Below are positions 1 through 64,000 of a stretch of DNA of 64,000 nt, one piece after another. The notes under the pieces were generated by a model, which was not told the origin of the DNA, did no database searches, and saw only the letters and a list, made by a program, of their open reading frames with translations. The position numbers and the translations under genes were made by a program. Within the stretch, counting starts at the first letter, position 1. Each line of letters starts with the position of its first letter. This DNA comes from Kiritimatiellota bacterium (GTDB taxonomy: Bacteria > Verrucomicrobiota > Kiritimatiellia > JAAZAB01): the NCBI GenBank assembly GCA_026398415.1, contig JAPLSY010000088.1, positions 13,633 to 77,632 of the forward strand. Direction: 5' to 3'.

Positions 1-768
1 TCTTTCTCGTCCTTCATGAGTATTCTCGGCCCGTCCTCGACCACGCCCATCCAGGCGCGGGGGTTGCCGTTCGCGTCCCCCATGAATAGCCCAGGTCCAT
101 CCTTGGCCACGGACATCTGGGCGCGGAGTTTTGCGTTCTCGTCGAACATGGCCAGTCTCGGCCCATCCTTGTACACGGACATCTGGGCGCTGGGTTCGCT
201 GTTCTTATCCGCCATGAGCAGCACCGGTCCATCCTCGTTCACTTTCATCCCGGCGCGGAGATTTTCGTTTTCGTCCATCATAGACAGCATTGGCCCAGTT
301 TCGTCTACGTTCATCCCGGCGCGGAGATTTTCGTTCTCGTCCATCATGAATAGCCCTGGCCCATTCTTGGCCACGGTTATCTTGGCGCGGGGCTTGCCGT
401 TTTCGTCCAACATGAGTAGCCCTGGCCCATCCTCGGTCACGGCTATTATGGCGCTGGGTTGACCGTTCTCGTCAAACATGGTCAGCAACGGCCCATCCTC
501 GATCACGTTCATCCCAACGCGGGGAGTGCCGTTTTTGTCCGTCAAGGTCAGCATTGGCCTATCCTTGTTCACGTTCATCCCGGCGCGGACAGTGCCGTTC
601 TTGTCTATCATAGCCAGCATCGGCCCATCCTCGTCTACGTTCAACTTAATACACTCTTGCCCCTGGTCATCAAGAATGCACAATGCCTTTGTGCAAATTA
701 AGGTCTTCATTTTTTCGATCTCGCGTTCCAGCTTTTCCAAGCGTTCTTCTGTTGTCATGGCGCGTTCC
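1..768 (-). CDS. Tandem-repeat protein, 3'-truncated by window edge. N-terminal coiled-coil segment (MTTEERLEKLEREIEKMK...) followed by at least 11 copies of a 20-aa repeat (consensus about DENGxxRAxMxVxEDGPxLxM). Function unknown.
   Basis: Own translation of the minus strand from ATG at 766-768 (AAGGAA RBS 8 nt upstream) shows no stop codon down to position 1, with a conserved 20-aa periodicity. DNA has a 60-bp period at about 80% identity between units. Not in the ORF track because no stop lies within the window. Plus-strand ORFs 16..462 and 478..795 are S/P/F-rich antisense artefacts of the same repeats. Confidence 0.5.
20..700. repeat. About 11 tandem copies of an imperfect 60-bp unit (coding repeats of the feature above)
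   Basis: Visible periodicity, for example ccggcgcggagattttcgtt(t/c)tcgtccatcat... recurring every 60 bp. Confidence 0.7.
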
Positions 769-852
769 TTTTGTTTTGCCCTTGTTGGGCGGTAGTTTTC
801 GCGGACTTCTTTCCTTCCTTGCGCATGATGACCAGGGCTACTTGTTTCTAGA

Positions 853-2088
853 TCATGCTTCCATTTGCCAGAATTCATAAAGTCGCTTGGTAAACCGACC
901 AGACTTTATTGACTCTAGTTCCTGATTCAGCGTTTTCAGTTCTGCCTTGTCCTGTTTAGGTTGACGCTCGGCTATCCGGATAGCACGGTCGTAAACTTGT
1001 TCGGCTTTGGTGTTCTTGCCTGCGAGAGCCCAGAGCAGGCCAAGATTCTGCAGAAAGGAGATGAGAGCGCGACTATGAGCGCCGTTAGTGTCCTCCTCGA
1101 TTTGAACCGCCTGTTCAAGAGCATGTAAGCCTTCGTCCTTATCACCGGTTCTGGTCAATGTTAGGGCAAAATTATTCAAGACACTGGGGAGATTGCTGCT
1201 TCCCGTTCCATGCTCTTTTTCGAGGATGGACAGAGCCTGGCGGAATAACCGTTTTGCCTTTTGATACTGCTCTAATGTCACATAGACCAGAGCCAAATTG
1301 TTCATTGTATCTACAACCGACGGGTCTTGTGCGCCCGCTTTTACCCGGCGAATGGCCAGAGAGCGTTTATAGAGCGTCACCGCCTTTTTATTTTCCTTTA
1401 GACCGGTATTGACTTTGGCCAGAGAGTCAAGCATATCAGCAATCCGACTGTCCCGGCAACCGAAAGTCTTTTCACCTAAAGCCAGTGCCGATTGATAGGT
1501 TCTGCGGGCCTTCTTGAGGCTGGCCGCATCCTGATATTTGCCATGCTCCTCGTAGGCACAGCCGAGATGCAAGATGTGCATGACGCGGGTTTCCGCGTCG
1601 GATTGTTCGCAGACCGGCGCGGTAGTCGCGGTCTCCAGACAGCTTATGGCCTGACTGTATTCATCTTTGTCCAGGTGATTCATGCCGAGGTGGTCGAGCA
1701 CATCTGCCGTCGTCTCCAACTCATTGAAATGTTCTTCTTTCGACACTTCGCATGGTGAGTCATTCGCCGGTTCCATATCGGGGATCAGCATCTCATGTAA
1801 TTTGATCTGAATTAGTCCGTCGCCGAGATTTAGCGGTTCATATTCGGGAGTCACTTTCCAGCAGGCGCTCCGGCCATCCCGAACCACACCCAGGATGTTC
1901 AACTTCTTGAGCACCCATGGCGTTTGACATTCCGGGCATTGAGTGACTTTCCCGATCCGTTTTATCTGTTTGACAAGTTCTCGGCCGTCTTTAACCTCGT
2001 GTTCATAATTTTCCGGGCATTGCTTGCACCCGAGAGCCACAACGGCATAATTGCCCGGGAAAGTGAATTGTTTCATGATATTCCTCAT
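853..2088 (-). CDS. TPR-repeat protein (TPR_10/12-like) with N-terminal CxxC...CxxC zinc-ribbon-like segment
   Basis: Multiple TPR-like helical repeats (NLALVYVTLEQYQKAKRLFRQAL, LNNFALTL...). Cys pairs near the N-terminus (CKQCP...CPEC). Confidence 0.65.
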   Translation of the reverse strand: MRNIMKQFTFPGNYAVVALGCKQCPENYEHEVKDGRELVKQIKRIGKVTQCPECQTPWVLKKLNILGVVRDGRSACWKVTPEYEPLNLGDGLIQIKLHEMLIPDMEPANDSPCEVSKEEHFNELETTADVLDHLGMNHLDKDEYSQAISCLETATTAPVCEQSDAETRVMHILHLGCAYEEHGKYQDAASLKKARRTYQSALALGEKTFGCRDSRIADMLDSLAKVNTGLKENKKAVTLYKRSLAIRRVKAGAQDPSVVDTMNNLALVYVTLEQYQKAKRLFRQALSILEKEHGTGSSNLPSVLNNFALTLTRTGDKDEGLHALEQAVQIEEDTNGAHSRALISFLQNLGLLWALAGKNTKAEQVYDRAIRIAERQPKQDKAELKTLNQELESIKSGRFTKRLYEFWQMEA

Positions 2089-2109
2089 TATTAAGTCAAC
2101 GGAGCATTG

Positions 2110-2850
2110 TCAGTCCCCCTCAGCATATTTCCACTGGTCGTCCTGCGGTTCGGCTTTCCCCTGAAACGCCAGAGTACCCAGATAATTGGCAGCCTTTTCG
2201 ACCCCATTTTTGGCCGCCTTTCGGAGCCATCTCAGCGCCATCTTGTGATTCCTTGCGCCACCAATCCCCTTCTCATAAAAACAGGCCAATGCATATTGGG
2301 CATACCCATGCCCTTTATCCGCAGCACGTGAGAGCAGCCGCCGCGCCTTCAGCTGATTCCTTTTTATTTTAGGTCTATTGGCATAGCCTAAGCCCAATTC
2401 GCATAGGGCCGCAGGATGTCCTTGTTTGGCTGCCAGTCCATACCACCGAATGGCCTGGGCACGATCTTTTTTGATGCCAAGTCCATCATTGTAAATAATC
2501 CCAACATTGTGCTGCGCCGTACTGAGCCCAAGATCCGCGGCCCTTCTGAAATATCCAAGTGCTTTCGTATAATCGCGTCGCACCCCGTGGCCGCGATAAT
2601 ACATACCGCCCACGTCATTTATGGCTATGACATGCCCTTGGGCGGATGCCTTTTTCAACCATGCTAATGCTTCCTTATTGTCGGGATGATCGTTTTGCTG
2701 ATCTAGCAGCATCACGCCCAGCCGCCACTGAGCTTCGGCGTTGCCTGTTTCAGCCAATTTGCGATAGACCGCCATAGCTGACTCCCAATCTCCCTGCTTT
2801 TCACTTGCGATGCCTTTCTTGAGCTTCTTGGCGTCCATTTTCGATGTCAT
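2110..2850 (-). CDS. Sel1-like repeat (SLR) protein
   Basis: Six or more Sel1 repeats with the canonical pattern AQxxLGxxYxxGxGVxxDxxKAxxWYxKAAxQG. Confidence 0.8.
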   Translation of the reverse strand: MTSKMDAKKLKKGIASEKQGDWESAMAVYRKLAETGNAEAQWRLGVMLLDQQNDHPDNKEALAWLKKASAQGHVIAINDVGGMYYRGHGVRRDYTKALGYFRRAADLGLSTAQHNVGIIYNDGLGIKKDRAQAIRWYGLAAKQGHPAALCELGLGYANRPKIKRNQLKARRLLSRAADKGHGYAQYALACFYEKGIGGARNHKMALRWLRKAAKNGVEKAANYLGTLAFQGKAEPQDDQWKYAEGD

Positions 2851-2951
2851 TGTTGCCCCTCCTGTCCATGGTTTTACCTATCGGTGTTTAGCGCCCAAAT
2901 CCCTGAAAACACACTGTTCCTTTTTTCTGGAGCTAATGTAGCATGGACCAT

Positions 2952-3021
2952 AGGACAAACAATGTCCTATCCAATAAATAATTTTATCACGAATTGTGTT
3001 GATCCCTTGTCATGGAAGGGA
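2952..3021. promoter_or_regulatory. Two palindromes (AGGACAaacaaTGTCCT at 2952-2969; TCCCTTgtcatggAAGGGA at 3003-3021) in the 183-bp leader of the WYL regulator gene. Candidate operator/promoter region.
   Basis: Perfect inverted repeats seen directly upstream of the 3034 start, with a TTGATC-17-TAATAA promoter-like spacing overlapping the second palindrome. Confidence 0.3.
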
Positions 3022-3033
3022 TAATAAGACCTT

Positions 3034-4065
3034 ATGAAACGTTTCGATGCCGAGCAAAAGGCTCCTATGGCCAAGGCAAAATTCAAGCCTCAATTTCAGC
3101 GCTTGGTGTTTATCGATCAGAAAATCCGGGCCGGCCGATACCCGAACTGCACCACGCTTTCGCGGGAATGGGAGGTCAGTTACAAGACCATTCAGCGGGA
3201 TATTGATTACCTGAAAGATGCGCACGATGCGCCCATAGAATACGATAAGGCTCATTGTGGCTTTTATTATAAGGCCCCGACATGGTTCCTTCCCGCCGTC
3301 ATGCTCAGCGAAGGGGACATCTTTGCCCTGCTGATCGGCTCGCAGGCGTTGCAGATGTATCAGGGAACCCCGATGGCCAGGGAATTAAAGGCGATTTACG
3401 CCAAGCTGGCGCAATTGTTGCCTGAACAAATCTCCGTTCCGCCCGAATTGATCTTCAACCGGCTGAGTTTTCTGGGCGCTCCTTGCCGTCCAATTAACGC
3501 GGACATCTGGAAGTCGCTGGTCCGCGGGATACTTCATCAGCGGGCAATGTGGATCGAGTACGCGTCTCCACGTTCCAATAAGCCAAAGGAGCACACGATT
3601 CATCCACTGCACATTGCGAACATCGAAGGCGATTGGTATGTCCTGGCACACGAAACGCGGTGGAAAGACATCGCGCAATATGCCGTATCGAGAATCAGGA
3701 AAGCCGAATTACAGGACACTACGTTTGTACCGCCGAGAGGTTTTGACGCCAAGCGGATTCTGAAAGACCGGTTTGGCAAGTTCATTCATGTGGATGGCGG
3801 CAAGAGAATCACGGTTCGCCTGCGATTCAGTCCTGAAACCGCCAACTACATCTCGGAACGATCCTGGCACCCCCAGCAGAAACTACGCATCCTGAGAACC
3901 GGGGAGGCCGAACTACAGTTTCCCGTGGCGGATTTAGCTGACGTTGTGCCGTGGGTGCTGAGTTTCGGCGCCGAGGTCAAGGTGCTTCAGCCGCGGACAC
4001 TACGCGCGGCGATCTTGGCAAGACTGCAGGAAACGCTTATGATGTATCGCGATGGGGGAAAATAA
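3034..4065 (+). CDS. WYL-domain transcriptional regulator (wHTH + WYL + C-terminal WCX; BrxR/CapW/PafBC-like)
   Basis: N-terminal DeoR-like HTH (TLSREWEVSYKTIQRDIDYLKDAHDAPIEYD). WYL core (HTIHPLHIANIEGDWYVLAHETRWKDIAQYAVSRIRKAELQ). Length about 340 aa is typical. Confidence 0.8.
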   Translation: MKRFDAEQKAPMAKAKFKPQFQRLVFIDQKIRAGRYPNCTTLSREWEVSYKTIQRDIDYLKDAHDAPIEYDKAHCGFYYKAPTWFLPAVMLSEGDIFALLIGSQALQMYQGTPMARELKAIYAKLAQLLPEQISVPPELIFNRLSFLGAPCRPINADIWKSLVRGILHQRAMWIEYASPRSNKPKEHTIHPLHIANIEGDWYVLAHETRWKDIAQYAVSRIRKAELQDTTFVPPRGFDAKRILKDRFGKFIHVDGGKRITVRLRFSPETANYISERSWHPQQKLRILRTGEAELQFPVADLADVVPWVLSFGAEVKVLQPRTLRAAILARLQETLMMYRDGGK

Positions 4066-5173
4066 CGCCATGATCATAACCAAAACGCTGATGAAACAGG
4101 GAAAGACGCCGCCGCCGACAGGCGGCACACTGCTGGCTGATGTGCGGACGATGATTCTCACCGCGCGGGAAGGCGTTGCTCGTGCGGTGGACGCCGGCCT
4201 GACGACGCTCTACTGGCATGTTGGCCGGCGCATACGACACGATATCCTGAAAGAACAGCGCGCCGGGTACGGGGAAGGGATTGTCTCCGCACTGGGGAGA
4301 CAATTGGCCGCGGAGTTTGGTCGAGGGTTCTCGGAGAAATCTCTGCGACACATGATACGGTTTGCGGAGGCGTTCTCAGATTTCAAGATTGTCTCATCAC
4401 TGCTGAGACAATTGTCTTGGAGCCATTTCCTTGCTCTGATCTACCTCGATGATCCGCTCAAGCGCGACTTTTACGCCGAGATGTGCCGGATCGAACGCTG
4501 GAACACGCGGACGTTGGCGAAAAAGATCCAGTCCATGCTTTTCGAGCGTACCGCGCTGTCCCGTAAGCCCGCCAAGCTGGCCGAGATGGAATTGAAGCAA
4601 CTGCGGGAAGAAGACAAGTTGACCCCTGACCTGGTCTTTCGTGACCCGTACCTCCTGGACTTCCTGGGGCTGAAGAATACTTACGCAGAGAAAGATGTCG
4701 AGGCCGCCATTCTCCGGGAAATGGAGTCGTTCATCCTTGAACTCGGCGTAGGCTTTGCCTTCATGGAGCGGCAGAAACGGATCACGGTGGACGGCGACGA
4801 TTACTACCTGGACTTGCTTTTCTTTCACCGGCGACTGAAACGGCTGGTGGCCATCGAACTGAAGCTGGGCGATTTCAAACCGGCCGACAAGGGCCAGATG
4901 GAACTTTATCTGCGTTGGCTCGACAAATATGAGCGCCGGGAAGGTGAAGACAGTCCGCTCGGGTTAATCCTGTGCGCCGGGAAGAAGGAAGAGACCGTGC
5001 GCCTGCTCGACATGGAGAAAAGCGGCATCCGGGTTGCTGCCTACTGGACCGAAATCCTGCCCAAGGCACAATTGGAACGGAAACTCCATGAAGCCGTGCT
5101 TCTCGCGCGCGAACGGTTGACGGCCAAAAAGACTGCGGTACGTAAGCGCAAGCGCCTGGACGGAGGAAAGTGA
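4052..5173 (+). CDS. DUF1016/YhcG-family PD-(D/E)xK nuclease (PDDEXK_1)
   Basis: N-terminal YhcG_N signature (LSWSHFLALIYLDDPLKRDFYAEMCRIERWNTRTL). C-terminal nuclease signature (VAIELKLGDFKPADKGQMELYLRWLD...PLGLILCAGKKEE). Start overlaps the WYL gene stop by 14 nt. Confidence 0.8.
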   Translation: MGENNAMIITKTLMKQGKTPPPTGGTLLADVRTMILTAREGVARAVDAGLTTLYWHVGRRIRHDILKEQRAGYGEGIVSALGRQLAAEFGRGFSEKSLRHMIRFAEAFSDFKIVSSLLRQLSWSHFLALIYLDDPLKRDFYAEMCRIERWNTRTLAKKIQSMLFERTALSRKPAKLAEMELKQLREEDKLTPDLVFRDPYLLDFLGLKNTYAEKDVEAAILREMESFILELGVGFAFMERQKRITVDGDDYYLDLLFFHRRLKRLVAIELKLGDFKPADKGQMELYLRWLDKYERREGEDSPLGLILCAGKKEETVRLLDMEKSGIRVAAYWTEILPKAQLERKLHEAVLLARERLTAKKTAVRKRKRLDGGK

Positions 5174-5210
5174 TTATATCCCAAACCGTCTTTACCCACA
5201 AAGGAGCAAC

Positions 5211-6230
5211 ATGAAAAAAAGAAGGCGTGAAGAAGACATGTATCCGGCAATAAAACGATACTTCATAAAGAAATTGGATTGCGAACATATTTCGGTGGAC
5301 TTGCCCGGTCAAAAGAAAGTACACCTGCCTAGAAATCTCAGCAAAAGAGACCCCGATGTCCTTGGTATCACTACTGATGGTGAGGTTGTCGCGGCAGAAG
5401 GCAAATTATTGTCCCAGAGCGGCCAGCCATTTGAGGTATGTATCGAGCAGTTACTCAGCCTCAAGTCTTTTGCTGATCATCTCTATGCCTTCTTCCCAAA
5501 AGAAGAATGGAATGAATTGTCCGCGGATGATGTGAAGACGAACAGGAAACGTCTAAAGAATAAAGGGATTGGGCTAATCTTGGTCGATCAGAAAAGCAGG
5601 TGTTTTGATATCTTGAATGTTCCGCCGAATCCTGATGTCGAGGAGTCGAAACGAGATGCTGTCAAAAAACAGCTTGGCCTTCAGGCTGATGATCGAATTC
5701 CGGATATCGGTTGCTTATCTACATCGGATGCAACAGTTGCCAATAAACTGCTGTGCTTGGTAGACGAAACTATTACCGAAGCCGTGAGAACTGCTTTACG
5801 AAAAGTATTCAAGCAAGCCAAGAAAAAAGGCAAGAACTGGGATGTCTATCCGATTGCAGGCAGCGAAGGATGTGATGCCCGTGTGTTCCGGGTTTACTTT
5901 GATCACGGGGCGGTTGACGTGGAGATAGACCCATTCGGTGCCTACTTGAGAGATGGCAGGCCATGCATTTGGGTTTCCAAAGCGGTAGAAGATGATTTCT
6001 TTGAGACAAAAGGTAGGCGGTGTGACTCGATTGGAACACATGCATACTTTTTAGATAAGGGCGATGTGGTCTCTCTCTATGATGCAACCACGGATAGGGC
6101 GCGGCGGTGTTCCGAAGCTGGGTTCTGGTCATTCCTGATGCACCAGATTCCGTTTCTTGGCCGTTCGCGATCCGGTCTTGAGGATGAACTTGAAGCGGTA
6201 ATTCGCGCGGCCAAACAATTGAAAGGCTAA
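5211..6230 (+). CDS. Hypothetical protein (339 aa) in a low-GC segment. Possible N-terminal PD-(D/E)xK-like motif (DPDVLGI...EVVAAEGK).
   Basis: Long ORF with Lys-rich N-terminus and strong AT bias relative to surroundings. The motif assignment is tentative. No recognisable family. Confidence 0.45.
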   Translation: MKKRRREEDMYPAIKRYFIKKLDCEHISVDLPGQKKVHLPRNLSKRDPDVLGITTDGEVVAAEGKLLSQSGQPFEVCIEQLLSLKSFADHLYAFFPKEEWNELSADDVKTNRKRLKNKGIGLILVDQKSRCFDILNVPPNPDVEESKRDAVKKQLGLQADDRIPDIGCLSTSDATVANKLLCLVDETITEAVRTALRKVFKQAKKKGKNWDVYPIAGSEGCDARVFRVYFDHGAVDVEIDPFGAYLRDGRPCIWVSKAVEDDFFETKGRRCDSIGTHAYFLDKGDVVSLYDATTDRARRCSEAGFWSFLMHQIPFLGRSRSGLEDELEAVIRAAKQLKG

Positions 6231-6293
6231 AAACTATACAGGGTGCCAATATCTGACCCGCACGGTGACCAATTGCTGGTGTGACGGTAACGC

Positions 6294-7370
6294 CTACTTC
6301 TTCTTCCTCAACGCACGCACTTTTCCCCGAAGCTTCCGCCAAGGAACGGTCTTTCTCGGTCCGGGATGGAGCATGGTGTGGCAGTTCGAACAGACTACGA
6401 GGAGATCGTTTCTCGGGTCTATCTGCCGGCGTCCACTGCGCGCCAACGGTCTAATGTGATGCACCTCCGCGAACTTCACGCCGTAGGTTTTTTCAAAGGT
6501 AAAATCACAGACTCGGCATACATATCCATCCTCCAACGCCGCCCGACGATTTCGAGCATCTCTCTCTACTACACGCTTTATGACCTCATGCCTACGTCCC
6601 TCGATAAACCCCTTTTGCTTTTCATCATCTTTTATTTCTATTGGTGTTTGAAAAGGCACCCGATCCTTTTTTCGGATGCACGCCCCTTGCCGAGTCATAC
6701 GATGAAAAAATGCATCGAACTCATCGAAACTCCGAAAACCATTATCTACGGCAATACTTCTGAGTCGAGGAACATGTCTATGAATGTATACGTCTACACG
6801 CTTGGTCTTGACGAATCCATAGATCACTGCCTCAAAACCGCGAATTGATCCGTCATTCACTATTGGATACCACATGGGCTGAAGAACCCAGACAAACGTG
6901 CTTATAACACCAATCCCCAGACCGCTGACTGGGTGCTTAGCGTAATTCTCCAACGCCCTATCGGCATAGTTTCGATCCTTTGCTTTTGCTACAGTCCGCA
7001 GCATCTGCCAAAGACGTTCCCTGTCCCCTTTTTTTCTCAAACAGTGCTCGATAGATCCAAGAGTGCCGCCCACTATGCCCGACCACTTCTTTCTTGCTCT
7101 GTCAATACTTCTCAAGATTTTCGGCGGAAAACCTCTTTCATACACGGCAAGCTTGGCTTCCGGGCCGCATTTACCTTCATAACGAAGAGCGCGATACAAG
7201 GCATCGAACTGTTGCGAAGTTGGCAGTCTCTTTCTACTGGTTAGATAGCTAAAAAATATGCAGAAGACACGTTGAGCACGGTGGTAGTTCCATTCATCAT
7301 TGTGTTTCCGTTTCCAGTCGCGGCGGAAACGACTAAGTTCAACATGTAAATTTCTCGCTCCCATATTCAT
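6294..7370 (-). CDS. HNH-endonuclease-domain protein (C-terminal HNH/ββα-Me; N-terminal about 250-aa domain of unknown function)
   Basis: C-terminal CRVCDFTFEKTYGVKFAEVHHIRPLARSG...NDLLVVCSNCHTMLH, with two Cys pairs flanking His-His as in HNH. Low-GC, convergent with the 5211..6230 gene. Confidence 0.7.
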   Translation of the reverse strand: MNMGARNLHVELSRFRRDWKRKHNDEWNYHRAQRVFCIFFSYLTSRKRLPTSQQFDALYRALRYEGKCGPEAKLAVYERGFPPKILRSIDRARKKWSGIVGGTLGSIEHCLRKKGDRERLWQMLRTVAKAKDRNYADRALENYAKHPVSGLGIGVISTFVWVLQPMWYPIVNDGSIRGFEAVIYGFVKTKRVDVYIHRHVPRLRSIAVDNGFRSFDEFDAFFHRMTRQGACIRKKDRVPFQTPIEIKDDEKQKGFIEGRRHEVIKRVVERDARNRRAALEDGYVCRVCDFTFEKTYGVKFAEVHHIRPLARSGRRQIDPRNDLLVVCSNCHTMLHPGPRKTVPWRKLRGKVRALRKKK

Positions 7371-7580
7371 CCTCCTGTCTTGGTTTAATGCTCCGGGATT
7401 TTTCCGATGGATCCAACCTTAGGCTGAACTCATCCCGTTTTCGGCCCGGTCGGAGCGAAAGAGTTTTATGCCGCGAGTTTGGCACATTTGGTCGCATAGT
7501 CAAGCGGCGACAGATTATAGAGCAGTGATTCTCTGTATTGCCACGTCCAACCACCAGCGGATGTCGTGGCCGACTGCATT

Positions 7581-9050
7581 TCAATGCTTAACGGTGCCTT
7601 GAAGATTGCGCAGAATTCCAATCATCCCGCCCGTATCCTGACCACAATATCGCAAGAGTTGATTCCGTATCTTGCGCCGCTCGGCTGTGCTGACATCGCC
7701 AAATGTAACCCGCAGGAATTCCTGGCTGGCTGTTGATCCGTCTGCAATGGGCAAGTTGTCATAACTCCGCTTTGTCAAGGCCGGCATCACCCGCTTCAAT
7801 GAATTGCTGCCATGCTGGCGAGGATGATAATAGGCGACCTTCCTGAACGGGATAATGAGGTCGTTGATTCGCTTCAGGACTTCACAAACCCACAGTCTGT
7901 GCGCCGGAAATGCTTGAGCCATCTGTTTGAGCATGTTTTTCTCAAAAGCCATGTAGAATACCAGGATCGTCCCGGAACGACCAATGGTATGCTTCAGACT
8001 TTGGAGAAGTTTCGGGCGAGGATCATTCCGGCCTTCGGCCAGAAATGAGTGATGAACTGGCTTCGCCCTTGGCGCATCGAGTACGTGCAGTGAATATTGA
8101 AAAGGTATCTGCTGGTAGGGCTTGGTTCCGTCAAAGATCGGAATGGGTGTGCTGAATGTCTCGAAATCAAGGAGCCTTACGGGATATTCGATCTCCGATA
8201 GGAAGCCTGCGATAGCGGGAGCATCGATATGAGGTCTGTGTGTCCTGAGACTTTTGACTTGGACAGCCTGGTACTTAGTGAATTTAAAGTCCTGCGGAAT
8301 GTCTTTGATTTTGATGATACCGTTCTCAAATAGGTCAAACTTCTTGTTCCCGATCTGGTATAATTCAAAAATATTGTCTTTGGGCAGAAAAGACCAACAG
8401 GCATCCATAAGAGGGCATCCAACCGGTGTGCTGCACTGCGGGCCAATAGGAATCTTTGGACACTTGGCCGCCGCAATTATTTTCCGGATGCGAACAACAT
8501 CTGTGGGAATCGTTCGGAGGTTCGCTTTAACCTCATTGCTGACATGGTGAATGCAGAACAGCTTCTTGATTCTGATCGGACCTCGTTTTACGTATTCCTG
8601 GTTAAGAGTCGCGATGTGGGTATGGTGTATCGGTAGTCCCGACTTATCGCAGACATACTTCTGGAAAGCCACATCCTGGATAAAGTGATCTTCGATATCC
8701 GTTGTGGATTTAACCTCGACAATATCCCATCCGCCTCTGACCGGAACAAGGATGTCAATCTGGGCGTAGAAGTCAGTAAAGGCAATGGCTGCTTCGTAGA
8801 TCGGCTTGCGGCTCAAGAGCGCCTTCCTGGTGGCTGTGATTCGGTCTGAAAGACGGAGAGCTGTATCTATGGCGATACCACCCGGAAAGAGGGACTGAGC
8901 CTGGATGCCAACCTCTTGCCCGCGTTCGATGGCGGATGGAACATCATCACCTTCTGTGACCAAGTCCTTAGGTCTGTGAACCCGAGTCCACAACAACTTT
9001 GAGCACTGGAGCCCCGCCATGTAGTTTGTCTTGGTAATCAGCATCCACAA
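7581..9050 (-). CDS. DUF2779-like predicted nuclease: N-terminal Cas4/RecB-like PD-(D/E)xK domain with 4-Cys cluster plus C-terminal DEDD (RNase H-like) exonuclease-like domain
   Basis: N-terminus MAGLQCSKLLW. Motif QIDILVP...WDIVEVKSTT (D...EVK). Cys cluster CPKIPIGPQCSTPVGCPLMDAC. The RLLDFETFSTPIP motif resembles exonuclease motif I. Confidence 0.55.
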   Translation of the reverse strand: MWMLITKTNYMAGLQCSKLLWTRVHRPKDLVTEGDDVPSAIERGQEVGIQAQSLFPGGIAIDTALRLSDRITATRKALLSRKPIYEAAIAFTDFYAQIDILVPVRGGWDIVEVKSTTDIEDHFIQDVAFQKYVCDKSGLPIHHTHIATLNQEYVKRGPIRIKKLFCIHHVSNEVKANLRTIPTDVVRIRKIIAAAKCPKIPIGPQCSTPVGCPLMDACWSFLPKDNIFELYQIGNKKFDLFENGIIKIKDIPQDFKFTKYQAVQVKSLRTHRPHIDAPAIAGFLSEIEYPVRLLDFETFSTPIPIFDGTKPYQQIPFQYSLHVLDAPRAKPVHHSFLAEGRNDPRPKLLQSLKHTIGRSGTILVFYMAFEKNMLKQMAQAFPAHRLWVCEVLKRINDLIIPFRKVAYYHPRQHGSNSLKRVMPALTKRSYDNLPIADGSTASQEFLRVTFGDVSTAERRKIRNQLLRYCGQDTGGMIGILRNLQGTVKH

Positions 9051-9136
9051 ACTCCAACGTCAGGCCAATGGCTAATGGCGCTTGGATATGGTTAAACCTT
9101 GTTCTCTCGTCGTTCTATCGCTTGTCAAACCAAAGG

Positions 9137-10174
9137 TTATGCTTTGTCGAGCGTATCTCCAGATAGGAATACAAGGTCATAGCCGCAATGGTCGACGATG
9201 AATTTGACGAGCGCATCGGATGGGCGCGATTGGATGGCCAACATGCCGTGAGCATTTTGGAGGCGCTGTCTGTAAAGGAACGCGTAGTAGTTGAGTTGGG
9301 CGGCGCCGAGGCGGACTTGACATTCGATGTTGTCGGGCCGGCAGGACTTCACCTCGACTATGATGCGCTTGCGTTTTTTTCGTGCGCTCAGATCCAGATG
9401 CTTGTCCCATTTTATGATATAACCCTGACCTTTCAGATATGCTGCGACCTTGCGCTTGAGAGCCTCGTGATCCCGATAGGACGTTTGAAGCTTCGCATTG
9501 TCCTTCGATAGCCTGATGGTAAACGGACCCGTGTATTCTGGTAACTCCTTGGCAACAAACCGTCGCAGAATCGAGCCGCTGACGGATGAGGGACTTTCCG
9601 TCCCTGTTGTGAGTCGGGAGGGGCGGATGCCTGGGAAGTAGGTATCTGCAATATGATAAAGCCTTGGCGTGGTGTCCCCCGTAAAGCTGCCTCCGCGCCG
9701 ACGAATGGCAAGCATATCAGAGAGGATGTTTCTGGCCTGGACATCCTTCAGATAGGCTATGTATCTGACGGTCTTTGTTCCTGGGGGGAGGTGACGGCTG
9801 GGAAGAAAGGGAAGATAGTTCGGAAGTTTTATGCAGTCTTTCCACCAAGCCTTCAGATTGGTCCAATGTCCGCTCCGCATCTGGGGCGTGAAAACTGTCG
9901 CTCTGGCATAGAAGCCGGTGATGTATCGCATGCCGTCGGCATGATTCTTGGATACGAAGAAGACGATTCCACCGTCCGCGAAGAAGCGCACATCGTTGCC
10001 CCGGTTCTCGAAGAATCCGTACTTCCATTTGTCGCGCGGCGGCCTGAAGTTCCATGATTCGCCGCCGTGGTGTTTACTCGGGTCGGTCGCGACCCACTTG
10101 AACCCTGAGCGGTCTGGGCTCACATCAGTCCATCCTTTGCTGTTCCAAGTCGTGTTGGCCAAGATGAATCGCAT
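9137..10174 (-). CDS. Putative modification-dependent (type IV-like) restriction endonuclease: N-terminal domain of unknown function (possible PUA/EVE-like reader) plus C-terminal PD-(D/E)xK (IIVEVKSC)
   Basis: C-terminal DKHLDL...RIIVEVKSCRPDNIEC...QLNYYAFL fits Mrr-like catalytic core. Only 8 bp downstream of the type IIG gene, so likely co-transcribed. The N-terminal assignment is an inference. Confidence 0.4.
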   Translation of the reverse strand: MRFILANTTWNSKGWTDVSPDRSGFKWVATDPSKHHGGESWNFRPPRDKWKYGFFENRGNDVRFFADGGIVFFVSKNHADGMRYITGFYARATVFTPQMRSGHWTNLKAWWKDCIKLPNYLPFLPSRHLPPGTKTVRYIAYLKDVQARNILSDMLAIRRRGGSFTGDTTPRLYHIADTYFPGIRPSRLTTGTESPSSVSGSILRRFVAKELPEYTGPFTIRLSKDNAKLQTSYRDHEALKRKVAAYLKGQGYIIKWDKHLDLSARKKRKRIIVEVKSCRPDNIECQVRLGAAQLNYYAFLYRQRLQNAHGMLAIQSRPSDALVKFIVDHCGYDLVFLSGDTLDKA

Positions 10175-10182
10175 ATATTCTC

Positions 10183-13083
10183 CTAACCTTCCACGATTTT
10201 GATTTCCTCTTCCGTCAGGCCGTACAGTTCGTACACCAGACGGTCAATCTGCTGGTCGGTCGCCTGCACGGCGTTCTGCAACGTCTCGCGCTCCCGCTCA
10301 CCCTTCGCCGCCCGCAACTTCGGCACCAGCGTCAGCATTTTGTCCACAAGCTCAACAAGCCGGTCGTGGCGGGCACGGTCTGCGGGGTTCTTGAAATCTA
10401 GTCTTGGGAGAGGGATCTGGCGGAAATCCGACGGATTGATGTTTACATTTGGGAAGTGCGCGCGATACCAGTAGTTGATGAGTTTTGAATTGAACACGCC
10501 TAAAACAAATCTGAGTGAATAGTCGCTACCTGCTTTATGAATGATGTTTGCCAAGTTATGCGCGTTGTAATGCAATTCCGTATCTAAAGTCGCGACCAAC
10601 CTGCGAGACAACGATTTATTCCGCATCGCGTGTAAAAGAATCTTTTCTCCGTTGAAGTATCGCTCATCGCGCGGGCACCAGAGCCACTCGCCATATGACA
10701 CAAACTCGCCGCCCCAAAGCACTTCGTAGCGTGCGATATTCTTTCCGCGCAGAAGCCTCTTCCAGCTTTTCCGGGGTTGAAATCCCGTATATTTGGCCTT
10801 CTCTGCATCGGATCCTGTCTTGTAAAGAATAATTCCTTGAGATGAGTCCGTAACGTCGCCAAGCCGAATTTCCCCGGATTCCACTGTCTTAAACAACTTG
10901 GCCTGTCTTGGGTTCGTGTGGACGTTGATCCTGCACGATTCATCTTGCTGAACTACGCTTTGTGCAATCTGGAAAGACTCGTCCCAATCCATCCTCGCCA
11001 CGCGCGTCTTGTCACTCTTGGGATCCAGCTTGTGAATTAAAAGCTTGTGAGTTGCAGTGCCATTGGTGTCCCGAATGTAAAAGAGCAGAACATTGTCAAC
11101 AACCACCCCGGCGAAAACGCCTTGCGGGAGGTCAACCAACTCTGTGATCTTCCCTTGGGTGACGAGGCGCCGGCGCAAAAGCTCATATGAATGTCCCATG
11201 AGAAAGGTGTTGGGCAGAATGTTGCCAAACCGCCCGCTGGTTCTAAGCAGCGAGGTGCCGCGCAGAACGAAAATCTGGTACAGGTCGTATCGTTTCCCAA
11301 GCCTGCCAGCTTCCCCATATGCGGAGGTGTAATAATCGCGATGCTCGGCGGGAATATTCTCGATTTGAACGTATGGCGGATTCCCGATCACGATATCGAA
11401 TCCCCCAACTTTCATGGCGTCGGGGAACTGCACGGGCCAGTCGAAGGCGTGGACACGCTCAAGGTCTGCGGAAACCTTTGAGAAGTCGGAGGCGATAAGT
11501 GAGTTTCCGCATTTGATGTTGTGGTATAGATTTGGCAATGCGCGTTCGTGTTCGTGGAAGAGGGTCATCTGCTGGGAAAGGGTGGTGTCATTTTCGCCTT
11601 CGAGGGCTTTCAGTAGCAACGAGAGCTTGGTGGTTTCGACGGCCTGCGGGTCGATGTCGACGCCGTAGATGTGGGTGGTGAGGATGCGTTTGCGTTCGCC
11701 GATGGAGAGACATGTTTCCCCTTTGGCGTTCTGATAGACGGCTTTGGCGTGTTTTTTAGAGAGGTTTGCCTGATGCCATTTCAGGCAATGGTCCAGCAGA
11801 AACTGATAGGCGCTGAGGAGGAAGGATCCGCTGCCGCAGGCCGGGTCGAGGATGCGAAAGGGGGGCGTGGTTTTGCCGCCAGCGAGATCGGCAGGGCTTT
11901 TGCCTTCAATCTGTTTGCCGATGGTGCTGTGGACGATGTAGTTCACGATATAGGCGGGGGTGTAGTATACGCCGCCGGCCTTGCGCACTTCGGGCTTTTC
12001 CTCGACTTTGGCCTGGTGTCCGGCGGTCAGGCGAATGACTTTGCCGAGGAAGCGTTCGTACACCGTACCGAGGATTTCCACGGGCATGACGCCGAAGTGG
12101 TATGGGCAACCGTGTTCGAAGTAGAGGCTTTGGAGAATGGGCTTGAGGGCATTGTCGTCCACGGCCAGACTCGGCGTGAGGGTGTCCGGCGCATCGGAGA
12201 CGCCGATTTCTTTCTGGAAGTGGAACAGGCCGGAGTTGTATTTCTGATCGGCCTTGCGGCACACGCCGCTCATAAAACGGTTGTAGATGTCCGGCTGTTC
12301 ACAGAGCTTGAGCAGTTGCCCGTAAGATTCCAGTCCGCGATCCTCGGCCATGCGCAGGAAAATGAGCCGGTCAATGATCCGTTGAACGGCGGCTGTGAGG
12401 TCTTCTTCCGACGACAAATCGCTGTTTCGCAGGGCGAGGTTTCGTGCCAGCACATCGCGCCAGCCTTCAATATCCTTCAAAAACTCGCTATCAACCTCGG
12501 AGGTGCCTCGCTTACGCTTGGAGGCAGCATACTTGTCGAACGTCCCAGACCAGATGGCCTCGCGCGAGAAAACGTCCCAAATCTCCCGCCAACGGTCAGG
12601 ATACTCGGTGAACCCGAAATACTGGATACGGGCATGGCTGGCCTTATCGCCGGGTCGCGGGCGAGCGGCGCAATCGTAAACGCCCAGTTCATCGAAGTCG
12701 GTCAGGATGGACAGAGCTAACTTGGCGCTGAAACCGTAGCGGCGAAGTTGAAAGGCTGGCGCGGGATCGGCGCTGATATTGACGCCGCACTTTTTGGCTT
12801 CGACGTAGAACTTCGGCAATGTGCCGATGCGGAAGGTGTAGTCGGGTGCCTTCAGTTGGCCTTCCACATCCAAACTGTCTTCGGTAATGACTTCGCGATA
12901 TTGGGGTGCGGTCATGGAGTGGTTGCGCACGTCCCAACCAAGGGCCTCGAAAAAAGGGTCTATGAGCGATTGGCGGACGTGAGCTTCCTTGACTCCAGGG
13001 GCGAGGAAGGACTGCCGGTTAGAGGTGAAGTACTGACATAGCTTTGCAACTTCATCTTTGCCTTGGTCGAATGTTTTACTCAT
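10183..13083 (-). CDS. Type IIG/IIL restriction-modification enzyme (MmeI/Eco57I-like): N-terminal PD-(D/E)xK endonuclease, central N6-adenine methyltransferase, C-terminal target-recognition domain
   Basis: N-terminal DYTFRIGTLPKFYVEAKK (D...EAK). SAM motif I ILDPACGSGSFLL. Motif IV IGNPPYVQ. 966 aa in a single polypeptide. Confidence 0.85.
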   Translation of the reverse strand: MSKTFDQGKDEVAKLCQYFTSNRQSFLAPGVKEAHVRQSLIDPFFEALGWDVRNHSMTAPQYREVITEDSLDVEGQLKAPDYTFRIGTLPKFYVEAKKCGVNISADPAPAFQLRRYGFSAKLALSILTDFDELGVYDCAARPRPGDKASHARIQYFGFTEYPDRWREIWDVFSREAIWSGTFDKYAASKRKRGTSEVDSEFLKDIEGWRDVLARNLALRNSDLSSEEDLTAAVQRIIDRLIFLRMAEDRGLESYGQLLKLCEQPDIYNRFMSGVCRKADQKYNSGLFHFQKEIGVSDAPDTLTPSLAVDDNALKPILQSLYFEHGCPYHFGVMPVEILGTVYERFLGKVIRLTAGHQAKVEEKPEVRKAGGVYYTPAYIVNYIVHSTIGKQIEGKSPADLAGGKTTPPFRILDPACGSGSFLLSAYQFLLDHCLKWHQANLSKKHAKAVYQNAKGETCLSIGERKRILTTHIYGVDIDPQAVETTKLSLLLKALEGENDTTLSQQMTLFHEHERALPNLYHNIKCGNSLIASDFSKVSADLERVHAFDWPVQFPDAMKVGGFDIVIGNPPYVQIENIPAEHRDYYTSAYGEAGRLGKRYDLYQIFVLRGTSLLRTSGRFGNILPNTFLMGHSYELLRRRLVTQGKITELVDLPQGVFAGVVVDNVLLFYIRDTNGTATHKLLIHKLDPKSDKTRVARMDWDESFQIAQSVVQQDESCRINVHTNPRQAKLFKTVESGEIRLGDVTDSSQGIILYKTGSDAEKAKYTGFQPRKSWKRLLRGKNIARYEVLWGGEFVSYGEWLWCPRDERYFNGEKILLHAMRNKSLSRRLVATLDTELHYNAHNLANIIHKAGSDYSLRFVLGVFNSKLINYWYRAHFPNVNINPSDFRQIPLPRLDFKNPADRARHDRLVELVDKMLTLVPKLRAAKGERERETLQNAVQATDQQIDRLVYELYGLTEEEIKIVEG

Positions 13084-13325
13084 AAGTGTTTAATCCTTAT
13101 CCCCGGTTACCGGCAACTTTCAGACGCCGAACGAATAGCGTTTTATCCAGTGTGCCGCGAGCATACAACGGCGAACGAGGTGGGACAAGCGCAAATCAAG
13201 CGGCATAATGGACAGCGGGGAGCATCCACCCTTAGCCAGATTGCCGACCTGCATTGATGGCGCTGGAATAGGGCCGGACGCCCCCAGGACTTCCCAAGCG
13301 GATCAGGCCGGGGCGATTATAAGAA

Positions 13326-13865
13326 TCAATCCGCCTTAAAACCAATCCGTTTTCTTGTCGGTTCCGGCGGGCGCATGAGTTCTCTGATTGCGTCGAAAAC
13401 GGCTTTGAATTGCACGTCGTATTTCTTCTCAAGTTCGGCCAGCTTGTGCGCCAGTTCGACGTTTGAGGTCAACCATTGGCGGATACGAACAAAGGCGCGC
13501 ATGATTTCAATGTTCACACTTACCGCGCGCGGGCTGTGCAACACGCTTGACAGCATGGCAACGCCCTGCTCGGTGAAGGCATAGGCCGGTTTCCGTCTGC
13601 CGCCGTGTCCATAACTTGAAGTGCCAAATTGGAACATCAAGTTTGTAAGTTCCTGCGGTTCAAGTTGAAGCATGAAGTCATCAGGGAAGCGTTCGCGGTT
13701 GCGTTTCACGGCCCGATTGAGTGCCTTGGTTTCCACGCCATACAGCGCGGCCAGGTCGCTATCCAACATAATCTTCTGGCCGCGGAGAAGCATGATTTTC
13801 TTTTCAATACTTGCCGCAGGTATCAGGTCGGTCTTGTTAGGCTTAGGCATGGGCAGGGACTTCAA
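13326..13865 (-). CDS. ORF6N-domain (KilA-N-like) DNA-binding protein
   Basis: [45 protein letters not shown] matches the ORF6N N-terminal signature. Confidence 0.7.
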
Positions 13866-14046
13866 AGGTTGTCAGGATGGGGGTTTCCGGTTCGGGCAAA
13901 GGAAATTCTTCAAGATAAAGCTCCGTGGCTTCCCGCAGGTTGGCCAGGGCTTCGTCAAAAGTCTCGCCTTGCGTCGTCGTGCCTGTCTCCGGGTTTGTGG
14001 CGATGAACCAGTCTTTTTCCTTATGAATGACTGCTGATAGTCTCAC
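13843..14046 (-). CDS. HicB-like antitoxin (UPF0150, N-terminal-domain-only form)
   Basis: 67 aa: [45 protein letters not shown] matches the HicB_lk_antitox pattern. 3' end overlaps the ORF6N gene start by 23 nt. No HicA-like ORF nearby. Confidence 0.55.
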
Positions 14047-14070
14047 AACATTTTCCTTGTGTAAATTGAA

Positions 14071-15375
14071 CTATATCATGTCATGAAGTAATGAAGCAAG
14101 CAGTTTGTCACGCTGGGCACGCCAATTTTTGGCGGTCATGGATTTCAGGATGGCACAAATTGCAGCCTTGTCGATCTTGCCGGGATTGTCGGTGAGTGGA
14201 GGTAGCGCCGGTGCATTGCCGATTAAGACGGGCATGGAGCCTACGGCTTCCTTCATTGCCTTTTCCCCGACATGCGTATAAGTGTCGTGCATGGCCAGCG
14301 TTGAATGGCCCACAATCGCCATTGTCACCGAAAGCGGTGCGCCTGCTTCCCGGAGCAGGGAAACGGCGGAATGTCGTAATGAATGAAATCCGGCGGAGAT
14401 AACCTTGCGAACACCGTGGCCGTCTCGTTTTGTCACAATCCCATTTTTCTCGAAATGCTGTTGAACAATCTTGGATACCGCATACGGCCCTGTTTCCGTA
14501 TAAAGTTTTGCCATTTTCGGGAGAATATAGCCTTGCCGATTTTCCGGCGGTATTTCAGCAAGGATATTCGCAAGGGTAGGGTGCAAAGGAACAGTCAATT
14601 CCTTGCCGTTTCTCCTGGCCGTTTTGCGCGGCATATACCGGATCAAGCCCCGCTTCAGGTCTATGTTGCCCCATTCCATTGTCGCGGCGTCCGCCAGGCG
14701 TGCCCCCAGGTAGAGCCCCAGGGCCAGCATGAGGCGGAGTTCACCTTCCGCGCTTTGACATATTCGCTTTAATTCCTCGACGGTTAATTCCCGGCGGCTT
14801 TGCGGCGCCAGTCCTTTTTTCCGTTGGATCTCCTCCCACGGATTATTCTCTATTCTGGCTTTATCCTTCAGGACACGGAAAACCAGTTCACAGACGCGGA
14901 CATGCTTATTGAACGTGTTGGCCGTGACGCCCCGGCCCGCCAGGTGTGCGGCATATTCCCCGGCAATTTCCATATTCACACCCCGCAGGCTTTTAATGTC
15001 AGGATGTTTTTCAACAAGCCAGCGTTCAAAACAGCCCCATTGCAGGGCGTAGGTTGCCAGCGTAGCCTTGCCGCTGTCAGGCCGGTTAGAAGCCTTTTCG
15101 TAATTATCCCAGGTGGCAACGATGCTTAATGGCGGGTTTCTCTTTCCATTAAGGATGGCCAATTCATCTTTTGCCCCTTCAATCCGGGCTTTCACGTTCT
15201 GAAGGGTTTTGATTTCATCTTCGACCAGAAACGGCTCCATGATTTCAGCCAAGCGTTTTTCCGCTTCCCGGCGGACGGTCCGGCTGGTAGTCTTCATAAA
15301 TTTCTTGCCTGCCACCGTCCAACAGGCATAATAGGTTTTGTTTCGGAGAATGAGGTAGCCTTTACGTGTTTTCAT
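14071..15375 (-). CDS. Tyrosine site-specific integrase/recombinase
   Basis: C-terminal catalytic region HSLRHSAVSLLREAGAPLSVTMAIVGHSTLAMHDTYTHV (R...HxxR...Y). N-terminal SAM-like arm-binding region. Confidence 0.9.
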   Translation of the reverse strand: MKTRKGYLILRNKTYYACWTVAGKKFMKTTSRTVRREAEKRLAEIMEPFLVEDEIKTLQNVKARIEGAKDELAILNGKRNPPLSIVATWDNYEKASNRPDSGKATLATYALQWGCFERWLVEKHPDIKSLRGVNMEIAGEYAAHLAGRGVTANTFNKHVRVCELVFRVLKDKARIENNPWEEIQRKKGLAPQSRRELTVEELKRICQSAEGELRLMLALGLYLGARLADAATMEWGNIDLKRGLIRYMPRKTARRNGKELTVPLHPTLANILAEIPPENRQGYILPKMAKLYTETGPYAVSKIVQQHFEKNGIVTKRDGHGVRKVISAGFHSLRHSAVSLLREAGAPLSVTMAIVGHSTLAMHDTYTHVGEKAMKEAVGSMPVLIGNAPALPPLTDNPGKIDKAAICAILKSMTAKNWRAQRDKLLASLLHDMI

Positions 15376-15495
15376 GGGTTGCGCCTTCCCTCTGTTGGTT
15401 TCTTTTGATAGCGCAATTTAAGCAAAACCGAGGCGAGGTGTCAACTACAAAAAGGTAGCAAGGCGAGTATGGATACGGAGAAATAAGAGCATATA

Positions 15496-15552
15496 CTGGA
15501 CTCAAAATCCAGCGGTGGCAACACCATGAGGGTTCAACTCCCTCCTCCGGCA
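15496..15552 (+). tRNA. tRNA-Leu(CAA) 3' fragment (anticodon arm through acceptor 3' strand). Probable att-site remnant of the island, not a complete tRNA gene.
   Basis: Anticodon stem CTGGA/TCCAG with loop CTCAAAA (anticodon CAA). Long variable arm CGGTGGCAACACCAT. T-arm GAGGG-TTCAACT-CCCTC. Acceptor 3' strand CTCCGGC plus A. Upstream sequence lacks a D-arm and only 5 of 7 acceptor base pairs can form. Confidence 0.5.
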
Positions 15553-15627
15553 CTCAGCTTTCGTATGGCCTGAACCAAACCCTGCTGTCCGTTGCCGGTC
15601 AGGGTCATACGGGCTATGGAGGTGCTT

Positions 15628-16998
15628 ATGAAAATCGCTGTCCTGGCGGGAAGTCCCAAGGGTGAGATGAGCATTACCCTGCAATATGTCCGGTACATCC
15701 AGAAAAAAATTCCGGCCCATTCATTCGGCATTATTCAGATCGGGAACCAGATCCGGAAACTGGAAAAGGATGTTGTCGCGTTTCAGGCCGTCCTCGATGA
15801 AATCCGGAAGGCCGATGCCGTTCTCTGGTGTTTTCCCGTTTATTTTTTACTGGTTCCCTCCCAGTTGAAGCGATTCATCGAACTGGTGCTCGAACGGCAT
15901 GCTGAGGCGGCGTTCGCCGGAAAATATGCGACGGCCTTGACCACCTCAGTTCATTTCTACGATCATACCGCGCATAATTATATCCGGGCGATCAGCGAAG
16001 ACCTGGGCATGCAGGCGGTCCCCGGTTTTTCGGCCGACATGGAAGACCTGCTGAAACCGTCAGGCCGGGCCGGCTCGATTGCTTTTGCACAGGATTTCAC
16101 CCGGACCATTGCCGCGCAGGCGCCGGTCGAAAAAGCGTTCGCACCTGCGAATGTTCCCGTTCCGGAATACCTGCCGCCGGCGATTCCGGACGTCCCCAAG
16201 ACGGGTTGTCGCCGGATCGTATTGTTGACCGATGCCAGCGAGGCCGACGTCAACCTGCGCCGGATGACGGATACCTTGGTGCGTTCCCTGCCGAATGCCG
16301 TGGACGTAGTCAATATCAATAGCCTGGACCTCAAGGGCGGATGTCTGGGATGTTGTCGGTGCGGCGACGACAACGTCTGCGTGTACCGTGACGATCTGAT
16401 GCCGTTGTTCCGGGACAAACTCATGCCGGCCGACGCCATCGTCTTTGCCGGGGGGATCCGCGACCGGTATCTCTCCTCCCGGTGGAAAATGTTTTTCGAC
16501 CGGACGTTTTGCAACGGCCATGCTCCGTTGATGATGGGCAAGCAGACGGCGTGGATCGTATCCGGGGCGCTTCGGCAATTGCCGAATCTCAGGCAATGGC
16601 TGGAAGCCGGCGCCGAAATGGGCCGGATGCATCTGGCCGGTATCGTCACCGATGAAGACGCCGACGCCACCCGGACAGCGGCACTGTTGAGTGACCTGGC
16701 AATGCGCCTCCTGCGGCATGTGGAGGAACACACGCCGGTCCAGCCGACCTTCCTAAGCGTCGGCGGTCACAAGATTTTCCGGGACCTGATTTACGAGCTC
16801 CGGTTTGTTTTCAAGGCGGATTATCGTTTTTTCGCAAAGCACGGCATGTTCGATTACCCGCAGAAAAATATCCGGAAGCGCCTGCAAAGCGGGTTCCTCT
16901 CCCTGCTGATGGCGATCCCGGCATCCCGGCCCGCCTTCTACCGGATGGCAACGTCAAAAATGCTGAAGCCGTATCAGAAGATCATTGACCAGGCATGA
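15628..16998 (+). CDS. Flavodoxin-like-fold NAD(P)H-dependent oxidoreductase (two tandem flavodoxin-like domains; NADPH-dependent FMN reductase-like)
   Basis: MKIAVLAGSPKG... and ADAVLWCFPVYF... in the first half. Second half RIVLLTDASE...ADAIVFAGGIRDRY. Start chosen at ATG 15628, 5 nt after GGAGGTG; the ORF track begins at 15592. Confidence 0.6.
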   Translation: MKIAVLAGSPKGEMSITLQYVRYIQKKIPAHSFGIIQIGNQIRKLEKDVVAFQAVLDEIRKADAVLWCFPVYFLLVPSQLKRFIELVLERHAEAAFAGKYATALTTSVHFYDHTAHNYIRAISEDLGMQAVPGFSADMEDLLKPSGRAGSIAFAQDFTRTIAAQAPVEKAFAPANVPVPEYLPPAIPDVPKTGCRRIVLLTDASEADVNLRRMTDTLVRSLPNAVDVVNINSLDLKGGCLGCCRCGDDNVCVYRDDLMPLFRDKLMPADAIVFAGGIRDRYLSSRWKMFFDRTFCNGHAPLMMGKQTAWIVSGALRQLPNLRQWLEAGAEMGRMHLAGIVTDEDADATRTAALLSDLAMRLLRHVEEHTPVQPTFLSVGGHKIFRDLIYELRFVFKADYRFFAKHGMFDYPQKNIRKRLQSGFLSLLMAIPASRPAFYRMATSKMLKPYQKIIDQA

Positions 16999-17065
16999 TT
17001 TGAATGCATTGTCACCCGGAGCCAAGACACCAGGAAGACATTACGACCGGGAGATCGAGCGTCAA

Positions 17066-18523
17066 TCACGGAGACGGGGCCGGGGTGGTGTGGAGTGTCC
17101 AAACGCGGCGATTGACGGTGGCGAGGCGTTCGACCAGGGCGCGGTAAGGATCATTCTGAATGTTGACAAGGCCAAAGTTGTCGTTCTCGCCGTCGCCAGA
17201 GCGCCCGCCTTTAGGCTGATCCATATACTGGAACCAATGGTAGCCGAGGAAGTAGGGCTGGGACATCCAGATGGTGGCACAATGCTCGAATTTGGCGGCG
17301 CGGGCCATTTGGTTTGAAACCCTGGGCTGGATGACGGAGGGTGGCGGATAGGTATTAGGCAAACCGCTATCCTTGGCGCGAAAGCTGAACTCCGTGATGA
17401 GCAACGGTTTCCGGGCAAGGTCATAGAACGGGCGGAACGTCAGATCGGTGCGCACGCGCATGGAGGTCGTCAGCCACAGCGCCAGTTTGCCGAGCACGCC
17501 CGCCTCGTAGTAGTTGATGGAGACCACGTCGCAATACTCGCCGCAGGCCTGCACGACCGGCCAGGGGACGATGGCCCAGAGGAACCGGCATCCCAGAATC
17601 AGATGGTGGGGATCTTTGGCGCGAATTGCCTCAACGGCCGTCTTGAAATACTCACGCGCGACGAGGAGGACGAAAGCCTCGCGGTCCCGTTGCGCTTGGG
17701 CCGGGCCCCAGGAAATCAGTTTTTGCCGTGAAGCCAGTTCATTCCAATCTTTCAGGTTCGTGGACCATACGGCATTGAACCGATCAACGGTCTGATAGCG
17801 CTCCCGGAAGAACTCGACGAGCCGTTGTTTGCCGGGCGCTTCGGGCGGGAGCGCCATGTATCCGGGGAATAGGTCGGGGCCGAGCCGCCAGTCTTTGGCC
17901 CAAGGCAGTTCGTTGTCCAGATAGTATCCGATGAGGTAGGGGTCGTTGGCGGTGGCCTCGGCGGCGGCGGCGCGCTTCCGGATATGTGCCTGAACCTCCG
18001 GGCTGAAGAAGTCCGGAACTGTCTTATTGCCCCTTAGCCCGCCGGCTCCCAACTTGCCCCATAGTCCGCTGGACACCGACAGTTCTTTTGTGTAAGGAAA
18101 GGCACCGCGCAATTCGCTGCCCGACCAGTTACCCAGCGTGTTGAGACCCCAGGCGTGAAGCCGGTTGGCCGTGATCCTTGCCCAAGCTTCGACCGACCCA
18201 TGCTTGGCCAGCACGTTCTCACGATAGGGCTGGCGGTTCGTGTCTCGTTCCGTATCGCCGGTCGGATTGACCACGCAAACGCCGAGCGACAGGAAAGCAC
18301 CGCCATCAGGCGTGACGAACCACCAGTGCCGGCCGTCATAGTGCGTGCGGAACGCCGCTCCCGGTCCGAACGACAATTTCTTCAGGCCGCTAAAGCGATC
18401 CAACACCAGGGACTCCTCAGCGTAACTCACCAGACTGAGCGCGAGGCTCGCGAATAGTGTGACCAGAATGGCTATGTGACCGGTCCGGTAATATTCAGCT
18501 TTTGCGCACATTTCTTTTGCCAA
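17066..18523 (-). CDS. Secreted/membrane-anchored glycoside hydrolase, clan GH-A (GH5-like TIM barrel)
   Basis: N-terminal TM/signal (ILVTLFASLALSLVSYA). NE(L)P acid/base-like motif YLDNELPW. Nucleophile-like LLITEFSF. Confidence 0.45.
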   Translation of the reverse strand: MAKEMCAKAEYYRTGHIAILVTLFASLALSLVSYAEESLVLDRFSGLKKLSFGPGAAFRTHYDGRHWWFVTPDGGAFLSLGVCVVNPTGDTERDTNRQPYRENVLAKHGSVEAWARITANRLHAWGLNTLGNWSGSELRGAFPYTKELSVSSGLWGKLGAGGLRGNKTVPDFFSPEVQAHIRKRAAAAEATANDPYLIGYYLDNELPWAKDWRLGPDLFPGYMALPPEAPGKQRLVEFFRERYQTVDRFNAVWSTNLKDWNELASRQKLISWGPAQAQRDREAFVLLVAREYFKTAVEAIRAKDPHHLILGCRFLWAIVPWPVVQACGEYCDVVSINYYEAGVLGKLALWLTTSMRVRTDLTFRPFYDLARKPLLITEFSFRAKDSGLPNTYPPPSVIQPRVSNQMARAAKFEHCATIWMSQPYFLGYHWFQYMDQPKGGRSGDGENDNFGLVNIQNDPYRALVERLATVNRRVWTLHTTPAPSP

Positions 18524-18555
18524 GTATTTTACCGTCGCTCATTCGTACCCGCCGT

Positions 18556-19230
18556 TTAAGTTTTGTCCAGATTTTCAACGGATTCCGGCAAGATCAGGAA
18601 AAGCCCAAGTTGCCAAAGCAGCACCGCCGAAAAAATGGCCCACTGCAAAACCGGAAAATTCGACATGAAAGGTATAATGAGCGCAAAATAGAATACAATC
18701 AAAAAAAGGATGAAAAATTGCCCCAAAGAAGGCCACGATTCTTTGTTGCGTAATTTCAGGGATAAAATAAGGAAGGATAGCCCCATGGCACTGCCCAAAC
18801 CACCGTAGGCCATCTTAGCCCCAAAGTCGTGTATCATTTGCATCGCATGTCCGCTTCCTTCCGGGCAAATCCCGACCAGGCTGAACCCGATTCCGCCGAC
18901 ACAGCCGCTGAATAAAAAGAGACGCGCCAAGAAGGCATGACGCCCCAGCAAGCGGCGGTACGCAAAAATGAAATATAAGATAAAGAAAAGGCCGGCGATC
19001 CCCGTGCTGATAATAAAAAACCAGCCACCGACCGGATTCAGGCTGATGTTTCCCTGCCGGCTGATGCGATAGACATCAATGCAATATCCGTTGTCCATGG
19101 GATAGAACGCCCGGGCAATGGCCCAACAGCAGAGTAGAAGAAATATGACGGGAAGGTAAAGTGCGGCAAATTTCTTTTTGTGCCACCGCCCGGTGATTAA
19201 TCCATGCCAATCGAATGCCATATATAGCAC
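18556..19230 (-). CDS. Polytopic membrane protein of unknown function (about 6 TM)
   Basis: Hydrophobic segments throughout. No recognisable motif. Confidence 0.4.
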   Translation of the reverse strand: MLYMAFDWHGLITGRWHKKKFAALYLPVIFLLLCCWAIARAFYPMDNGYCIDVYRISRQGNISLNPVGGWFFIISTGIAGLFFILYFIFAYRRLLGRHAFLARLFLFSGCVGGIGFSLVGICPEGSGHAMQMIHDFGAKMAYGGLGSAMGLSFLILSLKLRNKESWPSLGQFFILFLIVFYFALIIPFMSNFPVLQWAIFSAVLLWQLGLFLILPESVENLDKT

Positions 19231-19504
19231 CTTGATTTTGCGCGAACATCCACGTTTCAGCGATTGTTTTCAGGCAGGCAGTGCCTAATGCCACCAATGA
19301 ATACACAATAGCTTGCCCTTCACGAATACAACAAGAAGAAAAAACGTCTTATTTGAACCGCTGCCTCAAAAATCTCGGCTGAACCACATGACGGAGCCCT
19401 GTCGCCGGCGGTTGCCCTTTGACTTGGGGAATGTTTCCTTGATCTCATCAGCTGAATCAGTGTAATCTGCACAGCTTCAGTGGCCGGCTCAGGTGGCTGA
19501 GTAG

Positions 19505-20392
19505 TTGCGAACTTTAAACCTCAATAACCAAGGATTTATGAATAACCCCTATCAACAATTTGTGGCGACCTATGCGCGGTTAGTCGGTGAACAATACCCG
19601 CTGGGAACCGCCAGTCCCTGCCCCCGTGTCATCATCCCGCGGGAAGCCCCGTGCGTGCTGCTGTTTTCGCCGCATCCGGATGACGAGTGCATTACCGGCG
19701 CCTTGCCCTTGCGGCTCATGCGCGAACGCAAGCTGAACGTGATCAATGTGGCCGTGACCCAGGGCAGTCGCAAGGACCGGCAGGATGAACGCCTGGCGGA
19801 ACTGCGCCAGGCTTGCGATTACCTGGGCTGGGGCGTGCTCCAGACGGCGGAACGGGGCCTGGAAAAAATCAACCTGGCAAACCGGGAACAGAATCCGGCC
19901 GCCTGGGCGGAGATGGTCGGTGTGGTCGCCGAAATTTTGAGGAAAAAACAGCCGCGCCTGATTTTTGTGCCGCACGAAAAGGACTGGAACAGCACCCATG
20001 TGGGCACGCATTATCTGGTCAACGATGCGCTCAAAACCATGGGAGAAAGTTTCTGCTGTGGCGTGTGCGAGACGGAATTCTGGGCGCCCATGGGCAATCC
20101 CGATCTGATGATCGAGTCCAGCGTGGCGGATGTGACCGACCTGGTCACGGCTTTGTCGTTCCATGTGGGCGAAGTCAGCCGCAATCCGTACCATGTGCGC
20201 CTGCCGGCCTGGATGCAGGATAATGTCCGCCGGGGCGGGGAATTGGTGGGTGGGCAGGGGGGGGATGCGCCCACTTTTGCCTTTGCCACGCTGTACCGGT
20301 TTCGATCCTGGATCCACGGTAAATACAAGAAGGCCGACAAGCACGGCAAATTTGTGTCGTGTAACGATAATCTGGAAAATATACTTGGCTGA
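19505..20392 (+). CDS. PIG-L/LmbE-family N-acetylglucosaminyl deacetylase
   Basis: Canonical LLFSPHPDDECITGA motif, and HEKDWNSTHVGTHYL (second His motif). Confidence 0.8.
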   Translation: MRTLNLNNQGFMNNPYQQFVATYARLVGEQYPLGTASPCPRVIIPREAPCVLLFSPHPDDECITGALPLRLMRERKLNVINVAVTQGSRKDRQDERLAELRQACDYLGWGVLQTAERGLEKINLANREQNPAAWAEMVGVVAEILRKKQPRLIFVPHEKDWNSTHVGTHYLVNDALKTMGESFCCGVCETEFWAPMGNPDLMIESSVADVTDLVTALSFHVGEVSRNPYHVRLPAWMQDNVRRGGELVGGQGGDAPTFAFATLYRFRSWIHGKYKKADKHGKFVSCNDNLENILG

Positions 20393-21781
20393 GTGTCCAC
20401 TTTAAGGGAGGTTGTCATGCAAGCAGGGTTGGCCCGAATTGAAATTACGCCGTCAGGACCGATTCGAATGGAAGGCATGCTGCGCGCACACGACTCGACC
20501 GGCGTGCACGACCCGATTTTTGCGAAAGCCCTGGTGCTGTCCAACGGGCCGCAACCGGCCGATGCTTTTGCCATTGTTGCTTTGGATGTCTGCGCGATGT
20601 CGGCGGAGAGTTGCCGTACGATCCGGGCCCTGGCGGAAAAAAGGACCGGCATTCCCTTTGACCGGATTATTGTGGCGGCCAAACACAATCACTCCGGACC
20701 GGCCACCCGGGATCCCGAGAATGCCACGACAAGCACGTCCCAATACAATCACTCCACACCGGCCGACCGGGATAGCCAAAACGAGCGCGAAAAAGACTAT
20801 GTCCAGAGTTTGGTTAAGAAGGTGGTGGCGGTGATCGAAGAGGCGGCCGGCCGCCTGGAACCGGTGGCCATCGGCTGCGCCTCGGGACGCGAGGAGACCA
20901 TCAGTCATTACCGCAGACTGCTGGCGGATGATGGGCATGTGGTCATGAATTGGGAACCGTGGCCGGCGGAGCGCATTGTCCGCCCGCTGGGGGTGATTGA
21001 TCCGGAAGTGGGCGTCTTGAAAATTGTGTCGGCGGACGGGCAGAATCGTCTGCTGGGGGTGCTGTTCAATCATGCGGGGCATCCGAACGTGATGTCGGGT
21101 GACAATTACCTGATCACGCCGGATTATCCCGGGCGCGCCGAGGTTTTGTTGGAAGAAAAGTGTGGCGGGCTGGCGATTTTTGTCAACGGTGCGCAGGGGA
21201 CAATGGATATTGACGGGTTGCGCGACCGCGATTGGGCGGGGATAGAGCGGGTCGGCGGCGCACTGGCAGAGGCTGTGGCGGGAACCCTGACAGCGGTTGC
21301 GCCGCGGGCGACGAGCCGCCTGCGGCGCGGAGCGTGCCATTATACCGTGCCGGCGCGCAAGATTTCAGACGAGGAAAAAACCTGGGCGGAAACGATCGTC
21401 AAACAAACGGGCGGAGTAGTGAAACCGGTGGCCGACGGGGTGGGGGACGATTACAAGGCCAATCTGTTCCTGCGCTTATGGAAAGCGCAGGATCAGGCGA
21501 TTGACCTGGAGCAAACCTGCCTGGCCGTGGATGATTGCGCGTTCATCAGTTTCCCGGGCGAGTTGTTCACTGAAATCGGTCAGCGGATCAAGGCGGCCAG
21601 CCCATTCCGCCACACCTATATTCTCGGATTGGCCAACGGCAGCATTGGTTATGTGCCGACCCGCGAGGCCATTCGACAGGGCGGCTATGAGCCGCTGGTG
21701 CGTCGCGTGGATGACAGCGCGGCCGAAATCATCGAGGAACAAAGCCTGGCCCTGCTCCGCCGCGTCCATGGGTTGGCGTGA
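20393..21781 (+). CDS. Neutral/alkaline ceramidase-like hydrolase (N-terminal domain family)
   Basis: N-terminal AGLARIEITPSGPIRMEGMLRAHDSTGVHDPIFAKALVL resembles the start of the neutral ceramidase domain. Contains an in-frame 60-bp internal duplication (20684-20803). Confidence 0.45.
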   Translation: MSTLREVVMQAGLARIEITPSGPIRMEGMLRAHDSTGVHDPIFAKALVLSNGPQPADAFAIVALDVCAMSAESCRTIRALAEKRTGIPFDRIIVAAKHNHSGPATRDPENATTSTSQYNHSTPADRDSQNEREKDYVQSLVKKVVAVIEEAAGRLEPVAIGCASGREETISHYRRLLADDGHVVMNWEPWPAERIVRPLGVIDPEVGVLKIVSADGQNRLLGVLFNHAGHPNVMSGDNYLITPDYPGRAEVLLEEKCGGLAIFVNGAQGTMDIDGLRDRDWAGIERVGGALAEAVAGTLTAVAPRATSRLRRGACHYTVPARKISDEEKTWAETIVKQTGGVVKPVADGVGDDYKANLFLRLWKAQDQAIDLEQTCLAVDDCAFISFPGELFTEIGQRIKAASPFRHTYILGLANGSIGYVPTREAIRQGGYEPLVRRVDDSAAEIIEEQSLALLRRVHGLA

Positions 21782-21823
21782 CACCGCGAGCGCCATCAGC
21801 TGCCATCTGCGCCCCGGCCGGCA

Positions 21824-22462
21824 TTACCGCCCGGAATCTGCGGCAACGGTTGGACGATAACGCCGGTCGTTGATTTCATCAAGGTCGCTGAAACCGTCTC
21901 CATCGGAATCCACACGGAGCGGATTGGTCTGCCAGGTATGGATCTCATCGTAATCGGGAATACCGTCGCCATCCGTGTCGATTGCCACCGTCACCCGCAC
22001 CTTAAGTTCTCCGCTCATGCCTGAAGGCAGGGAGAAATTGTTGCGGAACTTCAGCTCGCCGGAACTACCCGCCACCACATTGGTCTCCTGGCCGATGAAG
22101 TAGGCCATGTTCGTCTGATTGCCGATCCGCATCAGGAGTGCGCAGGCCGGCGCATTGACACCCAGATGGTTCTTCATGGTATCCGGGTTGCCTGCTGCCC
22201 CATATTTGGCGAAGGAATCGCTCCATTGGCCGATGGCGACACAATGAATAATGTTGTCTTTGTTGGCGGATATCCCGCTGGGTTGCCATAGCTGGTTGGC
22301 CTGCACGGTGACCAGATGCTCTTCCGGTCGGTCCGGATTTGCCCGGGGCGTCGCGCAACCGGCGATGGCCAGGCCCAGCAGAAGGAAATAACGTGGAGTG
22401 TTAAGCGTGGAGCGGGGAGCGCAGAACGTACAGCGGAAACCATTAAATAATCTGTTGTACAT
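21824..22462 (-). CDS. Lipoprotein with C-terminal Ca-binding TSP3-like Asp-rich repeats (DTDGDGIPDYDE / DSDGDGFSDLDE)
   Basis: Signal peptide plus lipobox (LLGLAIAGC). Two calcium-binding-type D-x-D-x-D-G repeats. Confidence 0.5.
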   Translation of the reverse strand: MYNRLFNGFRCTFCAPRSTLNTPRYFLLLGLAIAGCATPRANPDRPEEHLVTVQANQLWQPSGISANKDNIIHCVAIGQWSDSFAKYGAAGNPDTMKNHLGVNAPACALLMRIGNQTNMAYFIGQETNVVAGSSGELKFRNNFSLPSGMSGELKVRVTVAIDTDGDGIPDYDEIHTWQTNPLRVDSDGDGFSDLDEINDRRYRPTVAADSGR

Positions 22463-22492
22463 ATCCGTTTCCGCTCTATTCCACAGCTTCCA

Positions 22493-23569
22493 TCATCCGT
22501 TTTTCCGTTCGAATTCCTTCATGAACGCCACCAGGGCTTCGACGCCTTCCACGGGGCAGGCGTTGTAAAGCGAGGCCCGAATACCGCCCACGGAACGATG
22601 TCCTTTCAGGCCTTTCAGTCCCTGCTTGGATGCTTCCTTGACGAACGTTTCTTCCAGCGCTTCATTGGGCAACCGGAAGGTGATGTTCATATCAGAGCGG
22701 CACTCGCGCCGGGCCGTCCCCTTATAAAATCCGCCGGCATCCAGCAGGGCATAGATCAGGCCGGCCTTATCCACGTTTTGACGATGTAATGAGCCCAAGC
22801 CCTTTTTAAGGATCCAGCGCGAAACCAGCATCATGATATAAATGCTGAAACAGGGCGGGGTATTGTAAAGCGAATTTTCCTCAATAAACGTTTTATAGCG
22901 CAAAATAGTCGGCACTGCGGGCGCGGCTCGTTCGGCCAAATCCTTGCGGATCACCACCAGGGCTATGCCGGAAGGCCCCAGGTTCTTCTGGGCGCCGGCA
23001 TAGACCAGTCCGAATTGGTTGATGTCAAAGGGGCGCGAGAGGATGTCCGACGACATATCCGCCACGAGCGGGGATGCGGTTTTTGGGAATATTTTCCATT
23101 GGGCGCCGGAAATCGTTTCATTCGATGTCAGGTGAACATAGGCGGCGCCGGGGGTCAGCTTGAATTCGGCCGGGGCGGGAACGCGCGTGGGGATTTCCTT
23201 GCCGCAATCGGCGGCGACGTGTACCTGGCCGATATGAGCGGCTTCCTTGATCGCCTTGCCGGCCCAAGCCCCGGAATTAAGGTAATCGGCTGTCTGGCCC
23301 ACGCCCAGCAAATTCAGGGGTACCATGGCGAACTGCATGCTGGCGCCGCCGGCCACGAACAGCACGGCATAGTCATCGGAACAGCCCAGCAATTGCTTGT
23401 AGTTAGCCACGGCCTCGGAATGCACCGCGTCGTATTCCTTGGCACGGTGACTGCTCTCCAGGATGGACATACCGGAGCCTTTGAAATCCAGCAATTCGCG
23501 CTGGGCTTCCTGCAGGACTTCTGACGGTAGCACGGCGGGGCCGGCATTGAAATTATAGACACGTGACAT
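22493..23569 (-). CDS. serC: Phosphoserine aminotransferase
   Basis: MSRVYNFNAGPAVLPSEVLQEAQRELLDFKGSGMSILESSHR..., full-length class V aminotransferase SerC pattern. Confidence 0.9.
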   Translation of the reverse strand: MSRVYNFNAGPAVLPSEVLQEAQRELLDFKGSGMSILESSHRAKEYDAVHSEAVANYKQLLGCSDDYAVLFVAGGASMQFAMVPLNLLGVGQTADYLNSGAWAGKAIKEAAHIGQVHVAADCGKEIPTRVPAPAEFKLTPGAAYVHLTSNETISGAQWKIFPKTASPLVADMSSDILSRPFDINQFGLVYAGAQKNLGPSGIALVVIRKDLAERAAPAVPTILRYKTFIEENSLYNTPPCFSIYIMMLVSRWILKKGLGSLHRQNVDKAGLIYALLDAGGFYKGTARRECRSDMNITFRLPNEALEETFVKEASKQGLKGLKGHRSVGGIRASLYNACPVEGVEALVAFMKEFERKNG

Positions 23570-23707
23570 GGCAGCCTCCTTCTTATTAATTTATGATTGC
23601 GGATTTATGATTGCTGATTACTGACCTCTGAATTATTGCGAGAAGTTGATGGAATGCAAGTGGCATCTTCCTATAGTCTTCAGCCTGCAGTCTATATTGC
23701 TGAGTAG

Positions 23708-25456
23708 CTACAGCCGGAAAACTGCTCCCAGCCGTTGGCCCAGCAGGCGATTGGCCAGCAGCAGGGTGATGCCGAGGAATAACATGGACCAGACGCCGAG
23801 CGCGGCCGCCAGGTAAGGACCGTTACCAAGCACTTGGAACAATTCAAAGAGCGCCTTGGTTATGGGATAATAGGCCTGCTTCTGGGCCAGCATCAGCGAA
23901 TCCGAAACCTCCAGCATGGCAAAGCTGAAGGCCAATAGGCCACCGGCCATCAGGTTGGCGCTGATCAAGGGCAAGGTGATGCGGGTGATGGTTCGCACCG
24001 GCGGACAGCCGAGATTTTCGGCCGCTTCTTCCAACGATACCGAAATCTGTTGCAGACCGGCCACCGCTGCACGCACCACATAAGGCAGGCGGCGCACCGC
24101 ATAGGCGATGATCAGCAGGAAGGTCGGATTATCGGTCGGATTGAGGCCCTCAAACAGCCGTCCGGGCTGGCTCATGGTGATATAGCCGAATGCCAGCACA
24201 ATGCCGGGGACCGCCAGCGGGAGCATAATCAGCGTATCCAGTGCGCCACGCCAGTGCAAGGAACTACGCACAATGACCACCGCCGCGGCGACTCCCAGGA
24301 TCAGGTCGGCGCCCATGGCCAGCAGGGCATAAAAACAACTATTACGGATGCTGGGCAGGGTGAGGCCATGTCCGAGCGCCTGGCGATACCATTCGAGGGT
24401 CCATTGCGAGGGCGCCACGGAACGGTACCAGGCCTGGCTGAAACTTGTGAGGATCACGCCGATATGCGGCAGGATCGCCAGCAGGAACACGATCGCAAAA
24501 AGACCGAACGCCGCGCCGGCACGCGCGCCGCGCAGCTGTTGCATACTTCCCGCGGTGCTTCCCTTGGCCATCATCGCGTAGCCGGAGCGGCCGAACACGC
24601 CTTTGCCGAGAGCATAGAACCCGGCCGAAGCCACCAGCATGACCACGACCAGCGCATACGGCAATGGGCTGTCGCCGATATCCTGGATGCCGTTATAAAT
24701 CTGCACGGCGGTCACCCGCAGATAGTCGAACATGAGCGGCGTGCCCAACTCGGTAAACGACCAGATAAAGACCAGGGTGCCCCCGGCAAACAGGCCGGGC
24801 ATGATCAACGGCAGGGTGATGCGCCGGAAACGTTGCCAGCCGGCGCACCCCATGTTTTCAGCCGCTTCTTCCAGCGTTGGGTCCACATTGGCGATGGCCG
24901 CCACGGCGTTGAGATAAAAAATGGGATACAGGTGCAGGGCCTCTGTGATAGCCACTGCCCAGAACCGGCCGCGGCCCAGCCAGTCAACGGTTTGGGACCA
25001 GTCCATCAAATGCAGATTGACCAGCACGGCGTTAATTACGCCGTAATGTCCCAGGATCTGGCGGATGCCGATGACGCCCACAAACGGCGGCAGGATCATG
25101 GGCAGAAGAATCAGGCCGGTCAGCCAGGTTTTGCCCCAAAAATCGAACCGCGCCGCCAGTATCGCCAGCGGCAGGGCCATGCACACCACCAGTCCCGTTG
25201 TGACGATGGCCAGGGCCAGGCTGTTGAGCAGGCCTTCAATGTAAAGCGGGTTTTGAACGAGTTCCCTGAAAATGGCCAGGGTCCACTGGCGGTTGAACAC
25301 GAAGGCGCTTTTCACCGTCAGCGCCAGCGGCCAGAAAAAAAACAGGCCCAGCAGGCTCAGAATGGCCGCCGCGATCAGTATGGCGCCGGTGTTTTTCATG
25401 GCATCTCCGCCAGGGCCCGGGCTTGCCGGTACTGGTTCCTGAAAAAAAGGACCCAT
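23708..25456 (-). CDS. ABC transporter permease, fused two-domain type (FbpB/ThiP-like; iron(III)/thiamine-type family)
   Basis: About 12 TM, with two copies of the binding-protein-dependent inner-membrane component signature (EAAENMGCAGWQRFRRITLPL / EAAENLGCPPVRTITRITLPL). Confidence 0.8.
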   Translation of the reverse strand: MGPFFQEPVPASPGPGGDAMKNTGAILIAAAILSLLGLFFFWPLALTVKSAFVFNRQWTLAIFRELVQNPLYIEGLLNSLALAIVTTGLVVCMALPLAILAARFDFWGKTWLTGLILLPMILPPFVGVIGIRQILGHYGVINAVLVNLHLMDWSQTVDWLGRGRFWAVAITEALHLYPIFYLNAVAAIANVDPTLEEAAENMGCAGWQRFRRITLPLIMPGLFAGGTLVFIWSFTELGTPLMFDYLRVTAVQIYNGIQDIGDSPLPYALVVVMLVASAGFYALGKGVFGRSGYAMMAKGSTAGSMQQLRGARAGAAFGLFAIVFLLAILPHIGVILTSFSQAWYRSVAPSQWTLEWYRQALGHGLTLPSIRNSCFYALLAMGADLILGVAAAVVIVRSSLHWRGALDTLIMLPLAVPGIVLAFGYITMSQPGRLFEGLNPTDNPTFLLIIAYAVRRLPYVVRAAVAGLQQISVSLEEAAENLGCPPVRTITRITLPLISANLMAGGLLAFSFAMLEVSDSLMLAQKQAYYPITKALFELFQVLGNGPYLAAALGVWSMLFLGITLLLANRLLGQRLGAVFRL

Positions 25457-26958
25457 TCCCGCACCAGCCGCGCTTCGGTTAATTTATCATCCAGTTGCCG
25501 GGCTGTGATTGCCAGGGCTTGGGGGTATTCCGCGTTGGGCGGCAGGGCCATGAAGGCGGCAAAAGCGTCCGGACAGGCGGCCGGCCCGCCGTTACGGTTG
25601 ATGGCCTCCCAGGCGCTGGCCAGTTCCGCATGCGTGTCAATGCACACTGTTCGAATCAATGTTCGGATGAGCGCAAACAGCGGTCCGGTCCAGGCGGCCT
25701 GATACGTGAAATCGCGACCCTGCGTATAGGGCAGGGCGGTTGGATCGGACATCGTCTGCAGAAAGGGCGGCGCATACATATCTTTGCGGATCGGGAGCCG
25801 GCGCAGGGCATAGCGTTCTGGACCGCCGCTCTCGCCCACGCGCGTGTTCCAGAGCTGTTGTCCTTCCGGGCTTAGGCAGAAATCAATGAACCGCTCCGCC
25901 AGTTCGCGATGCGGGGCGCCCCGCACGAGACTGATCGGATCCACCGATACGGAGGAGCCACCGCTGGGCGTGATATAAATCATACGATGGGACCGTTCGT
26001 TGCGGGCAATCATTTCACTTTCAAAACGTCCGTAAAAATCAATGCACATGCCGGCGGCCGCGGCGCCCTGGGCGACATCGAGCGGCACTTTGCTGGCGGC
26101 GTCGGTAAAGTAACGGGCATTGGCGCCGATCTGGCGGATGACCCCGAATGCGCGTCGCCACCCGGCGGCAAACGCCGCTGGTGCGGCCAGAGCCGCCAGT
26201 GCGGCCGACGCCTCCGGTGCGGCCCGGTCGGCCGGAATACCGCGTTTGGTTAGTTCAGCCCGCATTTGCTCCTGGATCAGCATTTCAAACGCTTTGTTGA
26301 TGGACCCGCTTTTGGTGGGATCGGCCAGCGCCACCAGGCGGTAATAGCTGAAATCGGCCAGGTCGGTCCAGCTTTGCGGCGCCCGGAGGATGCCGTGGTC
26401 CGTGAGCACATCCTGATTCCAGCAGATGCCGAAACTGCTGAGACAGCATCCGTACCAGCGGTCATCCGGATCGTAAAACGCCTCGCCGGAAAATGTGGAT
26501 GGGATGATGGCGTCGGTCAACCATTCCGGATGACGCTGGCGCAGGCCACAGGGGGATGTATGCCCTTTGCGGGCTTGCTGGGCATGGTCGTACGCTCCGC
26601 CGCCGAAGAATAAATCAATGCCGATGCCGTTGCGGTCCACTCGCTCGGCGGCGGCAAATTCGCTGTCGAGATACCGGACAATTTCACTGGTGCCGCCGAT
26701 GTTCCGCCAATCGATCGCCACGGCTTCGCCGAAACGTGCGCGGTGCCAGCGGCGAAAGGCCCGTTCGAATTCATAGCGCACGGCTTCATTATGCGGGCTC
26801 ATGATTACGAGCGTGCGGGCGCCGTTGGGTGCCGCTTCGCGCTTTGGCTGGAGCAGGAACGGCACCAGGAGCACGAGGGCCAGCGCCAGGAATAGTAAAA
26901 GGGCGGAGATGTTGGGGCGGTTCATGGGAAAAAACATAAGCAAACGTCGAACGGCCAA
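25396..26958 (-). CDS. ABC transporter periplasmic substrate-binding protein
   Basis: N-terminal signal/TM, large SBP-like fold, sits between the ATPase and permease genes. The annotated start overlaps the permease by 61 nt; the true start is probably later. Confidence 0.6.
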   Translation of the reverse strand: MAVRRLLMFFPMNRPNISALLLFLALALVLLVPFLLQPKREAAPNGARTLVIMSPHNEAVRYEFERAFRRWHRARFGEAVAIDWRNIGGTSEIVRYLDSEFAAAERVDRNGIGIDLFFGGGAYDHAQQARKGHTSPCGLRQRHPEWLTDAIIPSTFSGEAFYDPDDRWYGCCLSSFGICWNQDVLTDHGILRAPQSWTDLADFSYYRLVALADPTKSGSINKAFEMLIQEQMRAELTKRGIPADRAAPEASAALAALAAPAAFAAGWRRAFGVIRQIGANARYFTDAASKVPLDVAQGAAAAGMCIDFYGRFESEMIARNERSHRMIYITPSGGSSVSVDPISLVRGAPHRELAERFIDFCLSPEGQQLWNTRVGESGGPERYALRRLPIRKDMYAPPFLQTMSDPTALPYTQGRDFTYQAAWTGPLFALIRTLIRTVCIDTHAELASAWEAINRNGGPAACPDAFAAFMALPPNAEYPQALAITARQLDDKLTEARLVREWVLFFRNQYRQARALAEMP

Positions 26959-27063
26959 CGCTCAACTCCGAATGTCCAATGTCGAAGACCAAAAATTAAT
27001 TTTCATAGAATATGTCCTCATGATCCGGGCCGTCGTCAGGTGTCTGTCGTCCGTCGTCTATCT

Positions 27064-28161
27064 TTACTCCGCTGCCAGCACGATCACATCATCCGGATTT
27101 ACGTGGAACGGGATTTCGACCGCCGGTGCGGCCGCCGCCGGCAGGGCCGGTCCGCCGGGGATTCCCGGGCCGCTTTCCAGTGCCTTGATGACAAAACCAT
27201 CCGACATCCGGATCCAAAATTCCGTGGCTTCCCCTAAATAAATAGTTTCCGTCAGGCGCCCGGCAAAACGGTTGAGGTCCGTGCCGGAAGATGCGCGCAG
27301 GTGCAGGGCTTCGGGACGAATGGCCAGGGCAACCGCCGCACCCGGCTGAAAAGCGCCGTGCAGGTCGCGGGCCGTCCATTCACCGAAGGCCGTGGCGATG
27401 GTGACAAGGCCGTTTATCACGGCACGAACCTTGCCCGGAACCAGATTGGCGCCGCCGATAAAGTCGGCAACGAATCGGTTAGCCGGCCGCTCATACAGGT
27501 CGCGCGGCGGGCCGACCTGTTCCACGCGGCCCTGGCGCAAGATTGCGCAACGGCCCGCCATGCTCAGGGCTTCTTTCTGGTCATGGGTGACGTAGATCGT
27601 GGTGATGCCCAGCTGCTTGACCAGGCGCCGGATTTCGACGCGCATTTCCAGGCGCAGTTTGGCGTCCAGGTTGGAGAGCGGCTCATCCAGGAGCAGGCAG
27701 GCTGGATCAATAACCAGTGCCCGTGCCAGCGCGACCCGCTGTTGTTGGCCGCCGGAGAGCTGATTTGGCTTACGCCGCGCCATGTCCTCCATGTGCATGG
27801 CCTTCAGCATGCGCCCGACACGTTCCCGCCGCTCCGGCGCGGGGCAAGTTCGCCCCGGCACTGTCAGGCCGAAAGCTACGTTGTCGAATACCGTCATGTG
27901 CGGCCAGAGGGCGTAATTCTGAAACACCATGCCGGTATTGCGGCGGTGGGGCGGAAGGTCGTTGACGGGTTGTCCATTAAACAGGATGCGGCCCTCGTCG
28001 GGGGCGCAAAAACCCGCGACCATGCGCAGGAGCGTGGTCTTACCACAGCCGGAAGGTCCCAGCAGGAAAAAACATTCGCCGTCGCGGATTTCCAGGGACA
28101 CGCCATCCACGGCCGTAACGGTGTCAAACCTTTTGACGATGGACTGGAGGGAGAGATTCAT
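27064..28161 (-). CDS. ABC transporter ATP-binding protein (PotA/FbpC-like, with C-terminal TOBE-like domain)
   Basis: Walker A GPSGCGKTT, signature LSGGQQQRVALARAL, Walker B LLLDEPLSNLD. Confidence 0.85.
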   Translation of the reverse strand: MNLSLQSIVKRFDTVTAVDGVSLEIRDGECFFLLGPSGCGKTTLLRMVAGFCAPDEGRILFNGQPVNDLPPHRRNTGMVFQNYALWPHMTVFDNVAFGLTVPGRTCPAPERRERVGRMLKAMHMEDMARRKPNQLSGGQQQRVALARALVIDPACLLLDEPLSNLDAKLRLEMRVEIRRLVKQLGITTIYVTHDQKEALSMAGRCAILRQGRVEQVGPPRDLYERPANRFVADFIGGANLVPGKVRAVINGLVTIATAFGEWTARDLHGAFQPGAAVALAIRPEALHLRASSGTDLNRFAGRLTETIYLGEATEFWIRMSDGFVIKALESGPGIPGGPALPAAAAPAVEIPFHVNPDDVIVLAAE

Positions 28162-29998
28162 GCAGCATTTTCTTCAACGCCGCCCGTTTTTTCTGGATCA
28201 ACTGCTGGGCGATCATAATGACCGTGTTGGTTGACCAGTACAGGACCAGGGCGGAGGGCATATTGTAAAACATGACCAGCATCATGACCGGCATGAAGAA
28301 CAAAAGCATTTTCTGCTGGGATGCGTCCGTGGCGGGCGTCATGGATTGTTGCCAGGCCTGGGTGGCTGCCATGAAAATGGGCAGGATGTTGAGCGCATCC
28401 CAGCCCAGCAATGGAATGGTGAAGCCAAACTGGATCAGGCGCTCCGGTTCGCTGAGATCCTTGATCCAGAGGAAGTCGGCGAAGCGCAGTTCGATGGCAC
28501 TGCGCAGGACGACGAAGAGGGCGATGAACACGGGAATCTGAATCAGCATGGGCAGGCAGCCGCTCACGGGATTGACCTTGTTCTGCTTATACAAGGCCAT
28601 GGTCTCTTCCTGCAGTTTGCGCGGGCTGTCTTTGTGTTTCTTGCGTAGTTCCGCGATCAGGGGCTGGAGCTCCTGCATTTTCTTCATGCTCTCGGTGCTC
28701 TTGTGGGTCAACGGCCAGAACAGAATGCGAATCAGGACCGTAAGCAGAATGATGGCGATCCCGTAATTGGGAATAACGCTGTAGGTGGCATTCAGCACGA
28801 TGAGCAGGAATTTACACAGCGGCGACCACATGCCGAAATCCATGACATCTTCCTGATGCAACCCCAGTTTCCGCAGGAGCGAATACTTTTTCGGCCCGGT
28901 ATAAAGTTTAAGCGTCTGGGTCACGGATTCGCCCGGATTAAGGGTCCGTGCGGGGACAAAGGCTTGTGCGCTCACGGCTTGGATCGTGGCGCTCTTGGGG
29001 GCTTGGCTGGGGTCCTGGGTTTCGCCGGGCGCCAAGGCGCGCTCCGCTATCAATTGGTAACCCGCAGTTCCACCCTCGGGTGCCAGAATCTGTACAAAAA
29101 ACTTGCTCTTTACGGCCACCCAGTCTGCCGGCGAATTAGTCTGGAAAGCAATGGTCCGGGGCACGTGCTTGTCCTCGTCCGCCTGCTGTTTAAACAGCTT
29201 GGGCAGGTTGCCGGCCCAGTATTTGACGCCTTCGCCGCCGCTCGAATTGAGCACGTCGACGCCCATTGATTCCACGCCGGTGGTTTTAGTTTCCTCCTTG
29301 CCGATCCGCATGGAACCGAGCTGGACACCGCATTCCGGCAATGTAATGGTCTGGCGGCCTTCGTTGCGGTACGAGTCCTGTACGATAATCTGATAATCGG
29401 CGCCGAACGCAATCAGGCGCGTAAAATGCACTCCCGCCGATGTAGTTTTTTCCACGCGGAGCTTGCCGGTGGCATCCTCCCGTTCAAGTGTAAAGTCATC
29501 GGCGGCGGAAAGCTCCGGAAACCCGGTGTAGGTCAAGGCGGGCGCATTGGAAAAATCAAGGACCATCGTTCCGCTATGCTTATTCACGGTTTGCCGATAC
29601 AGCGGGAATTCGGCGGCGACCAGGCCGCCACCCCAGGACGAAAACGTGAGGACCGTATTTGCGTTGGTCAGCGTAAGGCGCTGTTCGGGGCTTGCCCTCC
29701 GACTTGTCCGCCGAAGCTCTTGCGAAGGAGGGAGCGGCTGTGCGGAGGAGGAAGCGGTCAGCGCCGGCTCATTCGAGCCCGCCGCAATGGCCGCTGGGAC
29801 GGTTTTAGCTTCGGAGGGCAGGGCATCCGGTGTCCGGACCGATGCTTGATTGGTCATCGCAGACGAGCGCGCTGCTTCCATGGCCGTGGCTGGTTTGGTC
29901 GGGGCCGGCGGGGGCTGGAAGAACCGGGTATAAACCATTGGCCATGCCAGCATAAGCGCAAATAAAGCGACGATAATGATCAGGTCTTGTTTTTTCAT
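28124..29998 (-). CDS. yidC: Membrane protein insertase YidC (long periplasmic domain form)
   Basis: N-terminal TM, large periplasmic beta-domain, C-terminal conserved core (GIAIILLTVLIRILFWPL...QIPVFIALF...). Confidence 0.9.
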   Translation of the reverse strand: MKKQDLIIIVALFALMLAWPMVYTRFFQPPPAPTKPATAMEAARSSAMTNQASVRTPDALPSEAKTVPAAIAAGSNEPALTASSSAQPLPPSQELRRTSRRASPEQRLTLTNANTVLTFSSWGGGLVAAEFPLYRQTVNKHSGTMVLDFSNAPALTYTGFPELSAADDFTLEREDATGKLRVEKTTSAGVHFTRLIAFGADYQIIVQDSYRNEGRQTITLPECGVQLGSMRIGKEETKTTGVESMGVDVLNSSGGEGVKYWAGNLPKLFKQQADEDKHVPRTIAFQTNSPADWVAVKSKFFVQILAPEGGTAGYQLIAERALAPGETQDPSQAPKSATIQAVSAQAFVPARTLNPGESVTQTLKLYTGPKKYSLLRKLGLHQEDVMDFGMWSPLCKFLLIVLNATYSVIPNYGIAIILLTVLIRILFWPLTHKSTESMKKMQELQPLIAELRKKHKDSPRKLQEETMALYKQNKVNPVSGCLPMLIQIPVFIALFVVLRSAIELRFADFLWIKDLSEPERLIQFGFTIPLLGWDALNILPIFMAATQAWQQSMTPATDASQQKMLLFFMPVMMLVMFYNMPSALVLYWSTNTVIMIAQQLIQKKRAALKKMLHESLPPVHRQKV

Positions 29999-30042
29999 AA
30001 TGATCTATCTGGAAATACTGTTAGCTACGCGCTTCCCATGCT

Positions 30043-30273
30043 TTACGGTACGTGATCAACGCCGCCGGGATGGAATGGGTGGCATTTGCCCAGCCGCATA
30101 ATTCCCAGGGTGATACCCTTAAAACATCCGTGCTTGTGAATGGCTTCGCGACAATAAGTGGAACACGACGGATAGAACCGGCAACAATCTCCCAGTAAAG
30201 GCGAGATGGCAAACTGGTAGGTGCGTATTAGTATGTCTAATAATTGGCGCATGGGTCCATCCGAAAACAGCAA
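30043..30273 (-). CDS. yidD: Membrane protein insertion efficiency factor YidD
   Basis: YQFAISPLLGDCCRFYPSCSTYCREAIHKHG, canonical YidD. Confidence 0.85.
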   Translation of the reverse strand: MLFSDGPMRQLLDILIRTYQFAISPLLGDCCRFYPSCSTYCREAIHKHGCFKGITLGIMRLGKCHPFHPGGVDHVP

Positions 30274-30348
30274 AATTTTTTACCGCGGATGACACGGATT
30301 TCGCAGATACGTTTTTTCTGATCCGTGCCCATCCGCGCTATCCGTGGT

Positions 30349-30789
30349 CTATTTTATGGGTATTAACCCCGCCTGGGCGGCCAGCCGGTTCAGTTCCTGA
30401 ACCAGGTCGCCCCATTCGGCCTTTATGACCGCGGGCCGTGCCACCAGCACGACGTCCATGTGGCCCTGGAAGCCATGCCGGTTTAATCGGAAGGCTTCCC
30501 GCAAACGACGTTTAGCCCGGTTGCGTATGACCGCCGGCCCGATCCGCCGGCTGGCCACCACGCCCAGGCGCAGGGCGGCATCCGCGCCCGCGTAACACCA
30601 CAGCACCATGAATCGCCCGACGAACCGCTGTTGTTGCGCATAGGTTCGTTCGAACTGCAATCGCCTGGTCAGGCGCTGGCGCCTGGATAACCGGCGGTCA
30701 GGCTCCGCCGGCCGTGCTTCGCCATAGCGCTTCGCGACGGCGAGAGCGCTACGCCCAGGCGAGTCAGGTTGCCGCGTCCCAGTGGTCAT
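30349..30789 (-). CDS. rnpA: Ribonuclease P protein component
   Basis: LGVVASRRIGPAVIRNRAKRRLREAFR matches the RnpA RNR motif. Located between rpmH and yidD. The N-terminus of the ORF may be over-extended. Confidence 0.75.
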   Translation of the reverse strand: MTTGTRQPDSPGRSALAVAKRYGEARPAEPDRRLSRRQRLTRRLQFERTYAQQQRFVGRFMVLWCYAGADAALRLGVVASRRIGPAVIRNRAKRRLREAFRLNRHGFQGHMDVVLVARPAVIKAEWGDLVQELNRLAAQAGLIPIK

Positions 30790-30872
30790 GGATGCTGCTC
30801 CCTGATAAGGATAGCCCCTGCCCGTAATGCAACGTCCGCCAACTGACGGATTGCAGACGGGCTGATGTGCGG

Positions 30873-31010
30873 CTAATCAACGGTCAATCGCCGCCGACCC
30901 TTTTGGCGGCGCTGGGCCAAAACCTTGCGGCCATCCGCCGTGCGCATCCGGGCGCGAAACCCATGCTTGCGTTGCCGTTTTTTAACGGATGGATGATAGG
31001 TGGTATTCAT
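30873..31010 (-). CDS. rpmH: 50S ribosomal protein L34
   Basis: Own translation of the minus strand: [45 protein letters not shown], stop TAG. Below the ORF-track length cutoff. Confidence 0.85.
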
Positions 31011-31245
31011 AAATTTTCCCCGATTAGTATGGATCAGTTTTCAGCGGCCGGTCTTCAACTGGAAGGCCGGGGTCAGTAATGCAACCGGTAATAATCCATT
31101 TCCTTGCGGTCTTGTCAAGCTCGCGCTCGATTTTGCTTGAGTTATCATGGGGCCTTATGGTATTCACACGCCTTACGTTGGGCGGGCAAACGAGTTCGGA
31201 GAGAACGGTCGCGAACTGTTGAAACATGCAACCTTGAGGTGCTGA

Positions 31246-31878
31246 ATGCTGACGGAAACCATTGCGCAACTGGCAGTGCGGTGTCTGGATATATCGGGAT
31301 ATTACGGAGCCGGTTTGCTCATGGCCCTGGAAAGCATGATTGCGCCCGTGCCCAGCGAGGCAGTCATGCCTTTTGTCGGGTTCCAGGTGGCGGATGGGAA
31401 GTGGAATCTGGGTCTGGCCATTCTGGCGACCAGTCTCGGGTCCATCGCGGGATCCTGGCTGTCGTATCTCATCGGTGACTACGGCGGACGCCCCGTGGTG
31501 CTGAAGGTGGGAAAATATTTACTTCTCGACAAAGAGGATCTGGAAAAAACGGAGGCCTTTTTTAACCGGCGGGCGGGTATCTGGACGATATTCATCGCCC
31601 GATTCATCCCCGTCGTGCGGCATTTAATTTCCCTTCCCGCTGGTATGGGCAAGATGCCGATGATGCCATTTTTGGCGGCGACCCTGCTCGGCGCCACGAT
31701 CTGGAACACGTTTCTACTGTTTTGCGGGATGAAATTGCGGCAGAACTGGATCATTGTTCAGAAGTATTCGCACGAAATCGACATCGTTGTGGTGCTGGTC
31801 CTGGCGGCCGGTTTGGGCTGGTTCGTCTGGTCCCGACTGGCGAAGCGGAAGGCGCGGGCTTTAACAGAGACGATGTAA
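31246..31878 (+). CDS. DedA/VTT-domain (SNARE-associated) membrane protein
   Basis: LESMIAPVPSEAVMPFVGF... and GRPVVLKVGKYLLLDKEDLEKTEAFFNRRAGIWTIFIARFIPVVR match the DedA pattern. Confidence 0.8.
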   Translation: MLTETIAQLAVRCLDISGYYGAGLLMALESMIAPVPSEAVMPFVGFQVADGKWNLGLAILATSLGSIAGSWLSYLIGDYGGRPVVLKVGKYLLLDKEDLEKTEAFFNRRAGIWTIFIARFIPVVRHLISLPAGMGKMPMMPFLAATLLGATIWNTFLLFCGMKLRQNWIIVQKYSHEIDIVVVLVLAAGLGWFVWSRLAKRKARALTETM

Positions 31879-31950
31879 CGCAAAGGCGCAAAGCCGGCGA
31901 AACCATGTTTCGCCATACTTTGCGCCTTCGGTTTAGTGTTAAGCTGCGGC

Positions 31951-32463
31951 TTAGAAATAACAGCGTACACCGGCCTTGAGGCCGATATCATTATTCTTGG
32001 CGTCGTCGCCCTGGACGTAGGCCTTTTCGCTGGCCAGATCGAAATATACTTCCGAATAAATGGCCACGCTTTCCGAGAGAAAGAATTTCAAGCCGATGGC
32101 CGGTTCCCAGAGAATATAATTATGCTCCGAGGTGTTACGATAATACTGGCCGAAACAGTACTGCAGACGCATGGCAAAGTAGGGCATGATAAACGAATCC
32201 AGGTCCAGGTTGGCTTCCCCAAAGCCACCCAGGCCGAGGCCCATATCGTAGCCATCATAGCCCCAATCCACGATGCCGCCGAATTCGATGTTGTCGATCA
32301 CGAAATAGCCCAAACCGCTTTCGACCAGCCAATCCACTTTACCCTGCGGGTTGCTGAAATCCATTTGGCCGCCCAACCGCAATTCCAAGGTGTCCATCGG
32401 TATCGTGGCGCCGAAGCTGGTCAGCGCCGCCGCCATCATCGCGATCAATGCGAGTTTTTTCAT
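31951..32463 (-). CDS. Outer-membrane beta-barrel protein (OmpW/OmpA-barrel-like)
   Basis: Signal peptide, alternating amphipathic strands, C-terminal aromatic (…GVRCYF). Confidence 0.5.
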   Translation of the reverse strand: MKKLALIAMMAAALTSFGATIPMDTLELRLGGQMDFSNPQGKVDWLVESGLGYFVIDNIEFGGIVDWGYDGYDMGLGLGGFGEANLDLDSFIMPYFAMRLQYCFGQYYRNTSEHNYILWEPAIGLKFFLSESVAIYSEVYFDLASEKAYVQGDDAKNNDIGLKAGVRCYF

Positions 32464-32991
32464 GCCTTATTTCCTTGCCATTAAGGTGTTTGAATCGTGT
32501 TCGTCTGCCAATCGTTCTTCGCCAGTGTTGCCGCCAAACGGTAAAAAAATATCACCTCCTGTCTGTGTATCCGGTTAACTTGATGATCGGGTTAGTGACC
32601 TTTCGCGGACAATCCTAAATTGCTTCAGCGTTGTCGGCATTATTATGCAACGCCATTGGAGGTCAAGCAAATTTTATGTTCCCTGTGGGCGAGGTGGGGT
32701 CGGTTCGCTTGCCCAGACTCGGGCAATGGTTCTTGAATTTAATGCATCGATTTTTACCATTTGATGCAGGCCGGTAAGGCGGCAAAACTTTGCCGGCGGA
32801 TTCAGAACTTATATCATCAATAAGTTCAAAATAGGAAAACAACCACTGATGATAGTGGAAAATGCTGTAATTGCGAATCCCGCTTTGACGGCTTGCCGTC
32901 AACATTTCCGGTCACACCGCCGCATGATGTTTCGCATACTCCAACTCTTTGCCCTTTTGCAGGCCTAGGACTCGTCCAAAACGTTGCATGA

Positions 32992-34410
32992 CTATATCCT
33001 CACGGCGCGGAATTTCATCGCTTCCGCAAATGCCTCCAATTCCCGCGCATGATCGCCTATTCCCAATGCAATATGATGGCAGGGAGCCTGCTGGCACCAA
33101 TCGTCAATGAACTCGTGAATGGGTTTCTGAACTCTGACCCGGCAATTCGGATTGCCAATGTTCAATATCGTTCCCGGAATCACCTCGGCCACGGTATATA
33201 ACACCTTGAAAGTTTCACCTGCGTCAAATTGCGTCAGGTTTAACAAAGTAATGGGCCCTTCGCGCATCTTAAAATCAATTCCTAGCCCGTGGCCCGTCTT
33301 GCCGTGATGAACGGTCAGGTGCTGGAGTTTCGGACGGCTTTCCGCCACGTTGATATTGCTGGGCCCGTCATGTCCCATCAGGATAAAATTTTCATCAAAG
33401 TCCATTGAGAAAAATTCAAGAAACATACCGCCGCCACCCAGTAAATCCATGATTTTCATCGCCATGGCGGTCTTGACGTCACCTTCCGTGACGCCCGGCC
33501 GGCCGAGCGCCGCCAGCCTGGAAACCGCCAGGGCGGATTGAGACCGCAGCTGGGTGATTAATTCTTTTTCACCCCACCAGTAGTAACCGAAGGCACTGAT
33601 GTCATGCCGCCGGATTACTTCGTCATAAGCAGCAGCAACTTGGGCGGAAAACTTCAGATGCTCATTGGTCACGGTGGCATCTACGTCGTACATTTCCCTG
33701 AACTGACGATACATGTCTTCCAGTTGAGTTTGCGTTACCCGGCGGCAGGCTTCTTCGATTTCCTCCACTTCCGGGCGCTTCAGCAGGCGGGCGGTGGCCC
33801 GCAAAATCCGGTGCTCATCCACGGGCATGTCGGTCATATTGGTGTAAGTATTGCCGATAATGCCGAAATTGAGTCCGCGAAAAGACCGCGCAACTGCGGC
33901 GCCCAGACAATCGGCCTTTACTTCCTTCCAAAAACGTTCCTGCCCGAAATGGCCGGTGAGGACGCGGAACTTTTTGCCCATGCTGATCAGCGTTCCGGAG
34001 TATTCGGGAACGCAGCAAACGCTTTCATGGTAAAGATAGATGGCCGTGTCTGCCTTCTGGTAGTCATAAGAACTGTCGGCGTGCGCATTCAAGATGCGCA
34101 AAGGCATGTCGAGGTCATGAACGGCAGGCGCCATGACCATGCCGGTGGTGTACCCCAGCGGGAAAATCAGCAGAATATCCGGTTGTTGCTGGCGTAAAAA
34201 CTGGCCGGCCGCCGCCGCTTTTTCCGGGGTATCTACCAATTCGGGGGCAATGACCGTGCCGATCGTCTCCAGTTTCCGCCGGAGCTCGGCAAGCATGTTC
34301 AACCCCATTTCTTTTAAACCGGGGAACTGACTCCAGTAAATAAGATGGCCGGTCGGCAATAAACCGATCCGGGGGACGGGCATTCGGGCGGTCAATTGCG
34401 AATTGCTCAT
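32992..34410 (-). CDS. L-fucose/L-arabinose isomerase-family protein
   Basis: Length and overall pattern resemble the FucI/AraA-like C-terminal domain (…HHIALGIGDHARELEAFAEAM). The family call is tentative. Confidence 0.4.
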   Translation of the reverse strand: MSNSQLTARMPVPRIGLLPTGHLIYWSQFPGLKEMGLNMLAELRRKLETIGTVIAPELVDTPEKAAAAGQFLRQQQPDILLIFPLGYTTGMVMAPAVHDLDMPLRILNAHADSSYDYQKADTAIYLYHESVCCVPEYSGTLISMGKKFRVLTGHFGQERFWKEVKADCLGAAVARSFRGLNFGIIGNTYTNMTDMPVDEHRILRATARLLKRPEVEEIEEACRRVTQTQLEDMYRQFREMYDVDATVTNEHLKFSAQVAAAYDEVIRRHDISAFGYYWWGEKELITQLRSQSALAVSRLAALGRPGVTEGDVKTAMAMKIMDLLGGGGMFLEFFSMDFDENFILMGHDGPSNINVAESRPKLQHLTVHHGKTGHGLGIDFKMREGPITLLNLTQFDAGETFKVLYTVAEVIPGTILNIGNPNCRVRVQKPIHEFIDDWCQQAPCHHIALGIGDHARELEAFAEAMKFRAVRI

Positions 34411-35219
34411 GGGTTTACCCTTTCTTTTGTCATCAACGGATCGTTGGGCGCGGCAAGAATGTCAATATACTTTGCCAGATCGCGCATGGCAATCACCGTG
34501 CAGTCCCGTTCCCGCAGGTGCTGCATATACTCTTTGAAAGCTTGCGGGTCGGTGTGGACCCAGGCGTGTTCCACGTCGGGGACGCCATGAAAGCACAGTA
34601 CCGCGATCTTGCCGTCGCGGGCTTGGCTGATGGTCCAGAGCAGATCATCCAATCCCCAGTGAGGACCGGAAAAACCCGTCGTTGGAATCAGCAAGGGGTG
34701 GTTTACGTGCGGATCATAAACCGGGCCGCGTTGGCCTTTATCGTCATAACGGCATTCCGGGAAGGCGCCACGGCGCGCGAACGAATACCCTTTTTCCTTG
34801 AGCGCTTCGATCGCGTTGCGGCCAAATGAAAATCCCGGGAAACAGAACGAGACCGGCCGCGAGATGCCATGCTCTGCGCACAAATACTCAACGGCGTTCA
34901 ATTCCTCGATGACTGCCTGCTTCGACATTGCGCTGACGTTCGGGTGATGTACGGTGTGATTGCCGATCTCGAAGCCGGCCTTATGCATGCCGGCGATCTG
35001 ATCCCAGGCGGCGTAGTTCTTCGCGTTCCGCGCGTTCCAGCCTTCGGGTGTTCCTGACGGATTATTGACGAAAAACGTCGCGCCAAAACCGAATTCCTTC
35101 AACAGGGGCGCAACGAATTCCGCGTCCGATTTGCAACCGTCATCGAATGTCAGCACCACCAACCCATCGGGGATGGGCCGCGGGCGGGCGGATTTTTTTT
35201 CCGTTGTTTGTGTCTTCAT
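34407..35219 (-). CDS. Polysaccharide deacetylase (CE4, NodB homology domain)
   Basis: LTFDDGCKSDAEFVAPLLKEFGFGATFFV plus downstream His motifs (HTVHHP). Confidence 0.75.
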   Translation of the reverse strand: MKTQTTEKKSARPRPIPDGLVVLTFDDGCKSDAEFVAPLLKEFGFGATFFVNNPSGTPEGWNARNAKNYAAWDQIAGMHKAGFEIGNHTVHHPNVSAMSKQAVIEELNAVEYLCAEHGISRPVSFCFPGFSFGRNAIEALKEKGYSFARRGAFPECRYDDKGQRGPVYDPHVNHPLLIPTTGFSGPHWGLDDLLWTISQARDGKIAVLCFHGVPDVEHAWVHTDPQAFKEYMQHLRERDCTVIAMRDLAKYIDILAAPNDPLMTKERVNP

Positions 35220-37927
35220 CTCGAATTCTCCTGGTTCTGAAGCGTAAACTCATAAATACCTGAGCCGATTGTCAAGACAACGCCGTTCTCCGTCTCGTGT
35301 CCCTTGGTTACGCCGGTTACGCCATCGAGAAATCTCCCGCTTTTCCACACGGGCTGATCGCCTTCGGTGATCAGCTCGTTCGACAAATTCAGCTTGGGCA
35401 CCGTTACGATCGCGGTAGTGTTGACGGGAATGGCGACCTTGATCGTCACCCCGCTGTCTTTCCTTTGCCATTCGACGGCGATTCGGCCGTGAAACGAGTT
35501 GAAGGATGCTTTGGCCCAGGTCAAGTCGCCGACGACGGTTGGGGCGACCGCGATGGTCTTCCAGCCGGGCGACGCGGGACTGATGCCGGCCAGGTTCTTG
35601 TAGAAGAACTTTTCGATGCTTCCAAGCATCTTCATGCTGAGGCTGTAGACGCTGTTACATTCGAAACATTCCCCGATGGTTGTCTGCCCATGAGCCACGC
35701 CATAGCCCCAACTCGGGAAAACCGTCTGCGTTGCGATGCGGAACATGACATCCGCGCGCCCGTATCGGGGAAGGGTTTGTTCGAGCGCATCGGTGCCGAT
35801 GATACCGGTTGACAAACGTCCTCCGCGCTTGTCTATATCCTTGACCAGATTGTCGAGCACGGCTTCGACGCGGTCGGACGGCGCCAGATCCAGGTAAAGT
35901 GCCAGCGCATTTGAGGTTTGACTGCCGGTGGCATACTGATTCGTTTCCGGGTTGAAGAATTCCTTGTTGAACGCCACCCGGATATCCTCCGCGAGGCGCC
36001 CGTATTCGCGGGCATCGTCATGCCGCCCAAGAATGGCGGCCGCCTGGGCGACGATTCGCGCCGTGCGTTGATAGTAAGCGGTTCCCGTGAGTTTCGCCGG
36101 AGTTAATTGAGGTTGGAAAGTACTACTGCCGTCCTCGCGCGGCTCCATGTGGTCGCCCAGCGGCTCCTTTACGATGATGTGATTTTCAGCCTTGGAGCCG
36201 AACCAGGCCACCTGCTTGCGCAGGCAATCGAAATGTTTCTCCAGAATGCGGACGTCGTCATTATACAAGTAAACAAACCATACATATAAAGCGTAAGTGC
36301 ATTCCCAACAAGGCCAGTATTCGTACTGGCCATAGGCAAAATAAGGCGGGCAAATGTAAGAGACCTGTCCCTCGGGTGTTTGACTGTCGGCGATGTCATC
36401 GAGCCACTTGCTCCAGAAGCGGACGTCCCGGAAGTTGAACATGATGTCTTCGGCGACGAAACCGGGATCGCCCAGCCAGCCGACGCGTTCGGCGCGATCC
36501 GCCGCGTCCTGCGGCTGGCCCTGGAAACTGCCGAAAAACGTCCACCAGACGTTATGGTGGATGCGGTTGAGAAGCTCGTTAGAGCACACAAACTCGCCCG
36601 CGATTTCAATATCGGTGTTGACGGCGCAACCGGTCACGTCGGCGACGGTCGGCGCACCTGGATAGCCGCGCACCTCGACGTAGCGGAACCCGTGGATCGT
36701 GAACCGCGGGCTCCAAACCTCAACACCCTCGCCCTTAAGCGTGTATGAATCGGTCTGAAGGGCCGCCCAAAAGCCAAGACTGCTGTTGCTGTTGCGGGTA
36801 TCCAGCTTGCCGGTGTCGTAATTCACGCGACCGGCGTGTTCCAATACGACTTTCGTGCCGGCGGGACCATGCACCCGCAATTCGACCCAGCCGGAGATAT
36901 ATTGTCCCATGTCGAAGATGTAGGCGTTGTCGCCGCTCTTCAGCACCCGCGTCGGTTTGAAGCGTCGCGTGACCCGAATGGGTTCGAGCGGCTGGGCCAC
37001 GAGTTTTCCGCTGGGCGCCTTCGCGAGCGTCGCCGAGGCCCACGTCGAATCCTTGAAACCCGCGGCATTCCATCCGGGTTGTTCCAAGCGCGCGTCGTAG
37101 TGCTCGCCGTCGGTAAGATCGTTTGCCGTGATGGGACCGGAGCTTGTCTTCCAGGTTTCGTCCGTCGCCAGCGACACGGTTTTGCCGTCGGCCAGCTCCA
37201 TGTTTATCTGCAACAGCAGAACAGGTCCGCCGGGGAAGGTCAGGCGCATGGCGTGGCGTTCCCGGTCGCAACTATACCACCCATTTCCGAGCATCACGCC
37301 TATGGCGTTTTGACCAGGCTTTAGCAAATCGGTGACGTTGTAGGTGGTGTAGAAGACGCGCGACCGGATATCCTGGGGCAGGATGTTGTCATACCAGGTT
37401 GGCGCGGGATCCATAACGCGATCGTCGGCTTTAACGCCGTTCAGATAGAGTTCGTTGTAGCCAAGGCCGCAAACGTAGATTCGAGCGCGCTTTACGGGCG
37501 CGTCGAGCTTGAATTCCTTGCGAAAGAGCGGCGAGGAAACTTTGCCTACGGTAATCCAGGCGCCGTGCCAGTCGGAAGGCTTCAAGAGTCCCATTTCAAA
37601 CGTAGCCGGCACGGACCATGGCCCGGGTTGCCCCTGGGCATCCCAGGCTCGCACTTTCCACCAGCATTTTTCGGCGCTGGCCAGTTCGCACCCGGCATAG
37701 GGTGCGTTGATATTGCGGTCCGATCGGATCTTGCCGCTATCCCACTTGTCCCCAACGTCGGCGCTAAGCTTCTCGGGACTGCCGGCAACGAGTATTTGGA
37801 ACGCGGTTTGCATCTGTCCGCGTTCCGTTGATTGTAATTGCCAGGAGAATCGCGGCTGAAGCGCGTCAATGCCAAGCGGATCAACGGCATATTCGCATCG
37901 GGGCTCGACTATTCTCAACGACTGCAT
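35216..37927 (-). CDS. Alpha-L-rhamnosidase (GH78)
   Basis: N-terminal LRIVEPRCEYAVDPLGIDALQPRFSWQL and about 900-aa multi-domain length are typical of bacterial GH78. Confidence 0.8.
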   Translation of the reverse strand: MQSLRIVEPRCEYAVDPLGIDALQPRFSWQLQSTERGQMQTAFQILVAGSPEKLSADVGDKWDSGKIRSDRNINAPYAGCELASAEKCWWKVRAWDAQGQPGPWSVPATFEMGLLKPSDWHGAWITVGKVSSPLFRKEFKLDAPVKRARIYVCGLGYNELYLNGVKADDRVMDPAPTWYDNILPQDIRSRVFYTTYNVTDLLKPGQNAIGVMLGNGWYSCDRERHAMRLTFPGGPVLLLQINMELADGKTVSLATDETWKTSSGPITANDLTDGEHYDARLEQPGWNAAGFKDSTWASATLAKAPSGKLVAQPLEPIRVTRRFKPTRVLKSGDNAYIFDMGQYISGWVELRVHGPAGTKVVLEHAGRVNYDTGKLDTRNSNSSLGFWAALQTDSYTLKGEGVEVWSPRFTIHGFRYVEVRGYPGAPTVADVTGCAVNTDIEIAGEFVCSNELLNRIHHNVWWTFFGSFQGQPQDAADRAERVGWLGDPGFVAEDIMFNFRDVRFWSKWLDDIADSQTPEGQVSYICPPYFAYGQYEYWPCWECTYALYVWFVYLYNDDVRILEKHFDCLRKQVAWFGSKAENHIIVKEPLGDHMEPREDGSSTFQPQLTPAKLTGTAYYQRTARIVAQAAAILGRHDDAREYGRLAEDIRVAFNKEFFNPETNQYATGSQTSNALALYLDLAPSDRVEAVLDNLVKDIDKRGGRLSTGIIGTDALEQTLPRYGRADVMFRIATQTVFPSWGYGVAHGQTTIGECFECNSVYSLSMKMLGSIEKFFYKNLAGISPASPGWKTIAVAPTVVGDLTWAKASFNSFHGRIAVEWQRKDSGVTIKVAIPVNTTAIVTVPKLNLSNELITEGDQPVWKSGRFLDGVTGVTKGHETENGVVLTIGSGIYEFTLQNQENSR

Positions 37928-38087
37928 AATTATCCTTTTTTCTATGATGCCGTCTCCCGGTCATCAAGTCCTGCTTGCCCATCCAATACCGCTTTGATAA
38001 AATCCATTTGCATGGGGTGGTTTCCTTTCTTTTGTTACCCAGTCCGATTGTATCGTACCAGATGGGAAACCATCACTCTATTTTAAA

Positions 38088-41000
38088 CTATTTGACCAGG
38101 ATTTCCGTAATCGCCACCTTGACCGGCGCTTCTTCCAGGAACGACCGGTAGAACACGCTCTTGCCCGGATCGGTGGAGGTGACCAGGTCGAGATGCCCGT
38201 CACCGTTCAGGTCCACGGCATTGAGCTTGACGTCGTGCCACGCGTTCAGCATGTCGTTCAACTTATTCATCGGCTGGCGCGCCGCGAAGACCGGCTTGGC
38301 TCGTGTGCCCACGTTCCGGAAGAAGTCCACGGTTGAATTGCACCTCAACCCAATATTGGCTGACGACGTGATGATGTCGATAAGCCCGTCCTCGTCCCAG
38401 TCGACCAGTGTGACCATGGTTCGTGCTTGGCACCGGAATGCACTGCCGTCCTTGTGCGTGAGCGTGACACCGGGGCCCAATTGCGGCCGTGTTTTCGTGC
38501 CGACATTCGGGAAGAGGACGAGGAGGCCCTCGCTTTCGTGTTCGGGCTCGGCGCCTTTGCCCCTTCGGCCATCAGCAATCATCATAACCATATCGAGCAG
38601 TCCGTCATCGTTCATGTCTGCAATACCCGGCGTGCAGCGGTAGCCGACCTTGAGACGGTTGCCGGAGACACCCTGCGCGCTGTTCGCATTCCCGTCAAAG
38701 GCAAGGGTGAACAGCGCCTTCCCCGCGGCGTCTTGTATCTCGAACTTATCCAACACCCCCTCTGCGGGCGACGAAAAATCGGTCGGATGATATGCCCACC
38801 GGTCAGGGTTTTCACGTTCCCGTTGCACCCCCATCCATGCACGGCTGCCGATGTGCATGCGCGTGCCAACCGGCACGTTCCGGACGGGCTCCGGACTGGA
38901 TGCGAGCGTCTTGCCGTCGACGGCGAGAGCCATCCCGTTTGTTCCCCACGCGGCTTCGATACGGTACCATGCGCTGTTGTCCCACGCCAGCGTCGGCGCC
39001 TCAAGGCGGCGCTCTCCGGCCTGGAAACAGAGTTGGCCCTGTGCAGTCACGAACAACGCAAATGGAGCCGGAACCTTGAGATCGGGCAGGTTTCCCTGGT
39101 AATAGCGCCTCAGGGCATCAACCGCAACCCCGCTTGCTCCCGGAGTGGGTGCGGTATGGAAGAAATAGTGCTTCCGGTTCTCGCCGGCCGCCGGCCACTT
39201 CGGCTTGAACCAGAACTGGATCTTGCCGCCGGCGGGCGCAAACGTGCCCGCGGTGCGGTACGAGAGATAGTCCAGGAACGTCTTGTCGTTGACCAGGGCA
39301 CCCTGGCCGGTCTTGCCCGGGACGAACCGCACGTGGTCGCACGTCCCGCCACCCGGCCGCAATTCCACTTCCGGCGCGAACCGATTCCCGCCCAGGTTCT
39401 CGTAGTAGTGCAGGTATCCGAACCGCCAGCCATGCTCGGAGTTCATGAGTAGATCGAGGTCGCCATCGCCATCCCAGTCAATCGGCACGACGCCGGCATA
39501 GAGGGAGCTATATTCACCGAAGTCAGGGCAGCCGTACCAGTCCAGCCGGTTCGGGTCCACGGGAATGGTGCGGGTCTCGCGGAAGAGACTATCCTGCCAG
39601 ACCGCCACTTCGAGATCGGGGCAATAAGCGTTGGGCAAGAGGTGGTCCAGATCGCCATCGCCGTCCCAGTCTATCATGGCCTGCGAACGCAGGTTGCTGC
39701 GCGGCATCTCCTGCTGCTGGGCTAATGGCGGACGCAAGGACCGGCCGAGTTTGAGATTATGCCGGTCGCCTTCGTTGAGGTAAACTCTGCAATCGTGTGT
39801 GAGTATCATGTCCAAGTCGCTATCGCCGTCATAGTCTGACCAGGATATGAATGGAAAGTAGAGCCCAATGTCCAGCGGTTTGTCGCCGATCTTGAGTTGA
39901 CGGCCCGGCGTCAAGGCAAAATGCGTCTTGTCGCCGGTGTTCTCGTACAGCCAGACGTGTGGCGGAACACAGATGGTTAGGTCCAGGTCGCCATCCGCGT
40001 CAAGGTCGGCAAGGGCCACCGGAGACGTCCTGGATTTTTGGTAGCTAACATCGGCGGCAGGATTCCGAACGATGGTGGTATCGAGCGTCTGGCCCGGTTT
40101 GAAGACCGGAGTTCCGCCCGGATCCAGCCCCGTGCCTTCGTGCAGGCTCAGCCGCTCGGAATCCTTGCCGGACACTAACACGATGGCATCGGCAATTCCA
40201 TCGCCGGTCACGTCGCCGAAGGCGGCCACATCCTTGGGCAAGCCGCGCGGGGCGCGACCCGGTGCCATGACCGGAAACGTCACCGGGCCGAGGTTGCGGT
40301 GGAACGTGTACCCCGCGCGGTTGTACCCGCGCAGGAAGATGTCCACGCGACCGTCACCATCGAAGTCGATCAGACTGGCCATGGAAAAAGCATTGCCATG
40401 ATTGTTGTTTATTGTGGCGGCGGTGATCGGCATGCCGGTGGTATCGCGCACGAGCCAATGCTCGCGTTCCGAGAACTGTGGTTTATTGGTTGTCCCGAGG
40501 TTTAACCACACATGGCAATAGTCGCTCCAGCGGCCGGCAACCGCATCCTGTCTGCCGTCACCATTCCAGTCGAGGAACGTACAGCTCCAGAGATTCCACG
40601 GCAGGTAATCGTTTGCCACATTATTATCGAAGTAGAAATGGTCACCGTCGCCGAGCGTGCGCATGCCTTTCGCGGGCGGGCATTCCGGCGGCGGCAGGAA
40701 ACGCACTGCAAACTGCCGGGCACTGCGATCCCGCATTGTCCAGGTCAGGACGCCACGTTTCGGGTCAAGGCGGTCGAACCGGGAATTGCAGAGGAACCGG
40801 CGTACTCCGTCCGCGTCTGGCTGCTGAGGCCGAAGACTCCCCTTTGCGTCCACCTCCACCACCTGCATTTCGTAAGGGTTGACCGGGTGCCCGAGCGCGG
40901 CTTCGACTAGGCGCAGGTCGAGATACACCTTGGCCGGATACGACTGGTGTGGCGTATCGCCGGGGTCCACGGAAAGCAGCAACTCCCCGACCGGTTTCGT

Positions 41001-42539
41001 GTCCACCCCCGGGATGACCGTCTGGCCGCCGCTGCGGACGGTACACGCGCGCCAGGGGTTCAGCCACTGCCCGACCTGGTCCCATTCCGTCTCGAACTCG
41101 TTGAGTTCACGCTCACCGCCTGCCGGCAGTTTTGCCAGCCGTTCGGCAAACTGCGCGAGTTGGGCGCCATACAGGTCCCGGACAGCCCGGTCAAGCGGCG
41201 ATGGGCTCTGCGCCGCAAATCGCTTGGTCCACATCGCCAGTTCGTCCTGCAACCGTGATCGCAATTGGCTAAGCTGCCTATTGTTGTCCGCCAATTGCTC
41301 CGCGGTCAGCCACTCAATTTCGCGGACGCTCACTTCGCGCTCCGCCGGCGGCAGCGGTGCGCTGCCCGCACGCCCGACACGCCGCCCCTCGTCATAGGTC
41401 GAAGGCATTATTACCCGGAACCGGCCGACCTTCCGGGGGGCGAACTGCGCCACGACGTAGAAGGGACCCGGCTTGCCGTCGTACCGCGGCACGGGTACGG
41501 CCTTGCCGAGGGCCTGCCACTGGTTGTCAATCCATCCCTGGACCTCGATCTGGCGCGGTGAGCACTCTGTACTGGGCATCTCGTAGTAGGCGAGAGCGCC
41601 CGGGTGAACCCGCACCAGCACCAGTTGCACAGGAGCTGGCAGGATGACCTCGACAAAATTCGAGCAACCGGTTCCGGACCACGAGCCGGATTGGCCCATG
41701 TCGCCGTCAATCAGTTTCCAGGGGATTTGGTCGGCAGCGGCCGCGCCGGTACGCACCAGCGTTCCCAAAGTGGCCGGTTCGCGGTAGAGCCGGATCTCGT
41801 CGATGAGTCCCGGACAGGCCTCGCCGCTCGACAGGTTTGCCCCGATGGATACGACGGGCTGTATGGCGCCCAGGCTGAACGGGGTACCCCTCCGTACGGC
41901 GTCGGTCACTTCGCGCCCGTCAAAGAACAAGGACACGAAACCGCCGGCGCTATCCCAGCTTCCGGCCAAGTGGTGCCACTCGCCCGGCTTCCAGGAATAA
42001 TCCCGGCCTTCGGTCGCCATGGCCTCGAACCGAGTGCCATTCCGATCATAGAGGTCCATGAACAGCCCGTTACGGCCGCCCGCGCCGCTCTTGTACATGA
42101 AGATGCTTGCCTTCCCGGACGCGGCACCGCGAATGTCAAAAAACCGGTGGTAGGCATTGTCCGCACTGGCAAAGTCCGGCCGGATCCACATCTCGATGGC
42201 GCCGGCTTCCGGGTTGAACTCCGCAGGCAAGGCAAAGCGCAATGGTTTGTCCGTAATCACCGCGGCCAGGCCGGTTTTGCCGGGAGCGGTTTGAACCGCA
42301 ACGCCAAGAGGCGCCGGATCCGGCGGCTGGCTCGCAGGATCGAAAGAAATTGACAGAATTGCCGGGCCCGGCTGAGGAAAACCAGGGACAGCCGGGGCAT
42401 GTTTTTTAACGGCGCAGGAGGGCAACAGTTGGATACACAAGAGGACCGCAAGGCAAAATTTGAAGTGCATGACCCCGATCTTTGCCGGTGAATTCTGTCG
42501 CGTAGACATGGATAACCTTCCGTTCCTTTTCACCTGCAT
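38088..42539 (-). CDS. Giant secreted protein (1483 aa) with multiple FG-GAP/VCBS beta-propeller-type repeats (DWDGDGDLD, DFDGDGRVD, DLDADGDLD...) and at least two LamG/concanavalin-like lectin domains
   Basis: Signal peptide, repeated D-x-D-x-D-G Ca-binding loops, LamG-like segments (…GKASIFMYKSGAGGRNGLFMDLYD…). Followed by the rhamnosidase-deacetylase-isomerase operon. Confidence 0.6.
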   Translation of the reverse strand: MQVKRNGRLSMSTRQNSPAKIGVMHFKFCLAVLLCIQLLPSCAVKKHAPAVPGFPQPGPAILSISFDPASQPPDPAPLGVAVQTAPGKTGLAAVITDKPLRFALPAEFNPEAGAIEMWIRPDFASADNAYHRFFDIRGAASGKASIFMYKSGAGGRNGLFMDLYDRNGTRFEAMATEGRDYSWKPGEWHHLAGSWDSAGGFVSLFFDGREVTDAVRRGTPFSLGAIQPVVSIGANLSSGEACPGLIDEIRLYREPATLGTLVRTGAAAADQIPWKLIDGDMGQSGSWSGTGCSNFVEVILPAPVQLVLVRVHPGALAYYEMPSTECSPRQIEVQGWIDNQWQALGKAVPVPRYDGKPGPFYVVAQFAPRKVGRFRVIMPSTYDEGRRVGRAGSAPLPPAEREVSVREIEWLTAEQLADNNRQLSQLRSRLQDELAMWTKRFAAQSPSPLDRAVRDLYGAQLAQFAERLAKLPAGGERELNEFETEWDQVGQWLNPWRACTVRSGGQTVIPGVDTKPVGELLLSVDPGDTPHQSYPAKVYLDLRLVEAALGHPVNPYEMQVVEVDAKGSLRPQQPDADGVRRFLCNSRFDRLDPKRGVLTWTMRDRSARQFAVRFLPPPECPPAKGMRTLGDGDHFYFDNNVANDYLPWNLWSCTFLDWNGDGRQDAVAGRWSDYCHVWLNLGTTNKPQFSEREHWLVRDTTGMPITAATINNNHGNAFSMASLIDFDGDGRVDIFLRGYNRAGYTFHRNLGPVTFPVMAPGRAPRGLPKDVAAFGDVTGDGIADAIVLVSGKDSERLSLHEGTGLDPGGTPVFKPGQTLDTTIVRNPAADVSYQKSRTSPVALADLDADGDLDLTICVPPHVWLYENTGDKTHFALTPGRQLKIGDKPLDIGLYFPFISWSDYDGDSDLDMILTHDCRVYLNEGDRHNLKLGRSLRPPLAQQQEMPRSNLRSQAMIDWDGDGDLDHLLPNAYCPDLEVAVWQDSLFRETRTIPVDPNRLDWYGCPDFGEYSSLYAGVVPIDWDGDGDLDLLMNSEHGWRFGYLHYYENLGGNRFAPEVELRPGGGTCDHVRFVPGKTGQGALVNDKTFLDYLSYRTAGTFAPAGGKIQFWFKPKWPAAGENRKHYFFHTAPTPGASGVAVDALRRYYQGNLPDLKVPAPFALFVTAQGQLCFQAGERRLEAPTLAWDNSAWYRIEAAWGTNGMALAVDGKTLASSPEPVRNVPVGTRMHIGSRAWMGVQRERENPDRWAYHPTDFSSPAEGVLDKFEIQDAAGKALFTLAFDGNANSAQGVSGNRLKVGYRCTPGIADMNDDGLLDMVMMIADGRRGKGAEPEHESEGLLVLFPNVGTKTRPQLGPGVTLTHKDGSAFRCQARTMVTLVDWDEDGLIDIITSSANIGLRCNSTVDFFRNVGTRAKPVFAARQPMNKLNDMLNAWHDVKLNAVDLNGDGHLDLVTSTDPGKSVFYRSFLEEAPVKVAITEILVK

Positions 42540-42666
42540 TTAATCAGATTCGCTCACATTTGTAATGTTCAATGATGCTATATATTTGTTCATTTCAGCT
42601 ATTGCTGGTTCCCAAGGTGTATTTTCGGGCTGAGATCCTTCCAAAAAGATATAATTCACGGTGAGT

Positions 42667-43590
42667 TTATGGTGTAGAGCGCGGAATGTTGAAGCGGCCC
42701 CGGTAAACATGCGGCGAGACGCCAAAACGACGCCGGAAAAGATGATTAAAATGGCTTTGGGATTTAAACCCGACCGACTGCGCCACGGTTGCGATCGGCA
42801 AACCGATTTCCGCAAGCAGTGCGGCGGCATGATTTAAACGTTGAACATGTACGTAGCGGGTAAAACTCATGCCGGCATTGGCCCGGAATAAATGCGCGAA
42901 TCGTGATGGGCTTAAATTAACGGCCGCCGCTACCGTCAGTAATCGGAGCGATTCATTCAGATGCTGCTCAATAAATTCACAAGCCCGCTTAATGCGATCT
43001 TCACGCTTGGACATTTGCAGCAGATTGAGGCGCATGCGCGCATCCGTCACGTAGCGGTTGACCAGCGCGAGCAAACTTATCAAAGCCTCAATTCGTTCCC
43101 GGGCACAGACCGGCAGGCGTATGTATTCCCGTTCAAGCTTTCGCGTATCCAGCCCGAGCGCGACCAGCCGCCGGTGAAGGAGGCGATACTTATCAGCCGT
43201 GGGCGAACTCATGAGGAACTGACCCGAGCATAAAATCCCGATCACCAATCCGTCTACGATCAGTGGAACATAGACATCCGTAAGACTGAGATGGCAGGTC
43301 TTGATCACCGCCTGGCGGGTTGTCAGGCACTGTTGAACGGCATCACAAGTGCTGTGCTCGCAGGCCCGCCGGCCGGCTGAACTCTGATGAACCAGCCGGC
43401 AGAATCCGGTTTCATGGAGCACCGCATATGGATGAAATGAGTCGGTGGCATCCAGTAGGTCGAAAGTCAGCCCCGTCAGTTGTTGAAGCGCGCGTTCAAA
43501 CTGTCGGACAAAGCCGCTGCTCTGCGCGCTTTGCAACGTGAATTCGCTTTTTTTTTGCATTTCTGTATTATACAATATGGTAACGATCAA
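42667..43590 (-). CDS. AraC-family transcriptional regulator (N-terminal sensor domain plus C-terminal HTH_18)
   Basis: LLTVAAAVNLSPSRFAHLFRANAGMSFTRYV...SQSHFNHLFRRRFGVSPHVYR. Confidence 0.8.
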   Translation of the reverse strand: MIVTILYNTEMQKKSEFTLQSAQSSGFVRQFERALQQLTGLTFDLLDATDSFHPYAVLHETGFCRLVHQSSAGRRACEHSTCDAVQQCLTTRQAVIKTCHLSLTDVYVPLIVDGLVIGILCSGQFLMSSPTADKYRLLHRRLVALGLDTRKLEREYIRLPVCARERIEALISLLALVNRYVTDARMRLNLLQMSKREDRIKRACEFIEQHLNESLRLLTVAAAVNLSPSRFAHLFRANAGMSFTRYVHVQRLNHAAALLAEIGLPIATVAQSVGFKSQSHFNHLFRRRFGVSPHVYRGRFNIPRSTP

Positions 43591-43609
43591 TTACAAAGAG
43601 GAAATTACC

Positions 43610-44998
43610 ATGCTATCTCGACGCGAAACTAAGATTTTGGCAACCCTCGGCACGGCTTCCGCAACCCCGGATATGATGCGCACCCTGATCCGGGAGGGGG
43701 TGGATGGGTTCCGTATCAATATGAGCCATATGCGCGCTGAGGAGTTGGAGGGCTGGGTACGCTTGGCGCGCTCCGCCGCCGCCGCGGAAAGCGCACCCGT
43801 GGCCGTGGTAGTGGATTTGGGCGGTCCGAAACTCCGAGTGGGCTCGTTACCGGACGGGCGGCTGACTCTGGCGGAAAAGGCTGTGCTGATTCTGGGCCGG
43901 GACCTGCCCGTGTCCCATCCCGAGATTTTGGCGGATATCCGGCCGGGCCAGCGCATTCTCCTCGATGACGGCAACCTGGAGTTGGAAGGCCTTGGCGCCA
44001 TCGGCGACGGGTTCCAGGTGCGCGTCAAGGTGGGTGGACTGCTTCTGCAGGGCAAGGGCATCAATCTGCCGGATACCGACCTGCATTTGCCGGCGGTGAC
44101 CGAAAAAGATCTGGTCGATCTGGCCGCGGCGGTCAAGGCGCAGGTTGATTATGTGTCGTTATCTTTTGTCCAGCGCGCCGACGATCTGCAGACGGCCCGC
44201 CGGGCGGCCCTGGCAACCGGCCCCTGCCCGCGGCTGATTGCCAAGATCGAAAAACCAGCCGCCGTGGAACGGTTCGAAGAAATATTGGCGATCGCGGATG
44301 GAATCATGGTGGCGCGCGGCGATCTGGGTGTGGAGGTGCCGCCCGCGCGCGTGCCGGTTCTGCAGAAGCAATTCATCAGCCGCGCCAATGCCGAGGGCAA
44401 GACGATCATTACAGCGACCCAGATGCTGGAGTCCATGATCCATAATCCGCGGCCGACGCGTGCGGAGGCTTCGGACGTGGCCAATGCCGTATGGGATGGT
44501 ACGGACACGGTGATGCTCTCCGGCGAAACGGCTGTCGGGAAATACCCGGTCGAAACCGTGCGCATGATGCGCGAAATTATTACGGAAGCCGAACAAGCGG
44601 CCAGTCCGCGCCGGGAAGCCTATCGCGGCAAGACGCGCGTGCATGCCCTGGCGGCGGCTGCGGTGGAAGCCGCCGAGGAATTGCACGCCGCCGCCATCAT
44701 TGCCATTACCGTCTCCGGCTACACGGCGCAGATGGTGGCCCAGCGCCGGCCGCGCGTGCCGTTGATTGCGGCCGTGCCCGACGAACATACCCGCAGTTGC
44801 TTGAGTCTCGTATGGGGCGTCACGCCCGTGGCGGTTCCCTGGCGGGGCCATTCGGCGGAGTTCCTCGGCACCCTGGAACCGATCCTGCTGAAGTCAGGGT
44901 CGCTGAAAACGGGCGATACCGTCGTGCTGATCAGCGGTTCCACCAAACTGCGCGGGGCCGACTATATTATGAAAATCCACGACTTGGGGAGCGCGTAA
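43610..44998 (+). CDS. pyk: Pyruvate kinase
   Basis: MLSRRETKILATLGTASATPDMMRTLIREGVDGFRINMSH... plus MVARGDLGVEVP catalytic motif. Start chosen at ATG 43610 (RBS AAGAGGAAATTACC); the ORF track begins at 43538. Confidence 0.9.
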   Translation: MLSRRETKILATLGTASATPDMMRTLIREGVDGFRINMSHMRAEELEGWVRLARSAAAAESAPVAVVVDLGGPKLRVGSLPDGRLTLAEKAVLILGRDLPVSHPEILADIRPGQRILLDDGNLELEGLGAIGDGFQVRVKVGGLLLQGKGINLPDTDLHLPAVTEKDLVDLAAAVKAQVDYVSLSFVQRADDLQTARRAALATGPCPRLIAKIEKPAAVERFEEILAIADGIMVARGDLGVEVPPARVPVLQKQFISRANAEGKTIITATQMLESMIHNPRPTRAEASDVANAVWDGTDTVMLSGETAVGKYPVETVRMMREIITEAEQAASPRREAYRGKTRVHALAAAAVEAAEELHAAAIIAITVSGYTAQMVAQRRPRVPLIAAVPDEHTRSCLSLVWGVTPVAVPWRGHSAEFLGTLEPILLKSGSLKTGDTVVLISGSTKLRGADYIMKIHDLGSA

Positions 44999-45050
44999 AA
45001 GCACGTTAAGCGTAGAGCGTGGAGTGTGGAGCGGAAGAACGAAGAACTGA

Positions 45051-45842
45051 TCACTGATTACTGATTACTTCCGCCGCAGTGTTCGTAATCGCGTTGACTT
45101 CATTCAGTTTAATCAAAGTACGGTGTTCACCCGGCCAGCGGCGAATGTCCAAATCCTTGATCATCCAGTTGTCGCCGATTTTTTTGAATGTGCGCACGGC
45201 GATGCGCCGTTGCATGACCCGCTGGGCATCATATTCCTCGACCTTGATCAGCACGAGCAGGGCTTCATCAATCCAGACACGGGTCAGCCGCGGCGCCTGC
45301 GGCGGCATGAATTCCAATACCAGGCACTCGCGCTCCAGCAAGCGTTCGCGGCCCGTAATGACACCGTCCGTCCACCAGAGGAAGGCCAGGCTGAGATCGT
45401 TCCAGGTTACGTCGCTGCTGCCGATAAGGCTATCGCCCGCCGGCGCCGGTGCACTCTGGAGCGGCCGGCCTTTGGCATAGTCCCGGCGCCACACGCCGTT
45501 GGGCTGACGGACAATCGTCAGCTGCTCTGACGCAGCGCCGAATCCGTCGCGCAGGGTATAGCAGGCCGTGGCCGGAGATTGGCCCAGCTGGAAGTTGGCG
45601 TCCAGATAAAATGCGCGGTCCAGTTTGCCGCGCCGTGCGCCGCACAGCAATTCGCCATGGATCTGGATGGCCTCATTGGGCAGGTTGGCCCGCACCCGTT
45701 CCAGCACGTCGGCGGCCCGCGTGAAGGCCGCGGGTGCCGTTGCATTTGTCGCGCCGGAGACCCGCATTGCGCCGGCCGCCAGGAGTGCCATGCAAAGAAA
45801 GCTTATACGGTTAAGGCTTAGCCACAAAGAAGCGCGATTCAT
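45051..45842 (-). CDS. Secreted protein of unknown function (possibly LolA-like lipoprotein-carrier fold)
   Basis: Signal peptide, no catalytic motifs. Adjacent to fabZ. The fold assignment is tentative. Confidence 0.3.
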   Translation of the reverse strand: MNRASLWLSLNRISFLCMALLAAGAMRVSGATNATAPAAFTRAADVLERVRANLPNEAIQIHGELLCGARRGKLDRAFYLDANFQLGQSPATACYTLRDGFGAASEQLTIVRQPNGVWRRDYAKGRPLQSAPAPAGDSLIGSSDVTWNDLSLAFLWWTDGVITGRERLLERECLVLEFMPPQAPRLTRVWIDEALLVLIKVEEYDAQRVMQRRIAVRTFKKIGDNWMIKDLDIRRWPGEHRTLIKLNEVNAITNTAAEVISNQ

Positions 45843-45847
45843 TTTTT

Positions 45848-46870
45848 TTATGCCGGCACGGGCCGGTCCGCCGGTGATGACCGGTCCACCGGCGATGGCC
45901 GGTCCACGAGTACGAACGAAATACGGGCTTCCGCCACCAAGTGAGGACCTATAAAAATCCGCCCATGTGCCTTGCCGACGCGCGGGCGTGATGCCGTTTG
46001 TAAAACGTCAATCAGGAGCTGGTCGCCCGGCCGGACCGGCCGGCGAAACCGCGCCATTTCCACGGCCATGAAATAGGCAAGTTTGCCTTTGTTCTCCGGC
46101 TTGCCGAGAATGAACACGGCGCCCGCCTGGGCGATGGCCTCCACCAGGAGCGTGCCCGGCATGATCGGATGCTTGGGAAAATGACCGCTAAAAAAGGTTT
46201 CGTTGCCCGTGACGTTCTTAAGCGCAACGATCCGATTTTTACCCTCATAATAGATGGCATCCACCAGAATGAAAGGATAACGGTGGGGAATGATATTCAT
46301 GATCCCGTTAATGTCGTTGATCGGCGCGGTTTGTATGGGGGCGTTGTCCATGATCAGGGGTGGAGCAAAGTCGGTGTCCTGGATGTGTTCGGGCACGTTG
46401 GCGCTTAATCCCACGGTGAACTTGGCTTGGCAGACCGGCTGGTCACGCACCGTGGCGATCGCGTTAAATTTCACTAGCCCAGAGCGGAAACGCTCCAGGG
46501 TAACATCCGTTATCAGGCGGTCGCCCGGCAAAACGGGCTTGCGGAACTTGACGTTGTCCAGCGTGCGCAGGAACGCGACGTCGTCCTGAATATCCAGAAA
46601 CTGGCGAATGGCGGCGCCGCCGGTCTGTACCATGGCTTCCAGGATCAGCACACCCGGCAAAACGGGATTGCCGGGAAAGTGGCCCTGAAAATGGGGCTCG
46701 TCGATCGTCACGTTCTTGAGTCCGATCGCGCGCTTTTCGGCGGGAATCAGCCGGACGCGGTCGAGCATAAGCAGGGGGGACCGGTGCGGCAGGAGCGACT
46801 GCAACCGGTAGTAATCCATGATAATCTCTGTTTTGGCCGTCTCGATTACATCGCGAGCAGAGTCGGTCAT
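45848..46870 (-). CDS. fabZ: Tandem (fused) 3-hydroxyacyl-ACP dehydratase FabZ-FabZ, two hotdog domains
   Basis: Two copies of the FabZ active-site motifs: LLPHRSPLLMLD plus FQGHFPGNPVLPGVL, and IIPHRYPFILVD plus FSGHFPKHPIMPGTL. Confidence 0.75.
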   Translation of the reverse strand: MTDSARDVIETAKTEIIMDYYRLQSLLPHRSPLLMLDRVRLIPAEKRAIGLKNVTIDEPHFQGHFPGNPVLPGVLILEAMVQTGGAAIRQFLDIQDDVAFLRTLDNVKFRKPVLPGDRLITDVTLERFRSGLVKFNAIATVRDQPVCQAKFTVGLSANVPEHIQDTDFAPPLIMDNAPIQTAPINDINGIMNIIPHRYPFILVDAIYYEGKNRIVALKNVTGNETFFSGHFPKHPIMPGTLLVEAIAQAGAVFILGKPENKGKLAYFMAVEMARFRRPVRPGDQLLIDVLQTASRPRVGKAHGRIFIGPHLVAEARISFVLVDRPSPVDRSSPADRPVPA

Positions 46871-46885
46871 GACAGTTCTCCTGGA

Positions 46886-48691
46886 TTAGGGCTTGGTTTT
46901 AAGGGCTTGCCCTGAAGTATGCGCTCCGCTTAACTTCAGGGCTTGCAAGCGCGCGCGTGCTTCGCCGCTGACATCCCGGTCCGGATCGGATGCGGCGATG
47001 GCCTCGAGCGTTTCGGTATCAGTCAGCTTCTGGATTGCCGCTTTGCGGACAGATGGATCGCTGTCTTCGCGAGCGATCGTTTTAATCGTGGCCGGTGTGT
47101 CCACCATGTCCAGTGCGGCCTTGCGCACGGCCGGGAACGGATCATTGCGGGCGATATCGTCCAAAATCTTCTGGTTGGTCAGCTTGGCCACAGCCAACAG
47201 ACGGACATTGGGATTGGCGCTGCGCGCGAGTTCCTCCAGGATTGCCTGATTCGTAATGCGTTCGACCGCTATTTGGCGGACCGAACGGTGCGAGTCGGAC
47301 AGGGCGATGTCCTTAAGCATTGTCTGATTCACCATTTTGGCGGCGGCGGCAGCGCGCGCCTCCGGGCGAACATCATTCCGGACAATGGTTTCCAGGATGG
47401 CCTGGTCCGTAAGCCGGGCAATGGCCGCCAGGCGAACGGTGACATTCGTATCCTGCTGCGCCACAGCCGCGATCAGCAGGCGGTTGTTAATCCGGGTTAC
47501 TGCGGCTTGACGTACGCCTGGGTCGTCGTCGGTCAGGACGGTTTCTTTCAGGACTTCGGCATTGGTGACGTTTTGGATGGCCGTCAGGCGTGCAACGGGC
47601 GATGGGTCGTTCGCCAGCACCATGGCCAGGGCAGGCCCTTTTAACCGCTTGATGGCCGTGGAACGTACGGCGTCATCCGGATCGAACTCGGCGATGGAAG
47701 TCAGCAGGGCTTCGTCCGCAATCTGCTCCACCACTGTTTTCCGGACCAGTGCATCGGGATCGGTAACGGCGATGCGCTGGAGAAGGCCGGGATTATTCAC
47801 CTTGCGCACGGCCAGGTAGCGGATAACGGGGTCAGTATTGCCGGCGGCCAGCTGCTCGAGCACATCCGCACGCGTGATCAGGGCGACGGCGGATTTGCGG
47901 ATATCGCGGTCCGGATCCTGGGTGACAATTTCAGTCAGTACCGCCTGGCTGGTAATGTCGCGCATGGCGGAGCGGCGCACAAGGGGGTCGGAATTCGTCC
48001 GCGCTATCGTGATCAGCCGCTTCTGATCTGTGACCCGGCTGGCGGCGGAAATGCGCACAAACGAATCCGAATTGGTCATAGCAATTGAAAAAAGTAGATC
48101 ATTCTTGGTAATCCGTTCCAAGGCCGCTTTCCGGATCATGGGTTCGCTGTTGGCCATGGCGACGTTGAACAGCGTGGGCTGATCTTTGATCAACTCCAGG
48201 GCGGCCAGGCGCGCCAGGGGTTCCGTGTTGGTGGCGATTAGGCGCAGAAGCGCATCCTTGCTCCGTAACTGGGAAGCGGCAGCTACACGAACTTTCCGGT
48301 CGGGGTCCGTGTCGGCGATGGCCATCAGGTCAGCGGGCGCGCTCACTAGGCGGGCGGCTTCAGCGCGCACCTCGGCGTCGGGATCGTTGCGGGCGATCTG
48401 GAGAATGTGTTGCTGGTCACTGGTGGTGATCTTGATGTGGCGTTCCTTATCGTCGGGCTTGATATTGCCCGTGATCCGAACACCGCCTGCATCCCGCAGT
48501 ACCGGGGCGCAGCCTGTGAGCAACGCCGATAGAAACAGACCAAAGAGCACCATCCGGCAGGAAGCAAACACCAGGCTCCGCCGGAGCGCTTTGCCCAGGC
48601 GAGTCGAACATCGAATGTTCAGTATCATGAGTTCCTCGATTTTCCAATCCGGTGATACAACATCAGTTTGGCCGCCAGCCGCGCGGCGATA
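46886..48691 (-). CDS. HEAT-repeat (PBS-lyase-type) lipoprotein
   Basis: Lipoprotein signal MVLFGLFLSALLTGC, then 15 or more repeats of the pattern DxDxxVRxxAxxxL (for example DPDRKVRVAAASQL, SDPLVRRSAMRDI). The ORF track starts at 48766; start moved to the Met of the lipoprotein signal. Confidence 0.7.
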   Translation of the reverse strand, partial: YRRAAGGQTDVVSPDWKIEELMILNIRCSTRLGKALRRSLVFASCRMVLFGLFLSALLTGCAPVLRDAGGVRITGNIKPDDKERHIKITTSDQQHILQIARNDPDAEVRAEAARLVSAPADLMAIADTDPDRKVRVAAASQLRSKDALLRLIATNTEPLARLAALELIKDQPTLFNVAMANSEPMIRKAALERITKNDLLFSIAMTNSDSFVRISAASRVTDQKRLITIARTNSDPLVRRSAMRDITSQAVLTEIVTQDPDRDIRKSAVALITRADVLEQLAAGNTDPVIRYLAVRKVNNPGLLQRIAVTDPDALVRKTVVEQIADEALLTSIAEFDPDDAVRSTAIKRLKGPALAMVLANDPSPVARLTAIQNVTNAEVLKETVLTDDDPGVRQAAVTRINNRLLIAAVAQQDTNVTVRLAAIARLTDQAILETIVRNDVRPEARAAAAAKMVNQTMLKDIALSDSHRSVRQIAVERITNQAILEELARSANPNVRLLAVAKLTNQKILDDIARNDPFPAVRKAALDMVDTPATIKTIAREDSDPSVRKAAIQKLTDTETLEAIAASDPDRDVSGEARARLQALKLSGAHTSGQALKTKP

Positions 48692-49656
48692 TATTCGCAG
48701 GCCGGCGTACCGGGCACGGGCGCCACTTCCACCAGGTCGGCTGCCACCACCTGGCGCGCGGCGCATACGCGCCGCAGGAGCCCGGAGAGGGCGTACCAGC
48801 CCAAGCCGCCCGGTTCCGGCGTGCCGGTTCCGGGCATCAGCGACGGGTCCAGGCAGTCAATATCAATCGAAATATACACTCGTTTTCCCAGGCGTGTGAG
48901 CACGGTCTTCATCCAGGCCTCGGACCGGGCTTGAACGATATCGCGCGCCCAAAATACAGGCAACCGATGCTGTTTGATAAGCTGATATTCCTCATCGCAG
49001 ACACTGCGGATACCGACCGATACTATGGGCACCCCCAGTTCCATAACCCGCCGCATGACGCAGCCGTGTGAGAGGGGCGTCCGTGTGTAACGATCACGCA
49101 AGTCCAGATGGGCATCAAAATGCAGTACCGTCAGGTCGCCATGCATGGCTTTAGCTGCTGCCACGAGGGGGAAAGTGATGGTGTGTTCGCCGCCCAGAGT
49201 CAGCAGAAACTGTCCCCTTTGCATAATGGCGGCGGCGGTGCGGCGGATAATTTCAAGGACTTGGCGATCGGTCCCGCGTCGGCAGGCAACGGCCGGCAGG
49301 GTTTGAACACCCAAGCCCAAGGGCTGGAACAATTCCTCGTCAAAAGGCTCTATGTGTATGCTGGCCGCGAGAATGGCCGCCGGTGCGCGCTCCGTGCCCC
49401 GGCCAAAACTGACCGTACGCTCATACGGCGCCGGCAGGACGGCGTAAGGCGCACGGGGGTTGTGGACGTAAACGGGATCGTATTCCAGGAAGTGCAACAA
49501 TTTCTGATTTCTGATTTCTGATTTCTGATTGCCGATTTCCAACTTGCCTGGGCGCAGAACTCTTGCTTGGGCGTAGCGCCCCGGCGGAGTCTGGCATCCG
49601 TGTTTATCAGTGTTCATCCGTGGTAAAAAATCTAAATATCTTTGGCTAGCTTTCAA
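48625..49656 (-). CDS. speB: Agmatinase (arginase/ureohydrolase family)
   Basis: Mn-binding motifs GGEHTITFP, HFDAHLDLRD, SIDIDCLDPSLMPGTGTPEPGGL. Start overlaps the speA stop by 11 nt. N-terminal region contains a (GAAATCA)4-5 heptanucleotide tract. Confidence 0.8.
   Translation of the reverse strand: MKASQRYLDFLPRMNTDKHGCQTPPGRYAQARVLRPGKLEIGNQKSEIRNQKLLHFLEYDPVYVHNPRAPYAVLPAPYERTVSFGRGTERAPAAILAASIHIEPFDEELFQPLGLGVQTLPAVACRRGTDRQVLEIIRRTAAAIMQRGQFLLTLGGEHTITFPLVAAAKAMHGDLTVLHFDAHLDLRDRYTRTPLSHGCVMRRVMELGVPIVSVGIRSVCDEEYQLIKQHRLPVFWARDIVQARSEAWMKTVLTRLGKRVYISIDIDCLDPSLMPGTGTPEPGGLGWYALSGLLRRVCAARQVVAADLVEVAPVPGTPACEYIAARLAAKLMLYHRIGKSRNS
49501..49535. repeat. Heptanucleotide microsatellite (TTTCTGA)4 plus one degenerate unit, lying within the speB 5' coding region
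   Basis: Read directly: tttctga tttctga tttctga tttctga ttgccga. Confidence 0.8.
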
Positions 49657-51565
49657 AATAGGTGTATCCGCGCATGCCGGTCTCGTAGGCGGACATGATT
49701 TCGCGGCGTTCCACGGCCGTGATGTGATTGTCGCGCACGGCCTGTTCGGCCATGATTCGCACGCGGTTGATCATGTCACGGGGATCATACTCCACATAGG
49801 AGAGCACGTCGGCGACGGTGTCACCCGCGATTTCGTTGGCGTATTCCACCGTGCCGTCCTTGCCTACGCGGACGTGCAACACATTCGTGTCGCCGAGCAG
49901 GTTGTGCAGGTCGCCCAGGGTTTCCTGATAGGCGCCCACCAGGAACGCGCCGAGGTAATAATCTTCGCCGCGCAGTTCATGTAGCGGGAGTGTGTTCTTT
50001 ACGTCGTGCAGGTCAATGAAACGGTCAATTTTGCCGTCGGAGTCACAGGTAATATCAGCCAGCGTAGCCTGGCGCGTCGGCATTTCCTGAAGGCGGTGAA
50101 TCGGCATGACCGGGAATAATTGGTCAATTGCCCAGGAATCGGGAAGCGACTGAAATACGCTGAAATTGCAGTAGTAGAGGTCGGCCAGCGCCACTTCCAA
50201 GCCTTGCAGTTCTTCGGACACATATTTGCGTTCTTTGCTTTCGGCGGCGATCCGACAGATGATATCCCAGAACAGTGTTTCCGCGACCGCCCGCTCCCGC
50301 AGGCTCAGCTGGCCGTGCGTAAAGAGCGAACGGATTTCGTCGCGGTAATACACGGCGTCGTGATAGCACTCCTGGAGGTTTTTCGTGGAGAGCGCCTGGC
50401 GGACGTCCTTAAGGTTGTTCAGCATTTCGTGGTAATGCGGCGGCATTTCGTCGGCCGCGGCCATGGTCGGCGGTTCGAACCGGCTCACATCGAGCACGTT
50501 GAAGACCAGCACGGAATGGTGGGCGACTGTGGCGCGGCCCGATTCGCTGACGATCGTGGGGTGGGGAATGCCCGCTTCCTTGACGGCGCTCATGATCGCT
50601 TCCACGACGTCGGCGGCGTATTCCTGTTCGGTGTAATTGCGACTGCTGGCGAAATTCGTGTGCGAGCCATCATAGTCCACCGCCAGGCCCCCGCCGATGT
50701 TGATTAGCCCCATGGCGGCGCCTTCGCGCGCCATTTCCACGTACAACCGGCAAGCCTCGTGCAAGGCCGAACGGATATTGCGGATGTTGGAAACCTGTGA
50801 ACCCAGGTGGTAGTGCAACATCTGCAGGCAGTCCAGCATGGTTTCCTTGCGCAGGCGGTCAATGATCTCGATCGTCTGCGATGCGTTGACGCCGAACATG
50901 CTGCGGTCCCCGCCGGATCCATCCCAGTGACCGCCGGCGCGGCTGGAAAGCTTGACGCGCACGCCGAGCCGGGGCTTGACGCCCATCTGGGCGGCCCGGT
51001 TCAGGATCATGGCCAGCTCGTCCGGCTTTTCCAGGACGAGGATGGTTTGGATGCCCATCTTGAGCGCGTACAGCGCCAGGTCAATGAATTCCTCGTCCTT
51101 GTAGCCGTTGCAGACGATAAGCGCTTCGGGGTCTTCGGTATAGGCGATGGCGGCCATCAGCTCCGCCTTGCTCCCGGCTTCCAGACCGTGATGATAGGGC
51201 CGGCCGAATTCCATGATCTCGGCCACGACCTGCTTCTGTTGATTGACCTTAATCGGATACACGCCGCGGTACATGCCTTGGTAACCGTAATCGCGGATGG
51301 CCGTATTGAAGTGTTCATACAACTGCTTGATGCGCGAGGACAGGATGTCGGCAAAACGCAACAGGATCGGCATATTTAGTCCGCGTGCCTTGAGCCCGGC
51401 AATGAGGTCCATGATGCTGATGCTCGTCTCGCTGGCCGGTCCGAACGGTTTGACTACGATGTCACCGCTTGCGGCGATGTCAAAATAGCCGCTACCCCAA
51501 TTGCGGATGCCATATAAGTCCGCCGCATTGTCACAAGTCCATCGCTCAAGCACTTCAGCTTTCAT
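49646..51565 (-). CDS. speA: Biosynthetic arginine decarboxylase
   Basis: Full-length SpeA pattern (N-terminal MKAEVLERWTCDNAADLYGIRNWGSGYFDI..., PLP-fold Orn/DAP/Arg decarboxylase motifs). Confidence 0.9.
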   Translation of the reverse strand: MKAEVLERWTCDNAADLYGIRNWGSGYFDIAASGDIVVKPFGPASETSISIMDLIAGLKARGLNMPILLRFADILSSRIKQLYEHFNTAIRDYGYQGMYRGVYPIKVNQQKQVVAEIMEFGRPYHHGLEAGSKAELMAAIAYTEDPEALIVCNGYKDEEFIDLALYALKMGIQTILVLEKPDELAMILNRAAQMGVKPRLGVRVKLSSRAGGHWDGSGGDRSMFGVNASQTIEIIDRLRKETMLDCLQMLHYHLGSQVSNIRNIRSALHEACRLYVEMAREGAAMGLINIGGGLAVDYDGSHTNFASSRNYTEQEYAADVVEAIMSAVKEAGIPHPTIVSESGRATVAHHSVLVFNVLDVSRFEPPTMAAADEMPPHYHEMLNNLKDVRQALSTKNLQECYHDAVYYRDEIRSLFTHGQLSLRERAVAETLFWDIICRIAAESKERKYVSEELQGLEVALADLYYCNFSVFQSLPDSWAIDQLFPVMPIHRLQEMPTRQATLADITCDSDGKIDRFIDLHDVKNTLPLHELRGEDYYLGAFLVGAYQETLGDLHNLLGDTNVLHVRVGKDGTVEYANEIAGDTVADVLSYVEYDPRDMINRVRIMAEQAVRDNHITAVERREIMSAYETGMRGYTYFES

Positions 51566-51795
51566 GCCGTCTCCTTGAAAGAAGACAGAAGTCAGTAGTC
51601 AGAAGACAGAATACAGAAGAAGAATTCTGAATTCTGGCTCTTGGCATGACTTTCCTCATTCTGAATGCTGACTTCTGAATTCTGACTCCTTGTTACGTCA
51701 TTCTTTATACACGCGCGGCGTACCACGGCAAGTTATTTTTTTTTGCGTATCATGATGCTTGCGTCTCGTTTGATTCCACATAATATGCCCAGCTC

Positions 51796-52917
51796 ATGAA
51801 GTTAGGAGATAAAAGCCGCCGGTATGGGACCATGGCCCTGCTTGTGATTCTCGTGATCGTCTTTGCGTGGCTGGTTGTGTATCTGTGCTTCCGAGCAAAG
51901 GAACTGGGCACGCGGAACGAAGAAGCGGAAATACCGGGCTTGGACCTGCCGCTCATTGGCCGTCCGGCGACCAACCCTTTCCGGTATCTCGTGTTTCCCA
52001 CTGACCAGGTGCTCGACCGTAATGACCCTGACGTATTTCAGCCGGCGGCCTCCGGCCGACCTGAATCTGCGCTGTTCGGCTCGGTGCGCACCGCCAATTA
52101 TGGCAAAGGCCTGGCGGCGTCTTTTCATGAGGGCGTGGATATTGCCGCCGGCCAACGGGACGCCGCCGGCCGCCCACAGGATGCCGTGTATGCTGTGGCG
52201 AACGGCACCGTGGGCTATGTCAATACGAAAGCCGGGAATTCGAATTACGGCAAATATGTGGTGCTCATCCATGCTTGTCCTTCCGGGATGGTCTATACGC
52301 TCTACGCGCATCTGGCGGCCCTCTCGCCCGGCGTGATCCGGGGGCAATTCGTAAAAGCGGGGGATGTGCTGGGGCTCATCGGCCACACGGCCAATCCGCC
52401 GATCCCCTTAAGTCGAGCGCACCTGCATTTCGAAATCGGGCTGATCCTGAATGCGCGGTTCAGTCAGTGGTACCGCGCGCAAAAATTTCAACACGGGCAT
52501 GCCAACTTTAACGGGTGGAACCTGGTGGGCGTGGATCCCCTGGCAGTGTTTGAAAGTCAGCGGCAACAGCCGGACTTTGATTTTTTTCAATACCTGGCCG
52601 CCCTGCCAACATCCTTTGAGGTCGTATTGGCCGCGCGGCGCAAGCCGGACTTTTTCGATCGTTACCCGTGCCTCTGGGAAGGTGCGCCCTATCGGGGGGT
52701 CGGCCTTCAGATGGCGGTCTCGGAGGATGGTTTGCCGCTCAAGGGGCGCAATGCCACGGAAGCGGAACGTCAACTGCTGGGAGCGCATCCGAGCGCGATT
52801 CTGCGCGTGGATCCGGCGGCGCTCGGCCGCAACGGTTGTCACCTGGTCATTTGCCGGAAAGGCCTTTGGTGCCTGGGCCGTGAAGGCGAAAAGTGGCGGG
52901 ACATGTTGATGTATTAA
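51796..52917 (+). CDS. M23-family metallopeptidase (membrane-anchored)
   Basis: N-terminal TM. HEGVDIAA...GKYVVLIHACPSGMVYTLYAHL...GDVLGLIGHTANPPIPLSRAHLHFEI matches M23 HxxxD / HxH motifs. Confidence 0.8.
   Translation: MKLGDKSRRYGTMALLVILVIVFAWLVVYLCFRAKELGTRNEEAEIPGLDLPLIGRPATNPFRYLVFPTDQVLDRNDPDVFQPAASGRPESALFGSVRTANYGKGLAASFHEGVDIAAGQRDAAGRPQDAVYAVANGTVGYVNTKAGNSNYGKYVVLIHACPSGMVYTLYAHLAALSPGVIRGQFVKAGDVLGLIGHTANPPIPLSRAHLHFEIGLILNARFSQWYRAQKFQHGHANFNGWNLVGVDPLAVFESQRQQPDFDFFQYLAALPTSFEVVLAARRKPDFFDRYPCLWEGAPYRGVGLQMAVSEDGLPLKGRNATEAERQLLGAHPSAILRVDPAALGRNGCHLVICRKGLWCLGREGEKWRDMLMY
52861..52917. repeat. 57-bp direct repeat, copy 1 (3' end of M23 peptidase gene including stop TAA)
   Basis: ggcctttggtgcctgggccgtgaaggcgaaaagtggcgggacatgttgatgtattaa. 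Copy 2 at 62250-62306 matches at 52 of 57 positions. Confidence 0.85.
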
Positions 52918-53273
52918 CCGAATATTAACCGGAACATTGTGCGTTCTACGTGAAATTTTCAGGTGATAAAGATCTAAGGTCATCAGGCTTGCCCAACGTA
53001 GCGCGCCGAGTATAATCGAAAGAAAGACCGGCGCGTCCGGGCTCCGCCAGGGCGTTGCGTCTGCCTACGCCGGAACGGCTTCGCGCAGGCAAGCCCAGGC
53101 GAGAATGGAAAGATAGGGCCCGACTGCCAGTCGGGTTGCATGGGCAGTTGGATGACCTGAGTCATTAATTTTTATTTTCTGTGCCGTATGGTTGTTTTAG
53201 CCCCATAGCAACGGTTTTTTTAATCTATTCGCCCTTTGCTACGCAGATAAAGACTTCAGGAGGTTTTGTCGTA

Positions 53274-56200
53274 GTGGTCACTTTTTACAACCTCGGACCC
53301 ATCAGTCGTGTGATCGAGCAATTCCGGCGCCGATTTGGCCGCCCTGGCACCTTGGAAGTGTGCGAACCGCCCTTGCGCGCCGAGCTGTTTGGTTTGGAGC
53401 AATTTGGCAACCATGGAGAGGCCCTGGCCTCCGCGCATGATCTCGATCCCAAGTCGGGGGCCGAGTGCCTGTTGCCGCGGCTGACGGAAAATGCGCGCGT
53501 CATTCGCCATTCATACGAGGTTGTCGCCGAGGCCGTTCGCAGTGGTCAGCGGATGGCGCCGGCCGCTGAATGGTTGCTGGACAATTACTATCTCATCGCT
53601 GAACAGATTGATATCGCCCGGATGCATCTTCCCAAAGGCTATAGTCGGGCGTTGCCCCGACTGCGGACCGGTGTCTTACGGGGTTTCCCTCGGATCTACG
53701 ACCTGGCCCTGGAACTGGTCTCGCATACGGACGGTTGCGTGGATGCCGATAATGTGACCAATTTTGTGAAAGCTTACCAGCGCGTGCGTCTCCTGAAACT
53801 GGGTGAGCTGTGGGCCATCCCCATCATGCTCCGGCTGACGTTGCTGGAGAATTTGCGGCGGGTGGCCTATCGCATTGCCTGGCGGCGGCAGCATCGTGCC
53901 ATGGCACTTGAATGGGCCCGGCGCTTCGTCAACGTCGTCCAGAAAGACCCGCGATTGTTCGTGACTGAGTTGGCTGACTTTGTGCGCGCCAATCCGCCCA
54001 TGTCGCCGCCTTTTATTGCCGAACTTTATGCCAACATCGAGGGAGTTCACTCGGTTATCGGGCTGGCCGTCAATTGGATTGAACAGGAACTGTCTCTGCA
54101 AGGGCAGACGATCGAGTTGATTCAACAGGCGGAGAGCCAGGACCAGGCGGCCGACCAGGTATCCATCGGCAACACCATCACCAGTCTCAGGACTTTGAAC
54201 GCCATCGACTGGCGGAAGTTCGTTGAAGCCCTCAGTGTGACTGAAGCCGTGCTATGCCGCGACCCGGCCGGGATCTATCCCCGGATGGACTTCCGGACCC
54301 GAGACCATTACCGGCATGTCGTGGAGGACTTGGCCAAGAAGAGTGACCGGTCGGAAGAGGTTGTGGCGGAAATGGCGATCAAGCTGGCTGTGGCGCGCCG
54401 GAATCCTACCGCCGCAGAGTCCCGTGAGTTGCACGTTGGGTACTTCCTGATCGATCACGGGTTGCGCGAACTCCAGCGTGCGGCAGGGTATCGGCCGGAG
54501 CTTATCCGGCGAATCGGTCGGATTTTCTCATGCCGGCCGCTTGGAGTGTATCTCCTGATTTTCGGCGGACTCACGGCTTTGCTGACCGTCCCGCTCTTTT
54601 CGCAGATCTACCTGCGGTTGACGACGCACTGGGGCTGGGGTGTATGGGTGGCGGGTGTTATCCTGCTGGCCGTTTCACGTTCGGCGCTCATGCTCACCAA
54701 CTGGATCATCACTCTTCTGGTTCCGCCGCGGCCTTTGCCCCGGATGGACTTTTCCAAAGGCGTTGGCGATGATCATCGCACGGCGGTGGTTATTCCCACG
54801 TTGCTCTATTCGGAGCAAAGCATGCGGAAGCTCATCGAGCATCTTGAAATCTGCTACTTGGCCAATCGCGAGGCCAACCTGATCTTTGGGGTTCTGCTGG
54901 ATTTTCCGGATGCGGCGCAGGCGGAGCGGCCCCAGGAGGCCGCCTTACTCAATGCGGCTGTCGAGGGCATTCGGCTGTTAAACGGGAAATACGCCGCGGC
55001 CGGCGGATCATTATTCTTCCTATTGTATCGTCCCCGGGAATGGAATCCAGCCGAGCAAGTATGGATGGGCCATGAACGCAAGCGAGGCAAACTGGAGGCG
55101 TTTAACCGGCTGGTGTGTGAAGGGGCCCGCGGTCCGTTCACTGTCATCGAAGGGGACCTGGCCGTGTTGCGCTCGATCAAGCATGTGATCACGCTGGATG
55201 CGGATACACAGCTTCCGCCGCAGGCCGCGGCCAAATTGGCCGGCACTATCGCTCATCCGCTCAATCAACCGCAAATCAACCCGGCCACGGGTTGTGTGAA
55301 ACAGGGCTACGGAGTGCTGCAGCCGCGGCTGGGAGCCAGCCTGATCGGATCTCAGCGTTCCTGGTTTGCCCGGCTGTTCGCCGGAGAAACCGGCCTGGAT
55401 CCCTATACTCGCGCGGTATCCAATGTCTACCATGATCTCTGCGGAGAGGGACCTTTTGTGGGCAAAGGTATCTATAACGTGCAGGCCTTTTACACAGCGA
55501 CGGGCAATCGGTTTCCGCTTAACCGAATCCTCAGCCATGACTTGATCGAGGGTTGTTATGCCCGTTGTGGCTTCGTCAACGATGTCGAATTGATCGAGGA
55601 CTCCTCGCCGTCTTATCTGGCCGATTCCCGTCGCCATCACCGGTGGATCCGGGGAGACTGGCAGATTGCCCGCTGGCTTCTGCCCCTGGTACCCGGTCCG
55701 GATGGAAAGCGTGTGGTCAATCCGCTCGGGGCACTGGCAAAATGGATGATCTTCGATAACTTGCGGCGCAGCCTGGTCCCAGCCGCTCTCCTGGCGACCT
55801 TCATCCTCGGCTGGGCAGGGGCGCCGAACGAAGCGTTGCGCTGGACGGCGACCCTGCTCACTCTCTATTTTCTACCCAGCTTGGCGCGCTCGGCGCGCGC
55901 CCTTCTGGCCAAGGCCAAACAGGCTGTTTGGTTGGCGCACCTCGGGCATGTCCTGGTCAATGAATCGAGGACCTGGACGATTGAGGGCCTGGAACTAATG
56001 TTCCTCCCGTTTCAAACCAGCGTGTATCTCGACGCGATTTTACGGGTATTCTGGCGCCTGGGCATCAGCGGGCGCCGGCTTCTGGAATGGCAAACGGCGG
56101 CCGAAACGGCTCGGACTGTTTCCTGCGGACTCCTGGCAACCGCGCGAACCCTATGGATTGCGCCGGCGGTGGCGCTGGGAATGGCGAGTGTCCTCATAGC

Positions 56201-59200
56201 CGCCGGTACGGCGGGCTGGATTCTGACCGGTCCGCTGTTGGTGCTGTGGGGGAGCGCTCCGTTCGCGGCTTGGATCACGAGCCGGCCGTTTGTTCGACAT
56301 AAGGCACAGTTGACGGACGAACAAATCTTCTTTCTCCGAAACGTGGCGCGGCGCACATGGGCCTTTTTTGATCATTTTATCGGGCCGGAACATCACTGGC
56401 TGCCGCCAGATAATTTCCAGGAAGTGCCCCATCCCCATGTCGCGTTGCGCACCTCTCCGACCAACATTGGCATGGGACTGATCAGCACTCTGGCGGCCTA
56501 TGATTTCGGGTACCTGTCCGCCGGCCGCCTCATCGCTCGGATCGAACAGACCTTGGCCACCATGGAAAAACTAGAGCGCTACCGTGGGCACTTCTACAAC
56601 TGGTACGATACGCAAACGCTCATTCCGCTTCACCCGCGCTACGTGTCAACAGTAGACAGCGGCAATTTGGCCGGCCACTTGACCACGCTCAGTGAGGGGC
56701 TTCGGGAATTGCCGGGCGCGCCGCTGTTGCCCCCGCACTGGTGGAAAGGATTCGAAGATACCTCCCGGATACTACTGGAGGAAATAGATCGCCTGACGGC
56801 CGGCCATGCAGAATCAAAAACAGGTTTGCGTCAAATGTCAGAAATCAGAAATCAGATATCCGTCATCCGTCGTCTGTCGTCTGCCGTCTGTCTCCCGGCT
56901 CTGCACCGGGTGCTGACGGACTTTTGTTTTCTGCTGGCCGAATTGGCGCCCGGGATATCCTCCGACGACCAGGCTCCGCCTGAGCGCTCCGCCCAGGCGA
57001 GAAGCGTGACCTTCTGGTTGACGGCTTTGCGCGCGGAGTGCGATGATTTGCTGGGTGAGCTCCGGTATTTGACTCCCTGGCTTGACGAAGCGCCTCCGGC
57101 GGCATCTTCGTCTTCGGGAACCGGCCTGCCCACACCTGCCCGCAGTGCGATGCACAGCATTGCAGGCGGGTCGCTACGCGAAGTGTTGCGGGCGGGGGAA
57201 CAAGACGATGCGCTATGGGAGATCTTGTTGGCGGAGATCACCCCCGGGGTTACGCTGAAAGATTTGGCCACCTTGGCCCAGCGCCTGGCGCCGCGGGTGG
57301 ACCAAATCCGCCGGGAATGTCCGGATTCGCCCCGCGTGGAAAGGTTAAGCAAGCTCCTGACAGTGGCCAGTGAGCACGCGACAGAGCGCATCGAGGCCAT
57401 CCAGGATCTCATGGCCCGGTGTGAGGAATCAGGCGAGATGGATATGGAATTCCTGTATGACCCCCTGCGGCACTTGCTGTCCCTGGGATACAGCTTGGAA
57501 ACGCGCCGGTGCGACACGGGTTACTACGATCTCCTGGCGTCGGAAGCGCGCTTGGGCAGTTTCTTGGCCGTAGCGCGCGGTCAATTACCGCTCGATCACT
57601 GGTTCCATCTGGGCCGGCAGCTTGCCCCCGGCGGCGGATCGCCGGTGCTCGTGTCGTGGAGCGGGTCGCTGTTTGAGTATCTCATGCCCTTGCTGGTGAT
57701 GCCGAGTTTCGACAATACCTTACTGGATCAGGCGTGCCAGCGGGCAGTCAGGCGGCAGATGCGATATGGCCGGCGACATCATATTCCCTGGGGATTTTCC
57801 GAGTCCTGCTACAACCAGGTGGATTCCCAAATGACCTATCAGTACCGGGCATTTGGTATTCCCGGTCTGGGCCTGAAACGCGGGTTGGCCGACGATCTGG
57901 TGGTGGCCCCTTACGCCAGTGTAATGGCGCTGATGATTGCCCCCCGGGAGGCCTGCCGGAACCTCCAAACCTTGAGCGGTCAGGGTCTGGCCGGCCGGTT
58001 CGGATTGTATGAAGCGATCGATTACACTTCGAGCCGGCTGCCAAGCGGCGAGCGATGCGCTGTGGTTAGAACTTACATGGCCCACCACAGCGGGATGAGC
58101 CTTCTGGCTCTGGACTTTGCCTTGAACGGACAGCCGATGCAACGCCGCTTCCTGTCAAACCCGCCGTTCCGGTCCGCGATCCTGTTGTTGCAGGAACGCA
58201 TTCCGGTGGCCGGCATCAGGCCGCAGACCGGTAGGAACGTGGCCGAAACGCCGGACCGCAATCTTGCGGATAAAGCGACCGAGACCATCGCCCGATTTTT
58301 TACAACAGCGGACACGCCCATTCCCGATATCCACCTGCTTTCCAACGGTCGTTACCATGTCATGATTACCAATGCCGGGGGAGGTTATAGCCGGTGGCAG
58401 GACCTGGCGCTGACGCGCTGGCGGGAAGATGTGACCCGCGACAACTGGGGCACCTTCTTTTATATCAAGGATGTAGGTTCGGGTCACAGCTGGTCGACAA
58501 CCTGGCAGCCGCTATGCCAGGACCTGGACCGCTATGAAGGGACGTACTCCCAGGGGATAGCGGAATTTCGCGCCGTCAAGGACCAGGTCGAAGTCCACAC
58601 GCGGATCGCAGTCTCGCCCGAAGACGACATCGAGTTGAGACGGATGATTGTGACCAATCTTTCCCGAAAGAGTCGGACCCTGGAACTGACCAGCTACGCC
58701 GAGGTGGTGCTTTTGGAACCCCGCGCGGAAGCCGGGCATCCGGTCTATCAAGGCCTCTTCGTGCAGACCGAATTATTGCCGCGCAAGGCCGCGATTTTGT
58801 GCACGCGGCGGTCCCGATCCGCCGAAGAACATTGGCCTTGGCTTTTCCATGCGATGATTGTCCGCAGCCCGTCCGCCGGGCCGCCGCCTTCGTTTGAAAC
58901 AGACCGCTCCAGGTTCATTGGCCGAGGACGGACATCGGCCGCGCCGGCCGTGTTAACTAAACCCGGTTCTTTGTCCAACAGCGCCGGGAACGTTCTTGAT
59001 CCGGTCGTCGCCGTTCGACGCCAGCTTCGACTCCGCCCTGGGGAAAGCATTGTCGTGGATGCTATCCTGGGGATTGACAAGAGCCGTGAGGGCGCCGCTT
59101 CACTGGTGGATAAATACCATGACCATCGCCTGGCAGATCGGTTGTTCGATGTAGCCTGGACCCACAACCAGGTGCTGTTGCATCAGTTGCGGATCAGTGA

Positions 59201-62162
59201 AGCCCAGGCCCAGCTTTTTGGGAGGTTGGCCAGTTCGATTCTATACGCCGATTCCCGCTGTCGGGCCAGTCCGAGCCTGATTGCCCGGAATCGCAAGGGG
59301 CAGTCCGGTCTGTGGAGCTACGGGATTTCCGGCGATTTGCCCATTGTCCTGTTGCGCATGAGCGATTTGGCGAACCTGGATTTGGCCCGGCAACTGATTC
59401 ACGCCTATGCTTATTGGCGGCACAAAGGCCTTCGCGTGGACCTGGTTATCTGGGCGGAAGCCTTTTCCGGCTATCGTCAGAGTCTTTTTGACGCCATCAT
59501 CGGGCTGGTCCATAGCGGACCCGAGAGTCTGATTTTCGATCAATCCGGCGGGATTTTCGTGCGTAACATTGACCAGGTGCCGGAGGAGGATCAGCTCCTG
59601 TTACAATCGGTCGCCCGGGTCATTCTCAGTGATCGCTTCGGCAACCTGGCCGAACAGATCGAACGCCGGATCAGCCAGGAGGCCGGCGTCGAAGACTTAT
59701 TGCCGGTCGTGGAAGCGGCTAAGCCGCTTCCCGGCGAGCGGGAGATTCCGAAGCGCGACCTGACCTTTTTCAATGGGTTGGGCGGATTTACCGGGGATGG
59801 CCGGGAATACGTGGTCCGGCTTTATCCGGGCCAGGCGACCCCGGCGCCCTGGGCCAACGTCTTGGCTAATCCCCTGTTCGGGTCGGTGATCAGCGAATCG
59901 GGCAGTGCCTACACGTGGTTTACCAATGCCCATGAGTTCCGGCTCACGTCCTGGCACAACGATCCGATCTGTGATTCGAGCGGGGAGGCCTTCTACATTC
60001 GCGATGAGGAGACGGGCCGGTTCTGGTCGCCGACCCCCGGCCCGGCCCGGGGTATCAATCCTTACGTGTGCCGGCACGGACTCGGTTACTCGGTATTCGA
60101 GCATACGCAGGACCGTCTATTTACGGAACTGACTACCTATGTGGGGGTGGACGCGCCGGTGAAATTTATTTCCATCAAAGTGCGCAATCTATCCGACCGC
60201 ACCCGCCGAATCAGTGTTACTGGTTTCTGTGAATGGGTTCTCGGCGAAAGCCGGAGCCGGTCTGCCATGCATGTGGTCACCCGGCTTGATCCGCAGACGG
60301 GTGCCATCTTCGCCCGGAATGCTTTCAATATCGATTTTCCCGGCCATGTGGCCTTCTTGCATTGCAATGAGTCGGATCGCAGTTTGACCGGGAGCCGTAT
60401 GGAATTCATCGGACGGAACGGGTCCCCGGCCATTCCCGAAGGGTTGAGGCGAAAGCATCTTTCCAACCGCATTGGCGCCGGCTTGGATCCCTGCGCGGCC
60501 ATCCAGGCTTATCTTGAGATCCCCCCCGGCCAACAACGGGAAGTCGTCTTCGTTTTGGGCGCCGCCAAAAGTGAGTCGGAGGCCAGGTCGCTCCTGCGGT
60601 CGTTCAGCGGGAACGATGGGGCCCGGCAGGAATTGGAAAGGGTCTGGCAGTTCTGGAAGCACCAACTCGGCAGCGTCTATGTCGAGACGCCGGATCCATC
60701 GGTAAACTTTCTGGTAAATCACTGGCTGTTGTATCAGGTGTTGACGTCGCGGTTCTGGGGGCGTAGCGGGTATTACCAATCCAGCGGGGCCTACGGATTC
60801 CGCGACCAGTTGCAGGATTCCCTGGCGTTCCTGTACGGGGACCCGGGGCTGACCCGCCAGCATCTGTTGATTGCGGCCGGCCGTCAGTTCGGCGAAGGCG
60901 ACGTGCAACACTGGTGGCATTCACCGTCCGGCCGCGGCATCCGGACACGCATTTCAGACGACTATCTGTGGCTGCCCTATGTCGCTTGCCGCTACGTTGC
61001 GGTCACCGGGGATACCGGAATCCTGGATGAGGAGATTCCCTTCCTGGATGCGCGAGCCCTGGGCGCGGCGGAGGAATCCAATTTCGACCGGCCCGCTATC
61101 AGCGAGCATCGGGCTTCGCTATACGAGCACTGCGTTCGGGCGATCAAGCACGGCCTGGCTTTCGGCGCACACGGCCTGCCGCTCATGCAGGGCGGGGATT
61201 GGAACGACGGAATGAACCGGGTCGGACGTGGCGGAAAAGGCGAGAGTGCCTGGCTGGCTTTCTTCCTGTACGACGTGCTCATAAACTTTGCGAAGCTGGC
61301 CGTCCGGCGCGGGGATGATCCCTTGGTAAAATTGTGCGCCGATCAGGCGGAGCGGCTCAAGCGCCAGATCGAGGCCGAGGCCTGGGATGGGCTCTGGTAC
61401 AAACGCGCCTTTTTTGACGATGGGACGCCTCTTGGGGCGGCGGAAAATCACGAATGCCGGATTGATTCGCTCCCGCAGAGCTGGGCCGTCCTCAGCGGCG
61501 CCGCCATTCCCGGGAGAGGCGTACAGGCGATGCAATCGGTTTCCAAACACCTCGTGGACCGGAATCTCGGCGTGATCAAACTGTTCGACCCGCCTTTCGA
61601 TTCGGCGCCGTGGGATCCGGGATACATCAAGGGGTATATCCCCGGCGTTCGCGAAAATGGCGGCCAGTATACCCATGCCGCGGTCTGGACGGCTATGGCA
61701 TGGGCTGCCCTCCAGCGCCCCGACGAAGCCTGGGACTGCTTCACCCTGCTAAATCCGATTCGGCACGCCGATACGCCCGAGCGGGCGGCGATTTACAAGG
61801 TGGAGCCTTACGTGGTCGCCGCCGATCTATATACGGCCAAGGGCCAGGAAGGCCGGGGCGGCTGGACCTGGTATACCGGGGCCGCCGGATGGATGTATCA
61901 ACTGCTCGTGGAACATCTCCTTGGATTGAAACTGAAAGTGGATCGTCTGACCCTGGCGCCGCTCTTTCCCGCGGGATGGTCGGAATACAAAATTCACTAC
62001 CGTTACCGGAACACGTTCTATCATATTCAGGTTATTCGAATGGAACCGGCGGCGTTGCATGTTCGCCGTCTGGTTGTTGACAACATCGAGCAACCCGACT
62101 TGACGATCCCTCTGGTCGACGACCGCCTCGACCATTTTGTTCAGGTGGAAGTGCGTAGTTGA
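53274..62162 (+). CDS. ndvB: Cyclic beta-1,2-glucan synthase (Cgs/ChvB/NdvB-like; GT84 glycosyltransferase plus C-terminal GH94 phosphorylase-like domains), about 2960 aa
   Basis: N-terminal EPPLRAELFGLEQF region and multi-TM segment. GT domain (VITLDADTQLPPQAAAKL). C-terminal GH94 signature (GGDWNDGMNRVGRGGKGESAWLAFFLYDVL). The ORF track starts at 53181; a GTG at 53274 lies 10 nt after AGGAGG and is the likelier start. Confidence 0.75.
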   Translation: MVTFYNLGPISRVIEQFRRRFGRPGTLEVCEPPLRAELFGLEQFGNHGEALASAHDLDPKSGAECLLPRLTENARVIRHSYEVVAEAVRSGQRMAPAAEWLLDNYYLIAEQIDIARMHLPKGYSRALPRLRTGVLRGFPRIYDLALELVSHTDGCVDADNVTNFVKAYQRVRLLKLGELWAIPIMLRLTLLENLRRVAYRIAWRRQHRAMALEWARRFVNVVQKDPRLFVTELADFVRANPPMSPPFIAELYANIEGVHSVIGLAVNWIEQELSLQGQTIELIQQAESQDQAADQVSIGNTITSLRTLNAIDWRKFVEALSVTEAVLCRDPAGIYPRMDFRTRDHYRHVVEDLAKKSDRSEEVVAEMAIKLAVARRNPTAAESRELHVGYFLIDHGLRELQRAAGYRPELIRRIGRIFSCRPLGVYLLIFGGLTALLTVPLFSQIYLRLTTHWGWGVWVAGVILLAVSRSALMLTNWIITLLVPPRPLPRMDFSKGVGDDHRTAVVIPTLLYSEQSMRKLIEHLEICYLANREANLIFGVLLDFPDAAQAERPQEAALLNAAVEGIRLLNGKYAAAGGSLFFLLYRPREWNPAEQVWMGHERKRGKLEAFNRLVCEGARGPFTVIEGDLAVLRSIKHVITLDADTQLPPQAAAKLAGTIAHPLNQPQINPATGCVKQGYGVLQPRLGASLIGSQRSWFARLFAGETGLDPYTRAVSNVYHDLCGEGPFVGKGIYNVQAFYTATGNRFPLNRILSHDLIEGCYARCGFVNDVELIEDSSPSYLADSRRHHRWIRGDWQIARWLLPLVPGPDGKRVVNPLGALAKWMIFDNLRRSLVPAALLATFILGWAGAPNEALRWTATLLTLYFLPSLARSARALLAKAKQAVWLAHLGHVLVNESRTWTIEGLELMFLPFQTSVYLDAILRVFWRLGISGRRLLEWQTAAETARTVSCGLLATARTLWIAPAVALGMASVLIAAGTAGWILTGPLLVLWGSAPFAAWITSRPFVRHKAQLTDEQIFFLRNVARRTWAFFDHFIGPEHHWLPPDNFQEVPHPHVALRTSPTNIGMGLISTLAAYDFGYLSAGRLIARIEQTLATMEKLERYRGHFYNWYDTQTLIPLHPRYVSTVDSGNLAGHLTTLSEGLRELPGAPLLPPHWWKGFEDTSRILLEEIDRLTAGHAESKTGLRQMSEIRNQISVIRRLSSAVCLPALHRVLTDFCFLLAELAPGISSDDQAPPERSAQARSVTFWLTALRAECDDLLGELRYLTPWLDEAPPAASSSSGTGLPTPARSAMHSIAGGSLREVLRAGEQDDALWEILLAEITPGVTLKDLATLAQRLAPRVDQIRRECPDSPRVERLSKLLTVASEHATERIEAIQDLMARCEESGEMDMEFLYDPLRHLLSLGYSLETRRCDTGYYDLLASEARLGSFLAVARGQLPLDHWFHLGRQLAPGGGSPVLVSWSGSLFEYLMPLLVMPSFDNTLLDQACQRAVRRQMRYGRRHHIPWGFSESCYNQVDSQMTYQYRAFGIPGLGLKRGLADDLVVAPYASVMALMIAPREACRNLQTLSGQGLAGRFGLYEAIDYTSSRLPSGERCAVVRTYMAHHSGMSLLALDFALNGQPMQRRFLSNPPFRSAILLLQERIPVAGIRPQTGRNVAETPDRNLADKATETIARFFTTADTPIPDIHLLSNGRYHVMITNAGGGYSRWQDLALTRWREDVTRDNWGTFFYIKDVGSGHSWSTTWQPLCQDLDRYEGTYSQGIAEFRAVKDQVEVHTRIAVSPEDDIELRRMIVTNLSRKSRTLELTSYAEVVLLEPRAEAGHPVYQGLFVQTELLPRKAAILCTRRSRSAEEHWPWLFHAMIVRSPSAGPPPSFETDRSRFIGRGRTSAAPAVLTKPGSLSNSAGNVLDPVVAVRRQLRLRPGESIVVDAILGIDKSREGAASLVDKYHDHRLADRLFDVAWTHNQVLLHQLRISEAQAQLFGRLASSILYADSRCRASPSLIARNRKGQSGLWSYGISGDLPIVLLRMSDLANLDLARQLIHAYAYWRHKGLRVDLVIWAEAFSGYRQSLFDAIIGLVHSGPESLIFDQSGGIFVRNIDQVPEEDQLLLQSVARVILSDRFGNLAEQIERRISQEAGVEDLLPVVEAAKPLPGEREIPKRDLTFFNGLGGFTGDGREYVVRLYPGQATPAPWANVLANPLFGSVISESGSAYTWFTNAHEFRLTSWHNDPICDSSGEAFYIRDEETGRFWSPTPGPARGINPYVCRHGLGYSVFEHTQDRLFTELTTYVGVDAPVKFISIKVRNLSDRTRRISVTGFCEWVLGESRSRSAMHVVTRLDPQTGAIFARNAFNIDFPGHVAFLHCNESDRSLTGSRMEFIGRNGSPAIPEGLRRKHLSNRIGAGLDPCAAIQAYLEIPPGQQREVVFVLGAAKSESEARSLLRSFSGNDGARQELERVWQFWKHQLGSVYVETPDPSVNFLVNHWLLYQVLTSRFWGRSGYYQSSGAYGFRDQLQDSLAFLYGDPGLTRQHLLIAAGRQFGEGDVQHWWHSPSGRGIRTRISDDYLWLPYVACRYVAVTGDTGILDEEIPFLDARALGAAEESNFDRPAISEHRASLYEHCVRAIKHGLAFGAHGLPLMQGGDWNDGMNRVGRGGKGESAWLAFFLYDVLINFAKLAVRRGDDPLVKLCADQAERLKRQIEAEAWDGLWYKRAFFDDGTPLGAAENHECRIDSLPQSWAVLSGAAIPGRGVQAMQSVSKHLVDRNLGVIKLFDPPFDSAPWDPGYIKGYIPGVRENGGQYTHAAVWTAMAWAALQRPDEAWDCFTLLNPIRHADTPERAAIYKVEPYVVAADLYTAKGQEGRGGWTWYTGAAGWMYQLLVEHLLGLKLKVDRLTLAPLFPAGWSEYKIHYRYRNTFYHIQVIRMEPAALHVRRLVVDNIEQPDLTIPLVDDRLDHFVQVEVRS

Positions 62163-62249
62163 AGACAGCCTTTATTCCTGCGACAATCCTCATCCAGGAC
62201 GCGTAGGACTGCGGCGATGGTTGCCACTTGGTAATTAATTTACCGGTAA

Positions 62250-62306
62250 GGCCTGTGGCACCTGGGCCGTGAAGGCGAAAAGTGGCGGGACATGCTGATG
62301 TATTAG
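62250..62306. repeat. 57-bp direct repeat, copy 2 (retains peptidase-like reading frame ...LGREGEKWRDMLMY and a TAG stop; overlaps the PHP gene stop)
   Basis: ggcctgtggcacctgggccgtgaaggcgaaaagtggcgggacatgctgatgtattag. Confidence 0.85.
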
Positions 62307-63217
62307 AGAGCCGGCAATGCGTAGGGCAGGGGCTGGCGGCGCCGGTAGTGCACAGCGTGGGTATAACCTGCACTGCGGGCCAGGGCCAGCGAGGCGTCGA
62401 ACTGCCAACCCACTTCCTCCGGCCGATGCGCATCGGAGCCGAAGCAGATCGGAATGTCCCGTTCCCTGGCCAGCGACAGGAGCAGGGCCGAGGGATAAAT
62501 TTCATGGACCGGTCGGCGCAGGCCGGAGGAATTGATTTCAATGGCCATGCCGGCGGCTGCTACGCGATCCAGGACAGGCTGAGCCATTTCCTTCAAATCC
62601 CGGTCGGAGGGTCGGTGTCCGAATTTTTTCGGCAGGTCCAGGTGCCCAATCACATCGGCTAATCGGCCGTCAGCCAATCGGCTGCCAGTCAATCGACTGT
62701 CTGCCAATTGGCAGTCGGCCAGCTTGCCGATGAGGTCAAAATAGGTGGCCCAAGTGTTCGTAACATCCACGGAATCCCACACATGCCGTTCGTCGGGATT
62801 GTCGAATCCCCAATTGGCGATGTAATGCACTGAGCCGAGCACCAGGTCGAACTCCTGAAGCGGGAGCCAGTCCTGGAGAAAGCGTTCACAGCCTTCGTAA
62901 TAATCGGCTTCGATGCCGAATAGGACCGTCGGTTTACCCGCCTCTGGCGGCGCCGAAGGCGACCAGGGTTGGCGCGCGTGCGCCAAGTCGGCAATCATTG
63001 TCCGATACAGTGGAAACTGGTCAAGCCGCATGCGGTTGACCGGATCGTAACCATCCGGGTTGGGCACATGATCGGTGAAACAAAGTTCCGGCAGGCCCAG
63101 GTCCATGGCCCGCGCGTGAAACGCGGAGGCTTTGCCTTGGGCGTGTTGGCAGAGCTCCGTGTGAATATGATAATCGGGAAGCATCGGCGATAAAAATGGT
63201 TGATGGAGGATGGTCAA
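62303..63217 (-). CDS. PHP-domain phosphoesterase (histidinol-phosphatase HisJ family)
   Basis: N-terminal DYHIHTELCQHAQG (PHP motif I), later HVPNPDGYD and GSDAHRPEEVG. Confidence 0.7.
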   Translation of the reverse strand: MTILHQPFLSPMLPDYHIHTELCQHAQGKASAFHARAMDLGLPELCFTDHVPNPDGYDPVNRMRLDQFPLYRTMIADLAHARQPWSPSAPPEAGKPTVLFGIEADYYEGCERFLQDWLPLQEFDLVLGSVHYIANWGFDNPDERHVWDSVDVTNTWATYFDLIGKLADCQLADSRLTGSRLADGRLADVIGHLDLPKKFGHRPSDRDLKEMAQPVLDRVAAAGMAIEINSSGLRRPVHEIYPSALLLSLARERDIPICFGSDAHRPEEVGWQFDASLALARSAGYTHAVHYRRRQPLPYALPAL

Positions 63218-63272
63218 TGGTTAATGGTGTATGACTCTATTCCGACACCATTTTCCATCAACCATTGACCAT
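63192..63272. repeat. Palindromic microrepeat element (units of about AATGGTTGATGG / AATGGTCAATGG in inverted orientation) forming a long imperfect hairpin between the ankyrin gene stop and the PHP gene start
   Basis: Left arm atggttgatggaggatggtcaatggttaatggtg. Right arm caccattttccatcaaccattgaccatt. Perfect sub-stems of 11-12 bp can be drawn. Confidence 0.6.
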
Positions 63273-63277
63273 TTCTT

Positions 63278-64000
63278 TTAGTCAAGATGCCACGAGGCAT
63301 TCAGCCCGTAGAGCTTTTCGTGATTATGGCCCTTGCCGCCTTTGCGGGCCAGGAGGCGGGCCATGTCGTGTTGTCCATAGGCCTCGGCCCAAGTCAAGGG
63401 TGTATTGCCGATATTGTCACGAGCGTTAATGTCGGCGCCGAAACTCAACATGCATTTAACACCTTCGACATGGCCCCAGAAGGCCGCCCAATGCAAGGGG
63501 GTCAATCCCTGGGTAAAGGTTTTGGATTCGATCTCGGCGCCGTTCTTGAGCAACAACTTGATGGTTTCCACGTGCCCATATTGCGCGGCACAGTGCAGGG
63601 GCGTCAGACCGAAGATATCCTTGGCGTTGATATCGGCATAGTAGGTCAGGAGCAAATAGACCATATCGGTGTGCCCGGCCAGCGCGGCCAGATGCAAGGG
63701 TGTAATGCCGACGCTGTTGACGGCGTTGATGTCGGCGCCTTTTTCAAACAGGAGCTTGACTTTGTCCAGCCGGTTGAACTGGGCGGCCTCGTGCATCGCG
63801 GTGGAGCCATCATCGGCGATGGGTGCGTTGACGTCGGGCGGCGCAGACGCCGCAACTTCCGCGTTGGTCATAGCCGTAGTTACCGGTTCAGGTTTGGCTG
63901 TCGGTACAGCCGTAGCTACCGGTTCAAGCGCGGTAATATTGGTGACACCCGTTACGTTGGTGACCCCCGCCTCCCGACTCGCCGCGAGGTCGGGATCGCC
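63278..64000 (-). CDS. Ankyrin-repeat protein, 5'-truncated by window edge (reading frame stays open upstream of the listed Met through a Pro/Thr/Ala-rich segment)
   Basis: Five or more ANK repeats (GxTPLHxAAxxGHxxxVxxLLxxGADxNA). Own translation of 63872-64000 in frame shows no stop (…LEPVATAVPTAKPEPVTTAM). Confidence 0.7.
   Translation of the reverse strand, partial: GDPDLAASREAGVTNVTGVTNITALEPVATAVPTAKPEPVTTAMTNAEVAASAPPDVNAPIADDGSTAMHEAAQFNRLDKVKLLFEKGADINAVNSVGITPLHLAALAGHTDMVYLLLTYYADINAKDIFGLTPLHCAAQYGHVETIKLLLKNGAEIESKTFTQGLTPLHWAAFWGHVEGVKCMLSFGADINARDNIGNTPLTWAEAYGQHDMARLLARKGGKGHNHEKLYGLNASWHLD

Follow-up and report, generated by a model that had tools for sequence, protein, structure and literature searches.

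Regulators of the BrxR/CapW family precede many different defence cargos. The DUF1016 nucleases, listed as PDC-S02, are among the most widespread candidate genes embedded in R-M operons, and to our knowledge they have neither a solved structure nor a known function. PrrC, with which they are compared below, is an ABC-ATPase anticodon nuclease. WYL proteins have been described as ssDNA sensors in the cases of CapW (PMC11662680), DriD (PMC9186387) and PafBC (PMC11804915), and the promoter of DriD itself contains a palindromic site of about 20 bp to which the protein binds (PMC9186387). The candidate status of PDC-S02 as a defence gene rests on its embedding in type I R-M, BREX and DISARM operons (bioRxiv 10.1101/2024.01.29.577857), and in the sole published test a representative failed to protect against T4, T5 or T7 (bioRxiv 10.1101/2024.09.26.614923).

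In the 64-kb stretch of DNA analysed here (the window), a WYL regulator gene is followed on the same strand by a DUF1016/YhcG nuclease gene, an arrangement that the preliminary description had put forward as a candidate two-gene defence module. The reading we favour, with moderate confidence, is that the locus is modular and that an autoregulated WYL sensor controls whatever cargo fills the slot behind it, which here is a PDC-S02 nuclease.

Organisation of the locus

The features referred to in the text are as follows.

2934 to 2944, forward strand: -10-like elements TAATGT (2934-2939) and TAGCAT (2939-2944), putative promoter of the WYL operon, from conservation and positional enrichment
2950 to 2970, no strand assigned: inverted repeat IR1, putative operator, ATAGGACA-n5-TGTCCTAT, with the core GGACA-N5-TGTCC at 2953-2967
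3002 to 3022, forward strand: inverted repeat IR2, ATCCCTT-n7-AAGGGAT, lineage-specific, from a repeat search
3034 to 4065, forward strand: wHTH-WYL-WCX transcription factor of the WYL family, 343 aa, from Pfam and the PADLOC WYL models
3067, forward strand: alternative start of the WYL regulator (M12)
4015 to 4043, forward strand: weak sigma-70-like site TTGGCA-17-TATGAT, possible internal cargo promoter, 10/12 in a consensus scan
4054 to 4059, forward strand: Shine-Dalgarno-like GGGGGA in the last WYL codons, 10 nt before the ATG at 4070, read from the sequence
4070 to 5173, forward strand: DUF1016/YhcG PD-(D/E)xK nuclease, PADLOC PDC-S02, 367 aa, from Pfam and PADLOC
5211 to 6230, forward strand: gene 3, 339 aa, a rare family with a PD-(D/E)xK-fold N-domain
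10183 to 13083, opposite strand: type IIG R-M gene, 5 kb from the DUF1016 gene with four genes between
14071 to 15375: integrase

The surroundings were largely as first described. The HNH, DUF2779, type IIG R-M and integrase genes were all recognised by Pfam and PADLOC, and the low-GC patch was recovered, with a GC content of 0.48-0.55 over 1-16 kb against 0.587 over 20-64 kb. The island had also been called integrase-bounded; a single side, that of the integrase, is visible in the window, so this part of the claim holds for one boundary only. No tRNA gene was found in the 64-kb window. The mobile, defence-like context of the island is upheld. The type IIG gene is the nearest R-M gene to DUF1016, which lies outside any R-M, BREX or DISARM operon.

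Gene 3, an unrelated nuclease-fold gene, begins 37 nt past the DUF1016 gene on the same strand and may be co-transcribed with it. It was considered as the true conserved partner and rejected, as its 12 homologues lie in other contexts and have no WYL or DUF1016 gene directly upstream. At the locus of one gene 3 homologue (L181), a 55%-identical WYL gene is found about 4 kb away, past DUF2779.

The regulator

Of the domain order wHTH-WYL-WCX proposed for the regulator, Pfam profile searches bore out WYL (PF13280, E 1.3e-13, residues 159-225) and WCX (PF25583, E 1.6e-18, residues 258-334); the putative N-terminal wHTH gave a weak match to HTH_11 that falls below the cut-off (17.4 bits vs 25). 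Residues 20-80 are strongly conserved, with R23, T52, R55 and D56 invariant and the motif KTIQRDIDYL. PADLOC WYL models match the regulator at 1e-32, and one of them (PDLC01457) aligns from residue 22 on. We found 479 homologues, most of them 325-330 aa long; the G-E/D-W-Y-L motif is conserved among the regulator homologues, and the clade comes mostly from PVC-group bacteria. A scan of viral contigs with the WYL profile returned zero relatives. Translation could also begin at M12, which is the equivalent of the start in the related locus L011. In another related locus, L097, the codon at this position is ATA, so that the M1 start is obligatory there.

The regulator had been labelled BrxR/CapW-type, which its profile matches do not support. 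It is nearer to PafBC (8.6e-20) and DriD (1e-14), with an alignment spanning WYL and WCX of both proteins, than to BrxR (1.4e-9) or CapW (8e-7). By analogy with these proteins, its WYL domain probably senses ssDNA. The view that the WYL protein is a regulator encoded 5' of the nuclease gene is retained.

The match to PafBC and DriD also bears on another explanation, in which the locus is a DNA-damage-response unit made up of a DriD/PafBC-like activator with DUF1016 as an inducible nuclease of repair or recombination, and not of immunity. DnaE2-like polymerase genes lie downstream in two homologue loci, as this explanation would have it, and nucleases, bapE and recJ among them, belong to DriD regulons (PMC9186387). 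The close relatives of DUF1016 point elsewhere, being found in R-M operons and on conjugative plasmids, as does the position of the locus in a low-GC integrase island amid R-M, HNH and DUF2779 genes. The operator, moreover, follows a -10-like element and is not upstream of a -35 element. We regard a damage-response unit as unlikely, if worth keeping in mind.

The leader and its putative operator

The leader was described as carrying two perfect palindromes. Both repeats are present, as interrupted inverted repeats and not as perfect palindromes, and of the two it is IR1, and not IR2, that is the conserved element. The arms of IR1 are 8 nt each and perfectly complementary. Its exact core, GGACA-N5-TGTCC, occurs once in 64 kb against an expectation of 0.08. 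Matches to at least 9/10 of the core lie within 250 nt upstream of 44 of the 77 WYL homologues, and there are 57 operator matches in 19,139 upstream positions vs 52 in 732,320 positions elsewhere, an enrichment of about 42-fold. IR1 aligns in register with L097, L011 and L028, and homologue leaders often have two operator copies 44 nt apart. From this pattern, IR1 is predicted to be the conserved operator of the mostly PVC-group WYL clade, through which the regulator would control its own expression.

Conservation of the stretch AATGTAGCAT extends from the window to L097, L011 and L028. In 45 distal operator sites, TAnnnT is found at -19/-18 (11 sites) and at -14 (11 sites) from GGACA, compared with a background elsewhere in the same sites of about 0.3 per position. 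The consensus scan called no full sigma-70 promoter at 2934-2944. The operator appears to follow a -10-like element immediately, close to the predicted start of transcription, a position that suggests repression. The sign of regulation may be either way, because PafBC and DriD, to which the regulator is nearer in sequence than to BrxR and CapW, are activators, whereas those two are repressors; action as a repressor is the sign we infer.

IR2 was considered both as an additional operator and as a conserved hairpin of the leader, and was rejected in either role. Its right arm, which overlaps the Shine-Dalgarno-like AAGGGA ahead of the ATG at 3034, is constant, and its left arm decays without compensation (ATCCCCC in L097, ACCCGCC in L011). 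Homologues with two sites carry a second GGACA-N5-TGTCC and not IR2. A search of the leader and the operon for known RNA elements in Rfam gave no match at E<=1.

The nuclease and its junction with the regulator gene

The open reading frame from the first ATG (4052 to 5173, forward strand) matches DUF1016_N (1.5e-44) and YhcG_C (2.3e-45) in Pfam, both from end to end, in agreement with the full-length DUF1016/YhcG nuclease of the preliminary description. The PDC-S02 HMM of PADLOC covers the protein over its full length (E 5.7e-124), and the family is already in a defence catalogue. The catalytic residues D248, E263 (E/D) and K265, numbered from the 4070 start (codons 4811-4813, 4856-4858 and 4862-4864), are conserved across 33 homologues, with D and K invariant. 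AF2 modelling with 33 close homologues gave a poor structure (pLDDT 54.5), for which Foldseek found no significant match in the PDB. Neither single-sequence nor profile searches found relatives of DUF1016 in the PDB. The helical N-domain gave a weak ParB/Noc-like Foldseek hint (E 0.26), on which we do not rely. The nuclease is presumably active and may be anti-phage in role.

An NCBI protein of 367 aa (P0121) is 100% identical to the nuclease and starts at 4070, as do 10 of the 10 Logan contig gene calls among those listed; 14 contigs carry the protein. This start leaves a 4-nt gap after the WYL stop codon (4063-4065). The 14-nt overlap first described holds only with the ATG at 4052, whose six additional residues are missing from homologues, and is doubtful, whereas the tight linkage of the two genes on one strand is clear. 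The GGGGGA Shine-Dalgarno-like site is identical in L097. No terminator-like site was seen between the two genes in a sequence scan, and their arrangement suggests that they are probably co-transcribed. The sigma-70-like site at 4015-4043 could render the nuclease partly independent of the regulator. Promoter-like matches in the region are not in excess of what shuffled sequence gives (4 found vs 2.9), and conservation of the site in L097 and L188 is uninformative since it lies inside coding sequence.

Close relatives of the nuclease are found inside type I, III and IIG R-M operons and also on conjugative plasmids. Among 88 neighbours of DUF1016 relatives there are ResIII (9), HSDR_N (8), SWI2_SNF2 (5), Eco57I (5) and Methylase_S (3) genes. 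One relative sits between mod and res and another occurs in the order hsdM-DUF1016-hsdS-hsdR on an IncHI plasmid. DUF1016 is embedded in R-M operons independently of WYL. Its genes are reported to be enriched beside inversion-targeted hsdS and type IIG genes, with an odds ratio of 17.4, and a DUF1016 gene has been described immediately ahead of type IIG enzymes (PMC9881135).

R-M genes dominate these surroundings, the Eco57I neighbours are of the type IIG kind, and the window itself holds a type IIG gene, all of which would fit DUF1016 being an accessory or back-up R-M effector, PrrC-like, that serves the type IIG enzyme of the island and has the WYL gene as a mere upstream neighbour. Yet the type IIG gene is 5 kb off on the opposite strand beyond four other genes, whereas the DUF1016 start lies 4 nt past the WYL stop, with its Shine-Dalgarno site within the WYL gene. 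The locus L011, moreover, has the segment from WYL to DUF2779 without DUF1016. We consider an effector of the type IIG enzyme decidedly unlikely here.

Conservation of the gene pair and of the cargo slot

DUF1016 was found near none of the regulator relatives in 80 genome loci (tblastn and HMM). From the other side, an HMM that also detects BrxR and CapW found no WYL protein at any of the 86 metagenomic and 40 viral loci of DUF1016 (126 in all), and none of 146 plasmid DNA matches reached into the WYL gene, all of them covering the DUF1016 part of the query only. Among the papers searched, none mentions both DUF1016 and WYL. The pair recurs in the same lineage only, in identical contigs and on a contig that encodes a 92%-identical regulator and breaks off after the first 22 nt of the DUF1016 gene. 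All copies belong to a single lineage and share their flanks, and so they reflect vertical inheritance and not independent co-occurrence.

A dedicated two-gene system, in which a WYL sensor and a DUF1016 effector have co-evolved and work only together, was tested from both the WYL and the DUF1016 sides and rejected, the adjacency being absent from the loci surveyed on either side. The close spacing on one strand, the Shine-Dalgarno site inside the WYL gene, the persistence of the pair in 14 contigs and the 92%-identical relative, and an island shared with R-M and other nucleases are what such a system would predict. They are outweighed by the missing adjacency, by the single lineage of all copies, by the different cargo behind regulators 77-85% identical and by unequal GC3 (0.64 for WYL vs 0.70 for DUF1016). 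A co-evolved pair is very unlikely, and the adjacency on which the proposed two-gene module depended is not conserved, an outcome that the preliminary description had itself set down as refuting the module. The locus defines no new defence system.

The slot after the WYL stop codon is variable among related genomes, and the regulator is a reusable head. An 85%-identical regulator has a PDDEXK_4/PDC-S26-like gene directly downstream, an 82%-identical one a convergent SNF2-type helicase, and a 77%-identical one a convergent DUF2779 gene. Against L188, the breakpoint of the window is the WYL stop codon itself. In L011 the WYL gene (78%) is joined directly to DUF2779 (80%), so that the window has about 3.5 kb extra. 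A same-strand gene lies within 260 nt of the regulator in 37 of 72 homologues. Defence-like cargo of homologues includes DrmD/BrxH-like, PDC-M27A, PDC-S26, DUF2779, PDDEXK_1 and Macro genes. More distant homologues have housekeeping-like genes downstream (glycosyl hydrolase, MatE, lipid A acyltransferase), and these are numerous enough to indicate that the WYL clade is not strictly defence-associated. The slot turns over at the stop codon even among regulators 77-92% identical, and, if our reading is right, new effectors might be sought in slots of this kind.

This turnover exactly at the stop codon might also mean that the two genes were brought together by chance in a mosaic island and have no functional link, with DUF1016 using its own promoter and the cargo perhaps inactive in this host. 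The promoter-like site at 4015-4043, the mosaic composition and the negative test of a PDC-S02 representative (bioRxiv 10.1101/2024.09.26.614923) are in keeping with chance. The open reading frame is, however, intact, its catalytic residues are invariant and a diverged relative has exactly the same junction, while the 4-nt spacing makes read-through from the WYL promoter almost unavoidable. Chance juxtaposition is the least probable of the explanations considered.

Proposed mechanism

In the modular reading that we favour, the regulator would bind GGACA-N5-TGTCC (IR1) and most likely repress its own promoter together with the co-transcribed genes. Its WYL domain would bind ssDNA arising from DNA damage or phage replication, by analogy with its solved relatives CapW, BrxR, DriD and PafBC. 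Once ssDNA is bound, the interaction with the operator would change and more of the nuclease would be made, which would then cut the DNA of the invader or, in abortive infection, that of its own cell.

A more speculative extension, which we offer tentatively and think doubtful, is that in this lineage PDC-S02, ordinarily a nuclease of R-M operons, has passed from control coupled to R-M to transcriptional control by a WYL protein that senses ssDNA. It would then be a stand-alone nuclease of defence or abortive infection, inducible by damage or infection. The PVC WYL clade and GGACA-N5-TGTCC would then form a portable sensor-promoter head with effectors swapped at the stop codon. If this were true, the locus would be a natural inducible context in which PDC-S02 could show a phenotype.

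Comparison with known systems

The nuclease shares with PDC-S02 a full-length HMM match, both Pfam domains and the catalytic motif, but follows a WYL regulator where its relatives are embedded in R-M operons. DUF1016 relatives resemble PrrC in filling internal slots of R-M operons, for example hsdM-X-hsdS-hsdR, which suggests a latent effector coupled to R-M status. They have no sequence or domain relation to PrrC, and R-M coupling in cis is absent from the window.

The best profile matches to the regulator, over WYL and WCX, are DriD and PafBC, both of them ssDNA sensors that activate DNA-damage responses independent of SOS. They control chromosomal repair regulons, whereas the regulator here heads a variable cargo slot in a mobile island. 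They are also activators, while the position of the operator relative to the -10-like element suggests repression in this case.

BrxR and CapW have the same domain order as the regulator and, like it, come first in the operon. The BrxR operator consists of inverted repeats with a 5-bp spacer just downstream of the -10, and IR1 has a similar geometry (PMC9122601). At the protein level the similarity covers the WYL domain only and is lower than that to DriD and PafBC, the operator sequence GGACA-N5-TGTCC differs, and the clade described here is mostly from PVC bacteria, with many members beside non-defence genes. If our reading is right, the locus is a further example of the BrxR/CapW principle, in which WYL regulators gate potentially toxic defence genes, and it adds, for a WYL clade mostly of the PVC group, a defined geometry of operator and promoter, as well as a natural regulated context for DUF1016/PDC-S02.

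Organisation of the locus

The locus is a slot headed by a WYL regulator in which the cargo, the gene directly after the regulator, is swapped, and it now holds the catalogued single-gene candidate PDC-S02, the PADLOC phage-defence entry for the DUF1016/YhcG family. Its genes are:

3034-4065, forward: WYL regulator, 343 aa (WYL 1.3e-13, WCX 1.6e-18; ORF listing and family scans)
4070-5173 (alternative start 4052), forward: DUF1016/YhcG nuclease (full-length DUF1016_N 1.5e-44 and YhcG_C 2.3e-45)
5211-6230, forward: gene 3, 339 aa, 37 nt downstream of the DUF1016 gene

Family scans confirmed both domain identities in the preliminary description, a WYL-WCX regulator and a full-length DUF1016/YhcG nuclease, with a weak HTH_11 match in the former, and the sequence features it placed at 3034-5173 are real, with details corrected here. 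The nuclease matches PADLOC PDC-S02 at 5.7e-124, and the entry identical to it carries an annotation as Kiritimatiellaeota MAG protein. Columns D248, E263 and K265 (numbered from the 4070 start) are invariant or E/D across 33 homologues, and the nuclease motif is intact.

ATG 4070 is the start of the NCBI DUF1016 protein (367 aa, 100% identical) and of all ten listed gene calls on same-strain contigs. It is preceded at 10 nt by a GGGGGA Shine-Dalgarno sequence, and the six residues added by a start at ATG 4052 have no counterpart in DUF1016 homologues. A WYL stop followed after 4 nt by the DUF1016 start is therefore the likelier arrangement; the 14-nt overlap described earlier hinges on ATG 4052 and is doubtful. 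The tight same-strand linkage of the two genes still holds. For the regulator, starts at 3034 and at M12 (3067) are both possible; in a 92%-identical relative (locus L097) the M12 codon is replaced by ATA, so that this protein must start at the upstream ATG, and a ~77%-identical one (L011) begins at the M12 equivalent. A sigma-70-like pair, TTGGCA-17-TATGAT (4015-4043, forward; 10/12, a consensus match only), lies within the 3' end of the WYL gene and could give basal cargo expression without the regulator.

Gene 3 may share a transcript with the DUF1016 gene, given the 37-nt gap and the absence of a terminator-like site between them. It has no match in Pfam, NCBIfam, PHROG or PADLOC, is compositionally distinct (GC3 0.47) and comes from a rare family (12 homologues in the word index; 112 of 1.84 billion representative clusters) whose members occur in other, mobile-element contexts. 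Its AF2 model is confident (pLDDT 83.6) and shows an N-domain of PD-(D/E)xK fold, matching PaqCI, XisH, NucS and Can2.

Island surroundings

6294-7370, reverse: HNH
7581-9050, reverse: DUF2779
9137-10174, reverse: 345-aa ORF between the DUF2779 and type IIG R-M genes, with no match in Pfam, PADLOC, NCBIfam or PHROGs
10183-13083, reverse: type IIG R-M enzyme (PADLOC REase_MTase_IIG 7.5e-173)
13326-13865, reverse: Rha/anti-repressor-like gene (phrog_4792, 1e-26), adjoining the integrase
14071-15375, reverse: tyrosine integrase

The HNH, DUF2779, type IIG R-M and integrase genes are as first described, and the proposed low-GC patch was borne out (0.48-0.55 in the first 16 kb versus 0.587 in 20-64 kb). 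The Rha-like gene beside the integrase suggests an integrative element or prophage remnant; the 64-kb window holds no tRNA gene. The WYL gene has a divergent Sel1-repeat neighbour both in the window (2110-2850 and 853-2088, reverse) and in L097 (28-768), and a Sel1/TPR gene lies beside a 51%-identical WYL homologue (L028, 7070-7774).

Genes following the WYL regulator in other genomes

A profile of 45 homologues yielded 80 WYL loci in species-representative genomes (33-77% identical), mainly from Kiritimatiellia, Lentisphaerae and Verrucomicrobiota, with some from Desulfobacterota and Acidobacteriota. By tblastn and by family HMM, no DUF1016 gene was found in the flanks of any of them. At least 1.1 kb of downstream sequence was present at 66 of the 80, and the genes 3' of the regulator varied in size, strand and family. 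Some are defence-like (DrmD/BrxH-like SNF2 helicase, PDC-M27A, PDC-M51A, PDC-S26, HEC-09, DUF2779, PDDEXK_1, Macro, ADP-ribosylglycohydrolase) and others plainly housekeeping-like. Two homologues (among L011-L090) are followed by a DnaE2-like pol III alpha gene (DNA_pol3_alpha, PHP, HHH_6), a hint that part of the clade controls DNA-damage-tolerance rather than defence genes. Most informative are the nearest relatives:

L188: regulator 85% identical, then a PDDEXK_4/PDC-S26-like 251-aa gene
L189: regulator 82% identical, then a convergent helicase fragment
L011: regulator ~77-78% identical, directly followed by a convergent DUF2779 gene, 80% identical to that of the window

Similarity between the window and L188 stops at the WYL stop codon. 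In L011, from a Verrucomicrobiota MAG, the WYL and DUF2779 genes are orthologous to those of the window (window 4020-7590 versus L011 1195-1270), and the window has ~3.5 kb extra between them, comprising DUF1016, gene 3 and HNH; this block may have been either gained in the window or lost in L011. The neighbourhood survey proposed in the preliminary description found the WYL-DUF1016 pair in one lineage alone. It is present on 14 contigs encoding the identical nuclease protein and on one more contig, whose regulator is 92% identical and which breaks off 22 nt into a DUF1016 gene, reading MIINKTL.

Genomic context of DUF1016 homologues

The DUF1016 survey covered 80 metagenomic loci (66-82% identical; 50 with at least 1 kb upstream), 6 loci of an 85% relative, 40 viral-contig loci (28-67% identical) and 146 plasmid DNA matches. 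An HMM that also recognises BrxR and CapW detected no WYL protein at the 126 metagenomic and viral loci, and in the plasmid matches the DUF1016 portion of the query alone was covered. With adjacency in 0/80 WYL loci, 0/126 DUF1016 loci and 0/146 plasmid matches, the proposed two-gene defence module of WYL and YhcG is unsupported. In the literature collection searched, no paper names both DUF1016 and WYL.

The immediate neighbours of DUF1016 are R-M genes (n=88: ResIII 9, HSDR_N 8, SWI2_SNF2 5, Eco57I 5, T1R_D3 4, Methylase_S 3), and start and stop codons frequently overlap by 4 nt. One relative lies in the order N6_N4_Mtase, DUF1016, ResIII, and one on an IncHI1B plasmid in the order hsdM, DUF1016, hsdS, hsdR. 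This agrees with the enrichment of 'DUF1016 family protein' beside inversion-targeted hsdS and type IIG genes (odds ratio 17.4; PMC9881135) and with the origin of PADLOC's PDC candidates, which were drawn from genes lying inside R-M type I, BREX and DISARM systems (bioRxiv 10.1101/2024.01.29.577857). In E. coli B, one representative of PDC-S02 failed to protect against T4, T5 or T7 (bioRxiv 10.1101/2024.09.26.614923).

For an accessory gene, conservation within the clade is unusually high: the best 120 of more than 8000 protein matches (P0121-P0240) are 73-87% identical, yet labelled from several phyla. DNA identity to the 146 plasmids, of which 116 are conjugative, is 60-80%, and 66-71% for the 25 listed (H1-H25). 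DUF1016 has no relative among solved structures and its AF2 model is poor (pLDDT 54.5); a weak ParB/Noc-like match of the helical N-domain, the sole structural hint, was not relied on.

Putative operator and comparison with known WYL regulators

The regulator had been labelled BrxR/CapW-type. Its WYL domain does match both structures (clade profile, WYL domain only: BrxR 1.4e-9, CapW 8e-7), but PafBC (8.6e-20) and DriD (1e-14) match better, over WYL and WCX. The leader contains two repeats:

2950-2970: IR1, ATAGGACA-n5-TGTCCTAT, interrupted inverted repeat
3002-3022: IR2, ATCCCTT-n7-AAGGGAT, interrupted inverted repeat

Described at first as perfect palindromes, both are present as inverted repeats but interrupted. 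IR2 lacks conservation: in L097 and L011 the left arm has changed with no compensating change, and the right arm coincides with a conserved Shine-Dalgarno-like or -10-like stretch. No Rfam family matches the leader/operon region.

The IR1 core, GGACA-N5-TGTCC, occurs once in 64 kb versus 0.08 expected. Of 77 WYL homologues, 44 have a match of 9/10 or better in the 250 nt upstream, with 57 sites in 19,139 upstream positions versus 52 in 732,320 elsewhere in the same loci (~42-fold enriched). Thirteen homologue loci have two core sites ~44 nt apart, with a GGAGG Shine-Dalgarno sequence after the proximal one, and across AATGTAGCAT-n-ATAGGACAAACAnTGTCCTA the alignment of the window with L097, L011 and L028 is in register. 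TAnnnT hexamers stand 14-19 nt ahead of the core at 22 of 45 distal sites versus ~0.3 per position elsewhere, which puts the operator close to the putative transcription start; TAATGT and TAGCAT in the window fall at exactly the enriched offsets. A position just past a -10-like element favours auto-repression.

Binding of ssDNA by the WYL domain is known to switch promoter binding in CapW, a repressor (PMC11662680), and in two activators, DriD (PMC9186387) and PafBC (PMC11804915). By analogy, the best-supported reading of the locus is an autoregulated WYL regulator that would respond to ssDNA, with an operon carrying a variable effector, here a PD-(D/E)xK nuclease (DUF1016) that is elsewhere an R-M-embedded accessory. 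We regard it as a tentative, rather doubtful further step that this lineage moved such a nuclease under ssDNA-inducible transcriptional control; if it did, the rewiring offers a natural handle for testing PDC-S02. For BrxR, inverted repeats spaced by 5 bp are reported directly after the -10 element (PMC9122601), and the geometry in the window is the same, an inverted repeat with a 5-bp spacer right after a -10-like element.

Follow-up and report, generated by a model that had tools for sequence, protein, structure and literature searches.

A pair of convergent genes in the most AT-rich part of a horizontally acquired island raises two questions: whether the genes form a matched nuclease system or arrived as separate cargo, and what each of them may do. 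The locus lies within a 64-kb stretch of DNA, referred to here as the window, and consists of a gene designated orfA and a gene for an HNH nuclease (Table 1). A sequence-only reading had described two convergent open reading frames 63 bp apart within DNA of foreign composition, and placed them amid restriction genes. It proposed a type II/IV restriction enzyme or a toxin-immunity-like pair, and judged neither partner classifiable from sequence alone. Both open reading frames exist as described, and the orfA product is Lys-rich as had been stated (9.1% Lys). The foreign origin is also borne out by computation of GC content. At 47.7%, positions 5211-7370 represent the minimum among all 2160-bp segments of the 64 kb (mean 57.0%, sd 3.6) and the lowest-GC stretch inside the island at 1-15.4 kb as well (island mean 52.1%). 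At third codon positions, GC (GC3) stands at 47% in orfA and 48% in the HNH gene, versus 64-70% in the WYL, YhcG and Type IIG genes. The contrast is nevertheless smaller than the 40-48% versus 60% estimated by eye; single 400-bp segments over the pair range from 44 to 53%, and part of the low GC belongs to the whole island, since the island stands at 52% (1-15400) against 58.5% in the rest of the window. With the lowest GC and GC3 in the window, orfA and the HNH gene are compositionally foreign.

Table 1. Features of the gene pair and of the surrounding island, in window positions.
Feature	Position	Strand	Description
WYL-WCX regulator	3034..4065	+	Pfam WYL, WCX
YhcG/DUF1016 PD-(D/E)xK gene	4052..5173	+	Pfam YhcG_C, DUF1016_N; PADLOC PDC-S02
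orfA	5211..6230	+	339 aa; from the ORF list
orfA N-terminal domain	5211..5615	+	aa 1-135; PD-(D/E)xK core: P48-D49, E63, K65, Q72-PFE75, Q80
orfA C-terminal domain	5718..6227	+	aa 170-339; long helix and alpha/beta sheet domain
Convergent intergenic spacer	6231..6293	.	63 bp; left edge of variable cassette
HNH gene	6294..7370	-	358 aa; probably 356 aa from M3 (6294..7364); N-terminal domain, linker and HNH nuclease
HNH nuclease domain	6351..6602	-	aa 257-340; C285xxC288, H304-H305, N329, C327xxC330-H331, H335
HNH protein N-terminal domain	6675..7370	-	aa 1-232; predicted all-alpha module of ~230 aa
Region upstream of HNH gene	7371..7580	-	210 bp; right edge of variable cassette; presumed own promoter
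DUF2779/Cas4-like gene	7581..9050	-	
345-aa gene	9137..10174	-	no assigned function
Type IIG R-M enzyme	10183..13083	-	carries own methyltransferase; ~3 kb from the pair
ORF6N gene	13326..13865	-	
Tyrosine integrase	14071..15375	-	

A ribosome-binding site (AAGGAG) is located 6 nt 5' of the orfA ATG. For the HNH gene, whose product begins M-N-M, the true start is probably M3, giving a protein of 356 aa, because an AGGAGG sequence abuts the first ATG and sits 6 nt before the second; the NCBI record (P0001) also has the protein as 356 aa. In the gap between the two genes, no terminator or structured RNA was found beyond chance (fold z-score +0.43), and a terminator-like site at 6278-6294 is one of 7 sites from a scan in which 7.8 were expected. 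No Rfam families were found within 1-16 kb. An 81-aa open reading frame at 7339..7584 was set aside by eye as spurious, since its product is basic, it starts with TTG and it runs into the genes on either side; no resemblance was seen to a 76-aa gene that lies between the WYL and HNH genes in a related locus (L001).

The pair is surrounded by an island of about 15 kb that ends at an integrase. Its genes include a Type IIG enzyme, a YhcG/DUF1016 protein, a Cas4-like DUF2779 protein and a WYL regulator, so that the setting amid restriction genes stands. The island is a horizontally acquired bacterial anti-phage defence island headed by the WYL regulator. The WYL gene overlaps the YhcG gene, which in turn ends 37 bp upstream of orfA, and the three are probably one operon. 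WYL regulators of the BrxR/CapW type control defence operons. The island resembles other islands headed in this way, as WYL-WCX proteins 35-67% identical to that of the window occur in three other loci (L001, L010 and L006), where they stand beside HNH-family genes (L001, L010) or beside an orfA/DUF2779 set (L006), with cargo that varies by locus. It differs in that the HNH gene of the window lies on the other strand and is not part of the putative WYL operon, and control by WYL is itself only putative.

Judged from its sequence, the HNH gene is intact and encodes a nuclease of the HNH superfamily, as the earlier reading had taken it to be, with a zinc site. Pfam HNH (PF01844) matches residues 285-336 at an E value of 6.3e-8 (33.1 bits versus a cutoff of 21.4), and the motifs CRVC, HH and CSNCH fall at 285, 304-305 and 327-331. 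Across 11 members of the family, H304-H305, N329, H335 and the four zinc cysteines (C285, C288, C327 and C330) are invariant. Among PDB entries, the HNH region matches E. coli McrA best (6ghc; E 0.006-0.018), with residues 265-337 of the query aligned to 196-268 and positions 260-340 of the profile aligned to 192-271. The PADLOC families mREase_IV and ZorE match weakly and in the HNH region only. The family as a whole, defined by the N-terminal domain together with HNH in about 350 aa, is represented by about 12 members among 1.84 billion cluster representatives; its enzymes were found in metagenome-assembled genomes of Kiritimatiellota, Planctomycetota and Ignavibacteriales, and no relatives were found in viral contigs. 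A genome scan with the full HNH alignment returned mostly unrelated proteins that match in HNH only. A homing endonuclease was considered and rejected, as the PHROG matches are confined to the HNH motif, the gene has no intron or intein context, and the N-terminal domain is common to McrB.

The N-terminal domain proved as hard to place in curated libraries as had been anticipated. Neither single-sequence nor profile searches of Pfam, NCBIfam, PADLOC, PHROGs and PDB gave a match, and none was seen to the known modified-base readers EVE, SRA, ADAM/DUF3578 and YTH. An exhaustive phmmer search with the domain identified only 21 proteins. About 12 of these combine it with HNH, and the others are AAA_5 proteins of 640-1100 aa, some with an EVE domain, that carry it at their N-terminus. 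The family profile matches the AAA_5 proteins at E values of 1e-10 to 1e-15 (on a scale of 1.8 billion proteins) over profile positions 5-224. Their ATPase has solved McrB as its best match (E 1e-11) and bears the McrB NxxD signature (MNTxDKTS...YAFMRRF). One such McrB-like protein is encoded on pHV4 of Haloferax volcanii (E 5.5e-15) and another on a Halorarius plasmid. The pHV4 gene is overlapped by the next gene, for a 454-aa protein with a PD...EIK motif and no Pfam or PDB match; its assignment as McrC, made from a motif read by eye, is tentative. Homology thus identifies the N-terminal domain as a module common to the HNH protein and the N-termini of McrB-family GTPases. The view that the pair could not be classified from sequence alone therefore stands only in part, as exhaustive and profile searches do place this domain as a module shared with McrB.

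Conserved positions of the domain are K73, G98xxGG102, A136-D137, G150, S157, P165xxYPIVN172, Y195 and D219, within a motif string of GxxGG, AD and GxGxxxxSxFLxxxxPxxYPIVN. The GxGxxxxS...PxxYPIxN portion may resemble helix-hairpin-helix or OGG-like glycosylase folds, a resemblance that no search returned and that we take as a lead only. An AlphaFold2 model of the HNH protein from an alignment of eight sequences reached a pLDDT of 44, and the all-alpha prediction comes from this low-confidence model only. Because the model is poor, the putative designation of the module as a specificity domain draws only on its position and on analogy. Since some McrB relatives with the N-terminal domain also have EVE, it might do something other than read modified bases.

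Single-chain Type IV restriction endonucleases with an HNH domain include ScoMcrA and TagI. Since its N-terminal domain also heads McrB-type motors, the HNH protein is marked as a probable modification-dependent restriction enzyme, and it is most likely a candidate McrA-like Type IV (modification-dependent) restriction endonuclease. On the plan of E. coli McrA and of the other Type IV enzymes that carry HNH in a single chain, it would combine a non-catalytic N-terminal recognition domain with a C-terminal HNH domain containing a CxxC...CxxC zinc site; its HNH region has McrA (6ghc) as the best PDB match, and further common features are the lack of a cognate methyltransferase and a location in a defence island. 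It differs from McrA in that its N-terminal domain is unrelated in sequence, with only residues 192-271 of 6ghc aligning; the 5mC-binding N-terminal domain of McrA was not found. The likeness to McrBC lies in the N-terminal domain, whose whole length shows homology to the N-termini of a set of McrB-family GTPases that includes those of H. volcanii pHV4 and the Halorarius plasmid. Unlike McrB, however, the HNH protein has no AAA domain; the AAA+ GTPase and McrC are both missing, and the nuclease is fused directly and is of the HNH rather than the PD-(D/E)xK type.

The settings of the HNH-family genes are in keeping with a Type IV enzyme. One lies directly after GmrSD (L048), two lie after WYL regulators (L001, L010), and one follows a fragment judged by eye to be DUF1524-like (L011). 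No methyltransferase was called beside HNH-family genes in L001, L010/12, L011, L048 or L049. Between the two restriction types that had been proposed at the outset, Type IV is the better fit, given the domain common to McrB-family GTPases and the absence of a conserved methyltransferase, and Type II is rejected. The N-terminal domain sits where McrB homologues carry their DNA-specificity domains and would bind the target, probably DNA with a non-host modification. A flexible linker would then bring the zinc-stabilised HNH (beta-beta-alpha-metal) domain to cut nearby. From these comparisons we infer modification dependence, DNA as the substrate and, for the HNH protein and orfA alike, a role in defence. 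It is possible, though still a tentative proposal, that the N-terminal domain is a so far undescribed module that gives Type IV restriction its nucleic-acid specificity, exchanged between bacterial HNH enzymes and the McrB motors of haloarchaeal plasmids and reading a modification or feature outside the range of EVE, SRA, ADAM, YTH and wH; its repeated adjacency to orfA may also reflect a real partnership of two nucleases.

The product of orfA had been credited with no more than a weak PD-(D/E)xK-like motif (DPDVLGI...AEGK, residues 47-65). That description does not hold, as the PD...ExK triad is invariant in 12 of 12 homologues and the predicted structure (pLDDT 83.6) shows the abbbab core fold of PD-(D/E)xK nucleases, with P48-D49 preceding a strand at 50-54 and E63-G-K65 ending a strand at 59-64. 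The C-terminal domain has conserved residues of its own (F242-G243, D248-G249, C252, W254, G275-T276, D291, H311 and R318-S319). By this predicted structure, orfA is an intact stand-alone nuclease of two domains. Sequence searches of Pfam, NCBIfam, PADLOC, PHROG and PDB gave no match; against Pfam at E<=10 nothing appeared except an irrelevant match at 0.22, and the MmcB-like family profile was not matched. Structural searches with Foldseek found 3dnx, NucS/EndoMS and the MmcB-like proteins of BFVD. The likeness to MmcB-like proteins (PDB 3dnx, SPO1766) and to NucS/EndoMS is structural only, and orfA differs from them in lacking Pfam membership, in having an extra conserved C-terminal domain of 170 aa, and in its settings, which are not repair loci but mobile elements and islands of defence genes.

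The orfA family is rare, amounting to about 20 clusters among 5.8 billion proteins (homologues P0009-P0020 and P0041-48), and no relatives were found in viral contigs or, by tblastn, in plasmids. Neighbours of the homologues include relaxase, primase and resolvase genes, integrase, PIN, RelB-like proteins, DUF499 with a helicase, and SLFN_AlbA_2. Some copies lie between housekeeping genes (L045, L050) and one is a frameshifted pseudogene (L007). The MmcB-like/NucS-like core would act as an endonuclease, and the C-terminal alpha/beta domain would probably serve in recognition of a substrate or partner. Behaving as an autonomous gene-sized cassette, orfA probably encodes a further nuclease that acts in defence or exclusion as a single gene, and in this island it may be transcribed together with WYL and YhcG. 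The suggestion of defence comes from genomic context only, and the housekeeping neighbourhoods just noted weigh against it.

Whether the two genes belong together can be judged from their neighbours elsewhere. They are adjacent only in the window and in one related locus (L008), and are separate in all others. Members of the HNH family have no orfA within 8 kb in L010/L012 and L048 and none downstream in L011 and L049, and orfA occurs without HNH in about nine independent loci (L002-5, L009, L045, L050-53). In L006/L043, an unrelated 343-aa gene occupies the slot after orfA. Nucleotide homology of the window to L006, L008 and L043 ends at 6229/6230, exactly at the stop codon of orfA, which places the HNH gene in a swappable cassette; with L006 the match picks up again only at 7619, within the DUF2779 gene. 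A search for inverted or direct repeats that flank the cassette at 6231-7580 and could explain an inversion was negative. In L008, which is closely related to the window (YhcG 96% identical in amino acids; 85% nucleotide identity over 4550-6230), a divergent member of the N-terminal domain family, 38-40% identical, follows orfA by 35 bp on the same strand. Chance does not readily account for this second adjacency, which hints at a link of some kind. The two genes are nevertheless separate cargo and not a matched pair.

The hint from L008 is the starting point for the idea that orfA and the HNH protein are linked parts of a multi-nuclease module, perhaps the whole WYL-YhcG-orfA-HNH set, in which one nuclease senses or nicks and the other completes cleavage. 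Since both families are extremely rare, repeated adjacency is unlikely to arise by chance, and the two loci involve different HNH sub-lineages; the genes also share an unusually low GC3, and WYL homologues accompany both families. The window and L008, however, share ancestry and are therefore not independent samples, the relative orientation of the genes differs between them, the unrelated 343-aa gene fills the slot in L006/L043, and the loci listed above hold one family and lack the other. A linked module is judged unlikely. Convergence, the tight 63-bp spacing, the foreign composition and the potential toxicity of an HNH nuclease are what could recommend reading the genes as toxin and immunity protein, as toxin and antitoxin, or as the two components of an R-M-like system of Type II. 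The toxin-immunity reading founders on orfA, which has an invariant catalytic PD...ExK triad and is usually found alone; at 339 aa it is enzyme-like rather than inhibitor-like. Co-occurrence is not kept in either direction, each family being mostly without the other. Both proteins lack a methyltransferase domain, no methyltransferase is conserved next to the genes of either family, and the Type IIG enzyme, at a distance of 3 kb, comes with a methyltransferase of its own. Both the toxin-immunity and the Type II readings are thus rejected, their joint likelihood being put close to nil.

Two further explanations concern the proteins singly. The HNH protein could be an abortive-infection effector repressed by WYL, that is, a non-specific DNase whose N-terminal domain senses a phage protein or stress signal instead of modified DNA and which is expressed or activated only on infection. 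In L010 (18-bp gap) and L001, the HNH-family gene directly follows a WYL-WCX gene of the same strand, in the window a WYL-WCX gene lies 2.2 kb away, and the control of defence operons by BrxR/CapW-type regulators would suit such an arrangement. In the window, though, the HNH gene is convergent to the WYL operon with its own 210-bp upstream region; the neighbours in L048 and L011 are of the Type IV kind (GmrSD or DUF1524-like) and not WYL, and the N-terminal domain also stands at the head of McrB GTPases, in which this position is typically taken by a specificity domain that binds DNA. Such an effector appears rather improbable. For orfA, the structural neighbours, which are MmcB-like (3dnx and the BFVD entry 'MmcB-like DNA repair protein') or mismatch nucleases (NucS/EndoMS), and the copies amid housekeeping genes in L045 and L050 could point to an MmcB-type nuclease that serves chromosomal DNA repair and has the HNH gene as an incidental neighbour. 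Against this are the failure of any Pfam family to match at E<=10, a sporadic and very rare distribution, the lowest GC3 in the window, gene-sized, cassette-like homology, settings of mobile elements and defence, and the decayed copy in L007. In addition, the MmcB-like matches (146 aa for 3dnx; ~140-175 aa for those of phages) are too short to hold the extra 170-aa C-terminal domain, and a repair nuclease is regarded as very unlikely. The reading preferred here, with a confidence somewhat above even, is that the two genes are independent single-gene nucleases carried as cargo of a WYL-headed defence island, the HNH protein being a McrA-like Type IV enzyme.

These results extend the catalogue of such systems, and current concepts are not overturned. 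The orfA family contributes a two-domain PD-(D/E)xK nuclease that is rare, has clear limits and travels as a cassette of one gene, and the locus offers a well-resolved example of a cassette swap at exact gene boundaries within a WYL-headed defence island. Modification-dependent enzymes defend against phages and also serve in epigenetic mapping, and how useful they are hangs on the specificity of the reader. The analysis delimits a candidate module of the reader type that has become joined in evolution to two different Type IV effectors, the HNH nuclease in one case and the McrB motor in the other. As one copy resides in a tractable model archaeon, on pHV4 of Haloferax volcanii, its specificity is directly testable.

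Two convergent genes in an AT-rich stretch had been singled out by the sequence-only reading: orfA, which encodes a Lys-rich protein, and the HNH gene beside it. Both ORFs are present as described, 63 bp apart, and every motif quoted from them is found in the proteins. The start of orfA lies 37 bp past the stop of the preceding gene, with AAGGAG 6 nt ahead of its ATG. In the HNH gene, AGGAGG sits directly against the first ATG and 6 nt ahead of the second, so the real product is probably the 356-aa protein annotated by NCBI (P0001, from a Kiritimatiellota MAG, 100% identical to the HNH protein). At 47.7% GC, 5211-7370 is the lowest among 2160-bp windows of the 64 kb (mean 57.0%, sd 3.6); the compositional contrast is real, if smaller than had been estimated. 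GC3 is 47-48% for the two genes versus 64-70% for the flanking WYL, YhcG and Type IIG genes. Their low GC belongs partly to a larger unit at 1-15.4 kb, which averages 52% against 58.5% in the remaining window.

Genes of the 1-15.4 kb unit and homologous loci compared with them (L numbers)
Gene or locus	Position	Strand	Description
WYL-WCX regulator	3034..4065	+	overlaps YhcG/DUF1016 gene by 14 nt
YhcG/DUF1016 PD-(D/E)xK gene	4052..5173	+	PADLOC candidate PDC-S02
orfA	5211..6230	+	339 aa ORF
HNH gene	6294..7370	-	358 aa ORF
Cas4-like/DUF2779 protein	7581..9050	-	
Unplaced 345-aa protein	9137..10174	-	between DUF2779 and Type IIG genes
Type IIG restriction-methylase fusion	10183..13083	-	
ORF6N protein	13326..13865	-	PDC-S05
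Tyrosine integrase	14071..15375	-	right end of low-GC unit
L001			WYL (67% identical to window's), 76-aa gene, HNH; contig end
L010/L012 (Planctomycetota MAG)			WYL, 18-bp gap, HNH
L011 (Ignavibacteriales MAG)			fragment judged DUF1524-like by eye, HNH, 260 bp without trace of orfA
L048	5392-16497		GmrSD, overlapping HNH, DUF1848, giant helicase
L049			HNH, then another gene
L002-4			orfA in plasmid or ICE-like element
L005			orfA beside SLFN_AlbA_2 gene, integrase island
L006/L043			orfA, unrelated 343-aa gene, DUF2779
L007	1273-2284		frameshifted orfA homologue
L009/L044, L045			orfA beside PIN genes
L050/51			orfA near RelB-like gene, between housekeeping genes
L052/53			orfA beside DUF499 and DEAD helicase
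L054 (Haloferax volcanii pHV4)	5710-10360 = NC_013966.1 66855-71505		McrBC-like gene pair

Judged by its genes, the 1-15.4 kb unit is a defence island, and on the left it extends past the start of the window. No tRNA gene was found within the whole window, no att repeats were found for the island, and no tRNA, Rfam family or convincing terminator occurs in or near the region. Homologues of the WYL regulator (35-67% identical to the window's) recur beside differing nuclease cargo in L001, L006 and L010, a pattern resembling a regulator-headed hotspot. The unplaced 345-aa ORF has no match in Pfam, NCBIfam, PADLOC or PHROG; a D...EVK...Q pattern at its C-terminus (IIVEVKS) looks like a further PD-(D/E)xK nuclease, and the gene may itself be of restriction type or may partner the Type IIG enzyme. 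At the left edge, a 66-bp tandem repeat (28-643, 9.3 copies, ~71% identity, higher-order periods of 132 and 264 bp) extends to the window start; its unit would encode 22-aa repeats, so the tract is probably part of a gene for a repeat protein that the window edge truncates.

The orfA protein is unrecognised by curated libraries or PDB sequence search. Its family comprises ~20 clusters in 5.8 billion proteins, all of 323-345 aa, fragments aside, and R41-N42, R46-D47-P48-D49, E63-G-K65, Q72-P-F-E75 and Q80 are invariant in the alignment. The AlphaFold model (pLDDT 83.6) has an alpha-beta-beta-beta-alpha-beta core in which D49 opens the second strand and E63/K65 close the third, and its Foldseek matches in the PDB are 3dnx, handled as a PD-(D/E)XK structure in PMC3045609, and NucS/EndoMS. 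The PD-(D/E)xK-like motif that the sequence-only reading had called weak is therefore present and not weak; given the invariant residues, fold and structural matches, the predicted active site is a textbook PD-ExK site, and assignment to the PD-(D/E)xK superfamily is firm. Among viral models, the matches are 'MmcB-like DNA repair' proteins; these are the nearest structural neighbours, but orfA does not belong to that family by sequence and has an extra domain. Motif and fold suggest that the D49/E63/K65 site would hydrolyse a nucleic acid, while the C-domain, more speculatively, may supply recognition or oligomerisation. The spacing makes co-transcription with WYL-YhcG plausible.

The HNH protein ends in 80 residues that make up a canonical zinc-finger HNH domain (E 6e-8 in Pfam). 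No catalytic residue or zinc ligand of this domain varies within the family, and in the PDB it best matches the HNH region of E. coli McrA. The N-domain (residues 1-232), which could not be placed at first reading, likewise has no match in Pfam, NCBIfam, PADLOC, PHROGs or PDB. Structure prediction of the protein was poor (pLDDT 44, from a shallow alignment) and suggests an all-helical N-domain. With residues 1-262 as query, phmmer was run exhaustively against 1.84 billion representatives and found just 21 proteins: about 12 of 344-357 aa with the same N-domain and HNH plan, two short proteins with the N-domain only, and seven of 640-1100 aa. In six of these seven the N-domain is N-terminal and followed by an AAA_5 ATPase, with an EVE domain between them in three; the seventh, P0036 (643 aa), is without a Pfam match. 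When the N-domains of the HNH family are made into a profile, it matches the long proteins over nearly the full domain (E 1e-10 to 1e-15, library-scaled). Among solved structures, McrB is the best match to their ATPase (E 1e-11), which bears the McrB signature MNTxDKTS...YAFMRRF, including the NxxD motif named for McrB in PMC11090510.

Since the same module heads McrB motors and is fused to an HNH nuclease, it is best read, by analogy, as a target-recognition module, and from this we infer that the HNH protein is a McrA-like single-chain Type IV enzyme. The N-domain would bind a nucleic-acid target, probably DNA modified in a way foreign to the host; a linker at ~aa 232-262, non-conserved across the family, would join it to the zinc-stabilised HNH domain, which would cleave. 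Judging by genomic context, a methyltransferase partner would not be needed. Although proposed to work like McrA-type Type IV enzymes, the protein falls outside the McrA family, whose N-domain is unrelated, and is not McrB either, as it has no GTPase.

One long relative is HVO_RS02210 of Haloferax volcanii pHV4, a 1098-aa 'AAA family ATPase' with the N-domain (aa 8-225), EVE and a McrB-type GTPase. It is overlapped by the next gene, a 454-aa 'hypothetical protein' with a PD...EIK motif read by eye; Pfam and PDB gave no match to support this partner as McrC.

The two genes had been proposed to form one nuclease system, possibly a toxin-immunity-like pair. Their homologues lie mostly at separate loci. 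The window matches L008 at 85% of nucleotides over 4550-6230, which begins within YhcG and runs to the stop codon of orfA, and L006 at 83% over orfA alone (5200-6229). Both homologies end at that stop codon, and the one with L006 restarts only inside DUF2779 (7619-8768), so that 6231-7580, holding the HNH gene and its upstream region, is by this comparison a swapped cassette; orfA, too, is a module the size of one gene. The contexts of both families and the nucleotide comparison thus argue that the genes are not an obligate pair. The toxin-immunity proposal was rejected on this ground and because orfA itself appears to be an intact nuclease. The L008 locus points the other way, towards a real functional link between orfA and the HNH family. 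There, the contig end truncates a gene that lies 35 bp past orfA in the same orientation and belongs to a divergent N-domain sub-lineage (38% identical to the window's, 40% to the homologues P0028/P0025); two sub-lineages of a rare family are unlikely to adjoin the rare orfA by pure chance. However, the window and L008 loci share ancestry, so the repeated adjacency may reflect either a hotspot that draws on few kinds of cargo or an exchange, at one site, of one divergent member of the family for another. We regard a functional link as improbable and retain the reading of two genes that are not obligately paired.

The WYL regulator accompanies the HNH family more consistently than orfA does: it lies beside the HNH gene in L001 and L010 and 2.2 kb off in the window. 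Neither family was found in viral contigs. In L048 the HNH-family gene begins before a gene for a GmrSD Type IV enzyme has ended, and DUF1848 and a 2108-aa DEAD-box helicase lie downstream; the whole may form a larger, composite locus for defence. In L006 (1640-2671) and L043 (1264-1965), the unrelated 343-aa gene holds the slot of the HNH gene. It weakly matches 'homing endonuclease associated repeat', and its C-terminus was read by eye as Vsr/DUF559-like PD-(D/E)xK (YRADFRV...IEYFG), so it would be different nuclease cargo at that position. The 540 bp upstream of the L006 orfA homologue are non-coding and hold two copies (86-343) of a ~150-bp repeat unit (58-nt core 90% identical, plus 30-nt sub-repeats). 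A frameshift divides the L007 homologue, which lies among metabolic genes, into ORFs of 199 and 130 aa; this copy is apparently decaying.

Taken as a whole, the earlier interpretation is partly supported and the observation behind it is confirmed. Both proteins are variants of known enzyme kinds, and the locus is an informative yet conceptually ordinary part of a defence island. As a tentative proposal, the N-domain may be a new specificity module, perhaps in partnership with orfA. The newest element is this N-domain, common to HNH and McrB effectors in bacterial MAGs and haloarchaeal plasmids.

Follow-up and report, generated by a model that had tools for sequence, protein, structure and literature searches.

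The window, a stretch of 64,000 nucleotides from a Kiritimatiellaeota genome, carries three intact nuclease genes on its minus strand between positions 7581 and 13083, and an ORF check placed the three reading frames, their gaps of 8 and 86 bp and all motifs quoted in the first-pass annotation at their exact positions. In order of transcription, these genes are predicted to encode a type IIG restriction-modification enzyme, a 345-aa reader-nuclease, and a DUF2779 protein. Judged by sequence, all three ORFs are real genes, because each has homologues that keep the catalytic residues; moreover, the homologue search found the 345-aa protein identical to a Kiritimatiellaeota MAG protein. The IIG and 345-aa genes are spaced by 8 bp, as they also are in L003-L006, and their junction (10175..10190, minus strand; GGTTAGGAGAATATATG), read directly from the sequence, places the TAG stop codon of the IIG gene within the AGGAG Shine-Dalgarno of the 345-aa gene, an overlap that implies translational coupling and co-transcription of the two. 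The gap that follows measures 86 bp to a TTG at 9050 (489 aa) or 92 bp to an ATG at 9044 (487 aa), and the ATG is more likely the start of the DUF2779 gene, because the 487-aa product agrees with NCBI model P0009 and with homologue N-termini and because GGAG lies 7 nt upstream. Terminator prediction found none between the three same-strand genes.

The first gene (966 aa; 10183..13083, minus strand) was already annotated as a single-chain type IIG enzyme, and PADLOC returns the same class (REase_MTase_IIG, E = 7.5e-173), with Pfam matches to Eco57I (3.6e-36), N6_Mtase (2.5e-20), TaqI_C (8.3e-14), and HSDR_N (4.5e-08). Its minus-strand motifs outline an N-terminal PD-(D/E)xK nuclease, D81...E95-x-K97 (window 12790-12849; APDY at residues 79-82 and VEAKK at 94-98), and a gamma-class N6-adenine methyltransferase with motif I DPACGSGSFL (residues 413-422; 11818-11847) and NPPY (568-571; 11371-11382), together with a TaqI_C-type target-recognition domain at residues 776-890. 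Like the Eco57I-group IIG enzymes, which combine a fused PD-(D/E)xK nuclease, a gamma-class N6A methyltransferase (DPACGSGSF, NPPY), and a TaqI_C domain, gene 1 is by its domain content a self-sufficient restriction-modification enzyme of the Eco57I/TaqI-TRD type. Membership of the MmeI family, to which the enzyme had been likened, was rejected: the methyltransferase core alone matches, more weakly than Eco57I does, and none of the parts specific to MmeI (N-terminal, helical, TRD, and C-terminal domains) is present, the Pfam search having returned no MmeI_N, MmeI_hel, MmeI_TRD, or MmeI_C match.

The 345-aa protein (9137..10174, minus strand) has no match in Pfam, NCBIfam, PADLOC, or PDB sequence searches, and its family is rare: searches found only 8 proteins among 5.8 billion clusters and, at E < 1e-30, no more than 11 representatives in a set of 1.84 billion. 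Its C-terminal domain (approximately residues 225-345; 9140..9502, minus strand) is a PD-(D/E)xK nuclease; the first-pass annotation had called this core Mrr-like, of which the PD-(D/E)xK assignment stands, but Mrr_cat gives no match. In alignment A6, residues H236, D261, E274-x-K276, Q286, Q293, and Y297 are invariant, with VEVKSC at residues 273-278, and D261, E274, and K276 stay invariant in the family alignment down to 25% identity. Foldseek, run on a first, lower-quality model, matched the domain to McrC, RPA0323, Hjc, PaqCI, and NucS with probabilities of up to 0.99 and weak E-values; similarly, relatives of the protein show weak PDDEXK_9 and Hjc matches.

The N-terminal domain (approximately residues 1-160; 9695..10174, minus strand), a putative modified-base reader with conserved W10, W15, E39, N42, F43, G53, F73, and G87, has a PUA-like, EVE/YTH-type fold according to its AF2 model (pLDDT 93.5), and DNA-bound THYN1, VcaM4I, and TgMcrB-N are among its closest structural matches. 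It is shuffled among type IV effectors: in 46 multidomain holders, it is joined to a McrB-type AAA_5 domain in 19, where it occupies the McrB reader slot, and to HNH in at least 12, besides further HNH_2 and HNH_5 matches, while the other fusions comprise three EVE, one PLD, and one NOV_C. The likeness to such readers lies in the fold and not in the sequence: none of the 46 members matches the EVE, YTH, ASCH, or SRA families of Pfam at E ≤ 1, an hhalign comparison with a genuine EVE domain reaches a probability of 0.6%, and no sequence-level link from the 345-aa N-domain to these families was found; the domain is a family outside Pfam curation. RNA and mononucleotides are also among the ligands of PUA-like domains, so a modified base in DNA is the presumed ligand here.

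Relatives of the 345-aa protein stand alone in five of five independent contexts, a handful for this rare family, with no IIG enzyme, DNA methyltransferase, or DUF2779 in any of them; their neighbours are Mrr_cat, a PIN toxin-antitoxin pair, housekeeping genes, a split SNF2 gene, and a CBASS operon. Modification dependence is classically argued from orphan status (Lutz 2019, PMC6765204), and since these relatives lack a methyltransferase, the family is probably modification-dependent; the 345-aa protein most likely represents a new, uncatalogued family of type IV restriction enzyme. Among known PUA-superfamily modification-dependent endonucleases are the EVE-HNH enzymes VcaM4I and TspA15I and the PUA-DUF3427-PD-(D/E)xK enzyme YenY4I (Lutz et al. 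2019, PMC6765204; PMC7897488), the former source listing one PUA-PD-(D/E)xK type only. The 345-aa protein, whose activity is predicted, differs from these in that its reader matches no EVE, YTH, ASCH, or SRA sequence family, in that the nuclease is joined directly to the putative reader without the DUF3427 of YenY4I, and in that its gene is translationally coupled to a restriction-modification enzyme. In contrast to McrBC, whose McrB subunits carry variable N-terminal readers (T. gammatolerans 6P0G, S. marinus 6N0S), the predicted reader and nuclease are fused in one 345-aa chain without a GTPase motor, and the protein should therefore cut without translocation.

The third gene (7581..9044, minus strand; 487 aa, or 489 from the TTG) matches DUF2779 (PF11074, E = 1e-39) with its motifs intact, as first annotated, and fuses a Cas4-like 4-Cys PD-(D/E)xK nuclease (approximately residues 5-225) to a DEDDy 3'-5' exonuclease-like domain (approximately residues 290-480). 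The invariant residues are C16/C206/C212/C218, D99, E112-x-K114, D295-x-E297, E370, and Y468-x3-D472, and the motifs C16 with C206-x5-C212-x5-C218, IDIL (D99), EVK (112-114), and LDFET (294-298) are in place. This Cas4-like and DEDD architecture, to which the first-pass annotation had drawn attention, is not a new observation but already published (PMC3985635, PMC13621843); the protein belongs to family F.17 of Majorek et al. 2014, with the same two domains and all catalytic residues present. Unlike MMSYN1_0389 of JCVI-syn3.0, which has two Fe-S cysteines and sits in a minimal core genome, the window protein has four and is encoded on a mobile island that also carries a WYL regulator.

The three genes lie within a mobile defence island that is associated with an integrase and consists of a conserved backbone and swappable cargo. 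Backbone genes include a WYL-WCX (BrxR/CapW-type) transcriptional regulator (3034..4065, plus strand; Pfam WCX 1.6e-18, WYL 1.3e-13) and, divergent from it on the minus strand, a Sel1-repeat protein (2110-2850) and a Zn-ribbon-TPR protein (853-2088). Orthologous WYL-WCX genes (49-80% identity) occur less than 7 kb from DUF2779 in all six close-clade contexts, in which DUF2779 also travels with Sel1/TPR/Zn-ribbon genes (6/6); in L088, L090, and L111, DUF2779 ends the operon divergent from WYL, and homologues of the Sel1 and Zn-ribbon-TPR proteins are genes of that operon (tblastn, BLASTP). The variable cargo cassette (3969..7453, mixed strands), delimited by blastn synteny blocks and annotated with Pfam and PADLOC, holds a YhcG/DUF1016 nuclease (4052-5173, plus), an unknown 339-aa ORF (5211-6230, plus), and an HNH protein (6294-7370, minus), and in the sister island L003 the space between the 3' ends of DUF2779 and WYL holds non-homologous genes in its place (blastn). 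An ORF6N-domain protein (13326-13865, minus; Pfam ORF6N 5.4e-33) and a tyrosine integrase (14071-15375, minus; Phage_integrase 4.6e-17) mark the right edge of this low-GC island, with GC rising from 0.49-0.55 before about 16 kb to about 0.60 after it.

Fewer than 6% of PUA-type modification-dependent enzymes lie near a methyltransferase (Lutz 2019, PMC6765204), and for a member of this class, tight coupling of the kind seen between the 345-aa gene and a methyltransferase-bearing enzyme is atypical. Such coupling could reflect real functional interplay and not mere juxtaposition. The two genes might even be a co-evolved, co-regulated unit whose products possibly interact physically, the reader-nuclease attacking substrates that the IIG enzyme makes or leaves, such as hemimethylated or partly modified escaper DNA. 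The stop/Shine-Dalgarno overlap at the 8-bp junction, kept in L003-L006, and the unusual arrangement speak for such a unit; nevertheless, it is judged unlikely, as the pairing is limited to a single lineage (comprising the window and one relative that is 85% identical), the five more distant family members all lack an IIG or methyltransferase neighbour, and reading IIG-made m6A would be self-toxic. Moreover, third-codon-position identity to the sister island L003 is 92.5% for the IIG gene, 78.4% for the 345-aa gene, and 83.2% for DUF2779, a divergence which indicates that the IIG gene has a different and more recent history than the 345-aa gene.

More doubtful still is the dedicated three-gene composite put forward in the first-pass annotation, in which DUF2779 would act like RecBCD or Cas4 and process or degrade whatever fragments the IIG enzyme and the reader-nuclease produce. 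The genes share a strand with no predicted terminator between them, the trio is kept in the sister island, and close-clade DUF2779 borders DNA-targeting cargo in five of six contexts, including L088, where a type IIG enzyme of a different family lies less than 2 kb away and may indicate some link of DUF2779 to such cargo. However, a survey of 80 diverse DUF2779 loci turned up no homologue of the IIG enzyme or the 345-aa protein within 10 kb, none of the five 345-aa contexts links the families, and a single close relative of the same island is the only other place where the trio occurs. The immediate neighbours of DUF2779 (n = 135) are heterogeneous, spanning 170 Pfam families with none dominant; the WYL-DUF2779 operon of L111 lacks any restriction-modification genes; DUF2779 has its own ribosome-binding site behind the 92-bp gap; and no cas1, cas2, or CRISPR genes were found among the island genes scanned with Pfam and PADLOC. 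The family is also quasi-essential in minimal Mycoplasma (PMC13621843), which argues for a general role in DNA metabolism.

It is very improbable that the 345-aa protein is an abortive-infection effector whose PUA-like domain senses, instead of a modified base in duplex DNA, a small nucleotide or RNA signal, for example, a methylated mononucleotide freed by DNA degradation, and thereby switches on the nuclease. PUA-superfamily domains do bind RNA (YTH), the recent PUA-Cal-HAD system binds m6-dAMP (bioRxiv 10.64898/2026.01.15.699771), and adjacency to an m6A-writing enzyme would fit, but the other family members have no adjacent methyltransferase, the DNA-bound THYN1, VcaM4I, and TgMcrB-N are among the nearest structures, and the placement of the domain in the DNA-binding N-terminal slot of McrB-type GTPases (19/46) and its HNH fusions follow the pattern of DNA-modification readers. 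Scarcely credible is the view that the protein works as a conventional type II endonuclease, sensitive to methylation, or as an accessory subunit, with the IIG methyltransferase protecting the host: the gene is co-translated directly downstream of a methyltransferase-bearing enzyme, but its homologues occur as orphans without a nearby DNA methyltransferase (five of five contexts), where a methylation-sensitive enzyme would be lethal, and the reader domain is common to McrB-type and HNH-type enzymes.

The three nuclease genes are, with moderate confidence, separable modules on a mobile defence island and not one dedicated machine, gene 2 being of type IV. DUF2779 would be a DNA-end-processing nuclease combining Cas4-like (Fe-S, 5'-end) and DEDDy (3'-5') activities, which belongs to the island backbone with the BrxR-like WYL-WCX regulator and the Sel1/TPR/Zn-ribbon proteins, is probably expressed under WYL control, and does not partner the IIG enzyme. 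The best functional reading of genes 1 and 2 is the modification-dependent backup of the IIG enzyme already proposed in the first-pass annotation. The IIG enzyme would methylate adenine at its own sites and cut unmethylated invading DNA; the N-domain of the 345-aa protein would most likely bind a modified base flipped from the helix, as EVE, YTH, and SRA readers do, whereupon the PD-(D/E)xK domain would cleave the DNA, making the protein a single-chain type IV endonuclease.

A comparable arrangement is found on the pEFER island, which unites BREX (with the m6A methyltransferase PglX), the type IV enzyme BrxU, and the WYL regulator BrxR (PMC8565348, PMC9122601). Here, too, a single mobile island combines a PglX-related adenine-methyltransferase system with a putative type IV enzyme and a WYL-WCX regulator, although the modification arm is a one-protein type IIG enzyme instead of the six-gene BREX, the putative type IV enzyme is PUA-like/PD-(D/E)xK and not GmrSD, and the WYL gene, with a presumed regulatory role, is 5 kb distant, on the far side of another cargo cassette. 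As on pEFER, the defences may complement one another against phage DNA with and without modifications: of the pair, made from the same mRNA, the IIG enzyme would attack unmodified DNA and the reader-nuclease the hypermodified DNA that escapes it. Such complementary cover would require the reader to ignore IIG-made m6A, and its likeliest target would be a cytosine-type or bulky modification.

Three minus-strand open reading frames occupy positions 7581-13083 exactly as the first-pass annotation had placed them, and every motif quoted there is found at a defined position: a type IIG restriction-modification (R-M) enzyme (10183-13083, 966 aa), a 345-aa protein (9137-10174) and a DUF2779 protein (7581-9050, 489 aa). 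For the last of these, homologues and the NCBI model place the start at the ATG at 9044 (MLITK, with GGAG upstream). The GC content is 0.49-0.55 in the first 16 kb of the window versus about 0.60 in the remainder, and since a tyrosine integrase (14071-15375), accompanied by an ORF6N gene, closes this low-GC stretch, the trio lies on an integrase-associated island, the left boundary of which falls outside the window. No tRNA gene, sought as an island-boundary marker, is present within the window, and a promoter and terminator scan returned counts no higher than the shuffled expectation, which says nothing on operon structure. The ORF6N-domain gene (13326-13865, minus strand; PADLOC candidate PDC-S05) is located between the integrase and the IIG gene; at another locus (L106), an ORF6N fragment (9490-9777) adjoins a solitary gene of the 345-aa family, which hints that in these small islands ORF6N marks the module for insertion or mobility.

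Judged from its domains and motifs, the first gene encodes a self-sufficient type IIG enzyme, with nuclease and methyltransferase in one polypeptide. It matches the PADLOC model REase_MTase_IIG (7.5e-173) and, in Pfam, Eco57I (3.6e-36), N6_Mtase (2.5e-20), a TaqI_C target-recognition domain and an HSDR_N-type N-terminal nuclease (4.5e-08). The N-terminal PD-(D/E)xK motif (D81...E95-A-K97) is intact, as are motifs I (DPACGSGSFL, 413-422) and IV (NPPY, 568-571) of a gamma-class N6-adenine methyltransferase, and the earlier type IIG assignment is borne out. Its further description as MmeI-like has to be given up: only the methyltransferase core matches the MmeI family (type IIL; MmeI_Mtase, 3.6e-13), more weakly than Eco57I, and no Pfam match was obtained for MmeI_N, MmeI_hel, MmeI_TRD or MmeI_C, the N-terminus being assigned to HSDR_N and the recognition domain to TaqI_C. 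By sequence, the closest solved relatives of the enzyme are CamA, BseCI, PglX/BrxX and M.TaqI.

The 345-aa protein, of which a Kiritimatiellaeota MAG encodes a 100% identical copy annotated as hypothetical, gave no match in the Pfam, NCBIfam, PADLOC or PDB sequence searches. A search of 5.8 billion protein clusters brought up just 8 relatives; a profile search with the family against 1.84 billion representatives yielded 554 matches, 11 of them at E < 1e-30, and a repeat homology search with the family profile added 1 further eligible protein. Similarly, a metagenome scan with the 8-sequence alignment of the family produced 10 loci with next to no new context, and tblastn of the protein against plasmids and phages found nothing. 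According to the profile search, the protein is modular: its N-domain (residues ~1-165) recurs solo and within proteins of 600-1100 aa, and its C-domain (~215-345) forms the C-terminal part of other proteins.

The N-domain, present in about 64 of the top 150 representative clusters, is combined in 46 multidomain holders with McrB-type AAA_5 GTPases (19/46), HNH domains (PF01844 in 12, HNH_2 in 8 and HNH_5 in 3, counts that may overlap), an EVE domain alongside (3), a PLD nuclease (1) and a NOV_C PD-(D/E)xK domain (1), a set that matches the effectors of type IV, modification-dependent restriction. In the McrB homologues, the N-domain sits where their variable modified-DNA readers sit. An AlphaFold model built from a 46-sequence alignment (pLDDT 93.5, pTM 0.91) has the predicted structure of a PUA-like (EVE/YTH/ASCH/SRA) sensor fold; it resembles the EVE domains of PH1033 and of THYN1 bound to 5mC DNA, the YTH domains of YTHDC1/2, YTHDF1 and Mmi1, ASCH, the EVE-HNH restriction enzyme VcaM4I, and the McrB readers of T. 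gammatolerans (m5C-DNA-bound) and S. marinus, the top two Foldseek matches being TgMcrB-N at marginal scores (E 0.027, TM about 0.4). The EVE/PUA and SRA profile searches that had been proposed earlier were fruitless: none of the 46 members matches the EVE (PF01878), YTH, ASCH or SRA families of Pfam, even at E <= 1, and a comparison of the N-domain profile with a true EVE domain by hhalign was negative (probability 0.6%). Since the modelled fold is PUA-like and no member matches the curated PUA families in sequence, the N-domain is best placed as a divergent, uncurated branch of that fold. Aromatic and polar side chains make up its invariant or near-invariant positions (W10, W15, E39, N42, F43 and F73), as expected for a predicted base-binding pocket.

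Fused to this putative reader is a nuclease with intact catalytic residues. In 12 relatives, the most distant at 25% identity, D261 and E274-x-K276 of the C-domain do not vary, nor do H236, Q286, Q293 and Y297; the concern that the accessory ORFs might be degenerate does not apply, for the catalytic residues of this protein and of the DUF2779 protein are intact. The fold of the C-domain resembles McrC, Hjc, NucS, PaqCI and RPA0323, all PD-(D/E)xK enzymes, with weak E-values, in a model of the full 345 aa from an 8-sequence alignment (pLDDT 60.7, N-terminus below 40), which was used for the C-domain only, the N-domain having been remodelled with the 46-sequence alignment. The label Mrr-like, by which the nuclease had been introduced, finds no counterpart in the searches: Pfam gives no match to Mrr_cat (PF04471) at E <= 0.01, 0 of 64 C-domain holders match it, and comparison with an adjacent Mrr_cat protein gives a BLASTP E of 0.39. 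Weak matches among the 64 holders are to PDDEXK_9 and Hjc. The heads joined to the C-domain in other proteins are putatively DNA-binding, namely DUF7226 (15/64), AAA_assoc_C (11/64) and EVE (1), and DUF7226 may be another DNA-sensing head. In one further protein (P0141, 320 aa), the C-domain module is joined to an AID/APOBEC-like deaminase domain (Inv-AAD, 4.9e-12).

The ability of a nuclease to exist without a methyltransferase is a classical sign of modification dependence (Lutz et al. 2019, PMC6765204). The independent contexts of this rare family are few (n=5), and an IIG enzyme, a DNA methyltransferase and DUF2779 are absent from all five: a member of 59% identity (P0006) lies with small ORFs and a PIN/FitA pair, one of 52% (P0008) adjoins an Mrr_cat gene, one of 38% (P0130) is solitary amid housekeeping genes with an ORF6N fragment present, one of 33% (P0134) is accompanied by small unknown ORFs and a split SNF2 gene, and one of 25% (P0147) immediately follows a type II CBASS operon. 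The copies in the window and its sister island, however, abut the IIG methyltransferase-nuclease. The Shine-Dalgarno sequence that precedes the 345-aa gene contains the IIG stop codon (GGTTAGGAGAATATATG), so the two genes are probably co-transcribed and translationally coupled. Fewer than 6% of PUA-nuclease ORFs occur within 3 kb of a DNA methyltransferase (Lutz et al., PMC6765204); against this background, a PUA-type nuclease apparently coupled to a methyltransferase-bearing R-M enzyme is unusual.

Co-occurrence of the three gene families elsewhere had been set beforehand as the check on a composite system comprising all three. The trio (IIG-344-DUF2779) does recur in the sister island (loci L003-L006), where the gene 2 protein is 85% identical, and it was found nowhere else among the loci compared. 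It is missing from all five independent contexts of the 345-aa family, and a homologue of the window IIG enzyme or of the 345-aa protein was found within 10 kb at 0 of 80 diverse DUF2779 loci; the composite is not a general system. Moreover, the IIG gene is 96.3% identical in nucleotides to its counterpart in L003 (window 10075-13074 versus L003 1-3000), and the divergence steps up near position 10075, inside the 5' end of the 345-aa gene. Because third-codon-position identities to L003 are unequal (IIG 92.5%, the 345-aa gene 78.4%, DUF2779 83.2%), the IIG gene and the 345-aa gene differ in history, and the pattern suggests that the IIG gene was recently exchanged by recombination between related islands.

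The third gene was correctly recognized as DUF2779 with a Cas4-like and a DEDD-type domain. The match to PF11074 (E = 1e-39) scores 136.1 bits against a cut-off of 23.3, and the Cas4-like residues C16/C206/C212/C218, D99 and E112-x-K114, as well as the DEDDy residues D295-x-E297, E370 and Y468-x3-D472, are invariant in 16 DUF2779 sequences. The cysteines are spaced Cx5Cx5C; some homologues carry a Pfam Cas4 (PF01930) annotation, the PADLOC Cas4 match is weak (0.0078), and a PDB sequence search gave nothing meaningful. This architecture is already published: DUF2779 is family F.17, a predicted 3'-5' exonuclease with a DUF83 domain (Majorek et al. 2014, PMC3985635), and the DUF2779 gene of JCVI-syn3.0 is quasi-essential (2026 analysis, PMC13621843).

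With regard to the company of this large family (>2300 matches), DUF2779 might, in a weak form, serve as an accessory nuclease to DNA-targeting defence. A second, unrelated IIG enzyme near DUF2779 in locus L088 would fit this, and the reading is unlikely overall. A general association with defence is not seen, the immediate neighbours in 80 genomes being mostly non-defence and highly heterogeneous: 135 directly flanking genes carry 170 Pfam families with no dominant partner, and include just 2 D12 methyltransferases and 2 Mrr_cat proteins. Assignment to the CRISPR-associated Cas4 of an adaptation module is not supported, as no cas1/cas2 association and no other cas gene was found among the island ORFs scanned (Pfam, PADLOC) or the called neighbours in the compared loci.

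Because WYL, Sel1, TPR and Zn-ribbon genes recur beside it and the cargo varies, DUF2779 is best seen as a backbone gene, together with these, of a mobile-island family and not as a partner of the IIG enzyme. The regulator in the window (WYL 1.3e-13, WCX 1.6e-18 and a weak HTH_11 in Pfam; PADLOC WYL 3.2e-32) has the HTH-WYL-WCX architecture of the BrxR/CapW type and is located in a defence island. In the close clade, defined as DUF2779 proteins 59-89% identical to that of the window, an orthologous WYL-WCX regulator lies less than 7 kb from DUF2779 in six of six contexts (the window, L003, L087, L088, L090 and L111), the WYL proteins being 49-80% identical to each other; across the broad family, a WYL gene occurs within about 2 kb at 4 of 80 loci. 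In L088 (5830-9464), L090 (2793-7641) and L111 (6011-10482, intergenic gaps of 14-25 bp), DUF2779 is the final gene of a tight operon divergent from the WYL gene, and its operon partners (DUF1281_C, Zn-ribbon, Sel1/TPR and 129-132-aa proteins) are homologous between loci. Some of these proteins are homologous to the Sel1 protein (2110-2850) and to the N-terminus of the Zn-ribbon-TPR protein (853-2088) of the window. L111 carries this WYL-DUF2779 operon with zero R-M genes, and the divergent unit may constitute a separate nuclease module under WYL regulation. Between L090 and L111, the 129- and 132-aa proteins share 91% identity; several tblastn matches to them (33-43% identity) come from a repetitive stretch of coding sequence well away from the island (63314-63913, minus strand).

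The cargo beside DUF2779 consists of the IIG enzyme and the reader-nuclease in the window, a different type IIG family with a PLD-SNF2 protein in L088, and SNF2 with a ZacB-like PLD protein in L087 and L090, L087 having Ssp-like phosphorothioation genes in addition. In L087 (1-5560 and 9463-15901), the close-clade DUF2779 gene lies between an SspABCD-like cluster (Aminotran_5, PAPS_reduct, a 1127-aa protein and DUF4007) and an operon of SNF2, the ZacB-like PLD protein, a 465-aa protein and WYL; L090 has the same trio of SNF2, PLD and unknown genes, possibly a defence cassette not described before. Homology between the window and L003 breaks exactly between the 3' ends of DUF2779 and WYL, with 7453-3969 replaced by unrelated genes. 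This 3.5-kb variable cassette comprises a YhcG/DUF1016 PD-(D/E)xK protein (PADLOC candidate defence PDC-S02, E = 5.7e-124) followed by a 339-aa ORF with no match in any library searched (the two at 4052-6230, plus strand), and an HNH gene; in its place, L003 has genes for a 333-aa protein (weak PDC-S26 match) and a 429-aa protein. The HNH protein (6294-7370, minus strand, 358 aa) has a C-terminal HNH domain (6.3e-08) and a mostly helical N-terminal 280 aa; its HNH segment resembles, by eye only, that of P0142, an N-domain holder, and it may be another stand-alone restriction-type nuclease. At the left edge, a 66-nt tandem repeat (28-643, 9.3 copies, 71% matches) lies within a minus-strand gene (1-755) that starts near 755 and runs off the window; it encodes a 22-aa-repeat protein (...DENGKPRAxMxVxxDGPxLxM...) that is 73% identical to a 216-aa ORF located after the TPR gene of L003, and is for that reason counted as a member of the island backbone.

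From the observed domain identities, catalytic integrity, domain shuffling, neighbourhoods, coupling signal and synteny breaks, we infer the steps of a possible mechanism. The IIG enzyme would guard its own sites via m6A and cut unmodified invader DNA. The reader-nuclease would bind a modified base in its predicted PUA-like pocket and cut the DNA with its PD-(D/E)xK domain, thereby catching phages that escape the IIG enzyme through hypermodification of their DNA. Since the host's own DNA bears the m6A mark of the IIG enzyme, the reader should ignore it, and cytosine-type or bulky modifications would be more likely targets. The modification-dependent back-up to the IIG enzyme that the first-pass annotation had suggested would thus hold for the reader-nuclease. 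DUF2779, for its part, would be a two-ended DNA-end-processing nuclease expressed under WYL control, with repair, element maintenance or fragment clearance as candidate roles. The closest precedent for this island logic is pEFER, which combines a PglX-based BREX, the type IV enzyme BrxU and the WYL repressor BrxR (PMC8565348, PMC9122601).

Alternatively, the coupled IIG enzyme and reader-nuclease might form a two-component alarm, in which a derivative of the IIG m6A mark is sensed by the PUA-like domain and triggers the PD-(D/E)xK nuclease, the signal being, for example, methylated nucleotides or fragments set free as a phage breaks down the chromosome, or aberrant methylation on escaper DNA. 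PUA-like domains are able to bind RNA or nucleotides too and one of them senses m6-dAMP, and a signalling link from the IIG mark to the reader is for this reason retained, as a very improbable reading. The PUA system in question, sensing m6-dAMP, has been described (bioRxiv 10.64898/2026.01.15.699771). If true, the alarm would be a built-in second line of defence exploiting the R-M system's own epigenetic mark.

Returning to the back-up arrangement, what is new is the PUA-like reader family and its unusual R-M coupling, within well-known kinds of system. This uncurated family escaped the sequence searches made against Pfam, NCBIfam, PADLOC and PDB. Readers of this sort can supply epigenomic tools with new modification-specific restriction enzymes, and they mark type IV systems missed by current defence finders. 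The coupled IIG enzyme and PUA-type nuclease offer a natural system for studying combined defence against unmodified and modified phage DNA. At the same time, the question of DUF2779 is redirected: the reproducible partner of its close clade is not an R-M enzyme but a BrxR-like WYL regulator with Sel1, TPR and Zn-ribbon proteins, and this company provides a concrete lead on the function of a widespread nuclease.
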